A stretch of 64,000 nucleotides of DNA, from positions 10,602,001 to 10,666,000 of the forward strand of contig JBHGNT010000009.1 of NCBI GenBank assembly GCA_043228905.1, given 5' to 3'. Source of the DNA: Azolla caroliniana (Eukaryota > Plantae > Polypodiophyta). Under the pieces are notes generated by a model. That model saw only the letters and a program-made list of their open reading frames with translations. It did no database searches and was not told where the DNA came from. The position numbers and the translations under genes were made by a program. Every line of letters starts with the position of its first letter. The first letter of the stretch is position 1. Shown piece by piece: positions 1 through 64,000 of the stretch.

Positions 1-1240
1 TCTCCGGGATGGCTATCTATGGAAGCACCCGAAGAAGAGGGACGGCGCTCCGCTCCGGGTAGTGGCGATGAAGGAAGAACAGGAGGAGCTGCTGATGGCT
101 TACCACGACAGCCCTTGGGCTGGACACCGCGGAACATGGGCTACGTTTGAGAAACTGAAGGAGAAGTATTGGTGGCCGGGGCAGTACCAGGACGTGCATC
201 GGTTCGTGACAACTTGCGAGAGCTGCCAGATGCACTCCATAGTCCGACATCGAGACGAGCTTCACCCTACGTACCCTCCGGCCATCCATTTCAAATGGAT
301 GGTAGATCTGGTAACGATGCCAATGGGAGTAGGACAGATGCGGTACCTGGTCCTAGCGCGGGAGGATCTGACGAACCAGGTGGAAGGCCGGGCCCTTCCG
401 AACAAAACGACCGCGGCCGTATGCCGGTTCCTAATCGAGGACGTGATATGCCGGTACGGGTGCGTCGGGAAGATCGTGGCTGACCGAGGGGAGTTGGACG
501 CCGAAGAAGCCGCGGAGCTGTTCGACCGGCTGGGAGTCAAGCTCTCGCTCACCACTGCGTACAATCCGGAGGCGAATGGAAAGGTGGAGCGAGGACACGG
601 ACCGATCGTCAAGGCGTTGGTTCGGGCATGCGGAGGCCGAGTCGGTGACTGGCCGCGGCTGCTACCTTATGCTTTGTGGGCAGACCGGACCACGCACAGT
701 TCGGTAACCGGGTACATGCCGACAGAGCTCATGTTCGGCCAGAAGCCGATCATGCCGATGGAACGGACGATCTCCTCGTGGGCAACGGTCGACTGGAGGG
801 ACGAGATGAGCCGGGAGGAGTTGTTGGCCGCGCGCATACGACAGCTCGAGCGGAGACCGGAGGACGTGGAACTGGCTACGGAGAAGCTCCGAGTGGCGAG
901 GAAAAAGAACAAAGCCAGGTTCGACCGAACGCACCGGCTCCGACCGAAGAAAATCGAAGAAGGTGACTGGGTGCTCGTCTACGATAGCAGCCTCGACAAC
1001 CAGCACCGAGCTACACGGAAGTTCGCACGAAGGTGGTTCGGGCCTTACGTGGTACAGAGCGCCAATGACAACGGGACATACCACCTGGCGGAACTCGACG
1101 GCACGAGAATGACGATACCGGTTGCAGGGAAGCGGATCAAAGCGTTCAAGAAGCGACACGACGACGAGCCAGACCCGGCTCTCCTGGTCGGCAGTGACGA
1201 ACGATCCGAAAACGAGGAAGAACCGACGGGCGAGGAATGA
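1..1240 (+). CDS. pol: Ty3/Gypsy integrase, 3' part of pol (5' end outside window), element G1
   Basis: ORF 62-1240 has the HHCC zinc finger (H...WAGH...CESC), the DDE core (MVDLV, VADRG, NGKVER) and GPY/F (WFGPYVV). It is closely similar to the integrase of the 47965-51216 ORF. Confidence 0.95.
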   Translation, partial: LRDGYLWKHPKKRDGAPLRVVAMKEEQEELLMAYHDSPWAGHRGTWATFEKLKEKYWWPGQYQDVHRFVTTCESCQMHSIVRHRDELHPTYPPAIHFKWMVDLVTMPMGVGQMRYLVLAREDLTNQVEGRALPNKTTAAVCRFLIEDVICRYGCVGKIVADRGELDAEEAAELFDRLGVKLSLTTAYNPEANGKVERGHGPIVKALVRACGGRVGDWPRLLPYALWADRTTHSSVTGYMPTELMFGQKPIMPMERTISSWATVDWRDEMSREELLAARIRQLERRPEDVELATEKLRVARKKNKARFDRTHRLRPKKIEEGDWVLVYDSSLDNQHRATRKFARRWFGPYVVQSANDNGTYHLAELDGTRMTIPVAGKRIKAFKKRHDDEPDPALLVGSDERSENEEEPTGEE

Positions 1241-1311
1241 AGACGGGCCGGTTTTCTCAGTCCCAACTCTCTTGGCGCATACCGGAGGATGCGCGGTTAG
1301 GTGGGGGCGGA

Positions 1312-2030
1312 TGTCGTGAAGAAAACCGTCCATAGGCGGAATCGGCGCACCTAGGCGTGGGAACCGGTTCTTCACGCGCGCAAGCTCCAAGTTGTACGAA
1401 GAAGCGAGTTAGGAGGATAATCGGCAGGAACGGGCCCTAACATAGGTGGAGACAAAGACCGCGCGAACAGTCTTTTCGGTCGCGCGCGCGAGCTAAAGGA
1501 CGGCCTGCTCGTCGGGCTATATAAGAGCAGGAAAGAGCTGTTGCAGGGGGATATATCGCGCGGAGAGGACGAAGTGCTGTCGGACCGTTTCTGGACGCTT
1601 CTCTCTCTCTGTTTCCTTCCTTCTTGAGCTCCATAGCTTTCTGTGCAGGGTTCCGAGGAGGCTCGCGCTGTTTCGAGGAACGCCCGAGTGCTTCCGGCAG
1701 CACCTCCAACCTGCTAACCCCCTTGCCCTGTTTTGTGCGTCGAAGCGAGCAGGCATCGGCATCTGTTCGCCGGCCTGTTCGGTTGTAACCAACCTGTGCC
1801 CCATCGAGGGTTGTAGTAGTGTTAGCCATTTTCTTAATATACATATTAAGTCATTCGCATCTGTCTGTGTCGGTGTCTGTTCGCGTTCTCCGTGCTGAAG
1901 GGCCGTGTCCCTGTGTATCCCCGGTCCTGCGTAGCCGGTTCTCTCTCTTTCTCCTCCCTCGCTTGCTCTTTGGTTCGAGACCCCCGCGGTCCCGCCTCGA
2001 TTCCACACGCACTTGCGTAATATCTCGACA
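1312..2030 (+). mobile_element. 3' LTR of Gypsy G1
   Basis: TGTCG...CGACA inverted termini; G-rich PPT (AGGTGGGGGCGGA) at about 1299-1311; TATATAAG at about 1518; start resembles LTR 11238-11922. Copia RT sequence resumes at 2031. Confidence 0.85.
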
Positions 2031-2307
2031 ACGTAATGTCCTTGGCTGATCAATATGCCTTTTGGGGTGCGGATCACTTTGATCCCTAGGAAGTAATGAA
2101 GGTCCCCTAGGTCCTTTATGTTGAATGATACCGTGAGTTGGGACTTTACGCGGTCGATTTCATCTAGGTCAGTGCTAGTGATGACGAAATCATCAACATA
2201 AAGTAAAATACTAACTGGTCCATGTCAACCTTGCCAGATGAACGAAGAAGAGTTTGATTTGGACGTTGCAAACCCCATCCGATGCAGGCGCTGCGTGATC
2301 TTCGTGT
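2031..2307 (-). pseudogene. pol: Copia RT fragment of Bryco-like element C1
   Basis: Minus-strand translation ...KITQRLHRMGF...LGIKVIRTPKGILISQGHYV matches the RT at 39530-39800. Confidence 0.85.
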
Positions 2308-2674
2308 TGTCGTGAAGTTATTGCTTCATGATGTCAAAACAATGTCAAAAATCTATAGAAAGAAATTTCCTATATGGAGCTTGTGACGCGGAGCATGTGC
2401 AAATTTTCGGTTCGTGAATTGGAGTTTAGGAGCCCAAGATACAAGTTTCGGAAGGATTAATGTTACTCGGGACACAAATGTAATTATGTCAAAAAGGGGG
2501 AGTCAAAATTAAATGAGGGCTATTTCTATAATTTCTCAAATGTACAACTACAAAATCGAATTTGTAGAATCAATAAATAAAATAATAGTAAATAAAAATA
2601 CATAAATAAAAAAAAATAAAAAAATACCACTGCCTACATGAGGTGGTTTGTCAACCGCCTCAAGAGGGTGGTAG
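2308..2674 (+). mobile_element. Truncated 5' part of a Gypsy LTR inserted into the C1 RT
   Basis: Starts TGTCGTGAAGTTATTGCTTCA, like the LTR starts at 1312 and of the 47031 family (TGTCGTGAAGAATGTGCTTCA). It joins directly to Copia gag at 2675, implying a deletion. Confidence 0.6.
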
Positions 2675-3185
2675 CATCGATTGCAGTTCGAAGGACGGTG
2701 GCTTCTCCTGGGTGCAAATCGCCATCCGGATTGGCCCGTACCGTTTGCTAGACCACCGAGGCAGATCTAGACCATCTCTTCTTCATCCACCGTCACATTG
2801 ATGGAACCGAGCGCGTCGCAGATCTCCTTTATTTTAGTGGTATAGTCAGTAATCGACATATCTTGTTGTCGGATGATGTTGAGCTCTTGTTGGAGCTGCA
2901 ACTTTTGGGTTGTCGTGTTTGCCGCAAAAATCGTTTTGCATCCTTGATGTAGCCAAGCATTTGGGCATGCACACAAGATGTGAGGCAGTACAATACATTA
3001 CTCGCTCCTTGTTCCCATGCCTGGAAGTCCTTGTGTGCTGAATCCGGCGCTGCTACATTTGCTCCTTCCACACAACTCCAGTATCCGTGCCCCAACAAGT
3101 ACTAGTGCATTTTATACAACCATAACGCATAGTTGCTCCGGTCGAGCTTTTCTGTGGGAAGTGAGCTCGCCATACTTCTGTCCAT
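2675..3185 (-). pseudogene. gag: Copia gag of C1 (decayed)
   Basis: MDRSMASSLPTEKLDRSNY...LGHGYW...KLQLQQELN, homologous to the ORF starting at 6047; stops and frameshifts present. Confidence 0.9.
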
Positions 3186-3257
3186 ATCTTCCTTCTTTTC
3201 GGTCTGTGCCTTTCCAAAAGTTAGGGTTCTTCTATTTCGATTGTCGGTCTAATACCA

Positions 3258-3682
3258 TGTAAATGAAAGCGTGTGGAAGCATAGACAAACTGGTTCAACA
3301 GAATCACACAATGATGAAGGTTTAATGAAAAGCTTGAGTGCACAGGGAGAGACAGAGAGAGAGCAGAACAACAAAAACTTAATTAAAAAATAATAACACT
3401 CTGCACATACAATGTGCTCAATGAGCACTTTTATACAAGTCCTTAAAGGACAGACAGAAGTATTGACATGTACTTCACTGCTCATACGAGCGATTGACAC
3501 TAGCTCCAAGGAATATGCCTACGTACTAGGCTAAGATTGTAGGCTCTAACGGCCTACCGGTTACAATCCGATCCTTCTCTCCGATACCGACCCGGATACC
3601 TATCCAGTTCTCCATTCCGGATATTGATCCATCTCCGACTTATTCTGCTGATTCGGATCCAGTTGAGCTTGTCCGCTCAACA
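3258..3682 (-). mobile_element. 5' LTR of Copia C1, followed by a tRNA-iMet-type primer-binding site (PBS)
   Basis: Minus strand reads TGTTGAGCGGACAAGCTCAAC...TTTACA, then TGGTATTAGA (3257-3248). Confidence 0.85.
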
Positions 3683-3975
3683 CCATCGTTATTAGCCATA
3701 TGAAGTACTATAAAGTTTTAATGGAGTGTCTTACAAGCTGAAATTACCTAGTTCCGACAAAGTGCATGATACATTCCATGTAAGTTTTCTTAAGCGATTT
3801 CATGCAGATAAACATTGGAGTTGGAAGACTAACCTAAGTGAGGAAGCTGAAGAACTTGAAGCAATTTTAAAACAATAAGTGCGCAATGGAAATACGAAAT
3901 TTTTGATCAAGTGGAAAGAGCGACCAATTTTGGAAGCCACATGGATCTCTGAAGAAAGTTTGTTTCGTTCCAACC
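3683..3975 (+). pseudogene. pol: Chromovirus (Gypsy) integrase C-terminus with chromodomain, decayed
   Basis: Translation PYEV...SYKLKLPSSDKVHDTFHVSFLKRF...EAIL...KFLIKWKERPILEATWISEE, i.e. the GPY/F region plus a chromodomain. Confidence 0.85.
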
Positions 3976-4177
3976 CCACATTCTTGTTCGGGTACCCTAG
4001 CTATAATTAATATTACAATGACAAGGGTTTAGACACTACCTACTGTATTAGTATGGTAAGACCACTTTTACCATTGTTCTTCTTTTTCTTTTTTTCATTT
4101 AGTTATAGACTTAGCGGGTCATGTTATTGTACTAGTGTTTTAGTTTCGAGGATGAAACTCTTCGCCTCGTGGGATAG

Positions 4178-4849
4178 TGTTATAAGTTATGTTATGGAGT
4201 AGTTAGAATTAGAGAAATTAGGGGAAGATTGGTTAATAGGAGTAGTTAGAGAAATTAGTGGTCAAGTAGCTAGAGATATTAGTGGTCAAGTAGTTGAGTC
4301 CATGGGTATTTAGTATGTTGTGTGAACAAAGAAGAGGGGAGAGTTTTCTGTAAATTAGGGGGATGCCCCCCATGTAATAATTCCTCTTTAATACAAAATA
4401 CCATTTTCTCTTATCTGTTGAGCACCCCTTTTCTATAGTTTCTTTTCTCTGTTCAAGGACGGATATAGGGGGAGTGACCAAAGGAACAAGCCTAAGCCGA
4501 AGCCGACCGAACAAGGGGGGGTAAAGCCAAGAAGGGCAGGACCAAGACTTGGTAAGATGTTGTTAAGGGCCTTGAAGAAGACGAATCAGAGAAAACTGAT
4601 TTGGAAGAAAAGAGTGATCCAGACTAGAAGGATCCTGTGAAGGCTAGACGGACAAGATGGTAGCCGAAGCCAACACCGATACTGATGAACCAATGCGTCG
4701 AGGGGTGCAAGTGCCGAGACAACAATGAAGCTGAAAAGAGCCTCATGAGCAGACAAGCCGCCAAGAAACTCGAGGTGCAGGGAATCGGATGGGTCGTGGA
4801 AATACATAACGAGGAGTATTCACCGAAATAGGATTCAAGTGTCACAACA
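4178..4849 (+). mobile_element. 3' LTR of the chromovirus
   Basis: Follows TTCGAGGATGAAAC...GGGATAG (typical chromovirus 3' end, degenerate PPT); termini TGTTAT...CACAACA. No second LTR in the window to confirm the end. Confidence 0.6.
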
Positions 4850-4852
4850 CAA

Positions 4853-5364
4853 TGACATGAAATACATAGTTGGTGAGGATTGAACTTACAACCTCACTTC
4901 AACAAGACTTCATGCTCAACTATTTAGATATAATCATGTATTTGTATATAATATTTAGTATTGTATATTCTAGCATATACTATATTCGAGAATATTGTAA
5001 AGCCTTTAGTATATTCTAGAAATATTCTATGGTGTATTCTAGACGGGTATATTCTAGAGATATTTGTGGGGTATATTCTAGATATATTTCTTAGGTATAT
5101 TCTAGAGATATTCAATCCCGGAAGTTGTATAAATACTTGTAACCTCCTTGGTCCCTTTCAATGGATTCAACGCCAGTCATTAACACATCAATATAGTGTT
5201 CTCGTTTCACCCCATCTTGTCCCCTTGATCTTCATCTCTGTCTCCATGCTCTTGTGTTGTTCCCAACTTCTTAAGTTCCTCGCCTCGTCATTCCAAACTT
5301 CTCTAGTTTCTAGCCTTGTCACTTCTAGCTCCAAGTTTATAGCCCATCGCTCGTAGCCCCATCA
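4853..5364 (+). mobile_element. Probable LTR of the TGTC(A/G)TGAAG Gypsy lineage
   Basis: Termini TGACATGAAA...CCCCATCA resemble TGTCATGAAG...CCCCGACA; TATAAATA at about 5128; degenerate TATTCTAGA repeats at 4965-5112. No TSD seen. Confidence 0.45.
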
Positions 5365-6046
5365 TCTGTGCTCTGTTGTAGTCTGCGCTTGGTGTGTCCG
5401 TAATATCGAGGACTTGTGGGGGTGGAATGTTGATGTCGTGATTGTCGTCATGTTTTAGATAAGGCGTTGTCCGAATCTGGTCATCGAGGACTTGTGTGGG
5501 TTCGACGTGCAATGCATTGTTGTTGAGAGACAAGCTCAACATCGGCCGGATCGGCTGAAGAAGCCGAGGACCGGACTGGTTGGGACTGATCGGTTAGGCC
5601 GAATGCCTAAACCGGTACGTAGACCGGTGCGTAGGTAGGGCCGGATCGGTGCGTAAACCGGGAGGCCGTTAGGAAAGATATTCCGTGAGGAATATATTTG
5701 GGAGTTAGTGTAGGAGCTCTTAATGAGCATTGAAGTACTGTCAGTACTTCGGTCAGTCCTTCGAGGACTTGTACAAAGTGTTCATTGAACACACATATGT
5801 ATGGTGTGGTGAATAGAGATTGAGTACTTTTGTTGAATATAGTTCTCGTGTTTTCTCTCTCTCACTCTCTCTGTCTCTCCCACGTATACTGCGTAAGCTC
5901 AAGCTCTCCATTAAACCTGAGTTTTCTTCCTTCTTTTCGGTCTTCATACTTGCTTCCGCACGTTACTTTTTATATGGTATCAGAGCGCGAGGGTTGAGAA
6001 CCTCTCTGCAGCCGACACAACTTGACGAAGAAGAACAAGAAGAACA

Positions 6047-9000
6047 ATGGATAGAGGCATGGCGAGCTTGCTTCCAACAGAGAAGCTCGACAGAACCAAC
6101 TACGCGTCTTGGTCCTACAAGATGCACCAGTACCTGCTCGGGCATGGCTACTGGAGTTATGTCGAAGGAGATAATGACACGGCACCCGAATCGACACACA
6201 GAGACTTCCCGTCGTGGGAACAATCGGCGAGCAGGGTATTATACTGCTTCGCGTCGTGTGTGGGCAAACAACTATTGAGCTATGTTCGGGATGCAAAGAC
6301 ACCGAAGGGTGCGTGGGAAAATCTGAAGAAGATTTTCGCCGCGAGCACCACAGCCAAGAAGCTTCAGCTCCAACAGGAGTTGAGCAACCTACGACAACGC
6401 TACTTGTCGGTGGAGGACTATACCTCGAAGATCAAGGATATCTGCAACTCCCTCGCCTCCATAGAGGTGAACATCGAGGAGAGCGAGATGGTTCAGATCT
6501 GTCTCGGAGGTTTGGCGTCGAAGTTTGGAGCGTTCCGAACGGCTGTGTGTACCCGGGAGAGTACGTCGTCCTTTTTCGGCTTACAGTCAATGCTCCTGGT
6601 AGAGGAGAACCACACGGGTGTGTCTACAAGCACGCACACCGACAAAAAAATGTTGTACACGGAGGGAGATAGGCCCCGTGGACGTGGAGGACGAGGCGAG
6701 TCGGCGCACAATGGAGGCAACCGACGAGATCAAGGAAGAAGGCACCGAAGTGATGCCGACAGCAACTCCGGACCCTCCGGAAACAGGGGGAGTCGAAGCG
6801 ATGAGAACCGACAAGGGAAGGCCATCGCAGAGTGCAGGTACTGTGGCAAGAAAGGCCACAGGGAAAGTGAGTGCTGGAAGAAGCGCGCCGATTCGGAGAG
6901 AACCGGTTTCGGAAACGGCTCCGGACATACCGACAAGGGAAATCGGCAGCGATCGCACTACGCCGAAGACTCCGGGAGAGCCGGAGAAGGGTCTGCCTTC
7001 GTGACGAGACATGAAGCAAACTCAATGAAACGGACCACCCTGAGATCGGACGAGGTGTGGTACGTAGACTCCGGCGCATCAAACCACATGACGAGCCATA
7101 ATGAGTGGTTCTCGTACCTTGAAAAACCGATACAACCTGGAGTAGTTGCAACTGGAGACGACACTCCGCATCCGATCGCGAATGTCGGAGAAGTTCCTCT
7201 TAGCCATGTCGGGCAGAAAGGGAAACTCATGAACGTGCTGCACGTTCCGACAATCACGAAGAACTTGGTCTCGGTCGGACAGATCGTCGACCAAGGGATG
7301 GAGGTTCGGTTTACACACCTCGGGTGCTTCATTGAGGAAGAAGGCCGTGTGATTGCGCAAGGGCGTAGAGACGAGAGGATGTTCATCCTCGATTCCACTA
7401 ACGGCAGCACCGCAATGTTCGCGAAGGGACAAAAATCCGAGTCGGACATCAACTTGTGGCACAAGCGGATAGGCCACGTCAACTACCAACGACTTCAAGA
7501 TCTGCAATTGAAACAGGTAGTGTTCGGATTGCCCAAATTTAGTGACCAAAAGGCACAAATTTGTGAACCATGCCAGCTCGGGAAGCAACACCAACTTCCT
7601 TTCCCCAACGAGCGAAACCGGAGCCAGAACAAGCTCGACCTTATACACTCCGATGTATGGGGGCCGGCACAAAACGTTAGTCTTGGCGGGAGCCAATATT
7701 TCGTCTCCTTCATCGACGACCACACGCGGCACACGTGGATCTACCTCATTGAGAGGAAGAGCGAAGTCTTCGACTGTTTTCGGGACCTCAAAGGGTTTAT
7801 GGAAACGGAAACGGGACGAAAGATCAAGTGCCTGCGGTCGGATGGCGGGAAAGAGTACTTTTCTGGTCAATTCAACGGTTATCTACAACAAATGGGAATT
7901 CGGCGCGAATTCAGTTGTAGATACACACCGGAGCAGAACGGCGTGGCCGAGAGGAAGAATCGGTCAGTTGTGGAAGCGGCACGGGCAATGCTAGAGGAGA
8001 AGAGCTTGCCCAAGTTCTACTGGGCCGAGGCAGTAAGGACTGCGGTATACATCCAGAACCGGATCGATGACAAAGTGTCGGTGCACGAGCTATATTTCAG
8101 AACAAAGCCGAACTTGCGACACTTGAGGGTGTTCGGTAGCATTGCGTATGTGCATGTACCGAAGGAGAAAAGGAGGAAGCTGGACGCAAAGGCCGAGAAA
8201 TGCATCTTGGTCGGTTACTCGGACGAGCAGAAGGGTTATAAGTGCTATAACCCTCGCACCAAACAAGCGCTTGTTAGCTGCGACGTTGTGGTTGACGAGT
8301 CCGCGTCCTGGTACCAGCCCTCGACTCCAATCCGAGTTCTGACGATGAGGTCAGCGAGGCCGAGATGCCTCCGGATGAGCCCGAAATCGAGACCCGCCAA
8401 GAGAGTCCGATTTCACTCCGTTTAAGTGGACTGATTGGACGACTGAGTCGGTACGATCAGTCCGATGAAGAGCCGACGAGTAGTGAAGACTCGGCCGTGC
8501 ATTCCCCGCACAGGAAGCGGAGGAGACGGCTTACGCGCAAAGAGAAAGGGAAGAAGAAGGTGTCGGATTCCGGCACGGATACGAACGAGTCAGACCGACG
8601 CGAGTCCGACTCCGAGGGCACCGGTGACGAGTCCTTAAAGGTGAAGTCCGCGTCGACCGAGAAGGCCTCGACATCGGCTAATGTGAGATTACGCCGATCT
8701 AGCCGCCAGAAGAATCCTGTTTTGCGGTTCGGATACAACGAGTACATGGCGCATCATTATGCGTACATGACCCGTGTAGCGGAAGTGCGTTAGCCGGAGA
8801 GCTACGCAGAAGCGGCTAAAGATGCAAATTGGCGTGCCGCGATGGAGGAAGAGATGCATGCATTGGCGGAGAACGAGACCTGGGACCTGGTTGACGCACC
8901 AAGAGGGGTAAAACCGATCGGGTGTAGGTGGGTGTACAAGGTCAAGTACAACACCGATGGCTCGGTCAACCGGTACAAGGCTCGGCTAGTTGCAAAGGGC

Positions 9001-9155
9001 TACGCGCAGAAACACGACATCGACTACGATGAGACGTTTGCGCCGGTCGCGAAAATGACGACCGTCCGAGTTTTGCTCGTAGTAGCTGCGGTGAAGGGGT
9101 GGCACTTACATCAGATGGATGTAAAGAATGCGTTCCTGCAAGGTGACCTTGAAGA
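6047..9155 (+). pseudogene. gag-pol: Copia gag-PR-INT and N-terminal RT of C2 (792-aa ORF, then a frameshift and a stop)
   Basis: CRYCGKKGHRESEC knuckle, WYVDSGAS protease, LWHKRIGH...CEPC, HSDVWGP, RSDGG, QNGVAER and [11 protein letters not shown]. Cut at about 9155. Confidence 0.93.
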
Positions 9156-11922
9156 ACTGGACCGAGTGACGCCCATCCTGGCTCTTGACCCTCACATAGG
9201 CTGAGCCATTGTCCAGCACCTTGGTCTCCATTCGTGCTGCCGTGATGTACGGTTCTCCGAGTATAACCGGATGTGAGGACGTCTCCTGCACGAAGAAGTG
9301 CTGGTCAATCTCGACATCGCCGATCTTTACTCGTACGTTCGGGCTGGCTCCATGCAGTTCCTCGGTGGCACGCGTTGCCGCCCGTATTTTTCACCCGTGC
9401 TTGGTGTTGATCGGCCATTTCCCCTTCTTATAGAAGTCCATGGACATCAAATTGATTTCTGAACAGTTTTCTACCAACGCCACCACCGGTTCATGAACAT
9501 CTCCGATCTTCACGGGGGTCTCCGTAGTCGCTCTGGCCCAGTGCGGCCTCGAATAGTGGCTCTCCGCCAACTCGTTTTCCAGCGCCATGTCCTCTATGTG
9601 CGTTGTCCGCACCTCCACAGGCTTCTCCGGTTTTGTCTCTGTCGACAGCCTCTTTCTCTTCACCAAGTCTATGGTGAAGTAGTGGAACTCCTTCTTGGTG
9701 ATCCCAAGCACTTCCCTCAGCGACAGTTCCACCTTGCTGTCGAGGATTCGTTCTTCCAGGACCTTTCGCAGGTACGTGGATCTTTCGATTTCTGTGCCCA
9801 ACCGGAACCCGCCCTTCTTGGGATTATCCTGGGTGCCGAGTACACCGGCCTCATTCCGCCTTTGCCCGAATCGAGTTTCATATCGCTGCGAGGGCCCGGC
9901 CCCTCCGGTTTTCCCTACCCGCTTGTCCTCTACTAGAGCCTCGTAGTTTTGACAAGTGGCTTCGACGAAGCCCATCTTTTCTTCCACTGGGTCACTCCAC
10001 CCGGTTACCTCCTGGACCCGTTTTTCCGCGCGGTCCACCTCTTCTTTCCTCAACCGCGCCCCGTCAAGGCCTTCCAGCATCGTCGGTCAGAACCCGACTT
10101 TCTTCGTCTTCGGGGCCTCGCCACCTTCTACCCGAATACCAGCTCACGCCGAGTAGTGGACGGTCTCCGCGTGACGAGCCGCCGCCTCCTCCATCAGCCT
10201 TTTCATACCCCCTCGCCCGACGTTCAGGTTCAGGGCCCTTCGGGTCTCGCTGGCGTGCACCCGATCGTTCCATAGGTACACCACGTTGCTTCTCATCGCC
10301 TCGGCGAAGTCCCCGCAGTCCTTCCGGATGTGCCCAACCGCGTCACACCACATGCACCTATTTTCAGCCAGAGGTCGTCGGTCACGGGCCTGTTCGCCAC
10401 CATCCCTCCGTGCCTGGGCAATCTGGAGATCCTTTACCATCCGCGTCAGCTCCTACAGAGTTGCTCCCCCGGACGAGCCCTTGACCATGCTGGTTGAAGC
10501 CGACCCGGTCTCGAGCCAATCTCAGGTCTCTTCCCTTCGCGTTGGTGGTGTTGGCTCGAGCTTCCTTGCTGCGACAGAGCCTGCCCCTGTCGATCCCGCC
10601 GTTTGTCGAAACGGCCACAGACCCTTTTTACTACGGCCCAGTCGGCCGTCAGCCCGTCATCAGTCTCCAATAGGAGGCCTACCTGCTCCCGATCCCGCTC
10701 GTCAACCGACTTAACAAACAATAGCACACGGCTTGTGTCCAGAACGGTCCGGTCAAGCACCGAGAGGCACGCGAAGCGTTCCTCAAACTCCCGAAGGAGC
10801 ACTGATGCGTTCCTTCCTTTGTCGGGGGTCTCCACCCACTCCATGAAGTCCCGCTTCGAAAGTCGACGTGCATCTTCAAGCCCGTATCTTTCGAGGAGTC
10901 GACCTTCGAACTCCTCCCAGGTCCGGCTCTCAGCCCGTACCTCGAGCACGTCCGTATGGATACCCGACATCACCACTCGAGGGAATTCGGCTAGACGCCT
11001 CTCTTCCGGAATGTCCATCATTACCATCTCAGCCTGGTAGGACGCCAAGTAGCTCGTGGCATCCTTTCCACTAAACCGGCCGATCGTACCGAGAACCGCC
11101 TCGATAGCCCTATCAAGGGCGCCAGTGCCTTCGCGCACACTCACTATACGGTCTACAGCCGAAGCCAGGGCTTCTACAAGGTCCGACCCCCTCATCTTCT
11201 ACTCCTCTGCCGCCTTTCACGTCGGGTTCACCAAATATGTCGCATTGCTACGTGCGTGCGTGGAGAAGGGCGGGACCACGGGGGTCTTGGACTAAGGAGT
11301 TGAGGAGAAGGAGGAGAGCAGAAAGGCAACGGACCCTCTTACACACGCATTGACACGGGAGCGCATAGGAATCACAGTCCAACAACATAGCAAAACAAGA
11401 CGACCAGAAGTCCGAGTATATGAACACGTATGTATATTAATATAAGTATAAATATCGAGACGGTTACAACTAACAGGACGGCAAGGCGAACACCGAAGCC
11501 TGTTCACTCACACAAACAGAAGAGCGAGATGGAGATTCTACCGGAAGCACACGGGCGTTCCACGGGACAGAATCAGCCTCCCGAGAGCCTGCGCAAAAGA
11601 AGGCTACGGAGAACGATAGAGAAGAAGAGCTCGGTCCCAGTCCAACAACACTTCGTTCCCTCTAGCGCGCGATACCCTTCTCTCCCCGTCTCCCTCTCTT
11701 TTATAGCTCAAGGAGGGAGGTCGTCTCACCCGTTTACATCACATTAACTCTCTGTCCTTTCGGACAGAGATACTCCTCGATTTCCCTTACAGAATATTGC
11801 TACCTAGGATTTAACTTTTGTGCCTACCCATCCACCGTACAACAAGGGACGTGCCCTCGTGAAAGGGCCGGTTCACACACACTATACACGGTTTGCGCCT
11901 GGGGACGGTTTTCTTCATGACA
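9150..11922 (-). mobile_element. gag: 5' half of tRNA-Trp-primed Gypsy G2 nested in C2: 5' LTR 11238-11922, PBS, decayed gag-PR 9150-11195
   Basis: LTR TGTCATGAAG...GCGACA; PBS TGGTGAACCCGACGTG (11233-11218); CMWCDAVGHIRKDC knuckle; homologous to ORF 51414-53528. Pol and the 3' LTR are deleted. Confidence 0.9.
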
Positions 11923-12692
11923 CCGTTTTCCATGCACGGACCAAGCACATTGAGGTGCACTACCATTTCGTCCGTGAGCGTGTCCTTTCCGGTGAAGTCG
12001 AACTTCAGTACGTTCCGACGGATCGGCAAACTGCCGACATCTTCACCAAGCCTCTTGGTCTGGACAAGTTGCGGCAATTCTCATGTGCGCTCGGATTGCG
12101 TCACCTCGACGTGCCAAACTTGAGGGGGAGAACAGTCCCGAACGACCAAGACTGCGACACCGAGTCGGTTGACTCGGTTGTCAAGTTCGACTTCGGATCG
12201 GCTGAAGAAGCCAAGGGCGGACCTGCGGAAAAGTCCGGAAGCGGACAGAAGGGGAGCAGCCGAAGGAGAGAGCTGAAGCCAACCATGCATGGGGAAGATG
12301 ACGCCATCGAGGGCGAGAAAACCGAAGACAAGTTGGAGACAGCCAACTCGGACGAGAGCGAAAACCGATCGGAGGTAGCCGAGTCGGTTCGAATGTTTGA
12401 TTCAGATATGTTGAATCAACTGAGGCCCAAGCAGAAGAAAAGGCAGCAGGAGAAGCGTCAACACCGCAACAGCAGAAGAGCTGATAAGGGCCACATGAGC
12501 AGACAAGCCGACCGGAAGGGTCGAAGCGCTCGGAGTCGAACAGGTCGTGGAGCGCAAGCGAGGCGTGAAGCCAGGAGGAACCAGAGCTGTGAGCCCGAAG
12601 ATCCCGAAGAGCCTCAAGTTGAGCTTGAGGGGGAGGGGAGTGTTGAGAGACAAGCTCAACATCGGCCGGATCAGTTGGGACTGATCGGTTAG
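11923..12692 (+). pseudogene. pol: C2 RNase H C-terminus plus a long charged tail that reads into the 3' LTR
   Basis: VFHARTKHIEVHYHF...QTADIFTKPL, followed by about 180 in-frame acidic then basic residues. Confidence 0.85.
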
Positions 12693-13437
12693 GCCAAATA
12701 CGTAAACCAGTATGCAGACCAGTGCGTAGGTAGGGCCGGATCGGTGCGTAAACCGGGAGGCCGTTAGGAAAGATATTCCGTGAGGAATATATTTGGGAGT
12801 TAGTGTAGGAGCTCTTAATGAGCATTGAAGTACTGTCAGTCCTTCTAGGACTTGTATAAAAGTGTTCATTCAACACACATATGTATGATGTGGTGAATAG
12901 AGATTGAGTACTTTTGTTGAATATAGTTCTCGTGTTTTCTCTCTCTCACTCTCTCTGTGTCTCCCGCATATACTACGTAAGCTCAACCTCTCCATTAAAC
13001 CTGAGTTTTCTTCCTTCTGTTCGGTCTTCATACATGCTTCCGCACGTTACTTTTTATAATTGTCCCATAGGCATGCCAGGTGTTACCCATATAGGTGTAT
13101 GCGGGGGTTAAGGGTGTAATGTGTAAGGTGCAATGTATAATGTGTGAGTGTGAGGAAGAGTGTGTACACATGCACATTTGGTTTTTTGTGTGCATGTGTA
13201 CAAATGTGAGAGAGTGGGGTAAGTAGGTGTAAATACTCCCATTTGGCTTTTTTATTGTCTTGGACAATATAAACCCCACCCATGGGGCATGAAATGAAGG
13301 AAGAATAGTGAAGTTATCCTCAAACTTGTGTCTGTCTCGATTTTCCCTCTCATTCTCAGTGTGTCTCTCTCCCTGCACACTCAAACCCCCTTGGGGGGCG
13401 GGGGGGAACCATTCTTGGCTCCACCCCCCAACCATCA

Positions 13438-14582
13438 GTATAATCGCTAATTCGGCCCGATTGGTTAGTCCTTCTACAACCAATCTATCAAGGTCAAATG
13501 AGACAATTTTGCAGACTTTCATAGGCTGGGTCGGGTTGAAGAGTATTGAGTCTCCATTGAAGACAACATCGTTGCTCTGGATCAATTTCCAGTTCTATGG
13601 ATCCAATAGCCGATAGCCGAAATCCCCATGGGTGTCATAACCGAGAAATATACACTTCAGTGCATGGGGTGTCAGCATGGGGGCGTAGGCATTGCATTCG
13701 AATATACGGAGTCTATCATAGGTTGGTTGTTTGCAAGACCATAGTGCATGTGACATTTCGAGCCACACTACTCTCGATAGTGATAGATTTATAAAGTCGA
13801 CAGTCGTCTGTAGTGCCTCGGCCCAGAATTCACTTGGTGTCATGATCATATCTCCATTTCGGCTAACCACCGAGAGAAGACCTTGAGTGCTTCGTCTTTC
13901 GACCTAATCGAGTAGGCCCAAGCCTTTCGTGTACAGTCATCTACAAATGTGATGTTGTACCTGGAGCCTCCTAGTAACCTTTCGAGCATTAGCCCACATA
14001 TATCTATGTGGACCTGTTCTAAGGGTTGTCATACCGTCTCATAATGGAGAGGGTGTGGAGTTTGGGTCCCTTTCCAGTAACGACAATACTCACAGAAGTC
14101 TGCCTTCATTTGGAGCTTCGGGATGTAGTTGATCGCCATTAGCCAATCAAGTTCAGCTTGAGACATATGGTCGAGTCGGCCATGCCATAGATTTGAATCC
14201 TGTGATTCAGCTACGTTCGTTGTGCCCTCTGGATTGATTGCCATCAGCGGATACATGTTATTGTACTTGCATCCACACCGAATTTTCATGTTTCCTCGGA
14301 TGATCACCCATGACGACTCGCTTAGACTTGTCTAATACCTAGCTTTGGCTAGCATACCAATGGAGACCAAACTTCTCTTCAACGTAGGTTGCTGGACTTG
14401 GTGCAGGATGATGGTATTGCCATTCGGCAATTGAATGGGAACTTTTCCAATCCCTGTGATTACGCACTCCTACCCATTGCCTAGTCGGACTATGTGACTG
14501 GCACCGGCCGAATAGTCCGAAATCCATTCGATGTTGGGGTTCATGTGAAATGTGGCGTTGGATTCTAGTAGCCACGTTCGAG
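13438..14582 (-). pseudogene. pol: Old decayed Copia PR-INT fragment (host layer)
   Basis: TWLLESNATFH protease, LWHGRLDH...FCEYC, FWAEAL and KCIFLGY...GYRLLDP; resembles C5. Confidence 0.8.
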
Positions 14583-15130
14583 TGTCTTGCATGTTGTATA
14601 GGACTTGATTAGGCAACAACTCCTCCAAGGAGAGGATTTCTCCGGACCACGTTCAGATTCTCGTTCCTTTGGTATCTGACTCAAGGTCTCGTGGTTCGGA
14701 AACAGGAAATGTGGATGGTTTATGCACAGTAGTGCACGGCTTATACAAACGAAACACAATAAGTTCACCTAGAATAATACTGGATCAAGTTGCAGTATCT
14801 ATGTAGTCTATGGATTGAGCCGGCTACAACTAATTGGCTACTTATAGCACACAGTAACCGACTAGTGACTCTTTGACACAGACCCAAAGTATAGCACACA
14901 AACATTCTATTAATCTGCTAGACTCAATACAACTGATAAACGTTTTACAAAGCTCCATGTCTCATTTTATAGGGAGCATGGACGGTTACATCTAGAACAT
15001 GAACGACTACTACTTCCTTTAATTATAGTAGAAGCATTATGTTATATTTCAACTCCCCCTCCAGCCCCACTTTGACTCGTACTTGTCCTTAAGACCCTTT
15101 CACACTTTGGTTGTCCTGGTCGGCCAACTC
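14583..15130 (-). mobile_element. 3' LTR of extra-ORF Gypsy copy E2 (minus strand)
   Basis: Lies directly after the tRNA-like motif 15132-15170; minus-strand CTATAAAA at about 14965; ends ...AAGACA at the junction with the Copia PR fragment. Confidence 0.65.
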
Positions 15131-16188
15131 ATGGCATGCCTGTCGAACAATGCCTTGCACGATCGAACCCAAAAATCCGGCTACGCTTCGTCAAAGATGT
15201 GCAAAATGTTCGGCTCTTGCTGAGCCAATTCACCGTTGCTAGTGGTGGTGTCGTCGGGTGGTGTCGGAGCGTACTCTGTTTGTTCGTCCCCTACTATCTA
15301 TTCCATTGTGGCCGCGATTGGATGCACTTCGTCATTCGCCCCTTTTGAATGGGGTTCCTTGTTTAGTATAGGTCAGGCTGATTCATCGAGATTATCTTCC
15401 TCCTCCAGCTGCCAAGTGGTTAAGTCTTGCTATGTTTTCTCCATCGGCCCCGATTGGGGTTGGTCGCTTCTCTCCTTTGTCCTGTTCTTCTCGGCTTTCT
15501 CTACATGTTCGCCTACATGGTATATTTGGTTGGCTAAATCTGGGGATTGTTCACTTGATTCGTTGTTGAGAAGATTGATATGTACTTTCTCTTGCCCATC
15601 CGCTAGGTCACCTTCTACCTGAATTTGTGTGCAGAAAATAACGCTCGGCCACAACCAAGCCTTAAACAACGAATGGAAGAAAAAACAAACTAACAACTGG
15701 ATGACACAGTATGTTTACGTGGAAACCCTAAATGGGAAAAACCATGGGAGCCACGGACTCCAGCTATCACAATAAGGGGAGGAATACAATGTGAGACTTA
15801 GAGGCAACGACCTCAAGCTCTATGTCTTTGCCAATCGGCAGTTACAACAGAAAACTCGTTCTGTGTGTGTGTCTCTCTCTCACTCACTCTCTGTGTACAC
15901 TCTATCAACACTCACTCTCTCACTACTAATGTAATTGCCCTAAGTCATATTTATACTTATATGACATTTGGCCTATTTACAAATATAGCCTCGATGGGCT
16001 CACCATGAAACATATTTACACATATATCCTTGGATCTGGTTTGCACCGGATCCATCCGGATTAACTTAATCTGGTTTCCGGGTCTCATCCAGAACCCTTC
16101 TGGATCCGGATTCAGTTCCTTCATCTGGCTCCTCCGGTTCTCATCCGGATCCCATCCGGAGGGACCGAATTCCCAACAAACTCACCCT

Positions 16189-19100
16189 TCACGTTGGCAT
16201 GGGATTTCTCGTTAATCCGAACCATCTTCGGCACACGTCTAGCTTGTCAGTTAGAAGCACCTTGGTCAGCATATCCGATCCGTTCTCCTTCGTGTGCATC
16301 TTCGTCAACACGAAGTCTTGATCTTCTACCTTCTCCCGGAGCCAGTGATATCTCCTCTAGATGTGCTTGGTCCGGGAATGGTAGGCCGCATTCTTCGCAA
16401 GGTGGATGACACTTTGACTGTCGCAGTAGAGCCGGTATTCCTCCTATCAGATTCCTAGCTCTCCGATGAAGTCCTTCATCCACATTACTTCCTTCCCGGG
16501 TTCCACAACTGCCATATACTCCGCTTCCATTGTTGATAGTGCAACGGACTTCTGCGGCCTCGACTGCCATGATACGGCTCCCCTTGCGTAAGTCATGACA
16601 TATCCGGATGTAGACCGGTTGGTATCTGCATCGGCCGACATATCCAAATCTGTGAATCTATCAAGTTGGGGTTTACCTGAGCTGACGTGCCTTTCAAGTA
16701 TCGGAGTATCCACTTGACCGCGTTCCAGTGCTCTTTTCCGGGATTGCTCATGAACCGGCTCACCACTCCGACTACACATCCGATATCCAACTGGGTGCAC
16801 ACCATTGCATACATTAGACTTCTGACAGTAGAGGCATATGGTCCCTTCATCATATCCATCTTCTCTGCCTTCATCTTCGGGCTTTGTTTTCCGGATAGCT
16901 TGCAGTTTTCCGGGAGTGCCGATCCGACCAGTTTTGCCTCCGATATGTTGAACCGTTGAAGCACCTTTGTCACATACTTCTCTTGTGACAACCACAACTT
17001 CTTCGACCGGTCACGGATGATGTGCATCCCCAAAATCTGTCTTGCCAGACCCAAATCTTTCATTGAGAAGGTCTAGTTCAGACCCTTCTTCAGCATTACG
17101 ATCTTGGTTCGGTCAGGTCTGACGATCAACATGTCATCCACGTATAGGAGTATCAGGAAATCGCCTCCGCCGAATTTCTTCACAAACACGCAGTGGTCAG
17201 CTTGCGTCTTGTGGTACCCTTGGTCGTTCATGAAGGAGTCGAACTTCTAGTATCATTGCTGGGGAGCTTGCTTCAATCCGTACAAGCTCTTCTTCAGCCG
17301 GCACACCAGGTGCTCCTTCCCTTTCTTCTCAAATCCTTCCGGTTGATGCATGTAAATCTCTTCTTCGAGGTTGCCATGTAGGAATGTTGTCTTGACGTCC
17401 AGTTTGTCTACCTCGAGTTCCATGATTGCTGCTATGCTCAATACCGTCCGGATGGATGTCATCTTTACAACTGGGGCAAAGATCTCACTGAAATCCACAC
17501 CTTTCTTCTGTTGGAAACCCTTCACTACGATCTGGGCCTTGTACCACGGTGGATTTCCGGCGTCTCCCAGTTTCAGCTTGTACACTCACTTATTCTGGAG
17601 TGCTCTCTTTCCTTTCGGCAACTCCATCAATTCATATGTGTGGTTCTCATGCAGGGAATCCATCTCGTCCTGCATGGCACTTAACCACTTGCGGTTGTGG
17701 GTGTCTTTCTTAGTTTCCTTGAAGCTTTCCGGCTCCCCCTCGTCAATCAGCAATACGTGCTCTACAACCGGAAATCTCCGATGGGCTTTTCTCTCTCTAA
17801 AAGGGTATATCCGTCTTTGGTCTTTGACAACCAGTTCCTTCGTTTGTTCCTCATCCGAATCCAATTCGGGATCTTGTCCGGTTCCGGTGTCTTCTTCTTC
17901 TTCTTCTTCGGTCGGTTTGGTTTCTTGTCTGAATCTGGCTGGTTCATCAAGTGTCAATCTGTTATTGGCTACCTTTCGGTTTTCAACCAGGTAGGTCCTT
18001 GTGTCCTCAAAACGGTTTTCATTTGATGATCTGGAGTTCTTCACCTTCTTCTCTAACTCCCAGTCGGCAATGGTCATATCTTCCATGAAGACTATATCCG
18101 GACTCCGGAACACCTTCTTGTCGACAAGATCCCATACTTGATATCCGAACTCATCATTGTTGTATCCAAGGAATATGCATGGCTAGGTCTTCGGATCCAA
18201 CTTTGCTCTCTTGTTCTTTGCGACATGCACATATGCGAGACAACCAAACACCTTCAGATGCCGGTAAGACACGTCTTTACCGGTCCATACTTTCTGCGGT
18301 GAGTCTCCTTCCAAGGCGCCTCAGCCCAAAACGTCTTGGGTAACTTGGCATGTGCTAGCATTCTTCGGACTCTCTCCATTACGGTCTGGTCCATTCGTTC
18401 AACCAACCTGTTCAATTCCGGCGTCTTTGGCACGGTAAATTCGAGCTGGTTTCCCTTCGACCGGCAGTACTCCTCGAACTGCCCCTGGTATTCTCCTTCA
18501 TTATCTACTCGAACCGCCTTCAGCTTCCGACCGGTTTCTCTTTCCACTCTTTTGTGGAGCTCCCTAAAGACGGATAACACCTTATCCTTTGTCTTCAACG
18601 GTGAGACCCACAACTTCCGGTTGTGGTTGTCTATGAACGTCACAAAGTACTGCGATCCGGCATGTGACTTCATGTCCACTTGACACACATCGGTATGCAC
18701 CCGCTCCAATGGTGCATTTTGTCTCATCGGTGGTCTTGACCGGAAGGAGGTTCGGTTTTGCTTGCGGCCAAGCAATCAGTGCACTTCTCAAGTTGCACGT
18801 CCTTCAACGGAATGAGATTGACTTTGGCAAGTCTCTTCATCCCCTTCTGACTCATGTGACACAACCTCTTGTGCCACAACTCACCGGTAGTATCGGATGC
18901 TACGTTCACTTCTTCCCGGCATATCTGGGCATGCATCAGATACAACGTGTTGATCTTCCGGGCTTGAGCCACGATCAAGCTTCCTTTGCTGAATTTCATG
19001 ACTCCGTTCCGAATGCTACCCGTGTAGCCTTCATCATCTAGCCGACCAGCTGATATCAGGTTCAACTGAACCTCTGGAACGTGTCGGACTTCTTCCAGCA

Positions 19101-19654
19101 GCAATTTGCATCCGATTGATGTCATCAACAACACATCTCCTATGCCAACAATTCGGCATGTACCTTCATTCCCCATCCGGACACGACCATGATCTCCGGC
19201 TATGTAGGATGAGAAGCATTTTTGGTTCGGTGTCAAATGGAACGATGCTCCGGAATCGACAACCCACGTTGTCTCGTCGCCGAAAAGGTTTAACTCATTC
19301 TCCTCGGCAATGAGCATGAGTTCTTCTTCATTTGTCACAATCGTCGACATTCCTTTCCGATTCAGACCTCTCCGGTCCGAACTCTTCTTCAGATCGGTGG
19401 TGTCGGCCCCTTTCTATTTCTGGAAATGCCGATAGTTCTTCTAGAAGTGCCCAGGCTTCCGACAGTAGAAGCAAGTAGGCCTCCCCCTTGACTTCGACCT
19501 CGTCCCCAATTTGTCCCGGTTTTCGGGACTCCAATACAGGCCTCTTCCCCGGTTTTGGTCATCTTCCGTGACCAAGGCCTTCGGATCGGTTCCAAACTCC
19601 CGGTCCTTCCGGCGAGCTTCTTCATCTAGCAGGCTTAATTTTTCCCTTGCAAGG
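16189..19654 (-). pseudogene. pol: C3 pol (PR-INT-RT-RH), decayed; its gag continues at 30451-30965
   Basis: WVVDSGASFH, HTDVCQ, YKAQIVVKG and SWQSRPQKSVALST; multiple stops and frameshifts relative to intact C7. Confidence 0.9.
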
Positions 19655-22600
19655 TGTTGAGAATCAAGCTCAACATAGTGCAACGTGTGAACACACATTT
19701 TGAGAATCCATGATTACTCAAAGGTCAAGAGTCACACCACTAATCTCTACACATTAACTATGTGTCATAAAATCATATTCTATGACACATAACTATTGAG
19801 TTACATATTCCCAATGACTATGAGTCTTCACATTCCCCAAGAGAGAGAGTGGTTGTTGTAAAGTTAATGAAGAGAGAGGGTGACTCTATATAAAGCACCC
19901 TCCTCATACTTCATACTAAGTCGGTTGTGACTCCTTATTATGCTACATTTTGTAATTCTTATTCTACTTGTGAAATATACACCTTCTTCTTGAGTATTCC
20001 TTTTTCTACCTATCTTGTGTTCTCTCATCTCTCCTCCAATTCCTCTGACTTATACACATAATACACATCTCTTCCGCTACACAAGAATCATACCTGATTC
20101 TTTACATGGTAGCAAAGCAATTTGGTAGCTCAATCTAGCCCACTCGCCTCATCATGATTGTGTGTTGTGCTCTACGTTGACGTTCAAGAAGAACCGGCTT
20201 ATCGTTGTCGTAGTACTACTACATAGCTCGTGTTCGAGAGAGAAGAAAAAGAAGAAAGGAAGCTTAATCGACAATGAATACTCAAATGAGGAGCGCTTTC
20301 CCTAGCGAGAAGTTGGATCGCAACAACTTTGCATCTTAGGACTACAAGATGCACTAATACCTTGTCGGCCAAGGCTATTGGACTTACATCAAGGGAGCAC
20401 AAGAAAACTGACCCGACCCGAAAGATGCCGACTACGCATCATGGGAGGAAGCGGCGAGTCGATTAATGTATTGCTTGGAGACATGTCTACACGACCACAT
20501 GCTCAGCTACATTCGAGAAGTCGGGACGCCAAAGGAAGTGTGGGAGAATCTACGAAAGATTTTCGCCGCCAACACGACCGCGAGGAAGCTTCAACTCCGC
20601 CAAGAGTTGAATAATATCCAACAAAGGGATATGTCCATCACAAGATACTCTTTGAAGATCAAGGAGCTTTGCGACTCGCTCAGCTCGATAAGGGTCAATG
20701 TGGACGATGATGAGATGGTGCAAATATGCCTCGGCAGCCTTGCACCACGGTTTAGCACGATGAGGACTGTCATACTAGCACGAGAGAATCCTCCCTCCTT
20801 CTTCGATCTTCAATCCATGTGGTTGGTCGAAGAAAATCATGTTCGAACAAGGAGTAACACCTCGAAAGGCCACATGCTCTACACGCATTTGGACGGAGGA
20901 AGAGGACGCGGCCGTGCAAGAAGAGGCCGATTCGGCCAAGTACGAGGTGGACGAGGCCCGACTTATGAAAACAACTCTCAATTACGGCAACAAGATGGAG
21001 GCCATCGAGGAACCCTCGGAAGAAGGGGGAGCCAGCATTCCGGTCCGAGCCGACAAAACTCGGTCGAATGCGGATATTGCGGAAAAATCGGTCACCGTGA
21101 AGGAGAATGCCATAAGAAGATACGCGAGTCGGCTTCCACTAACCGACAACTCACCAATTACGCTGACTACAGTGGATTATTCGTAATGAGACATAGAGCG
21201 AATTCTATGTCGGCCTCTACTTCTACTAGTGCCTCCGGCTCGGAAGACGTATGTTTCGTCGATTCCGGTGCCTTGAACCATATGACATCGCCTCAAGAAT
21301 GGTTCCGAGAACATCGAGAGCCGGAACGACCCGGCTATGTCGAAACCGGAGACGACACTATGCATCTGATTCGGCAAATCGGAAATGTTCCATTCGGAGA
21401 AGAAGGTAAGCAAACTTACATTAAAAATGTCTTGCATGTACCAACTATCATGAAGAATTTAGTCTCCATCGGCCACATTGTAGAGCAAGGAATGCAAGTT
21501 CGATTTAATCAAGGCGGTTGCTTCATCGAAAAAGAGGGCCGACTCATCGCGCGCGGACGAAGAGAGGGCCGAATTTTCATTCTCGACTCGCACGAGATGA
21601 AATCGGCCATGTTCGCAAAAGGCACAAAAAGCGGAGTCCGACATAGAGTTATGGCACAAGTGGATTGGCCATATCAACCTTCAAAAGCTCAAGGCGATGC
21701 AATCGAAAGGAGTCGTCATTAGACTCTCGACCTTCAAAGAAAGAGACATTGAAGGCATATTTGCGGCTTGCCAATTCGGCAAGCAACATCGGCATCCATT
21801 TCCAAAGGAGAGGAATGTAAGCAAAGGCATACTCCACGTAATTCATTCCGATGTATGGGGACTGGCTCAAACGGCAACATTCGGCAGATGCTGATACTAC
21901 GTGACCTTTATTGCCGACTTCTCTAGGCACACTTGGATCTACCCGATGTGGCAAAAGAGCGAAGTGTTCAGACACTTCCAAAAATTCAAGAGTGGAGTCG
22001 AAAAAGCTACGAGTCGACACATACAGTGCCTTCGATCGAATGGAGGCACGGAATATTTCTCGGATGAGTTTATGGCGTATCTACGGAAAGAAGGAATTTG
22101 GCGAGATTTTTCATGTCGACATACACCACAACAAAACGGAGTGGCCGAACGAAAGAATCGGAACATCCTCGAAGTAGCACGGGCCATGATGAACAAAAAG
22201 CACGTGCCAAAGTCGTACTGGGCAAAATCGGCTAACACGACCGTATACCTCATGAATTGGTGTATGACATCCGGCGTGCATGATCTCACGCCACACAAGA
22301 AGTTTTTTGGAAAGAAGTCGGACCTATTGCATTTTCGGATATTCGGCTCCATTGTGTATGTGCACATCCCTGACGAAAAGCGACAAAAGCTTGACCCGAA
22401 GTCGAAGAAATGTATCCTCATCGAATACTCATTGGAGCAAAAGGGGTACAAGTGATACAACCCCTCGACTCGAAAATTTTGCGTAAGTCGAGACGTCGTC
22501 TTCAACGAGTCCGCATCTTGGTACGCACTAGAGACAACTACGCCTACGGCTCCGCTCGACCCGGAATCCGCTGAACAAGAGATAGAAAATGAAGATCGCA

Positions 22601-24927
22601 TCACACGCATATTCGAAGAAAGTCCGATCACGACCCGACTGAGTGGACCACAAGAGCCTTCGAGCGATCAAAGCACATCTCGACCGAGTCCAAAGCTAGA
22701 CAAAGGGAAGGCCAAAATGCCAAAGTATGAAGACGATCATTTCGACGGCATTGAATCGACTCACTCCCTTGATAGTGAGTTCGAAGGCCTTGACATCCGG
22801 ACAAATGGAATGAAGAAATCCTTAGAATCCGCAAACGAGAAGCTCCGCCGATCCACCAGTGAAAAGAACCTCGTAAGCCGATTCGGCTATGATGAGTACA
22901 TGGCGTACCATTATGCCTTTATGATGAAGGTTGCAATAGTACGGGAGCCGGAAACCTTTTCCGAAACCGCGAAGGACCCGCGATGGATCGAAGCAATGAA
23001 CGAGGAGATGCGTGCACTACCGAAGAACGACACATGGGATCTCGTTCCCCACTCACTGCACAAGAAGGCGATCGGATGTAGATGGATCTACAAGGTGAAG
23101 TATAATGCCGACAGCTCCGTCAACCGCTACAAAGCTCGACTCGTAGCGAAAGGATACGCACAAACACATGGCGTCGACTACGAAGAAACATTTGCCCCAG
23201 TGGCAAAGATGATGATTGTGCGGACCGTAATTCCACTCGCAGCGGCTAAAGGGTGGCACCTCCATCAAATGGACTTCAAGGCAAATTAGAAGAGGAGTTA
23301 TACATGATACAACCACCCGGCTTTGAATCCAACATCCATCTGAAAGTCATATGTCAACTCAAGAAGCCTCTCTACGGCCTCAAGTAAGCACCACACGCTT
23401 GGCATTCAAAGATTATGCAATATATTCATCAAATCGGCTTCTGAATGTCAAAATCTGACAACTCCCTCTATGTGTGAAACGACTCTGGAAGTCTGATTGT
23501 CATCATCGTCTACGTGGATGATCTGGTTATTGGAGGGGAGCATTTAGTCGACATCAACAAGGTGAAGTCCCTCCTCTCCAACAAATTCAAGATGACGGAC
23601 ATGAAGGAGCTTCATTACTTCCTAGGCATCGAGGTAATTCGGACTCCAGTTGGCATTATGATCTCTCAATTGCACTACATCCTCAACTTGTTATACAAGT
23701 TCGGGATGATTGAGTGCAAATCAATCACCACGCCTATTGATAGAAACCTCAAACTTGATGATGACTCTAGCATAGACGAGTGTGAGTTGACCCAATATCG
23801 TCAACTAATCGGGAGCCTCATCTATCTCACGATCACTCGACCCGACCTTAGCTATCCAGTCGGACTCCTTAGCCAATTCATGCAAACTCCGTGAGATATC
23901 CATTTCGATTGCGCTAAGCGAGTATTATGATACGTGAACGGCACAATGAATTACGGCGTATCGGCCCCACCAATACGACTCGAAGGGTACACAGACGCGG
24001 ACTGGGCAAGCTACAAAGCTAATCGACGATCGACCTCCGGATTTGTCTTCTTGCTCGGTAGCGGAGCAATATCTTGGAGTAGTAAGAAGCAGCCTACTGT
24101 CGCACTTTCGAGTACGGAGGCCGAATACAAGGGTGCAGTCGTAGCTGCATGTGAAGCCGTATGGCTCAAGACGATTTTGAAGGATCTGGGTGTCCCCATC
24201 AAGGATCCAACTCCCATTTACTGCGACAACATGAGCAGTATATATCTGGCTCAAAACCCGGTGTCGACAGGCCGGAGATGTCGACCTTCAACACATCAAC
24301 ACGAATCGTCAGATGGCCGACATCTTCACCAAAGCCTTAGAGCCAACAAGCTTCGGCAATTCATGTCAAACCTCAGATTGACGATTCCTAACGTGCCAAT
24401 CTTGAGGGGGAGTACAAGCGAGAACCGAATACTGTCCGAACCGGGTACGAGCCGAATGGAACACCGGAGATCATCCGAACCGGATACCAACCAAAGCGGA
24501 CATCAATCAAAAGGAACCAACCCAAGTTGAGCTTGAGGGGGTGTGTTGAGAATCAAGCTCAACATAGTGCAACGTGTGAACACACATTTTGAGAATCCAT
24601 GATTACTCAAAGGTCAAGAGTCACACTATTCCCCATGACTATGAGTCTTCACATTCCCCAAAAGAGAGAGTGGTTGTTGTAAAGTTAATGAAGAGAGAGG
24701 GTGACTCTATATAAAGCACCCTCCTCATACTTCATACTAAGTCGGTTATGACTCCTTATTATGCTACATTTTGTAATTCTTATTCTACTTGTGAAATATA
24801 CACCTTCTTCTTGAGTATTCCTTTTTCTACCTATCTTGTGTTCTCTCATCTCTCCTCAAATTCCTCTCACTCATACACATAACACACATCTCTTCCGCTA
24901 CACAAGAATCATACCCGATTCTTTACA
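19655..24927 (+). mobile_element. Bryco-like Copia C4 (LTRs 19655-20106 and 24544-24927), decayed gag-pol about 20274-24530
   Basis: TSD CAAGG; degenerate PBS TGGTAGCAAAGC at 20107; PPT about 24535-24543; Copia domains recognisable but interrupted. Confidence 0.93.
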
Positions 24928-24935
24928 CAAGGGAT

Positions 24936-27900
24936 TGTCGAACACAAATGTATAATGGACGTATTCACACTATCCTCTTAGAGAGCCCAAGTTCGGGCTA
25001 TTTCTGTAAATAACATAAAGGGCAGTTGCCCTAAGTGAGTCACTATATAAAGTGACTTTGTAACCTTTTGTAAAGGTTGGTTGTTCATTGTTGTAACGGT
25101 TGTCCCTTTATGAATATAGATATATTCTTTGTGCCTCTGTCTCTCTCTCTCTCTCTGTACGTAATTTGTTCTTGCCTCTCTCATACGCAGGTATTTCTTC
25201 CTCACAGATTCATACTGTGTGATCTCTTCCGCACTGACGGCCTTGTTCATTCCCTACATTTGGTATCAGAGCTTGGATGTCCTTCATCCCGCTGTCGGCC
25301 GCCATTCGAATCTTTGGATCACAACATTCTGTTTTTTTTTGTTTTGTATTTGAAGAAACAGAGAAGAGAGAAGAAGAAGAAAAACGAGGCTTGCATCTCA
25401 TCGCGTTAGATCATCTTCGCTTGGAGTAAGCCAGCCGGCTGTACTCTGTTCCTCGTGATCGTAACCACTCGAGGTGAAATCCCCTTGTGCAACATTGACA
25501 TGATCGTGCTCCACTCGGTTAAACGGCATACAAACATGTCACCGAACGTTGCTCGACGCCCATTGTAACCACTCGGTGCAGATCGGTCTCAAGACAACAA
25601 CCCCAATTCGTGCTTCATCCGGCTGATCAACATTCGGGAGGATCAATTGGATCCGTCTCTCTCGTCGCTTCAGTCACCCGAAGCAGAATCGGTCCAGACA
25701 ATCGGTTTCAAGAATCGGTATTTGGCATATATATTCGGAAGCGAGCCGGGCTCACTCCAACTCGGTAACATTTGGGAAGACCAGTCGGTCCTGTCCCTCG
25801 AGTTACCGGAGTCAATTCGAGCAAGTTCAACAATACATATATCCGAAACCGAACCGACTCGGGTTCAAATCCGACTAGAACGATATCGGGTGAGCCAACC
25901 GGCTGCACTCCAACAAGGTTCGTAGTCAACTCCGAACCGAGCTTCGTTAACGGAAACCGAATCTGATGGTACCAACATCCGGCTCATCGGAAATGAGTCT
26001 AAGGAGGTTCGACGGTTCGAACTTCATTTTTTGGAAGGAGCAAATGCAGGACTATCTTATAGTCAAGGGTCAGATCGATCCGATTGAGAATGAAACTGCT
26101 CCAGAAATATACAAGGCAAATGAGTGGCAGAAGCTGGACAGAATCGTCCGCGCCACGATTCGGATGCACCTGTCGGAGTTAGTGTACTTCACAGTGCAAT
26201 CGTGCACGACAGCCTTTGAACTTTGGAAGAAGCTGTCGGAAACCTACGAAAAGAAGGTCGCCTCAATGAAGATGTATTTGATCCGGCGCCTCTACAACCT
26301 GCGGATGAAAGATTCCAATTCGGTTCAGGCACACCTTAACGAGTTTGAGCTCCCAAATCTCGTCACAGGGGACGACAATCGAGGATGAACTCAGAGCAAT
26401 GATACTCATGAGCAGTCTCCCCTCCTCTTGGGAAACCTTCGTTACAACTGTGTGCAACGCTTCTACGACTGCCATCAAGTACTACGAAGTCACAAGTGCA
26501 ATCCTGACTGAAGCAGCTCGGAGAAAGTCTTTCACCAAAGACTCGGCAGAAGAAGCCTATGTAGTACAAGGTTCGACCGACCGATCGAACAACCGGGGAA
26601 GAAGTTCTTCCCGACCGCCGACAAATCAGCGAAGCCGCAACAAGTCCCGGGAAACCCGAATCTGCAACTACTGCAAGAAACCGGGACACATCAAGGCCGA
26701 CTGTCAGGTACTCAAGTCAAAGACAGACAAAGCTCAGAGAGCTGATCAGAGGAGTAACCGACATGAGGAAGTCAACTACGTCGGCTCTTCAGCCGAGATA
26801 TTGACGACCGACCCGAACATATTGTCCATAGAGAATCCAATCGAATCAGAAGTTCTGCTTACGATTGAGGAATCGAGCACATGGCTTCTGGACTCGGGCG
26901 CGTCGTATCACGTGACACCTCACCGATCACAGTTTCGGCAATATTCAGACCGACACTCCGACTCAATTCGAGTCCGAAATTCGCAGCATTGTGCTATCAT
27001 CAGAATCGGCACCATAGAGCTCAACCTTCCGGGTGGCTCTACACTCGTACTACACAACGTCCGACACGTTCCTGAGCTCTCACGACCCTTGATCTCAGTC
27101 GAACAACTTGATGAAGCTGGCATCCGTGTTGGTTTCTCATCAGGAGGGTGGACACTCCACAGAGGGAACCTCCTGCTTGCTAGAGGACCAAAGGTACACT
27201 CATTGTACCCTTTGTATGTCACACTCAGAGAGGGTGACTTATTTCTGGTAGATATCCCTGTGTCATCCTTATGGCATGGACGACTTGGACACCTCAGCAA
27301 GACCGGCATCACGCACCTATCCAGAGCCGGATACATCCCGAAACTCTCCTTCTCGGACCATCAGTTTTGCGAGCATTGCCAGTACGGCAAACAGGTAGCC
27401 GCATCACACCCAACATCAGCACCAAGAGAGTCGAGCCCGCTCAATTTGGTCCACTCGGACGTCTGTGGCCCGATGCCACATCAGTCACTCGGTGGTGCCT
27501 TGTACTTCGTCAGTTTCATTGACAACTCGACTTGGAAGGTGTGGGCTTACCCCATCAGAACCAAAGATCGGGTGTTCTCAATCTTCTCAGATTGGCTCGC
27601 AATGGTCGAAAACCAGACCGGTCGGAAACTGAAGTGTCTTCGAACCAACAATGGAGGTGAGTTCAAATCTGATGAATTCGTCAAATTTTGCCGAGAACGC
27701 GGCATTAGACATGAATATACGGCACCATATAGTCCGGAGTAGAACGGAATCGCAGAACGCATGAATCGGACGATTCAAGAACGCGTTGTATCCATGCTCC
27801 AACACTCCGGACTGTCGGATGGCTTCTGGGCAGAGGCTCTACTCACGGCAGTACACATAATCAATATGTCGCCAAGTAGACCTCTAGGACTTAAGATACC

Positions 27901-30445
27901 TCAGGAAATATGGACCGGCAGAAAGCCGAATTATGATAAGCTGAGGATTTTCGGTTGCGAGGCATACGCCCTCATACCGAAAGACGACCGCCAAAAGCTC
28001 GAACCAAGATCAAGGACCCGACGGCGAGATCGGATACCGACTCTGGGACCCCGAGCACAGGCAAATCGTCCGAAGTTCGGACGTCGTGTTCAACGAGTAG
28101 ACTATGCACAAAACGGCCGAAAGGCCTATTGAAGTCCGAAGGGTAATATTTTCCGAAGTGCCAACCCTTCATGACGGCCCAGCACACAACACGAGACCGG
28201 TTTCACGGGTAACCGACTTCTCTCGCACCGAATCCACAGATTCGGCACAGCCGAATGGCTCGGCTTCCGACCATCCGACATCGACACCTGGTGCGACCAG
28301 TCCAGTCATACCTCGAAGATCTGAGAGACTGTCGCAACCTCCGGAGAGGTACTCTCCTGGAATTTTCTTCACCGACGCCGGCAAACTGACGTCCTACGAA
28401 GAAGCATCGGCAGCTGCCGATTCAGCCACCTGGCATCTGGCAATGGAGTCGGAAATGCACTCCATCTGCGCCAACAAGACTTGGGATCTGGTCGACTTAC
28501 CGAAGAATCGACGTGCTCTTCCTTGCAAGTGGGTCTATAGACTAAAGGAGACATCCGACTCGACCACCCCAAAGTACAAGGCCAGATTAGTTGCGAAGGG
28601 ATTTCGATAGGAATATGGCGTAGACTTTGACGAAATCTTTTCACCAGTGGTGAAAAGGACAACCCTTCGTTTCATGCTCGGTGTTGTGGTCGCCGAGAAT
28701 TTGGAGCTGATTCAGCTAGATGTGAAAACGGCATTCCTCCACGGTGATCTAAAGGAGGAAATCTACATGGAGCAGCCGAAAGGCTTTGTGGCCACCGGTC
28801 AGGAACATCTAGTCTGCCGACTCAAGAAGAGTCTTTACGGCCTGAAACAGGCACCCCGACAGTGGTACACGAAGTTCGACGATTTCATCCAGTCGATCGG
28901 CTTCTCCAAGAGCGATGAGGACCACTGCCTCTTCACCAAAACAGCTCAAGACGGTTCTCCCGTCTTCCTCATCATCTACGTGGACAACATGCTACTCTCC
29001 GGTCGGCATACCGGAGAGCTCACTGAACTCGTTCGGAAACTGCGATTGAAGTTTGGCATGAAGGACCTCGGTCCGGCAAGACACATACTCGGAATGAAGA
29101 TTAGTCGGAATCGCGCCAAAAGACAGCTTTTTCTGTCTCAAACCGACTACATCGGACGTGTCTTGGAACGCTTCAACATGCAATCGGCCAAGTCTGCTTC
29201 GACACCGCTCCCCATTCATCTTCGGTTTCTCAGCGAGACTACCCGACATCCGGTCCGGAGGGGGAAGACATGAAGTTGGTACCGTATGCACCGGCAGTAG
29301 GCTCTCTTATGTACGCGATGGTCGCGACACGGCCTGATATTTCTCACGCCGTAGGAGTCATCAGTAGATTTATGCACAATCCCGGCCGATCTCACTGGAA
29401 CGCAGTCAAGCATGTGTTCAGATATTTAGCTGGCACAAAAGACCACGGCATCCTTTTCGGTCCGAACTCAACTTCGCCGGCTGTGTGGATAGTCGCAAGT
29501 CAACAACCGGATATTGCTTTAAATTCGGCAATGGAGCAATCTCGTGGAAGTCAAAACTTCAAGAGTGCACAGCCACCTCAACGACCGAAGCAGAATATGT
29601 AGCTGCCTCCGACGCAGTGAAAGAAGCTTTATGGCTCGGTCGGATGGCGCACACGTTTCGGCAAGTCAACTCCGACTCGGCCCCAATTTTCTACAGCGAC
29701 AGTCAGAGTGATGTTGCCTTGTCGAAAAATCCGGTTCATCACAACGCCTCCAAGCATATCGAAGTTCGATATCACTTCGTTTGGGACTGTGTCATTTCCG
29801 GGAAAATCGGTTTAGAGAAGATATCCACAACCGATAATGTCGCAGATGGAATGACCAAGTGTCTTTCGGCAGACCGGTTCCGGTCTCTTTGGCAACAGAT
29901 GGGCGTAACAACATATCGGTCCGGTTGAAGCCGGACATAGTGCAGGATGGTTTCGGACAACAGACATCGGTTCACTGACGATCGGCTTCAGCTTTTCCGA
30001 CCCGACCAGTTCGGTCTTCTGTCTACGGATCATGCCGATTCGAACAAAACCGACCTGTCCGAGAACCTATGCCTATACCTGTATTTTCTAGATAACCCAT
30101 GTATACGCCCATTACGGGGGAGTGTCGAACACAAATGTATAATGGACGTATTCACACTATCCTCTTAGAGAGCCCAAGTTCGGGCTATTTCTGTAAATAA
30201 CATAAAGGGCAGTTGCCCTAAGTGAGTCACTATATAAAGTGACTTTGTAACCTTTTGTAAAGGTTGGTTGTTCATTGTTGTAACGGTTGCCCCTTTATGA
30301 ATATAGATATATTCTTTGTGCCTCTCTCTCTCTCTCTCTGTACGTAATTTGTTCTTGCCTCTCTCATATGCAGGTATTTCTTCCTCACAGATTCATATTG
30401 TGTGTGTGATCTCTTCCGCACTGACGGCCTTGTTCATTCCCTATA
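24936..30445 (+). mobile_element. Copia C5 (323-bp LTRs 24936-25258 and 30123-30445), decayed gag-pol 25966-29928
   Basis: TSD GGGAT/GGGAC; PBS TGGTATCAGAGC 25261-25272; PPT GGGGGGAG before 30123; CNYCKKPGHIKADC, WLLDSGAS and RT/RH motifs. Confidence 0.93.
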
Positions 30446-31915
30446 GGGACAACTGCTTTCCTTCCGGCCCGACGTTGCCCAAAGTGACAACTAGTGTCTC
30501 CCAACTATCCGGGAGGGAACTGAACAAGTGTAATGTAAGTACCTCATCTGCTAGAGGTACTTCAAGGGAAGTTGTTTGATTTATGAGCCCCTAAAATGCG
30601 TTCATGTGCTTCGCCATGCTAGATCCGTCATGATACCAGAGCCTCACTAGCTTCCGAAATACCGAAACCTGATTTATGGTGTTTTTACTCTCCAACATAG
30701 TGTTGATTTTCTCCCAGAGCACATGAGCTTTACTTTCTTCATTGAAGTTGTTATATAGGCTCATGTCGATGAAGCACCGGATGTACGCCATTGTCTTCAT
30801 GTGCATCACCTCCCATGTCGTGACATCAATCTTGTCTGGTTTCTTGTCCCCGAACTGTACAGGCAACCAGAGATCTTTGACCACGAGCATGTCCCTCATC
30901 TTCAACTTCCACACTGGGTAGTTGGAGCCGGTGAGCTTGAACATCCCGCCGAATGATTCTTCCATTCCCTTGTTTGCTCTGATACTAGTTTGTGCGGAAA
31001 ATAGCGCTCGGCCACAATCGAGCCTTAAACAACGAATGGAAGACAAAACAAACTAACAACTAGACACAAGATGTTTACGTGGAAACCCTAATTGGGAAAA
31101 ACCACGGGAGCCATAGACTCCAACTATCACTATAAGGGGAGGAATACAATGTGAGACTCAAAGGCAACGACCTCAAGCTCTATGTCTTCGCCAACCGGCG
31201 GTTACAACAGAAAACTCATTTTGTCTGTCTCTCTCTCTCTCTACTAAAGTAATTGCCATAAGTCATATTTATACTTATATGACATTTGGGCTATTTACAA
31301 ATATAGCCTCGATGGGCTCACCATGAAACATATTTACACATATATCCTTGGATCCAGTTTGCACCGGATCCATCCAGATTCACTTGATCCGGTTTTCATG
31401 TATCATCCGGAACCCTTTCGGATCCGGTTCCTTCATCTTGCTCGTCCGATCCGGCTCCTCTAGATCCCATCCGAAGGGACCGAATTCCCAACAAATTGTT
31501 CTTTTTTGTATGCTTCCAACGCTAGGGCGAGTTGAAGTTGTCCATCCCCGAATTCTTCTAGTAACCTCTGTACTTCCCTGGAGTGAAGTTGGGCTAAGGA
31601 GTCGTAATCAACTCCTAGCTCCTCCCGAATCATTGTGACGGTTTCATCGTCGAGTTTGTAAAATCCCTTGCATTCCTTCCGCTGATTTTCTTACTCCACA
31701 TGGAATATCTGTAATTCGGCTGCTTGGGTTGACCAAGCCTCCCAACCCTTTTCCATGGCCTCAACAACATTTTTCATGAACGGCTCCTTGTGATTGTCGA
31801 GTAAGACCTTGATTCTTTCTGTACCCATTTCCACTTTTATCTGCATTTCTTGTTCGTTGTCTTTGAGTCGCTTAATCTTCCTTGCAATTGTTGCCAATTG
31901 AACTTCATAGCGCAA

Positions 31916-34900
31916 TTTCATGAAGGATTTGCTTCACAATATAAAAATGAACTTAAATATTATATTCAAATGATATTGAGAGACTTGAACCCACAACCTT
32001 ACATGCCAACTACAAAGCATATACCACTAGACTAGGTTATTTGTTTTTAAAATTATATTTCTCTTTTTGATTTTACTTATCCCATGCCTACTTTCATACA
32101 TGAAAGCTCAAATGAGTGAGATGTCTATCATGCATCACATGTAATGCATGAATGCCAAATGGCGATCATGCATCACATGCATGTCTTGTACCCTCACATG
32201 CATTATATGCATGGGGGCACCTATAAAAAGAAGGGAATCAAGTAAGGGAGGGATCAAGAGAAAGTTAGAATATAATATAATTAAACAAACAAGTTAGCTC
32301 ATTTGGGAAGAGGCTCGTGTTTCGAAGTTGGAGTCGAGGGTTCAAATCTAGAATTCAGCCAAAGAAAAGTTGAATTTGTTGATCGACATTGTAACTTTGG
32401 TAAAACCTTGTGTTGTTAATATAAAGCTTGTTCTTATAATACATTTTCTCTTCTTAAATCATACATTGTCCCTGTAATCTTATCTATGCTCGTCTCTCTC
32501 TCACACATTACTTTTAACTCTTCTTCTTCCTTTCCTTAATCTTTCTAACATCAATGTACAAGCCTTATAAAATATATAGCCAACTTCCTTTAACCTTAGT
32601 TCCTGCGACTTCGCCGCACGAACCACAACTACCTAGACATATTTGGTGAACCCGACGTGAAAGCGACGACAAGGAGAAATGGAAGAGCAAATGAGGCTTA
32701 TGTGTACGATGATGGAACAAGTAATGCGAGAGCAAGGGATGATGACAAGCATCGACAAAGCCGTCGACAATATTCTTGCTTGAGTAGGAATCTTCGAAGG
32801 TATAAATTTAACGATATTTCTCAATATTCACAATGAAGAAATGCTTAAACGTGGTGTCGACAAAGCTGCAAAAATTAATAGCTTTAGTTGAGTCGTTGTG
32901 ATTGGGCTACAATAGGGGATCCAAGAGCTATAGAGGGAGCATCGAACATGGGCGACTTTCGAAAGAGAATTATTGAATGAATACAACCCCAACGATATGT
33001 CAAGGATGACAAGGCGAGCTTTCATGGATTGGGTAGAGTCTGATAAACATTTATGTGTTTTGGAAATGTTAAAATAGTTTTCAAAAAGATTTAAGCAATT
33101 AAATGTTAGAGATAGAAACATAATAATGCCAGATAAAATAATATTGTTTCTACAAGCTACTAATATTAAAGATAGGAAGGACTTGGGAATGCTTCTGGAA
33201 TATCAGAATACTCCGAGTGGACTTACCGTAGATTGGGAGGACGTGAAAAGGGCTTGCGCGCATTTCTGTAAAAGAAAGTTATGGTTTATGGAGCTGCCAG
33301 AGAGAAAGGGAGACGAAACGGGGAACGACTCACGAGAGAAGAAAATAGAAGATTCACTCTTGCATGAGTTGGTGAAAGACATGAAAGAATTATCGATCAA
33401 AGTGACGAAGCTAGAATCGGGACAAAGCTCAACTTCGTCAAGGCAAGGAGGTGGAATGGTCTGAAGATGTATGTGGTGTGACAATATCGACCATCAGAAG
33501 AAAGACTGTCAATAACATAGGGATACTCTTAATCATGATAAAATATATTATCAAGATGGTAAGATTCACTCAACAGAGACTCGACAACCACTTCAACTCA
33601 ACTTCGGACGAGGTTGAATGAAAAAGTTACTGGAAGATGCCGAGAGAGAAACAACACAAGCAATAACAATATGTGGCAACCTTAGGGTTGCACGTAGAAG
33701 ACTCATATGGTGGATCTGGCTTTTGGCAAGATGTGATGGATTGTGCAAGAAAAGGGAAGGTTCGAGTGAATGACTCAAAAAGAGCAGGAGATGAAATATG
33801 GAACTTCATTAGATGGAATGATCCAGTAGACACGCTATTAGCATTTGCCCAAGTGAATGCACAAGAGGTACTAGTAGAAGAGAAGCAAAAGAGAGCTGAG
33901 GAGGTTGATCTGGAAAAGAAACATGAGACACAAGAACAAGAGAGAAGAGAGATGGAAAAGGATGCTCTTGAGTCGAAAGAATCTGATAAAGTCAAAGGGA
34001 AGACATGCCCAACTTTTAAGCTTGCTTCAGACACAGAAGCCACGACGGATATAAAAAATGTGACAGAGGAAGTTACGAGAGGGTGTGCAACAACAATCCA
34101 AGATTTGGATCAGGGCATCATCAATGTTGCAAGTGTAAAGAAGATAAATGATGTTGGGATTCATGAAGGGGACAGGAGTCATTATACAAGGAACCATTGG
34201 GCTCAATCAACAATGGAGGTGCCTACAATGGGGATTTGCTTCGCGATATAAAAATGAACTTAAATATTATATTCAATAATATTTTAGAGACTTGAACCCA
34301 TAACCTCACACACCAAGTGTGAAGTACACACCACTAGGTTAAGTTATTTGTTTTTAAGGTATGGTAAATATAAAATAAACTTAAATATTATGTTGAATAA
34401 CATTGACAAACTTGAACCCACAACCTTGCATGCCAACTACAATTTGCAAGCATATACCACTAGACTAGGTTATTTGTTTTTAAAATTATATTTCCATGAT
34501 TGTACTTATCCCATGCCTATTTTCATATTGAAAGCTCAAATGAGCGAGATATCTATCATGCGTCACATGTAATGCATGAACGCCAAATGGCGATCATGCA
34601 TCACATGCACGTCTTGTACCCTCACATGCATTATATGCATGGGGGCACCTATAAAAAGAGGGGAATCAAGTAAGGAAGGGATCAAGAGAAAGTTAGAATA
34701 TAATATAATTAAACAAACAAGTTAGCTCATTTGGGAAGAGACTCATGTTTCGAAGTTGGAGTCAAGGGTTCAAATCTAGAGTTCAGCAAAAGAAAAGTCG
34801 AATCTTGTGATCGACATTGTAACTTTGGTAAAACCTTGTGTTGTTAATATAAAGCTTGTTCTTATAATACTTTTAACTTTGTCATACATTTTCACTTCTT

Positions 34901-35084
34901 AAATCATACATTGTCTCGATCATCTTATCTATGCTTGTCTCTCTCTCACACATTACTTTTAAATCTTCTTCTTCCTGTCCTTAATCTTTCTAACATCAAT
35001 GTACAAGCCTTATAAAATATATAGCCAACTTCCTTTAACCTTAGTCCCTGTGACTTTGCCGCACGAACCACAACTACACCGACA
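31916..35084 (+). mobile_element. gag: Internally deleted Gypsy G3, relative of G4: 5' LTR 31916-32639, PBS-Trp 32644-32659, decayed gag 32679-about 34226, 5'-truncated 3' LTR about 34228-35084
   Basis: Gag is near-identical in motif order to 51414-53528 and joins directly to LTR sequence; no PR, RT or INT. Confidence 0.88.
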
Positions 35085-38000
35085 ACGCTTGGATTAAGCC
35101 TACGTTGGTTTGCAAGTTAATCAATTCCTTCTCGTGCAACTCTTCCATCCATGCCATTTCCTTCTGCATACCCAATTGGATCTCCTCTTCAAGTTGTTAG
35201 TCGGCTACCAATTGGCCCTCAAACCACTATTGTTGCTTCTTCACAGCTTGTCGTTATTCATTGATTACCTCTTTGGCCTTGTCTAATGCCTTTCCCTAGA
35301 CCTCAAAATTGGCTAAACGTTTTGTGTGTACCTTGTTCAATTCCTCCAGTTGCACTTTTAGCTCGTTGTTCTTTTCTTGGCATTGGTGTGGATGCTGCCT
35401 TTCCTATCTGATGATTGCCAGAGTTCATCCCTTAGCCGGGTAATCTCTGTTTCCGCGGTTGCCGCTGTCTTCCTAGCTTTCTTGGTTATGGCTCTCTGTT
35501 CTTGAATATCCTCCTATAGCTCATTAATGTTGGCCGCCAGTTGTTCGACTGTGCCGGTACACTTGGCTTTCTCCTTAGCCTCATGTAGTTGCTATTCCAA
35601 GTTTTGGATTGTCGTTGTATTCTCCAACAACTGTTTTACTACTTCTTTGGCTCCCTTCCTTGCCCTTTTGCACTTGTACGCCATGTCCTTTGGCCCTATG
35701 TGTACGCTTGCCAATTCTTGATGCACCTCCACCAAGGCCATATTTAATACTGACAATTCAATTGCCAAGTGGCTTGTTTTACCTTTCCGTTTCCGGCCTA
35801 TTTTGTTTAGGGCCACTTCTTCTGCCTCGATGTCACCGGTTAAAGCCCTTTGTATTATCACCCAGACTTTGTGCTCGGCTGAGATACAAGCTCAACATTG
35901 GGTGCGTAAACGGGTGCGTAACCCAGTGCGTAGACTAGGTGCATAAAACCGTACGCACAAAGGCCGTAACGGTGCGTAAGCCGAGAGACCGTTAGAGCGT
36001 TATTCCTCGTAATGAATAATTTTGGGAGTTAGTGTAGGAGGCTCATTAATGAGCATTAAAGTATGTGTCAGTACTCTAACAATACTTCTGTCTGTCCATA
36101 AGGACTTGTATAAAAAGCGTTGATTGAGTGCATCTTGCATAGAGTGACTGAGAGTTATTTTTGAATCTAAGTTTTGTGTATTCTGTTCACTCTCTCTCTC
36201 ATTCTCTGTCTCTCCTGCATACGTTGTGTCGTGTTCAAAGCTTTCCATTAAACTTTCTCTTCGTCATCTGTGTTACACTATTGTGTCTGTTACGCTTCCA
36301 CACATGCTATTCTTTTACATGGTATTAGAGCGTGAGGGTTGAAATCCTCTACGGCCGACAAATAGACAAACATCACCATGAAGAACTGAAGAGAAATAAG
36401 AATGGATAGAGGGATGGCTAGCGCGCTTCCTACAGAGAAGCTGGACAAAAGCAACTATGCATCTTGGTCGTACAAGATGCACCAGTACCTACTTGGGCAC
36501 GGCTACTTGAGTCATGTCGATGGAGCTAACGACACAGCACCCGAATCAACACATAGAGACTTCCCAACCTAGGAACAGGTGGCAAGCAGAGTTCTATACT
36601 ACCTTGCATCTTGTGTGAGCGACCAACTCTTGAGCTACATTCGGGATGCCAAGACGCCAAAGGACGCGTGGGTAAATCTCAAGAGGATTTTCGCTGCGAG
36701 CACAACGACCAAGAAGCTGCAGCTCAGACAAGAGCTCAGCAATGTCCGATAGAAAGATCTATTTGTGGCCAATTAGATGGCCCAAATCAAGGAAATCTAC
36801 GATTCTCTCACCTCCGTCAACGTGAATGTCGAGGAAGATGAAATGGTGCAGGTGTGCCTTGAAGGGCTAGGGTTGCTCGTAGAGGAAAATCACGCAGGTG
36901 TGTCGATGAGTACGCACGCCGACAGCAAAATGTTGTACACGGAGGAAGATGGGCCCCGTGGTCATGGCAGACGTGGCAGATTGGCAGGCAATGGAGGCAG
37001 CCGAAAAGAGCAGAACGTGCGGCATAATCAAAATGTCGGAAGCAATTCCGAACCCTTCGGAAGCAAGGGGAGACATGGTGGCACCGGAAACCGGAAAGAG
37101 AAGGCCACGATCGATTGTTGGTACTGTGGCAAGAAAGGCCACAGGGAGAGCGAGTGTTGGAAGAAACGAGCTGATTCCAACAAAGCTGGATTGAGCCGAA
37201 GAGACACAGAGAGGCGTCAAAGGTCGCACTATGCGGAAGGCTCCGAACAAGCCGGAAATGGATCGGGCCCAACCTTCGTAATGAAGCACAAGGCTAATTT
37301 GATGGCTGTGAACACATCTAGAGTAGAAGAGGTGTGGTATGTTGACTCTATAGCGTCAAATCATATGACGAGTCATGAGGAATGGTTCTCGTACCTGGAG
37401 AGACCGGAAAAACAAGGAGTGGTCGAAACTAGAGGTGACACTTTGCATACCATCGAACATGTCGGTGAAGTGCCCCTCAATCACATTGGACAAAAGGGGA
37501 AGGTCATGAACATGCTACACATCTCGACAATAACCAAGAACTTGGTGTCGGTCGGCCAGATCGTTGACCAAGGGATGCAAGTTCGATTCACACATCTCTG
37601 GTGCTTCATAGAAGAGGAAGGCAAGATAATCGCGCAAGGGCGCCGTGAAGGGAGGATGTTTATCCTCGAGACCAACAACGTAGGCACCGCTATGTTCATG
37701 AAAGGACAAAAGGTCGAATCATATATCGACCTGTGGCACAAGCGGTTCGGCCACATCAACTTCCTGAAGCTTCGAGAAATGCAGACGAAAAACATTGTTT
37801 TTGGCTTGCCGAAATTAGTGGCCGAAAGGGCCAAGTCTGCGAAGCCTACCACTTAGGAAAGCATCGTGACCGACTTCCATTCCCCAATGAGCGTAACGGA
37901 GTCGAAATATGCTCGATGTGATCCATTCGGATGTATGGGGACCAGCACAGAACGTGAGTCTCGGTGGAAGCCGATTTTTCGTGACTTTCATCGATGACTT

Positions 38001-41000
38001 CTCTCGGCACACTTGGGCGTGCTTGATCGTGAAAAAGAGTGAAGTCTTCGCGTGTTTCCTGAAGGTAAAGAGCCTTGCGGAAAGGGAAACTAGGGGTAAG
38101 ATCAAGTGCCTACGGTCCGATGGGGGGAAGGAGTACTTCTTTAACCAGTTCGCAAGTTTTCTACAGAAGGAGGGAATTTGACGTGAATTCTCGTGTAGAT
38201 ACGCGCCGCAACAGAACGACGTGGCCGAGCAGAAGAATTGGGCAATCGAAGAGGTGGCAAGGGCAATGCTTGAAGAGAAGCATCTGCCGAAGTTCTATTG
38301 GGCTGAAGCCATAAGGACGGTTGTTTACTTGCAGAATCGAACTTCTGCAAATGAAGGAGTGTCGCCACATGAGCTGTACTTCAGCAAGAAGCCGAACTTG
38401 GCACACTTGAGGGTTTTCGGTAGCATCGCGTATGTGCATGTGCCGAAGGAGAAATGGAGGCAACTAGATGCCAAAGCCGAGAAGTGTATCTTGGTTGGCT
38501 ACTCGGACGAACAGAAGGGTTATAAGTGCTATAAACCCCGAACCAAACAAGTTGGTGTAAGTCGAGATGTTGTGTTCAACGAGTCCGCTTCGTGGTACTT
38601 GTCTTCGCCCTCAGTACCCAATGACTCCACTCCAAATTCTAAAGAAGAGGTAAGCAAGGCTGAGATGTCTTCGCTGCGATGAGGAAATCGGAGCTCTAGG
38701 AGAGAGTCCAATCTCATTTTCGCTAAATGGGCCGAGTGAGGGGTTGAGCCGAGATGGTCAACCGTGTGAAGAGTCGGCAAGTAGTGGAGACTCGGCCGTG
38801 TTGTCCCTGTGTAAAGAACCGAGGAGACGGTTTACGCGCAGAGAGGAGGGGAAGAAGAAGATGTCAGAGTACGAGTTCGGTAGTGCCGAGTCAGATCGGA
38901 GCGGAAGAGGTCTAAATCGGCCGAGAGGGCCACAAAATCGGCTAATCACGAATTACGCTGACCTACCCACCTAAAGAACCCCGTAAAGAGATACGGGTAT
39001 AATGAGTACATGGTGCACTATTATGTGTACATGATGCGAGTGACAGAAGTGCATGAGCCGAAGAGCTACGCAGAAGCGGCGAAAGACGCAAACTGGTGTG
39101 TCGCGATGGAGGAAGAGATGCGCGCATTATCGGACAACGAGACTTGGGACCTGGTTGACGCACCGAAGGGTGTGAAGCCAATCGGATGTAGATGGGTGTA
39201 TAAGGTCAAGTACAATACCAACGGCTCTATCAACCGCTACAAGGCCCGATTAGTGGCGAAAGGCAACACGCAGAAGCACGGCATGGATTACGACGAGACC
39301 TTCGCGCTTGTCATGAAGATGACCACCGTGTGTGTTCTGTTAGCCGTAGCAACGGCGAAGGGGTGGCATCTAAATCAGATGGATGTGAAGAATGTGTTCC
39401 TGCAAGGTGACCTTGAGGAGCAAGTGTACATGGTACAACCCCCCAGATTCTTATCCAAACACAACACTTCGGCAGTGTGTCGATTGAAGAAGTCGTTATA
39501 CGTACATAAGCAATCCCCGCGAGCTTGGAATGCGAAGATTACGCAAGGGTTGTGTACGATGGGGTTTGCGCCATCGAAGTTGAACTCTTCATTGTTCGTT
39601 CAGCAAGGTCGACATGGACCGGTTTGTCTTTTACTTTATGTTGATGATTTAGCCATCGTCGGTGCCGACCTAGATGAAATTGGCCGCGTAAAGTCTCAGC
39701 ATGCGGCATCATTCGACATGAAGGATCTTGGAGACCTTCATTACTTCCTTGGGATCGAAGTGATCCGCACCCCCGAAGGCATATTGATCAGCTAGTGTCA
39801 TTACGCGTTGAATATGCTCTTCAAGTTCAAGATGGTAGATTGTAAACCCATATTGACCCCTCTGGATAGAAACGCCAAGCTTCGCCGAGATTTGGGAAAG
39901 GCATGTGACCCGACACAGTTCCGACAGATTGTCGGAAACCTAATCTATTTGACGATCACTCGACCGGATCTCAGCTACCTGGTCGGCCTGATCAGTCAAT
40001 TTATGTCGCAGCCCATGGCCGAACACTTTCAGTGTGCGCAAAGGATATTGTGATATGTCAGCGGCACTAAATACATAGCGTTGTTGTATCGGGCAAGCGT
40101 AGTCGAATAGTTAGTTGGCTACCCGGGTGCCGATTGGGTCGGAAATGCCAACAATCATAGATCCACATCCGTATACGCATTCTCAATGGGAAATGCGGTG
40201 ATCGCGTGGAGCAATAAGAAGCAACCGACAGTAGCATTGTCGAGCACAGAGGCCGAATATCGAGGGGCCATTGTCACTACGTCTGAAGTCATTTGGCTAA
40301 AACGGCTATTAGGGGATCTACATGTGGAGGTGTCTGCTCTGACAACGATCTATTGCAACAACCTCAAAAGCATCCAACTTGCAAAAAACCTCGTATTTCA
40401 CACTCAGACCAAGCACATTGAGGTGCATTACCATTTTGTCCATGAGCATGTCCTTTCCGGTGAAGTCGAACTAGCGTATGTTCACACAAGTCGGCAGATT
40501 GCCGACGTATTCACCAAACCACTAGCTCTCAACAAGGTGCAGCAATTCTCGGATATGCTTGGGTTGCGACACCTTGACATGTCGAACTTGAGGGGGAGAC
40601 AAGAACAGGAGCGTGAGCTTGAAAGGAGCGGAACTGATCATTTTGGCAGAACTGATCATCGCGATGCCGAATTGGATGAAGAATTCGATTTCGGGTCGGC
40701 TGAAGAAGCCGAAGATGAGTACAGGGACCGTAACCGCAGGGAAGAGCCGAAGACAGCCGATAAAGGAGGCGATAAGTCCAAGACCAAGACGTGATCTAAC
40801 ATTGTCAAAGGCCTAAAGACTGAAGACAAATTGGAGACAACCAATTCAGACGTAAGCGGAAATGAATTGGAAGTGACCGATTCATTCAAAATGTTCGATT
40901 CGAATATGCCGAATCAATTGAGGGCCAAGCGGAGGAAAGGGTGTTGTCCACCGGAATAGTAACCGACCGACAAGAGCGCAGGAATAGGAAATAGTATATA

Positions 41001-41449
41001 TAAGATTGTAACGCATGTAACGGTTCACGCGGGAAGCGTGAACGGCTAAAAGACCCTGCGTATATAAAGGGCAGAAAACCTCTGATAGAGGGAGCGTGTA
41101 ATTTTGGAATGTAAAGAAGCGTATCGTAATAGAATTCTATCTTCTCTTATATATGTGTATAGCTACGGCTAATCTACTGTGTGTCTGGAATACCTGAGAG
41201 TGTAGAAGTAAGAACATGAGCGTGTAACCACTGATAAGGGGTCGGTTGTAGCCGTCTCCCTTATACGCTGCTAGGTTATGGGGAACATACCCCTATGTAT
41301 TACGCACAGACGCCACCATTCATTGTTTCACAGTCACTTGGAGGTCTAGGTCGAAGGACTGACCGCAGACCGTGTTCCTAATCGGTAACACTTTTGCCAT
41401 GCTTGGTGATCTGTGTCTTCTCACAGACGAACAGCGACGAATGGATGTT

Positions 41450-44400
41450 TAGCCGCCGACGCCCCAAAGAACCAACACGACAAGACCGGCCAATCACAAG
41501 CTGCGTCACACGCCAGGCAAAGGAACGCGCACGGCAAAAGCCTCGCCTCAGCGACCTCTGTACTACCTGTCGTGATTACAAAGGTGATTCTTCGCTCTCC
41601 AAATACCTCAATGATACGCGAGGAGCACGCTCACCACAGCAACACTGTGGTCTTTCTCGACCCGCCGTAGCCCCCAGCATGGCCTTTGCCTATCCCTGCT
41701 TTAACGACGAAACCGACGCCGCAACCCATATTCGCATGTTCCTTAATGTCTGGAATGCGAACCACATGGCGTAGAGCCTTTCTGAGGCGGTAGCGCACCA
41801 GTCGAAAATGACGGAGTTCGGGTTTAAATTGGATGGGCGAGCGGCATTTTGGCATTCACAGATGGATTTGCCAGCAATCAACTGCAGTCCGCCTTCTTGC
41901 GGTTCTTCCATCAGAGGGTTCCACAACGCGAAATCCTCGGACAGTTCTACACGATTAAGCAACTGCCGACCGAGACGATCGCAGACTTCAGCTTACGTTT
42001 CCAAACTTTACGGTGGAAACTAGAACGGAGCCCTGCAGAGGACGAGGCTCGAGAGACATTTTTGGTAGCATTACACTGACCCATACAGACAACGCTCAAC
42101 AACAATAGCGTGAAAAGGGAAACAACGGATATGGTCATTGAACGAGCGTTACAGCTCGAGTTGGACAAGGAGGAGGAAAGGTTTTCTATGTCCTCCTTAC
42201 GACAAGCGTTACCCCAGGACGAGGAACGACAGTTTCGTCAAGCAATCCAGTGCACGATTTGCTTGAACTCGGGGCATTCCGCAGTGGAGTGCAAAATGCG
42301 AATCCACTACCCAATCTGCCACTCGAAGGCCCACTCAGTCGACCAATGCGAATACAATATGTTGAACAGAGCTGCTCCCATAGTACACAGCATGGACACA
42401 CAACGTCCCCCACGCCGTACTGAACAAAGGAGGCAAGAAGACCGACCACGGTATGTGGATCGCAACCCACGTGACGACCGGCACCACCGGAATCGCCGGA
42501 ATCACAACGATTCCGAGGAAGACAAACCAGAGGATGAGGATTACCGTGGACCTCCAAGTTATGCTAAAGGGGGCCGGCACTATGAGAATCACTGGCCGAC
42601 AAACAAACGTGGTGGCTTCAATGGTTATCGTGGGAAGCCGCGGCAATATCGAGACCACCGGCGATATGACGAAAGCTCGGGAGATGAGCGACACCAAGAA
42701 CCACGTCGGGACCAACAGCAACCATTGCGTGCGTTCCGACAAATGAGGCCGGACCGTGAGGAGCAAGTCGCACCAAGGGATCAGCACACACCACCAAGAG
42801 CCAAGAAAGGGCGAATCGAGCATCCATTGTTTTGTTTGTCAACAGCCCGGACACTATGCCACGCAATGCCCAACACGCAAGGGCAAGGGGCCCGCCGTCA
42901 ATACGATTACGGCGGAAGTGCAGCAAGTCATGACACACCAGCGAACAAAAATGGTTGATTGGGTTGCGCAAGATGAGATACGACGACAAGCCCATGCATG
43001 GGTGGAAAAAGCAAACGCAACCAATATAGAGCGCATGCGGAAGGAGTCCGCGAATACGATGGAGCGAGCAGAGGACGAAGGACCGGGCCCGCACCCCATT
43101 TGGCAGGCATTAGCGCGCTGCAAGCTAACGTTAACCATGGAGAAGCTGCTGCAGCTAGTCCCACGCTTCCGCCAGACCATGGAAGAACAGGTGACAGGCA
43201 TACTCGGGGTGAGCATCGCTACAAACCTTACGGACGTTAGCAACGGACCGCCTGTAGTGGATCACCACAACCTGACTATTACATTGATATTACACGGACA
43301 GGAAATTCCTGGATGCATAATCGATGGCGGCTTAGGCGTTAATGTAATTAGCGCGAAAACTTGCGAGCAGTTAGGCATTTCAGAATGGGAGGCTTGCCCA
43401 TTCTAGCTCCGAATGGCAGATACCCGCTCAGTACGACCATTGGGGTTAATTCGCAAGATAGACATTATCATGGGCAGCCATCGCTTCGACATCTCGGTGG
43501 TCGTCCTCACCTTGGACGCCTCAGGGGCGTACCCCGTGCTTCTGGGCAGACCATGGCTTCGGGCAGCAAATATCAAGCAGAGCTGGCAACACAAGTGTAT
43601 CAGTTTCCGACACGGACACACTAAGGTTCACGTACCTACGGAAGGAAGCACGCCACAATCCAAGGGTATAACACCATTATACGCAGAAGACATAAATATG
43701 TTGGATGGGGTGGAGGATGCAGAATTAGAGGCATACCTAGACGAGCACCCTCGGATCATTCCGCTGTTCGAAATCGACGTCATCGCAACCGCGGCAGAAT
43801 ATGCCACGGCCACTATTCTCCACAACAAGGCTTACGAACCAAACCCGGAGTCCATATTGGAGCTCAGTAGAGCACGGGCGGCATTCGAAAGGGAAATGGA
43901 AATTTCACAATGAGTCACCGCCTTTGCCCTGGAAGAAGTAAACGTGGGTACGGAGTCAGAACCTCGTTTCCTCTCCATCGCAAAGGAATTAAGGCCGGAC
44001 CAAAGAAACACGATGATCGCACTACTCAAGAAATCTAAAGATGTGTTCGCTTGGGCTCACGAGGAAATGAAGGGGTTAGATCCCAAGTTCTATCAACATA
44101 AGATCAATTTAGCAACCGACGCAAAACCCATCCAGCAGTGTCGCTACCGGATGAACCCAAACTACGCGACCCGGGTAAAAGAAGAAATTGACAAACTCCT
44201 AAAGGCAGGATTCATATGACCAATTAAACAAGCCACATGGTTAAGTCCGATAGTAGTCATTCCAAAGAAAAACGGCAAAATACGGGTATGCGTGGATTAC
44301 CGAAAATTAAACGTCGTAACCATTACGGATGCATTCCCTTTACCATTCACCGATAGCGTATTGGACGCCGTCGCAAGACATGAGATGTATAGTTTTTTAG

Positions 44401-46788
44401 ATGGCTTTAGTGGGTATAACCAGGTACGCATGCATCCCGATGACCACGAGAAGACGGCATTTGTCACGGACTGGGGAATCTATGTGGCAGTCATCATGAT
44501 GTTCGGGCTAAAGACGGCGCCGGCAACATTTCAACAAACAATTACGGAGATCTTTGGGGAATATATTCCGGCGTTCATGCAAGTTTTTTTAGATGACTTT
44601 GCGGTATATGGGAGAACAATCGACCATTTTACGCATCTGCAACTGTGCCTGGAACGTTGTCGCACCGCACGCTTACGCCTAAATCCCACGAAATGTGCCT
44701 TCGGCGCGACCAGCGGGACTCTCCTAGTCAATATCGTCAGCAAGGAGGGAATAGCGGTCGATCCGAACAAGATCTCCGTTATTATGCAAGCCAAAACTCC
44801 GACAAACGCGAAATCACTCAACCGGTTTTTAGGACAAATACGGTGGCATAGTCGGATGATACGATATTTGACGGACTTCACCACGCTGTTACATGTTGTC
44901 GTGCATCGGACTCCCTTCCAATGAACCGCAACGGAGGACAAGGCCTATGAGGCACTTAAGATAATGCTCACACAAGCCCCCATCATACAACCACCAGTTT
45001 GGGCGAAGCCATTCCACATGTTCATCGATGCCTCGGACATAGCAATAGGGAGTGCGCTAATGCAGCTCACCGAACCAAACTAGTATCGGCCAATGTACTA
45101 CGCAAGTCGCAAATTATCAACAGCAGAGCGTAACTATTCCACAACGGAGCGGGAGGCGCTAGGGATGATCTATAGCATCAATAAATTCCGGCATTATTTA
45201 CTGGGGAGGAAATTCACGTTCCACGTGGATCATTCAATGCTGCTGTATTTGGTGGAGAAACAAGCCTTGATGGGGAAATTGGCGCGATGGATGTTGCTGC
45301 TTCAAGAATTCGATTTTGTAATTCAGCACCGATCGGGGATGCAACATGCAGTGGAAGGTTTTTTTGGCAGACTCAATAATGGAGAAACAATACAAAAGGA
45401 CGACGACGATTTTCCGGACGCCGACATCCTGCGGGTAGCAGCACTGGTAGAAAGAACGGAATTGACCTTTCCGGACCGGTGTCTTATGGAAATGATATAC
45501 TTTTTTACTACGGGACTGCATCCACCACAATTACACACGGACGAGAAGAAACGACTAGCCGTCCGAAGTCGTAACTTCTGCCTCGTAGAAGGAATTTTAT
45601 ATCACAAAGGAACTGACGGCATTTGGCGACGTGGACGTCAGAATGAGAAAGAAGCAATTTTACGGGAGGCGCACTGCGGCACAACAGGCGGCCATTACGC
45701 AGGCGATGTTACAGCCCGGAAAATATGCCAGGCGAGCCTATGGTGGCCGACAACACAGAAGGACGCATCCGAATATTGTAGAAAGTGTGATTTGTGTGAA
45801 CGGATGGGCCAACCCACAGAGGGCGCAAGGATGCCACACCAGCCCGTATTACCGTTAGACCCCTTCCAAAAGTGGGGATTGGATTTTGTGGGCCCTTTCA
45901 CACCGGCGGCAACCCGTACGGGCAATAAATACATATTGGTAGCCGCAGATTATTGCACCAAGTGGGTAGAAGCAAAGGCACTACGAGAAAATACGGCGGC
46001 CGTCACAACAAGATTCCTTTACGAGCACATCTGGTGCCAGTTCGGCTGTCCGATTGAGCTCATCAGTGACCAGGGGAGCCACTTTCTCAATACGGTGGTT
46101 CAGGAACTAACACATCATTACGCCGTAGTCCACAAGAAGAGTACGCCATATTATCCACATGCGAATGGGTTAGCAGAATCCACCAACAAGACGTTGCAGA
46201 CCATCTTGAAGAAAATCGTCAATGAAAATAGAACGGACTGGGATACCAAATTACAGAGTGTGTTATGGGCGTACAAAACCAGCTACAAAACAAGCATACA
46301 GTCAAAACCATTTCGACTAGCGTTTGGGTTGGAGGTTGTGATGCCCGTAGAGTTTCAGATACCTAGTTTGCAGATTCAGGTACGGAACCGACTATCAAAA
46401 GCCAAGTTGGAGGAGGTACGGCTCCACCAACTACTCGAACTCGGGGAAAAACGTGTACACAGCATGGTTGCGTTGGAGCAGGAACAACGACGGCGTAAAG
46501 CGTTTGTGGATCGACATCGGAATGCACGGGAAAAGGATTTCGTCGTCGGTCGAGCGGTGTTGGTTTTCCAAACCCGCATGGGCCATATGCCAGGGAAGTT
46601 ACGATTCCGTTGGACAAGCCCGTACTAGATAATTGGAGCGGAACAAGGCACGTTCCAACTAGGTACGCTGGCCGGGGAAGTCTTACGACAAAAGGTGAAT
46701 GGGTTTCGCCTTAAACCTTACCTAGGCCCTACGCCACCTAAACCATTCACCGCCGGACAGGGCAAAGCCGGAGAACCCGCAGCGTAAG
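41450..46788 (+). pseudogene. gag-pol: E3 gag-pol, decayed
   Basis: CFVCQQPGHYATQC knuckle, IIDGG protease, RT DYRKLN...FLDD, RH ERNYSTTEREAL, INT KWGLDFVGP/ISDQG/NGLAE; many stops. Confidence 0.9.
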
Positions 46789-47166
46789 TGGACGGCCCCA
46801 CTTGTATCATAATGTAAAAATAGGATGTATGTAACCGTTACGGGAAAAAGAAAAAAAAAGAAAGAGAAGATAGCGACACATTAAAGAAAAAGGACTATGC
46901 ATACACAGACTCCTAGATCAAGAACACGTGGCACCACGATGGCTCACCACCCAATGAACCCTAAACCACAAAAGAAGGAAATAGAAGATCTTCTGCACAA
47001 AATAGAAACTCACATCCTAACTATTAGCGCTGTCGGGGTAGTTGTGGTTCGTGCGGCGAAGTCGCGGGGACTAAGGTTAAGGGGAGTTGAAGAAACTTAA
47101 GTTTAATAAGGCTTGTATGCTGATGATAGAATGGTTAAGGATAGTAAGATGAAGAGTTACAAGTAA

Positions 47167-47203
<37 letters not shown>

Positions 47204-47403
47204 CGAGCATAGATAAAAGATAGAGACAATGTATGATTCAAGAAAGAAGATTGAGACAAAGTATGATTCTAGAAAGAAGATTGAGACAAAGTATGATTCA
47301 AAGAACAAGAGTATATGATATAAACATGATGTATATTAAAAATATAATATTTTACCAACTTTACAATCCTTGATCGCAAGATAAATCTTTTCAATACCGA
47401 CCC

Positions 47404-47910
47404 TTGATTTGAACCCTCGACCTCAACTTCGAAACGAGAGGTTCTCCACCCAATGAGCTAGTCTTCTTCAATTGATTGTATTATTTTTTTACTCTCTCTT
47501 GATTCCTTCATTCCCTTTTGTTTTCCTTTCCTCTCTTTTTATAAGTATTTCCATGCATATGGTAATGTCATGCATGTAATGCATGAGTTACATCTGATGC
47601 ATGATCGCCATTTGGCGCACATGCATTGCATGTGATGCATGATAGCCATCATGCTCATTTGAGCTCCCATGTATTGGGATAAGTATAATGATGGATATAA
47701 TCCTAAAACAAATAACCTAGCTTAGTGGTGTATGGTTTGTGCTTGATATACAAGGTTGAGGGTTCAAGTCCCTCAATTTTACTTAATACAATATATAGCT
47801 TCATTCTTATATCATGAAGCACATTTATTATACACTTTTACAAATAAATAGCCTAGCCTAGTGGTATGTACATTGTACATCGTATATAAGGATGTGGGTT
47901 CAAGTCTCTT
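47404..47910. other. Three tRNA-like A-box/B-box units inside the G4 LTR (repeated in the 5' LTR and in G3 LTRs)
   Basis: +47711-47780 (TAGCTTAGTGG...GGTTCAAGTCC), +47847-47910 (TAGCCTAGTGG...GGTTCAAGTCT) and -47404-47460 (TAGCTCATTGG...GGTTCAAATC). Confidence 0.7.
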
Positions 47911-47964
47911 AAATATTATTAAATACAACATTTAAGCTCATTTTTATATTGTGAAGCACATTCT

Positions 47965-50900
47965 TCACGACACCCACCCCCTCTGAACTTGCACATTGGT
48001 TGTGCAGAGTTCATCCAACACTTCTTCCGATTCTTTTAGTTCTTCTACTTCTTCATAAAATTCAGGCTCTAATGACTCCCTCCTTTTAAATATTTTAATC
48101 CTTTTTCCTGCAATTGGGATACAAATTTCTGTCCCATCTAATTCATTGAGGAAATATGTGGCTTTATCTGTTATTTTCCTAACTTCATAAGGTCCAAACC
48201 ATCTTTTTGCAAACTTCCGAATAGTACTGTATTGATTATCTAGGCTATTATCATATACTAATACCCAATCTCCCTCTTGCACCTTTCTTGGTCGTATTCT
48301 TTTCATCTTGTCAAATCTGTCCTTATTCTTGATTCTTGCCTCTTTCAATCTAGTAGCTGCTTTTTCTATGTCTTCTATCCTTGATTGAAGTTGTCGTATT
48401 CGAACCGCAAGTAAATCTTCCCTACTCATTTCTGATTCCCAAGGCAACACAACCCATGTAGTTATCTTTTCTTCAATTGGCATTATTGGCTTCTGTCCTG
48501 TGATTAATTCTGCAGGCATATATCCAGTAACAGTGCTGTGAGTTGTCCTATCAGCCCATAGTGCATAGGGTAAGGTTTTTGGCCAATCACTAACCCGTCC
48601 TCTACATGCCTTTGCCAAAGCTTTGACTATTGGCCCATGTCCCCTTTCTACCTTTCCATTAGCTTCTAGATTGTATGCCGTTGTCAAAGAAAGCCGAATT
48701 CCTATTTTGTCGAAAAAATCTTGAGCTTCCGCAGAATTGAGTTCTCCCCTATCTGCCACTATCTTCCCGATACATCCATATCTACAAACAATGTCCTCCA
48801 AGATGAATTGACATACTCCTAATGTCCCTTTTGTTCTCAATGAACGACCTTCCACTTGATTTGTTAGATCTTCTCTAGCAAGAACCAAGTATCTCTTTTG
48901 TCCTACTCCAAGTGGCATTGTTACCAAATCTATCATCCACTTGTAATGCACCCCCGGTGAGTATGTTGGGTGTAATTCATCACAAAATTTTACATTTGAA
49001 TAATATTGACAAGTGGGACAAGTTTCCACATACTTTTTTATTTGCTCATAGTATCGAGGCCACCAAAATCGTTCTTTAATCTTACTGAAAGTGGCCCACA
49101 CTCCTCGATGACCAGCCCATTCTTTGTCATGCAGCTCTTTGATTATCTCCTTTCTTTGCCCTTCAGAACCTATTACTCTTTGCGGGTTTCCAATCTTGGT
49201 TTTCGGATGTCGCCATAGATATCCTTCATACAGGAAGAACTTATGGGCTTTCTTGCGAAACTGTGCGAACTCTTTTCCAGATCGACCTTTGTACTTGTTA
49301 GGGGTTTGTAGGTATTTCCCTATTTCCTTGAATTCATCTTCATACTCCTCTTCTAGAAACTGCATTCCTCCTTCCCGAGTAATGCTTGTGGTAAGGACTG
49401 TTTGTTCTTTGTCCTCATCGTCCGAGTCTGGAATCTCCTCTTCCTCATACCTTGCTCTTGATAACATATCTGCTACTGCATTTCTATTCCCAGAGATATG
49501 TCGAACTTCAGGGTTGATTGATCTAATATAGATACACCATCTTAACATGGCTTGATCTGGAATATCACAATTAGCTATGATACCCAGAATAGGCAAACAA
49601 TCAGTTTCTATTATTACTTCAGCACCAATTAAGTAATCTCTGTCTGTCTTTACAGCTGTTACTATCCCCCATAGCTCTCTTTTCACCTGTGCATATTTTC
49701 TTTGTCGACCACTAAGAACCTTTGCCCCGAATCGGACTGGATACCTTTCTTCCCTATCTTGTTGGCTTATCACCCATCCAATTCCAATGGGACTAGAGTC
49801 TACTGTGAGATATATGGGCCGGGTGTAGTCTGGTTGCTTTAATGGTGGAGCTTGTGCCAAGTAGTACTTCAATTTCTTCATTGCCTCTGAATGCTCTTCA
49901 CTCCATTCAAATGTCTCTCCTTTTCTTAGGAGTCTATATAAAGGTTCAGATAAATGGGCATAATGCGGAATCCATTTACAGTAAAAAACACATACCCCCA
50001 GAAACCTTCGTACTTCTGAGATGGATGTACATTCCTCTTGCATATTTTGAATTGCATTGACCTTGGTTGGGGATGGCTTTCTCCCATACGGGCCACACAT
50101 ATGACCAACTATTAATATCTCTTTTGCCCCAAATATTGACTTCGCCCCTGATAAGGTCAAATGCACTTCTTCCATCCTTGATAGCACCTTCTCACAATCC
50201 TTGATATGATCAGCAACGAATTGACGGCAACCACTTTCGTCCAATTCCTCGTTCTTCTCTTCCTCCTTGCATCCCTTAATTGGAACATCATCTAGAAAAG
50301 GCATTGTAATATGAGGAATAAAATCACGAAGTACCTTGTTCATTCCATTCATCATATGCGCCACTGAGTTGGTCGCTCCTTGCGGCAAGGTGCACATCCG
50401 TACTAACCCTATAGGTGTCTTGATAGAAGTTATATCTCGACTTTTGATAGCAAGTTGAAATTGATCATATCCAGAATAAAGGTCTCCCATTGAATATATA
50501 GCTCTTCCTGCAAACATCTCAGCAAACTCATCCACAATTGGCCCTACTCCCGAGTTTCGGATTGTTACCTTATTCACGGGTTGCATATCTTGGATAAATC
50601 GGAGTCGCCCATCTTTCTTTAACACAGTGAACCATCGACTCGAGTAAGGAGCGTTCGATGGTTCCAAGATACCCATCCTTATCTTTTCTTTCAAAAGTTC
50701 TAATAGTTGAGGGATTCTAGCCCTAGGCATGGGTATTGGCTTAAAGTTCCATGGAATATGAGGGATAGTGAATATAACCATGGGCTCCACAATTTCTGGA
50801 TCCACACACCCTATTTCCTCCGGTTGGAATGCAAACGCCTTTCCATGCCTTTTTAACATCTCCCTGAACTGCTTTTCTTCAGCGGGTAATAGGAAGTCAC

Positions 50901-51420
50901 CCCCTCCTATTTTCATCCCTTGTATTGTTTCCGGAGTAAACACATGTCCTACCTTTCGTGGGTCTCTGATCATTGGCTCTGTGGCTGCTTCTTTGATTGC
51001 CTTTTCACTATCCCCTGGAAGTGGAGCAGCAATAGGACGAACCTTCTTCTCCACTGTCTTGTATTTTGTTAGTACATGTGCTTCATGATCCTTTCGAGCA
51101 ACTTCTTCAATGACCTCATACATCTTGATTGAATGGACAGGAACTTGGATTTCGTTGTCTTCTTCCATTGCTTCCAAATGAGTTATTGTATCTTCAAAAC
51201 TTAATTCTTCAAACATATCCTGAATTTCTTCATCATCATCTATTAATCCAGAACACTTAAAGTACTCGAAAGCATTTTGTATTTTATTATTATTTACTTT
51301 TAGTATAAAAGTAGCACCATTAGATGAGATTGTACAAGGAATATCTTTATTTACATTATTATTTATGGGGTTTTCTTTTATGCTCGGGCTATCACAACCC
51401 CTACAAGCCCTATCTAAAAA
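47965..51420 (-). CDS. pol: G4 pol (RT-RNase H-integrase); frame stays open upstream of the first ATG (51216) as far as the gag stop
   Basis: 1083-aa ORF with LPQG, FLDD, RH and INT motifs; the stop codon lies inside the LTR start. Confidence 0.93.
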   Translation of the reverse strand, partial: FLDRACRGCDSPSIKENPINNNVNKDIPCTISSNGATFILKVNNNKIQNAFEYFKCSGLIDDDEEIQDMFEELSFEDTITHLEAMEEDNEIQVPVHSIKMYEVIEEVARKDHEAHVLTKYKTVEKKVRPIAAPLPGDSEKAIKEAATEPMIRDPRKVGHVFTPETIQGMKIGGGDFLLPAEEKQFREMLKRHGKAFAFQPEEIGCVDPEIVEPMVIFTIPHIPWNFKPIPMPRARIPQLLELLKEKIRMGILEPSNAPYSSRWFTVLKKDGRLRFIQDMQPVNKVTIRNSGVGPIVDEFAEMFAGRAIYSMGDLYSGYDQFQLAIKSRDITSIKTPIGLVRMCTLPQGATNSVAHMMNGMNKVLRDFIPHITMPFLDDVPIKGCKEEEKNEELDESGCRQFVADHIKDCEKVLSRMEEVHLTLSGAKSIFGAKEILIVGHMCGPYGRKPSPTKVNAIQNMQEECTSISEVRRFLGVCVFYCKWIPHYAHLSEPLYRLLRKGETFEWSEEHSEAMKKLKYYLAQAPPLKQPDYTRPIYLTVDSSPIGIGWVISQQDREERYPVRFGAKVLSGRQRKYAQVKRELWGIVTAVKTDRDYLIGAEVIIETDCLPILGIIANCDIPDQAMLRWCIYIRSINPEVRHISGNRNAVADMLSRARYEEEEIPDSDDEDKEQTVLTTSITREGGMQFLEEEYEDEFKEIGKYLQTPNKYKGRSGKEFAQFRKKAHKFFLYEGYLWRHPKTKIGNPQRVIGSEGQRKEIIKELHDKEWAGHRGVWATFSKIKERFWWPRYYEQIKKYVETCPTCQYYSNVKFCDELHPTYSPGVHYKWMIDLVTMPLGVGQKRYLVLAREDLTNQVEGRSLRTKGTLGVCQFILEDIVCRYGCIGKIVADRGELNSAEAQDFFDKIGIRLSLTTAYNLEANGKVERGHGPIVKALAKACRGRVSDWPKTLPYALWADRTTHSTVTGYMPAELITGQKPIMPIEEKITTWVVLPWESEMSREDLLAVRIRQLQSRIEDIEKAATRLKEARIKNKDRFDKMKRIRPRKVQEGDWVLVYDNSLDNQYSTIRKFAKRWFGPYEVRKITDKATYFLNELDGTEICIPIAGKRIKIFKRRESLEPEFYEEVEELKESEEVLDELCTTNVQVQRGWVS

Positions 51421-51423
51421 TCC
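51367..51423 (-). promoter_or_regulatory. Candidate -1 ribosomal frameshift signal (slippery site plus H-type pseudoknot)
   Basis: G GAT TTT directly before the gag-PR TAG; 6-nt spacer; stems GGGCT/AGCCC and GGGGTT/AACCCC; pol is in the -1 frame. Confidence 0.75.
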
Positions 51424-53528
51424 TGGGAAAACTCTTCATCCATCTCTTGAATTGGATGTTCCCTCAAGCATTCTTTGTTTCTTTCATGGTTGGGCCTCAC
51501 GGTTAAGAATTGGACAGTCTTTCTTCCATCTTGACTCTTGATTCTCGCGAAAGCCGAACCATCATCAATAACCTTTGTTTCCATCCTCACTGCGGTGATG
51601 TAGGGCTGGCCAAGGATGACGGGGTAGGTTGATCGATCCTGCACAAAGAAATTTTGATTCACCGAGACATCACCAATTGTTACCTTCACACTAGGACATG
51701 CTCCGAATAGATCCTCCGTAGTTTCTGTGGCAGCTCTTATTTTCCACCCATGATTCTTGTCGATCGGCCATCGTCCTCGAGTGTAAAATTCCGATGACAT
51801 CATGTTAATCTCTGATCCATGATCAATCAAAGCAATACATGGAATTTGCTGCTCCCCAATTTTTGCAGGTGCCTCCGTTGTTGCTCGAGCCCAATGGTCC
51901 CTTGTATAGTGACTCCTATCCCCTTCATGGACGCCAACATCATTCTGGTTTTTTACACTTGCAGCATTGATGGTGCCACCATACAAATCTTGGAGTGTTG
52001 TTGCACACCCTCCCGTAATTTCCTCCGTCACCTGTCTCTTCCTTCTAATAATATCTATGATAACTTCATGAAATTCTTTCTTTGCTATACCCAACACTTC
52101 TCTTAAAGTAAATTCTACCTTACTATTTAATATTCTTGTTTCTAGTACCTTTTTTATATCCGTCGTTGTTTCTATGTCTGAGGCAAGCTTGAAAGATGGG
52201 CCTGTCTTTCCTTTTACTTTATCAGCTTCCTTCGGCTCAATAGCACCCTTTTCCATCTCCCTTCTCTTTTGTTCTCGTGTCTCATGTCTCTTTGTCGGAT
52301 CAGCTTCCTCAGCTCTCTTCCGCTTCTCTTCCACTAGCACATCTTGTGCATTCACTTGGGCGAATGCTGATAGCGCGTCTACTGGATCATTCCATCCAGT
52401 GAAGTTTCGTATTTCATCTCCCGCTCTTTTTAATTCATCCACTCGAACCTTCCCTTTTCTTGCATAATCCATCACATCTTGCCAAAAGCCAGATCCACCA
52501 TATGAGTCTTCTACGTGCAATCCTAAGGTTGCCACGGATTGTATCGCTTGAGTCGTTTCTCTCTCGGCATCTTCCATTAGCTTTTTCATTCCTCCTCGCC
52601 CAAAGTTGAGTTGAAGTGGTTGTCGAGTCTCAGTTGAGTGAATCTTGCCATCTTGATAGTAGATTTTATTATGATTAAGAGCATCCCTATGCTCTTGACA
52701 ATCTTTTTTCTGGTGGTCGATACTATCACACCACATACACCTTCGGACCATTCCACCTCCTTGCCTTGATGAAGTCGAGCTTTGTCCCGATTCTAGCTTC
52801 GTCACTTTGATCGACAAGTCTTTCATGCCTTTCACTAATTCGTGTAAGAGTGATTCTTCTACTTTCTTTTCTCCCGACTCGTTTCCCGTTTCTTCATCAT
52901 TTCTGTCGGGCAACTCCATAAACCATAACTTTCTTTTGCAGAAATGGGCGCACGCCCTTTTCACCTCCTCCCAATCTTCGGTAAGTCCACTTGGACTATT
53001 CTGATCTTCTAAAAGCATTCCCAAGTCCTTCCTGTCTTTAATATTAGTAGCTTGTAGAAACAATATTACTTTATCTGGCACTATTATATTTCTATCTCTA
53101 ACATTTAGTTGCTCAAATCTTTCAGAAAACTCTTTTAATACTTCCAAAACACTTAAATGTTTATTAGACTCTACCCAATCCATGAAAGCTCGCCTTGTCA
53201 TCCTTGACATATCGTTGAGGTTGTATTCATTGAGTAATGCCCTTTCGAATGTTGTCCATGTCTGATTCTCCCTTTGGAGCTCTTGGATCTTCTCTTGTAG
53301 CCCAATTGCAGCGACTCGACTAAAGCTATTAATTTTTGTAGCTTCGTCGACACCGCGTTTAAGCATTTCTTCATTATAAATCTTCAGAAATCTTGTTAAA
53401 TTTATACCTTCGAAGATTCCTACTCGTGCGAGAATATTGTCGACCGCTTTGTCGATGCTTGCCATCATCCCTTGTTCCCGCATCACTCGTTCCATCATCG
53501 TACACATAAGCCTCATTTGCTCCTCCAT
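51414..53528 (-). CDS. gag: G4 gag-protease
   Basis: 704-aa ORF; CMWCDSIDHQKKDC knuckle; retropepsin LIDHGSEIN...VILGQP. Confidence 0.93.
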   Translation of the reverse strand: MEEQMRLMCTMMERVMREQGMMASIDKAVDNILARVGIFEGINLTRFLKIYNEEMLKRGVDEATKINSFSRVAAIGLQEKIQELQRENQTWTTFERALLNEYNLNDMSRMTRRAFMDWVESNKHLSVLEVLKEFSERFEQLNVRDRNIIVPDKVILFLQATNIKDRKDLGMLLEDQNSPSGLTEDWEEVKRACAHFCKRKLWFMELPDRNDEETGNESGEKKVEESLLHELVKGMKDLSIKVTKLESGQSSTSSRQGGGMVRRCMWCDSIDHQKKDCQEHRDALNHNKIYYQDGKIHSTETRQPLQLNFGRGGMKKLMEDAERETTQAIQSVATLGLHVEDSYGGSGFWQDVMDYARKGKVRVDELKRAGDEIRNFTGWNDPVDALSAFAQVNAQDVLVEEKRKRAEEADPTKRHETREQKRREMEKGAIEPKEADKVKGKTGPSFKLASDIETTTDIKKVLETRILNSKVEFTLREVLGIAKKEFHEVIIDIIRRKRQVTEEITGGCATTLQDLYGGTINAASVKNQNDVGVHEGDRSHYTRDHWARATTEAPAKIGEQQIPCIALIDHGSEINMMSSEFYTRGRWPIDKNHGWKIRAATETTEDLFGACPSVKVTIGDVSVNQNFFVQDRSTYPVILGQPYITAVRMETKVIDDGSAFARIKSQDGRKTVQFLTVRPNHERNKECLREHPIQEMDEEFSQDF

Positions 53529-53702
53529 TTCTCCTCGTCGCCGCCTTCACGTCGGGTTCACCAAATGTGTCGGGGTAGTTGTGGTTCGTGCGGCGAAGTC
53601 GCGGGGACTAAGGTTAAGGGGAGTTGAAGAAACTTAAGTTTAATAAGGCTTGTATGCTGATGATAGAATGGTTAAGGATAGTAAGATGAAGAGTTACAAG
53701 TA

Positions 53703-53703
<1 letters not shown>

Positions 53704-53774
<71 letters not shown>
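53704..53774. repeat. (GT)n(GA)n microsatellite in the G4 5' LTR; shorter allele at about 47167-47203
   Basis: Directly visible; accounts for the 34-bp LTR length difference. Confidence 0.95.
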
Positions 53775-54643
53775 CGAGCATAGATAAAAGATAGAGACAA
53801 TGTATGATTCAAGAAAGAAGATTGAGACAAAGTATGATTCTAGAAAGAAGATTGAGACAAAGTATGATTCAAAGAACAAGAGTATATGATATAAACATGA
53901 TGTATATTAAAAATATAATATTTTACCAACTTTACAATCCTTGATCGCAAGATAAATCTTTTCAATACCGACCCTTGATTTGAACCCTCGACCTCAACTT
54001 CGAAACGAGAGGTTCTCCACCCAATGAGCTAGTCTTCTTCAATTGATTGTATTATTTTTTTACTCTCTCTTGATTCCTTCATTCCCTTTTGTTTTCCTTT
54101 CCTCTCTTTTTATAAGTATTTCCATGCATATGGTAATGTCATGCATGTAATGCATGAGTTACATCTGATGCATGATCGCCATTTGGCGCACATGCATTGC
54201 ATGTGATGCATGATAGCCATCATGCTCATTTGAGCTCCCATGTATTGGGATAAGTATAATGATGGATATAATCCTAAAACAAATAACCTAGCTTAGTGGT
54301 GTATGGTTTGTGCTTGATATACAAGGTTGAGGGTTCAAGTCCCTCAATTTTACTTAATACAATATATAGCTTCATTCTTATATCATGAAGCACATTTATT
54401 ATACACTTTTACAAATAAATAGCCTAGCCTAGTGGTATGTACATTGTACATCGTATATAAGGATGTGGGTTCAAGTCTCTTAAATATTATTAAATACAAC
54501 ATTTAAGCTCATTTTTATATTGTGAAGCACATTCTTCACGACAGCGCTCCCATCGCTCCTCCCCCTCACCTTCTCCTCCATCCTATCACAGAGCTCCAGC
54601 CCACCGCAACCACTAGTCTCCTCCCCACAAACCTACTCTAGCG

Positions 54644-57378
54644 ATGTCAATCTTCATCTCTACCGCCTTACGCTGATGGCTCGTGGAGAAACGCATGGAT
54701 GGGTACATCCAGGTCGCAGAGGCACCTCCACACCCGGATGCCATGGACATCGCCAGGAAGCTTAACATCGACACGGTCACCAACTCTTCCATCCGGAAAA
54801 AGTTGGACCTGTCATCGCTAGGCGAAAGGCATTTTGAAATCCCTCCTGCAGAGGCGCTGCAGAGATATTTTGGTCCATAATCCTCCTCCGCCAAGGCCTA
54901 TAGAACGAAGCAGATCCCGGATCCCTTCTTCCGTGAAGTCACCAAGTTCCTGTTAGAGGTCGGATGCGTACATGTCAACGCATATGGGATGCCCAAGCAG
55001 AAGGGGGGTATCATTATTGATACCTTTGAAGGGCGTGTGGTCGATTGGGGGGTCATCACAGGGCCGGAGTTAAGGGAAGGCATGCATGCGTATCAAGGAG
55101 GCAAGAAGCTCAGGCTGATCATACAACGGTACCTTACAGTGCTATTCCCACCCCGAGGCCTGGCGGCACCGCAGCCCAGCTGACCCACGCCTCCCCCTCG
55201 ATCCGCGAAGTGCAGGTTAGCGGAGTTAGCTCCCCAGAGTGGGAAGAGGAACCCCAACCCGCCCAGCCAGACACACGGACAACGCAGGAAGAATAGCCAG
55301 CACGCTCCGCGGAAGCAGCCCCAGAGCCAGACGTCGAAACACAACAGGATAGCCCCAAACCGAAACGGCGGAGGTTGGACAGGAAAGATGAGCGGGGATT
55401 GGTCAAAGACGTCCACACGACGGTAGAGACAACGACCAAAGGCGATGGGTCCGTAGCTACGGAGCCCAATACCACCTTCGAAATCATCCAAGAGCCACGG
55501 TTGATCATTACGACCCAATCACAACAAGGGAAAGCCGTATTGACGGCAGAAAGCGAGGTTTTGGCATATCTAGATATCATGGACACAACCCATGAGTTCA
55601 ACGCCCTCTTGTAGTTCGGAACCTCTTTTGAGCTCATGGAATTCCTGGCAATGCAACAAATAAAGGCCTCACAACGAATGGCCGAAGAGCACGCAGAGCG
55701 CCAAATGATCGAGCACGCCCTAACACAAATGGCGGAGAGCGACGATGAGGACTGGCTAGCCAAGGTCGGCAGACAGAGGAACACCAGTGTACGTCGAGTG
55801 GGGATAGAGCTACCCCCATTAAACACGGCCCTAGTCGAAGTCCACAGGGAACTGGCAAAGGTCAGCACGGGTGCCAAGGAGATGGCCATTAAAAATAAGA
55901 ATGTCTGGAAGAAGGTGAAACTGACCCAAGCCGAGCTGCAAAAAGCCAACGAACGCATCACGGAGTTGGAAACTAACGCGACTACGGCGCAACAGGCAAC
56001 TCTGCCACCAAACCAGGCCATCGACGCCTTGAAGGAAGAGATTGAGGTTCAGACCGCCATTGCCTCAAAAGGAAAAAGGGTCGTACAACTAGCGGAATCA
56101 AAAATTGACCGCCTTCGCACTGAACTTCGCCAATCCTCCGACATGGAAAAGGATATCCGGACTCACGGCCGGAAGGCAGTAAAAACCCTTGAAGAGAAAC
56201 TCGCTGTGGAGGTCGCTCAGTACACCCAAACAAAAGAAGAAAACGCCCAATTACAAGAGTAAGCGAAGAAGTCGGAGACAGCAATCGCGGGACTCCGGGC
56301 CTTACTGGAGAAAAAGAAGGTATGGTTCGACGAGCAGCTGGTGGGCGAACAGGAAAGAAGGTATCAGCTCGAAATCCACCTAAACAATGAAATGGGGAAA
56401 TTAGAAGAACTCCATGCGAAGGAAGCCTAGTTGTGGGCGGGCATGAAGAGCATGTACGAAGAAGCGGTGGCAGTTAGCTAGCAAGAAATTGCAAACCTCA
56501 AGAAGGCGGTAGAAGAAGCACGCAACCGCTGCCATGCCATCACAGACAACGTGCGTATCCTTCTCCAAACGAATCGGGAGAGGTTCACAATGCAATTGAA
56601 AACGGCGCTAGACAAAGGATGGATGGCGTGGGCAGCCCAGGTAGTGGAATTGCACGCGTATCGTGCGGACTGGGAGAACAGGCGAAAAGACGGTCGAGGC
56701 TTCGATAAACTCAATGAGGAGAGCATTGCGGCAGTACGCGAGGACCTAGCGCAGGACTATCGCGCGCTAGCGGACCAACATTCTAAAGAACTCGCGCAGC
56801 TCTTAGACGATTTTGGGGAAAGCCAGGAGGATCTGTTTTACCAAATCACACAAGCCGGCAGCACGCGAACTAATGAGGAATCCGTCGCGCCACCAATTCC
56901 GGACACTGCCGAAGAAGAGGAACCTCAGGCCAAGTCCCCCGACATTACAACTACGGTGAACAGCAAGGAACGACGAGTGGGGTCCCCCACATTACCAAAC
57001 AGCGAAACCACGGCCCAAGAGGAACCCCATCTCTCGGAGCTTATGCTAGCAGCCGACCACACGGAGAACATTGCGGACCCAGCGAAACCGCAACCCCACT
57101 CCCCGGAGCGTACAACGACGGCCGACACCACGGAGCGACTGACAGAGGAGACAAAGCCGCGACCGACCGCACGCCTGCCGACGGCTAAGCTCAACACCCT
57201 AGCCCAAGAAGAGCCCACAGAACCCGGACCGCCCACATAGGACGATCGCGACACCAGGAGGAGCCCTTCTGACCACACAGGGGACCTACACCACAATGCA
57301 CCTACAGGCCCTACGCCGTCCCCAAACGCGGACACCGTAGCAGAGCCAAACATCCGGGACATTTGCGAAGAAGATTAA
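54644..57378 (+). pseudogene. Extra ORF of E3 after integrase (about 900 aa, long coiled coil), with several stops and one frameshift
   Basis: Collinear ORF pieces at 54683, 54989, 55375, 55636 and 56551; E/K/Q/A/L-rich heptad-like region; divergent homolog in E2. Confidence 0.8.
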
Positions 57379-57384
57379 CGGGAT

Positions 57385-57423
57385 GGGTCCGACGTGCCAG
57401 GGCACTGTCCCACAGGCGTGTCA
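57385..57423 (+). other. tRNA 3'-end-like motif at the PPT position of E3 (also in E1 and E2)
   Basis: GGGTCCGACGTGCCAGGGCACTGTCCCACAGGCGTGTCA-GG-LTR; no purine tract present. Confidence 0.75.
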
Positions 57424-59344
57424 GGTGTTGTCCGCCGGAATAGTAACCGACCGACAAGAGCGCAGGAATAGGAAATAGTATATATAAGATTGTAACGCAT
57501 GTAACGGTTCACGCGGGAAGCGTGAACGGCTAAAAGACCCTGCGTATATAAAGGGCAGAAAACCTCTGATAGAGGGAGCGTGTAATTTTGGAATGTAAAG
57601 AAGTGTATCGTAATAGAATTCTATCTTCTCTTATATCTATGTATAGCTATGGCTAATCTACTGTGTGTCTGGAATACCTGAGAGTGTAGAAGTAAGAAAG
57701 TGAGCATGTAACCACTATTAAGGGGTTGGTTGTAGTCGTCTCCCTTATACGCTGCTAGGTTACGAGGAACATACCCCTACGTATTACGCACAGACGCCAC
57801 CATTTGTTGTTTCACAGTCACTTGGAGGTCTAGGTCGAAGGACTGACCGCAGACCGTGTTCCTAATCGGTAACAAAGGGCAGCGAAAGAAGTGCCAGCAC
57901 CGTGACAGCAAGGGAGCTGAGAAGGGCCACATGAGCAGACAAGCCGACCGGAAGGGTCGAGGTGCGCAGAATCAAACGGGTCGAGGAGCGCGTGCGAGGC
58001 GTGAAGCCAGGAGAAGCTGGTGCGAAGATCCGGAAGAGCAGGTGGAACCTCAAGTTGAGCTTGAGGGGGAGTGTTGAGATACAAGCTCAACATTGGGTGT
58101 GTAACCCAATGCGTAGACTGGGTGCATAAAACTATACGCACAAAGGCCGTAATGGTGCGTACGCCGAGAGGCCGTTAGAACGTTATTCCTCGTAAGGAAT
58201 AATTTTGGGAGTTAGTGTAGGAGGCTCATTAATGAGCATTGAAGTATGTGTCAGTACTCTATTAGTACTTCTGTCTGTCCATAAGGACTTGTGTATAAAA
58301 AGTGTCGATTGAGCGCATCTTGCATAGAGTGACTGAGAGTTATTTTTGAATCTAAGTTTTGTGTATTCTGCTCACTCTCTCTCTCATTCTGTCTCTCCTA
58401 CATACGTTGTGTCGTGTTCAAAGCTTTCCATTAAACCTTGTCTTCGTCATCTGTGTTACATGGTTGTGTGTGTTACGCTTCCACACACGCTATTCTTTTA
58501 CATGCTCTTCCTCCATTTTGGCCGTTGTCGCTACTTGTTGCCTAGCTAGGTGATCTACTAGCTTGAATGATGTCCCAATTTGCAATAAGGCCTCCATCTC
58601 CTACGCTTCTAGTGGGATATTTGGGTAGCAAAGGATTGTGTGTCCTCGGAGATTCAGGAAGCTTGTCCTTCTTGTGCTTTCCCCATCCACGTGGTGGTTG
58701 TGTCGGTTATTGGTGCCAATGTTTGTTCCTGCTCCACCAGTACTATTGTTGCCACCCCATCATCTGTTTGCTGGTTGCTTACTATTTCGGTGCTTCTTGC
58801 CTTGGCTTCTTTGGACAATCCTTGACCGTTCTTCCTATCCATGTGCCATTTCTTCGGTTTAACGTTTTGCCCTGCCACTTATTTTTTCGTCTTCTCGCCT
58901 CGTTTTCGAATGGTGAAGTCACTCTCCGCACTTCCTGTTGGCTTTTGTGACTCCATTTGCCTTGACTTCCTACCTAGAGTCATTGGTTTGGCGTTAGCCA
59001 ATGCCTTTTGTTGGGCCGATGACTCGTTTTGCGCTTGACCCAAGGTGTCCTCTTCCTCCCATTCAACTTGTTGCCTGCATGATAGGCACTGCTTCTTTCT
59101 AGGTAGCGATCGCGACATTGGCAATTTCTTCTCAGTAAGGCTAGGCATGTTGGGTATAATTCGACTAGGTATTGTGCCATGATAGGCAATACCTTTTTGC
59201 CTGCCTGCAAAGAGAGGATGTTTGCCCGTAATGAAGATTGAATATGTGCGGAAAAGTATGTGTGTGGATATGTCGTAGTGTTCAGCAAACAACACAGAAG
59301 GAAGGCAAGAGAATAAATAGAGAATGGAAGCATCTGCCTCTTCT

Positions 59345-59672
59345 AGTTCGCAGGTATGCACCGCTCTCGCCACCATCAGTCACTCCACCCACACCATCTT
59401 GTTAGACTCTGGTAGTAATATCTCTTCCATTAGCACTACCTTAGTTCACCAATTAGGCCTCCCCACATCCACTGCTCTTTCCATCCAAGCCCGTTTTGGT
59501 GATCACCAACATCTATACCACTCTCACACACAAGCCCACTGCACCTTCACCTTAGGCACTCTCATCTTCTCACACCACTTTTATGTCTTGCCCCAACAAC
59601 TCTTCCCCGTCACCTTAGGTTGCGATTGGTACCTCAAGCGTCGCGCTGTGATTGATTTCAATGCCCACAAAC
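59345..59672 (+). pseudogene. Gypsy retropepsin (aspartic protease) fragment, interrupted by C7
   Basis: ILLDSGSNISSIS...FYVLP...VTLGCDW...IDF motif pattern. Confidence 0.8.
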
Positions 59673-60129
59673 TGTTGAAAAAACCGTGCTCGGCCACAGC
59701 CAAGGAATAGGATCAACTCTCAGAAAACAGGAAATACAACAATGCACGAAAACAATAGAGAGAGGGGCACACTGAAATGGGAAAAAAACCACGGGAGTGC
59801 AAGACTCCAACTATCACTATACACGGAATGTACAATGGCGAGCTGCAAGGCGACGACCTTGAGCTCGCTGTCCTCGCCACAGGCGGCGGTATTACACAGA
59901 GGCGTCGACCTCTTCCTTCCTCCTTCTCTTTCACTCTCTCTCGGCTGCTCTCACTTCGCTCCCTCTTAGTGAAAACAGAAGATGAGCAACAACAATAAAC
60001 TGTTTGCCCTAAGTCATATTTATACACATATGACTTTCGGGCTATTTACAAGTATAGCCTCAAAGGGCTCTTGGCAAACATATTCACAAATATGTCCCCG
60101 CATCCGGATCTCTCTCCGGGTACATTCGT

Positions 60130-60336
60130 CATCCGGCTCCGTAACCGGGGTCTTCAGCATCCGGCTCCGTAACCGGGGTTTTCAGCATCCGGCTCCGTAA
60201 CCGGGGTCTTCAGCATCCGGCTCCGTAATCGGGGTTTTCAGCATCCGGCTCCGTAACCGGGGTCTTCAGCATCCGGCTCCGTAACCGGGGTCTTCAGCAT
60301 CCGGCTCCGTAACCGGGGTCTTCAGCATCCGGCTCC
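60130..60336. repeat. 28-bp tandem repeat, 7 copies plus a partial, in U3 of the C7 LTR
   Basis: Unit CATCCGGCTCCGTAACCGGGGTCTTCAG; copies are near-identical. Confidence 0.95.
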
Positions 60337-60389
60337 CGGACATCCGACCATCCCATCCGGAGGGACCGTAATCCCAACAAACTCCCCCT

Positions 60390-63300
60390 TCACTTCGGCA
60401 TGGGATGTCTCTCCAATCCGATCCTCTTCCGGCATGCTTCCAGCTTGTCGGGTGTGAGCACCTTGGTCAGCATATCCGACCCGTTCTCGTCCGTGTGGAC
60501 CTTCGTCAGCACGAACTCCTTGTCTTCTATCCTTTCCCGGATCCAGTGATATCTTCGCTGGATGTGCTTCGTCCGGGAGTGATAGGCCGCGTTCTTCGCA
60601 AGGTGGATGGCACTCTGACTGTCGCAGTAGAGTCGGTACTCCTCTTGCTGGATACCGAGCTCTCTAATGAAGTCCTTCATCCATATTATTTCCTTGCCGG
60701 CTTCAACAGCCGCCATGTACTCCGCCTCCGTGGTTGACAACGCAACCGTCTTCTGCAGCCTCGACTGCCATGAAACAGCTCCCCCTGCGTACGTCATCAC
60801 ATACCCTGATGTGGACCGGCTGGTATCTGCATCAGCCGACATATCCGAATTGGTAAAGCCGTCGAGTTCGGGCTTACCGGAGCCGAATCGGAGGCACACG
60901 TTTGCCGTGCCCTTCAGGTATCGGAGTATCCACTTGGCCGCGTTCCAATGCTCTTTGTCGGGATTGCTCATGTACCGGCTCACCACTCCGACTGCATATC
61001 CTATGTCTGGTCTTGTACACACCATTGCGTACATCAAGCTTCCGACGGCAGAGGCATATGGCACTTTCATCATGTCCTCCTTCTCAGCCTTTGTCTTGGG
61101 ACTTTGCTTGCTGGACAACTTGCAGTTTGCCGGGAGGGTTGACCCGACCGGTCTTGCTTCCGACATGTTGAACCGTTGAAGCACCTTTGTCACGTACTTC
61201 TCCTGTGACAGCCACAACTGCTTCTTCTTCCGGTCCCGGATGATGTGCATCCCTAATATTTGCCTCGCCGGACCCAAGTCCTTCATTGAGAAGGTTCGGT
61301 GAAGAGCCTTCTTCAGCATCCGTATCTTGACCTGGTCCCGTCCGACGATCAACATGTCGTCCACGTACAGGAGGAGTATTAGAAAGTCTCCTCCTTCGAA
61401 CTTCTTCATAAACACGCAGTGGTCGGACTGCGTTTTGAGGTACCCTTCGTCGGTCATGAAGGAGTCGAACTTCCGGTACCATTGCCGGGGAGCCTGCTTC
61501 AGTCCGTAAAGGCTCTTCTTCAACCGGCATACCAGGTGCTCCTTCCCTTTCTTCTCGAATCCTTCCGGTTGCTGCATGTAGATTTCTTCTTCGAGGTCAC
61601 CGTGAAGGAATGCCGTCTTCACGTCCATCTGTTCTACTTCGAGGTCCATGCTTGCCGCTATGCTCAGCACCGTCCGGATGGAGGTCATCTTCACTACCGG
61701 GGCAAATATCTCGTCGAAGTCGACGCCCTTCTTCTGCTGAAACCCCTTCACCACGATCCTGGCTTTGTATCTCGGGGGGTTTCCGGCATCTCCCGGTTTC
61801 AGCTTGAACACCCACTTGTTACGGAGTGCCCGTTTTCCTTTCGGCAGCTCCACAAGTTCATATGTGTGGTTCTCATGCAGGGAATCCATCTCGTCCTGCA
61901 TGGCACTCAACCACCTGCGGCTCTGGGTGTCATGCTTTGCTTCTTCAAAGCTCTCCGGCTCCCCCTCGTCGGTTAGCAGCACGTGCTCTGGTTCCGGAAA
62001 TCTCCGGGGGGCCCTTCTCTCCCTTAGAGGATATCTCCGTTCCGGAGCTTCGGTAACCGGTTCTTCCGATTCTTCTTCATCCGAATCCATTTCGGGATCG
62101 GGGCCGGTCCCGGTATCATTTTCATCTTCTTCGGCCGGTTCTGTTTCTTCACCGTCTTCGGCCGGATCCTCGAGTGCTAACCGGTCCCTTGCCGGTCGGG
62201 ACTGCTCCTCGTAGAGTTGATCCTCACCGGTCGACTTGGAGCTCTTCATCTTCTTCTCCGACTCCAAGTCGGCGAGTGTCTTGTCCTCCATGAAGATGAT
62301 GTCTCGACTCCTGAATATCTTCTTGTCGACCGGGTCCCATACTCGGTAGCCGAACTCGTCGTCGCCGTAACCGAGGAATATGCATGGCCGGGTCTTTGGA
62401 TCTAGCTTTCCTCTCCGGTCCTTTGCCACATGCACGTAAGCGAGACACCCGAACACCTTCAGATGCCGGTAGGACACTTCCTTACCGGTCCACTCTTTCT
62501 GCGGCGTGTCTCCGTCCAAAGGTACTGAGGGTGATCTGTTTATCACGTATGTCGCCGTCGACATTGCCTCAGCCCAAAACCCCTTGGGTAATTTCGCATG
62601 CGCCAGCATACTCCGGACCCTCTCCATTATGGTCCGGTTCATCCTCTCGGCCACCCCGTTCAGTTCCGGCGTCTTCGGCACAGTAAACTCGAGCCGGATT
62701 CCCTTCGAGTGACAGTACTCCTGGAACTGCCCCCGGTATTCCCCTCCGTTATCCGCTCGTATCGTTTTCAGCTTCTTGCCGGATTCCCTTTCCACTCTCG
62801 CGTGGAGTTCTTTGAAGACGGACAATACTTGGTCCTTTGTCTTCAACGGTGCTGTCCACAGCTTCCGGCTGTGATCATCAATGAAAGTCACGAAGTACTG
62901 GGCTCCGCCGTGTGACTTCGTTTCTACCTGACACACATCAGTATGCACCAACTCCAATGGTGCGCTACGTCTCGTCGGTGGCCTTGAGTGGAAGGAGGTT
63001 CGGTTCTGCTTACCGGCCAGGCAATCGGTGCACTTCTCCAGGTGCACATGCTTCACTGGAATAAGGTTGTCTTCTGCAAGCCTCTTCATCCCTTTCTCAC
63101 TCATGTGGCACAGTCTCTTGTGCCACAGCTCACCGGCAGCGTCGGCTGCCACGTTCAGCTCCTCCGGACATAGCCGGGAGTTCATCAGGTACAGGGTGTT
63201 GACCTTCCGGGCCCGAGCCACTATCAGGCTCCCCTTGCTGAACTTCATGACACCGTTCCGGATGCTACCCGTGTAGCCTTCATCATCTAGCCTCCCGGCC

Positions 63301-64000
63301 GAGATCAGGTTCAATCGGACCTCCGGAACGTGTCGCACATCCTTCAACAGCATCTTGCATCCGGTTGATGTCAACAGCCACACGTCTCCTATGCCGGCAA
63401 TCCGGCATGTGCCTTCATTTCCCATCCGGACACAGCCGTGCTCACCGGTTGTGTAGGATGAGAAGTATTTCTTCTCCGGGGTCAGGTGGAACGACGCTCC
63501 GGAATCAACCACCCAGGTCGTCTCTACACCGGCAAGGTTCAGCTCCCTCTCTTCGGTAATGAGCATGATTTCTTCCTCGCTTGCCGCGAGTGCCGTCGTT
63601 CCTTTCCGGTCCTGCCCTCGCCGATCCGGACCTCTTCGGTCCGTGGCTCCCCGGTATGCACCGTTTCTCTCCGGTGACTTCTTCGAATCGGTGTCGTCGG
63701 CTCCGTTGTCCTTTCGGTAATGCCGACAATTCTTCCGGAAGTGCCCCGGCTTCCCACAGTGGAAGCATGTTGGCCTTCCTCTTGACTGCGACCGGGTCCC
63801 CGACTTCTCCCGTCTTTGCGGACTCCGGTTCCATTGTCTTCCCCGATCCGATTCGGTAAGCAGCATCTTCTGATCAGAAACCGGTTCTTTATCTCTCCGA
63901 CGCGCTTCTTCGTTCAAAATACTTGTCTTTACCGTTTGTAGGGACAAGTTATCTTCGGTGCAGGAGGTGCTGAGAGTCACCACCAAGTTCTCCCAGCTGT
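60390..64000 (-). CDS. gag-pol: C7 intact gag-pol (open to window end)
   Basis: 1198-aa uninterrupted ORF: CFHCGKPGHFRKNC, DSGAS, HTDVC/RADNG/NGVAE, YVDD, RH TEAEY...SDMLTK. Confidence 0.96.
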   Translation of the reverse strand, partial: SWENLVVTLSTSCTEDNLSLQTVKTSILNEEARRRDKEPVSDQKMLLTESDRGRQWNRSPQRREKSGTRSQSRGRPTCFHCGKPGHFRKNCRHYRKDNGADDTDSKKSPERNGAYRGATDRRGPDRRGQDRKGTTALAASEEEIMLITEERELNLAGVETTWVVDSGASFHLTPEKKYFSSYTTGEHGCVRMGNEGTCRIAGIGDVWLLTSTGCKMLLKDVRHVPEVRLNLISAGRLDDEGYTGSIRNGVMKFSKGSLIVARARKVNTLYLMNSRLCPEELNVAADAAGELWHKRLCHMSEKGMKRLAEDNLIPVKHVHLEKCTDCLAGKQNRTSFHSRPPTRRSAPLELVHTDVCQVETKSHGGAQYFVTFIDDHSRKLWTAPLKTKDQVLSVFKELHARVERESGKKLKTIRADNGGEYRGQFQEYCHSKGIRLEFTVPKTPELNGVAERMNRTIMERVRSMLAHAKLPKGFWAEAMSTATYVINRSPSVPLDGDTPQKEWTGKEVSYRHLKVFGCLAYVHVAKDRRGKLDPKTRPCIFLGYGDDEFGYRVWDPVDKKIFRSRDIIFMEDKTLADLESEKKMKSSKSTGEDQLYEEQSRPARDRLALEDPAEDGEETEPAEEDENDTGTGPDPEMDSDEEESEEPVTEAPERRYPLRERRAPRRFPEPEHVLLTDEGEPESFEEAKHDTQSRRWLSAMQDEMDSLHENHTYELVELPKGKRALRNKWVFKLKPGDAGNPPRYKARIVVKGFQQKKGVDFDEIFAPVVKMTSIRTVLSIAASMDLEVEQMDVKTAFLHGDLEEEIYMQQPEGFEKKGKEHLVCRLKKSLYGLKQAPRQWYRKFDSFMTDEGYLKTQSDHCVFMKKFEGGDFLILLLYVDDMLIVGRDQVKIRMLKKALHRTFSMKDLGPARQILGMHIIRDRKKKQLWLSQEKYVTKVLQRFNMSEARPVGSTLPANCKLSSKQSPKTKAEKEDMMKVPYASAVGSLMYAMVCTRPDIGYAVGVVSRYMSNPDKEHWNAAKWILRYLKGTANVCLRFGSGKPELDGFTNSDMSADADTSRSTSGYVMTYAGGAVSWQSRLQKTVALSTTEAEYMAAVEAGKEIIWMKDFIRELGIQQEEYRLYCDSQSAIHLAKNAAYHSRTKHIQRRYHWIRERIEDKEFVLTKVHTDENGSDMLTKVLTPDKLEACRKRIGLERHPMPK

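Follow-up and report, generated by a model that had tools for sequence, protein, structure and literature searches.

Three gypsy elements and their 3′ junctions

The window, i.e. the whole 64,000-nt stretch of DNA that was analysed, harbours three Ty3/gypsy elements (E1, E2 and E3), each with a non-purine module of 38–39 nt whose CCA end lies 2 nt from the 3′ LTR. All three copies of the motif reported in an earlier note on this DNA were present where that note had placed them, and the chance expectation of the degenerate motif pattern within the window is 0.00. The features of E3 are:

40937–40941, no strand: left target-site duplication AAGGG, the same five bases on both sides
40942–41390, plus strand: 5′ LTR, TGTTG...TAACA, 449 bp, 96 % identical to 57426–57874
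41395–41409, plus strand: decayed 5′ primer-binding site (PBS) TGCCATGCTTGGTGA, 4 nt after the LTR
42756–46628, plus strand: gag-pol remnants, Pfam order zf-CCHC, RVT_1, RT_RNaseH, Integrase_H2C2, rve
54644–57378, plus strand: extra ORF region 3′ of the integrase, up to just before the module, with tblastx homology to the E2 pieces
57383–57392, plus strand: T-stem 5′ strand and T-loop pentanucleotide, ATGGG (from GTGGG) and TCCGA (from TTCGA), aligned to tRNA positions 49–58
57393–57407, plus strand: inserted hairpin, CGTGCC AG GGCAC TG, at tRNA positions 59/60
57409–57423, plus strand: T-stem 3′ strand CCCAC and 10-nt tail AGGCGTGTCA, comprising the acceptor 3′ strand, discriminator and CCA; C66 missing
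57424–57425, plus strand: 2-nt spacer GG between CCA and LTR
57426–57874, plus strand: 3′ LTR, 449 bp, pair 96 % identical
57875–57879, no strand: right target-site duplication AAGGG

The motif of E3 was confirmed at 57385–57423, with GG and the LTR from 57426 behind it. The LTR limits of this element are secure, being set by the 5-bp target duplication. Paired LTRs of the form TG...CA, a target duplication of the 4–6 bp class (AAGGG) and the domain order gag(CCHC)–RT–RNase H–integrase found with Pfam identify E3 as a Ty3/gypsy (Metaviridae) element. The module is absent from the E3 5′ LTR and hence lies outside the LTR. It is also carried by the copy L001, which contains an intact 1048-aa homologue of the E3 extra ORF, with its stop 12 nt ahead of the module. 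The junctions of the other two elements are:

5498–5520, plus strand: 5′ part of the E1 module, its final 5 nt (ATTGT) being the duplicated target of a copia insertion
13064–13078, plus strand: 3′ part of the E1 module, CCCATAGGCATGCCA, then GG and the LTR from 13081 to about 13437
15132–15170, minus strand: E2 module, 39 nt, with spacer TG at 15131–15130 and a decayed LTR start at 15129

E1, whose integrase lies on the plus strand, is split within its module by a copia insertion (C2, 5521–13058), which the target duplication ATTGT flanks on both sides (5516–5520 and 13059–13063); the start of the E1 LTR matches the family of L012, L021 and L044. The E2 module does lie on the minus strand at 15170–15132, but the element is not contiguous, its 3′ part being broken by nested insertions into four pieces (59231–58496, 35822–35125, 31921–31529 and 15627–15132). 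Since the E2 LTR start is like that of L084, comparison with this copy resolved TGAGTTGG as TG plus a decayed TGTTGG, i.e. the motif precedes the 3′ LTR by about 2 nt here too. The sequence GAGGGGGAG at 15053–15061, which the note had named as a possible true polypurine tract, lies about 70 nt inside the E2 LTR and hence is no polypurine tract. The stretch adjoining E2 (15628–31495) and a copy at 60350–64000 are copia elements with RVT_2 domains. Two stretches considered as gypsy interior, ‘E4’ (60350–64000) and 16149–19387, were rejected because both are copia.

A polypurine tract abutting the 3′ LTR, as expected of Ty3/gypsy elements, was not found in the module-bearing copies. Across 54 copies, the longest purine run in the last 30 nt before the LTR had a median of 4 and a maximum of 6, compared with 8–14 in the controls (copia C2 and C3, the nested gypsy, L126 and L130), in agreement with the claim that the module stands in place of the tract. 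The other LTR elements in the window keep canonical polypurine tracts, as do three outgroup relatives with 41–47 % integrase identity; six relatives on contigs without a usable 3′ LTR junction (L002, L124, L125, L127, L128 and L129) were left out. The module carriers are a group of fern-type gypsy elements without a purine-rich second-strand primer site. They combine a tRNA-Arg PBS with an extra ORF 3′ of the integrase (1048 aa in L001), both traits of the Tat/OTA non-chromoviruses, and REXdb lists tRNA-Arg for TatIII, Ogre and Retand. Drawn from the PBS and the extra ORF, a Tat/OTA assignment is only a lead.

A tRNA-Arg 3′ end interrupted by a hairpin

The module consists of three parts, i.e. 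positions 49–58 of tRNA-Arg(UCU), an inserted hairpin and the remaining tRNA 3′ end without C66. It thereby matches positions 49–58 and 61–76 of tRNA-Arg(tct) with one base missing, the reference being full-length tRNA-Arg(tct)+CCA copies detected by ARAGORN in the same plant DNA (L005:1190–1265), which are retro-copies and not the host’s genuine tRNA-Arg gene. These copies give the very sequence that the earlier note had stated when it likened the motif to the 3′ end of tRNA-Arg(UCU), CCA included. ARAGORN found no tRNA genes in the window, and an Rfam scan of the module gave no tRNA match, as expected for a 3′ part that carries an insert. At the sequence level the module is a T-arm mimic with a 5-bp stem (GTGGG/CCCAC), a retained TTCGA and the insert placed after A58. 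Eukaryotic tRNA genes do not encode CCA; therefore, the module was derived from, or matched to, a mature tRNA. In E3 itself the tail ends in TCA, whereas the family form ends in GTGCCA, and position 57421, a T in E3, is C in 99.5 % of the family contig depth; we read the terminal TCA of E3 as a decayed CCA.

Outside the window, a pattern scan of independent assemblies recovered about 70 further copies, which precede no fewer than four unrelated types of LTR. The spacer is short in every copy, measures 2 nt in almost all of them and leads into TGT. The pattern used on the metagenome sample fixed GGGTTCGA, CCCAC and GGCGTGCCA, so that the conservation of these bases cannot be read from that sample, and five copies were found as by-catch, outside the pattern selection. 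The upstream GT of the T-stem, which the pattern left free, is kept in 78–93 % of the copies. Contig depth is 20- to 40-fold higher over the module and LTR start than in the upstream sequence.

The hairpin, which the note had seen as a small insertion in the T-loop, is supported by covariation: 94.8 % of cells across the 54 copies are paired, compared with 39–54 % in slid controls, and four of the five pairs show compensatory changes, which makes the hairpin a selected structure. Read on the plus strand, it contains six cases of G:U and two of A:C. Single-sequence folding energies were no better than those of shuffled sequences (z −1.4 to +0.6), and the claim of a hairpin therefore rests on covariation, not on energy. 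The minimum-energy folds of L001 and L044 leave exactly the 10-nt tail largely unpaired.

The 5′ primer-binding site

Just 3′ of the 5′ LTR, family copies carry a PBS complementary to the tRNA 3′ end, TGGCACGCCC and longer, over 10 to 26 nt. The match extends over 10 nt in the E1 family (nine contigs) and over 26 nt in the L018 family, where it corresponds to tRNA positions 51–76, the same span as the module. Beyond the LTR end, E3-family copies read CTTT+TGGCACGC..., as seen in contig loose ends at 57874, and this form is complementary to the 3′ end of tRNA-Arg(UCU). The PBS of E3, which the note had described as matching the tRNA less well, is decayed; in its family, PBS positions 11–14 read as the tRNA (GGTG) and not as the module (GTGG). 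Occurrences of TGGCACGC in L031 and L117 were rejected as PBS, as they lie inside the gag coding sequence.

Covariation between the 5′ PBS and the 3′ motif, a check that the note had proposed, was not found. The E1 and E3 families at first looked compatible with it (C–G and T–A), but the L018 family breaks the pattern: its PBS keeps the tRNA-complementary C, while the module has A at the paired position. The 5′ PBS follows the tRNA rather than the module. In the E1 family, PBS and module tail, each 10 nt long, are exact complements of one another. The module has the sense of the tRNA and hence, within the genomic RNA, offers the primer tRNA no complementary 3′ site. In the explanation that we favour, the module would have arisen by retro-copying of the 3′ part of tRNA-Arg(UCU), and this tRNA would also prime the minus strand at the 5′ PBS.

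Priming of the plus strand

With a probability of roughly 0.4, we regard the module as the plus-strand priming site of a Ty3/gypsy lineage that lost its polypurine tract, with host tRNA-Arg on the minus-strand DNA as the most likely primer; among the three options raised in the earlier note, priming of the plus strand by a host tRNA stays the best candidate on the data behind this mechanism, which are DNA contigs and one contig guessed to be RNA. Because the LTR starts 2 nt after the CCA and the 3′ end of the primer sets the left LTR edge, the primer must end in CCA-3′OH. Minus-strand synthesis would first cross the module and RNase H would clear the template RNA, upon which another host tRNA-Arg molecule, or the 18-nt fragment from its 3′ end, could anneal to the minus-strand DNA of the module through 10 contiguous bases, a 1-nt bulge and five more, with eight T-arm bases past the hairpin. 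The annealed tRNA would then prime the synthesis of U3-R-U5 as a mirror image of the PBS event and be removed by RNase H like the minus-strand tRNA. Where the tenth base from the end is A instead of G, a common variant, minus-strand DNA and tRNA could still pair through a T:G wobble. The hairpin sits right after A58, where a T-loop tolerates insertions, and is separated from the CCA by 16–18 nt, as much tRNA as an RNA/DNA hybrid normally contains; its role is probably to limit the hybrid or to help the template RNA to peel off. One LTR retrotransposon lineage could then draw on a single host tRNA, or on the 3′ fragment of it, to prime both strands, through the PBS on RNA and a mirrored, tRNA-sense module on minus-strand DNA, a proposal that we hold just as tentatively.

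The data suggest an undescribed way of starting the second DNA strand, and a full-text literature search found no published description of a tRNA-end module at the polypurine-tract site. To our knowledge, second-strand synthesis begins at a polypurine tract in all textbook schemes of how retroviruses and LTR retrotransposons replicate, and annotation tools treat the tract as a hallmark. If the proposal is true, these elements would be the first among known LTR retroelements to dispense with an RNase H-resistant polypurine primer, and a successful plant lineage would show a second solution to plus-strand priming; annotators that rely on the tract will misjudge these abundant elements. The element would also be tied still closer to one host tRNA and to 3′ tRNA fragments, which are known to target PBS sequences.

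The main alternative, which we consider somewhat less probable, is that the element’s own RNA supplies the plus-strand primer: the T-arm and hairpin would refold and peel off the DNA, the last 10–18 nt would stay hybridized, and RNase H would nick after the CCA, leaving a fragment to be extended like a polypurine-tract primer. The nick would demand only the specificity that RNase H already needs to cut the tRNA primer from DNA at its CCA, and no additional annealing step is required. The covarying hairpin with its tolerance of G:U on the plus-sense reading, the insert exactly behind the T-loop pentanucleotide, the retained GT of the T-stem and the largely unpaired tail in the L001 and L044 folds all speak for such a primer, as does the hairpin–CCA distance, since tRNA segment 59–76 is normally held in hybrid and has the length of the polymerase-to-RNase H spacing of retroviral reverse transcriptases. 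However, RNase H normally degrades RNA/DNA hybrids of mixed sequence, LTR elements with a non-purine internal primer are not known to us, the folding energies are no better than those of shuffles, and an own-RNA primer gives by itself no reason why the tail must stay identical to the tRNA that serves the PBS. With its extra hairpin and without C66, the module carries a natural sequence tag that separates the two kinds of primer, which makes the question directly testable at primer–DNA junctions.

The other explanations fare worse. The module might pair with the 5′ PBS as RNA, in cyclization, dimerization or the masking of the PBS from tRNA fragments, while the plus strand starts from a weak, unrecognized primer. 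This is improbable: the tail is exactly complementary to the E1-family PBS, and Ty1, Ty3 and Drosophila gypsy are known for 5′–3′ interactions close to the PBS and U3 (PMC1635307), but neither the lack of covariation, with C facing A in L018, nor GGTG in place of GTGG in the E3-family PBS would be expected, and the missing purine tract and the near-constant 2-nt distance to the LTR are left unexplained. Very improbable, in our view, is a neutral relic or another DNA-level signal, be it a one-off template switch onto a tRNA carried along, a B-box/TFIIIC site or an antisense genome. GGTTCGA is the core of the Pol III B box, and tRNA-Arg modules are common in LTRs of this genome (L051); against this, the module keeps a fixed position before unalignable LTRs, its hairpin shows compensatory changes, the CCA and acceptor strand are kept though a B box needs neither, and the insert interrupts the B box. 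The antisense genome, one of the earlier options, is rejected on several grounds: on the coding strand, a tRNA-Arg PBS follows the 5′ LTR; on the other strand, this LTR has no purine tract next to it; and the TATA box lies in sense, on the strand of the motif, as the note had reported. Hardly credible, finally, is self-priming of the minus strand, in which the module, cut after its CCA, would prime at the PBS in the manner of Tf1 but from the 3′ side. The complementarity of tail and PBS would fit, but the PBS matches the host tRNA over as many as 26 nt, further than it matches the module and, in L018, at a base where the module deviates from the tRNA, which disfavours a primer supplied by the element there. 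Such a cut would also detach U3-R from the template, and Tf1-type self-primers sit at the 5′ end of the transcript.

Priming by host tRNA-Arg, the reading that we prefer, can be placed beside several known systems. Canonical polypurine tracts of retroviruses and LTR retrotransposons occupy the same site, abutting U3 with a 2-nt spacer, with the same inferred role of setting the left LTR end, whereas the module is not purine-rich (longest run 3–6 nt), derives from a tRNA, ends in CCA and contains a structured hairpin. The tRNA-primed minus strand at the 5′ PBS involves the same tRNA (Arg-UCU), the same span (51–76 in the L018 family) and a mirrored geometry with a short spacer at the LTR edge; in contrast, the module is tRNA-sense, so that the tRNA could bind solely to the DNA complement of the module and would prime the plus strand on a DNA template. 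The bipartite 5′–3′ PBS of Ty3 and the 3′ PBS of Drosophila gypsy (PMC1635307) are likewise tRNA-related elements near the 3′ end of Ty3/gypsy genomes, yet they are complementary to internal parts of the tRNA, bind as RNA, coexist with a polypurine tract and have no CCA end at the LTR edge. Tf1/sushi self-priming and the CYC5–CYC3 pairing of Ty1 also employ a stretch of the element’s own RNA complementary to the PBS region, whereas here the PBS follows the host tRNA instead of the element’s own transcript, and the complementary stretch is at the plus-strand primer position. Hepadnaviruses start the plus strand from a non-purine RNA primer, but belong to an unrelated virus family and move the capped 5′ end of the pregenome, which is not tRNA-like, to DR2. 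Helenus TRIMs (PMC10886601) also contain tRNA-derived sequence, but as a Pol III promoter within the LTR, accompanied by a normal polypurine tract, whereas the present module lies outside the LTR of elements that lack the tract.

Two further observations concern the module as a template for a host-tRNA primer, and both count against it. The hairpin insert and the deletion of C66 reduce the contiguous complementarity to the tRNA to just 10 nt. In addition, the greater tolerance of G:U than of A:C and the spared T-loop pentanucleotide hint that the fold of the plus-sense RNA matters, which would fit an own-RNA primer at least as well.

A tRNA-like module at the polypurine-tract position

The window is made up of LTR retrotransposons nested in one another. 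E3, a Ty3/gypsy element with the domain order gag CCHC, RVT_1, RNase H and integrase, is inserted into a copia element and itself harbours a younger gypsy element on the minus strand, the LTRs of which are 99.9 % identical. Nested insertions have broken E2, on the minus strand, into pieces. The main features are:

40942-41390 and 57426-57874, plus strand: LTRs of E3 (Ty3/gypsy), 96 % identical
40937-40941 and 57875-57879: target duplication AAGGG (5 bp) flanking the E3 LTRs
62-1240, plus strand: integrase of E1
5521-13058: copia insertion splitting the 3' junction of E1, target duplication ATTGT
15628-31495 and 60350-64000: copia elements adjoining E2

The young gypsy within E3 (47031-54543, minus strand) has a canonical purine tract, AGAGGGGGTGGG, and a long (CA)n run in its 5' LTR (around 53700-53760). 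The copia element running on the minus strand from 60350 to past 64000 retains an intact gag-pol ORF of 1198 aa, with a 28-bp tandem repeat of about ten copies at its 3' side (60097-60364).

E1, E2 and E3 each carry a module of 38-39 nt that ends in CCA (TCA in E3) and is followed by a 2-nt spacer and the LTR. The earlier note had placed the same motif about 2 nt ahead of the 3' LTR in all three elements, which holds in 3/3 with a spacer of 2 nt each, and its reading of the E1 copy was reproduced after removal of the copia insertion; the chance expectation of the degenerate module pattern in the window is 0.00. Its claim that a non-purine motif replaces the polypurine tract likewise stands, i.e. 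the longest purine run in the 30 nt preceding the LTR has a median of 4 and never exceeds 6 in 54 module copies, versus runs of 8-14 nt abutting the LTR in control elements (the copia elements C2 and C3 and the nested gypsy of the window, and two outgroup gypsy elements). GAGGGGGAG at 15053-15061 was rejected as the polypurine tract of E2, its position being internal to the LTR of that element.

In three outgroup relatives, with an integrase identity of 41-47 %, the purine tract is canonical and the primer binding sites (PBSs) are for other tRNAs:

L003: canonical purine tract
L126, Riccia sorocarpa: canonical purine tract, target duplication verified
L130: canonical purine tract, target duplication verified, LTRs 99 % identical

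Therefore, the module is a derived character of one clade.

Derivation from tRNA-Arg(UCU) and the inserted hairpin

A pattern scan of metagenome contigs, in which GGGTTCGA, CCCAC and GGCGTGCCA were fixed (the conservation of these bases is not readable from this sample) and the insert, upstream bases, spacer and LTR start were free, yielded 120 loci, about 70 of them 38/39-nt modules. Most of the latter come from one assembly series which, given the presence of the E1-type LTR start, evidently contains DNA of Azolla caroliniana or a close relative. The modules stand before at least four unalignable LTR types, with a short spacer, nearly always 2 nt, and then TGT.

The scan also returned retroelement copies of longer tRNA pieces, up to full length, such as a 76-nt tRNA-Arg(tct) with CCA included (L005:1190-1265, called by ARAGORN). 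With this copy as the reference, the module consists of:

Part 1, tRNA positions 49-58: T-stem 5' strand GTGGG and T-loop TTCGA
Part 2, between the tRNA-derived parts: inserted hairpin
Part 3, tRNA positions 61-76, C66 missing: CCCAC, acceptor 3' strand, discriminator and CCA

This bears out the proposal that the motif is a tRNA-Arg(UCU) 3' end, CCA included, with a hairpin in the T-loop. C66 is absent from all hairpin copies and present in all uninterrupted copies of the scan, so that both changes mark one derived sub-lineage. Three full-length copies of tRNA-Arg(tct) in which CCA is encoded lie within 1.4 kb of a plant-derived contig (L051:536-1894), which, together with L005, also plant-derived, suggests arrays of retro-copied tRNA-Arg modules in or beside the LTRs of related elements.

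The inserted hairpin is under selection. In an alignment of 54 distinct copies, 94.8 % of the helix cells are paired, and four of the five pairs vary on both sides with pairing kept (C-G versus A-U in 25 versus 24 copies; U-A to G-C in seven and to A-U in one; G-C to A-U in two and in one). Sliding the partner by 1-3 columns lowers pairing to 39-54 % of cells, the covariation score was matched by 0/500 shuffles, and a by-catch copy added one further compensated variant. Read on the plus strand, the hairpin has six G:U and two A:C cases, a slight hint that folding takes place on the plus-sense strand. Upstream, the T-stem GT is kept in 78-93 % of copies, though free in the scan pattern.

The insert lies directly after A58, a T-loop site that tolerates extra nucleotides and at which plus-strand strong-stop synthesis on the primer tRNA normally stops. 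The distance from the hairpin core to the final A, 18 nt (16 when counted from the outer pair), equals the length of tRNA segment 59-76. The 5' arm and loop of the hairpin (57393-57399; CGTGCAA in many copies) nearly repeat the tRNA end CGTGCCA (57417-57423), and the insert may have arisen by partial duplication of the acceptor end, with later compensated changes hiding the likeness in some families.

A relative with 74 % integrase identity (P0006, contig L001), found via its integrase, carries a clean module 12 nt past the stop of an intact extra ORF of 1048 aa. This ORF (L001:1649-4795; window 54644-57378) lies downstream of the integrase, is conserved at the protein level between E3 and E2, and has no Pfam match on record; its product is globular in the N-terminal part and continues as a long coiled-coil-like tail that is charged.

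The primer binding site and plus-strand priming

Three DNA runs of the organism, each with 3,166-4,420 contigs on 56900-57900, gave a summed depth of 1,300-17,700 ahead of the module. Across the module the depth climbs to about 110,000, and where the module ends and the LTR starts it reaches about 200,000; the module is common to many more family members than the preceding sequence. Position 57421 is C, versus T in E3, in 99.5 % of the depth; therefore, the family form has a CCA end. The second well-supported difference within the module, at 57400, falls in the hairpin loop. Contigs extending beyond the LTR end continue with CTTT and then the 5' PBS of the E3 family. The PBSs are:

E1 family: TGGCACGCCC directly after the LTR, 10-nt match, 9 contigs
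L018 family: 26 nt complementary to tRNA 51-76, one base decayed
E3 family: TGGCACGC, then two T (which would wobble-pair with tRNA G), then GGTG

These matches indicate that tRNA-Arg(UCU) primes the minus strand. The earlier note had suggested testing covariation between the 5' PBS and the 3' motif, but the PBS tracks the tRNA rather than the module: L018 retains C at PBS position 10 while the matching module place is A, and positions 11-14 of the E3-family PBS agree with the tRNA. This weighs against self-priming, and also against the view that pairing between PBS and module is the function under selection.

The 3' end of the plus-strand primer would set the left LTR edge, with integrase trimming 2 nt, in which case the primer must end at a CCA-3'OH. 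We tentatively favour, with a probability of about 0.4, host tRNA-Arg or an 18-nt 3' fragment of it, annealed to minus-strand DNA, since the module has the sequence of the PBS tRNA, non-templated CCA included, its span of 51-76 mirrors the longest PBS, and the common G-to-A variant would be tolerated as a T:G wobble. A plus-sense covarying hairpin exactly at position 58/59 is better accounted for if a segment of the element's own RNA, delimited by the hairpin and cut by RNase H after CCA, serves as the primer, a possible but somewhat less probable reading. Cyclisation with a hidden primer is improbable, and self-priming, against which the behaviour of the PBS speaks, a relic or B box, and an antisense genome are even less probable when taken together.

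No description of the arrangement was found in full-text literature searches or in the REXdb survey, which analysed PBS types and left polypurine tracts aside. The closest known systems, i.e. the 3' PBS of Ty3 and Drosophila gypsy, the 5'-3' pairing of Ty1, the self-priming of Tf1, and Helenus, either keep a purine tract or differ from the module in sense and position.

Three short-read metagenome contigs (L044, L031 and L117) run from the element 3' interior through one LTR to the PBS and gag; they represent either true tandem arrays or LTR assembly collapse, both junctions being readable and tandem copies unproven. On L044 (102-2250, minus strand), an E1-family copy between two LTRs measures only about 2.1 kb with no obvious gag-pol, and is possibly a non-autonomous derivative keeping the LTR, the 10-nt PBS and the module.
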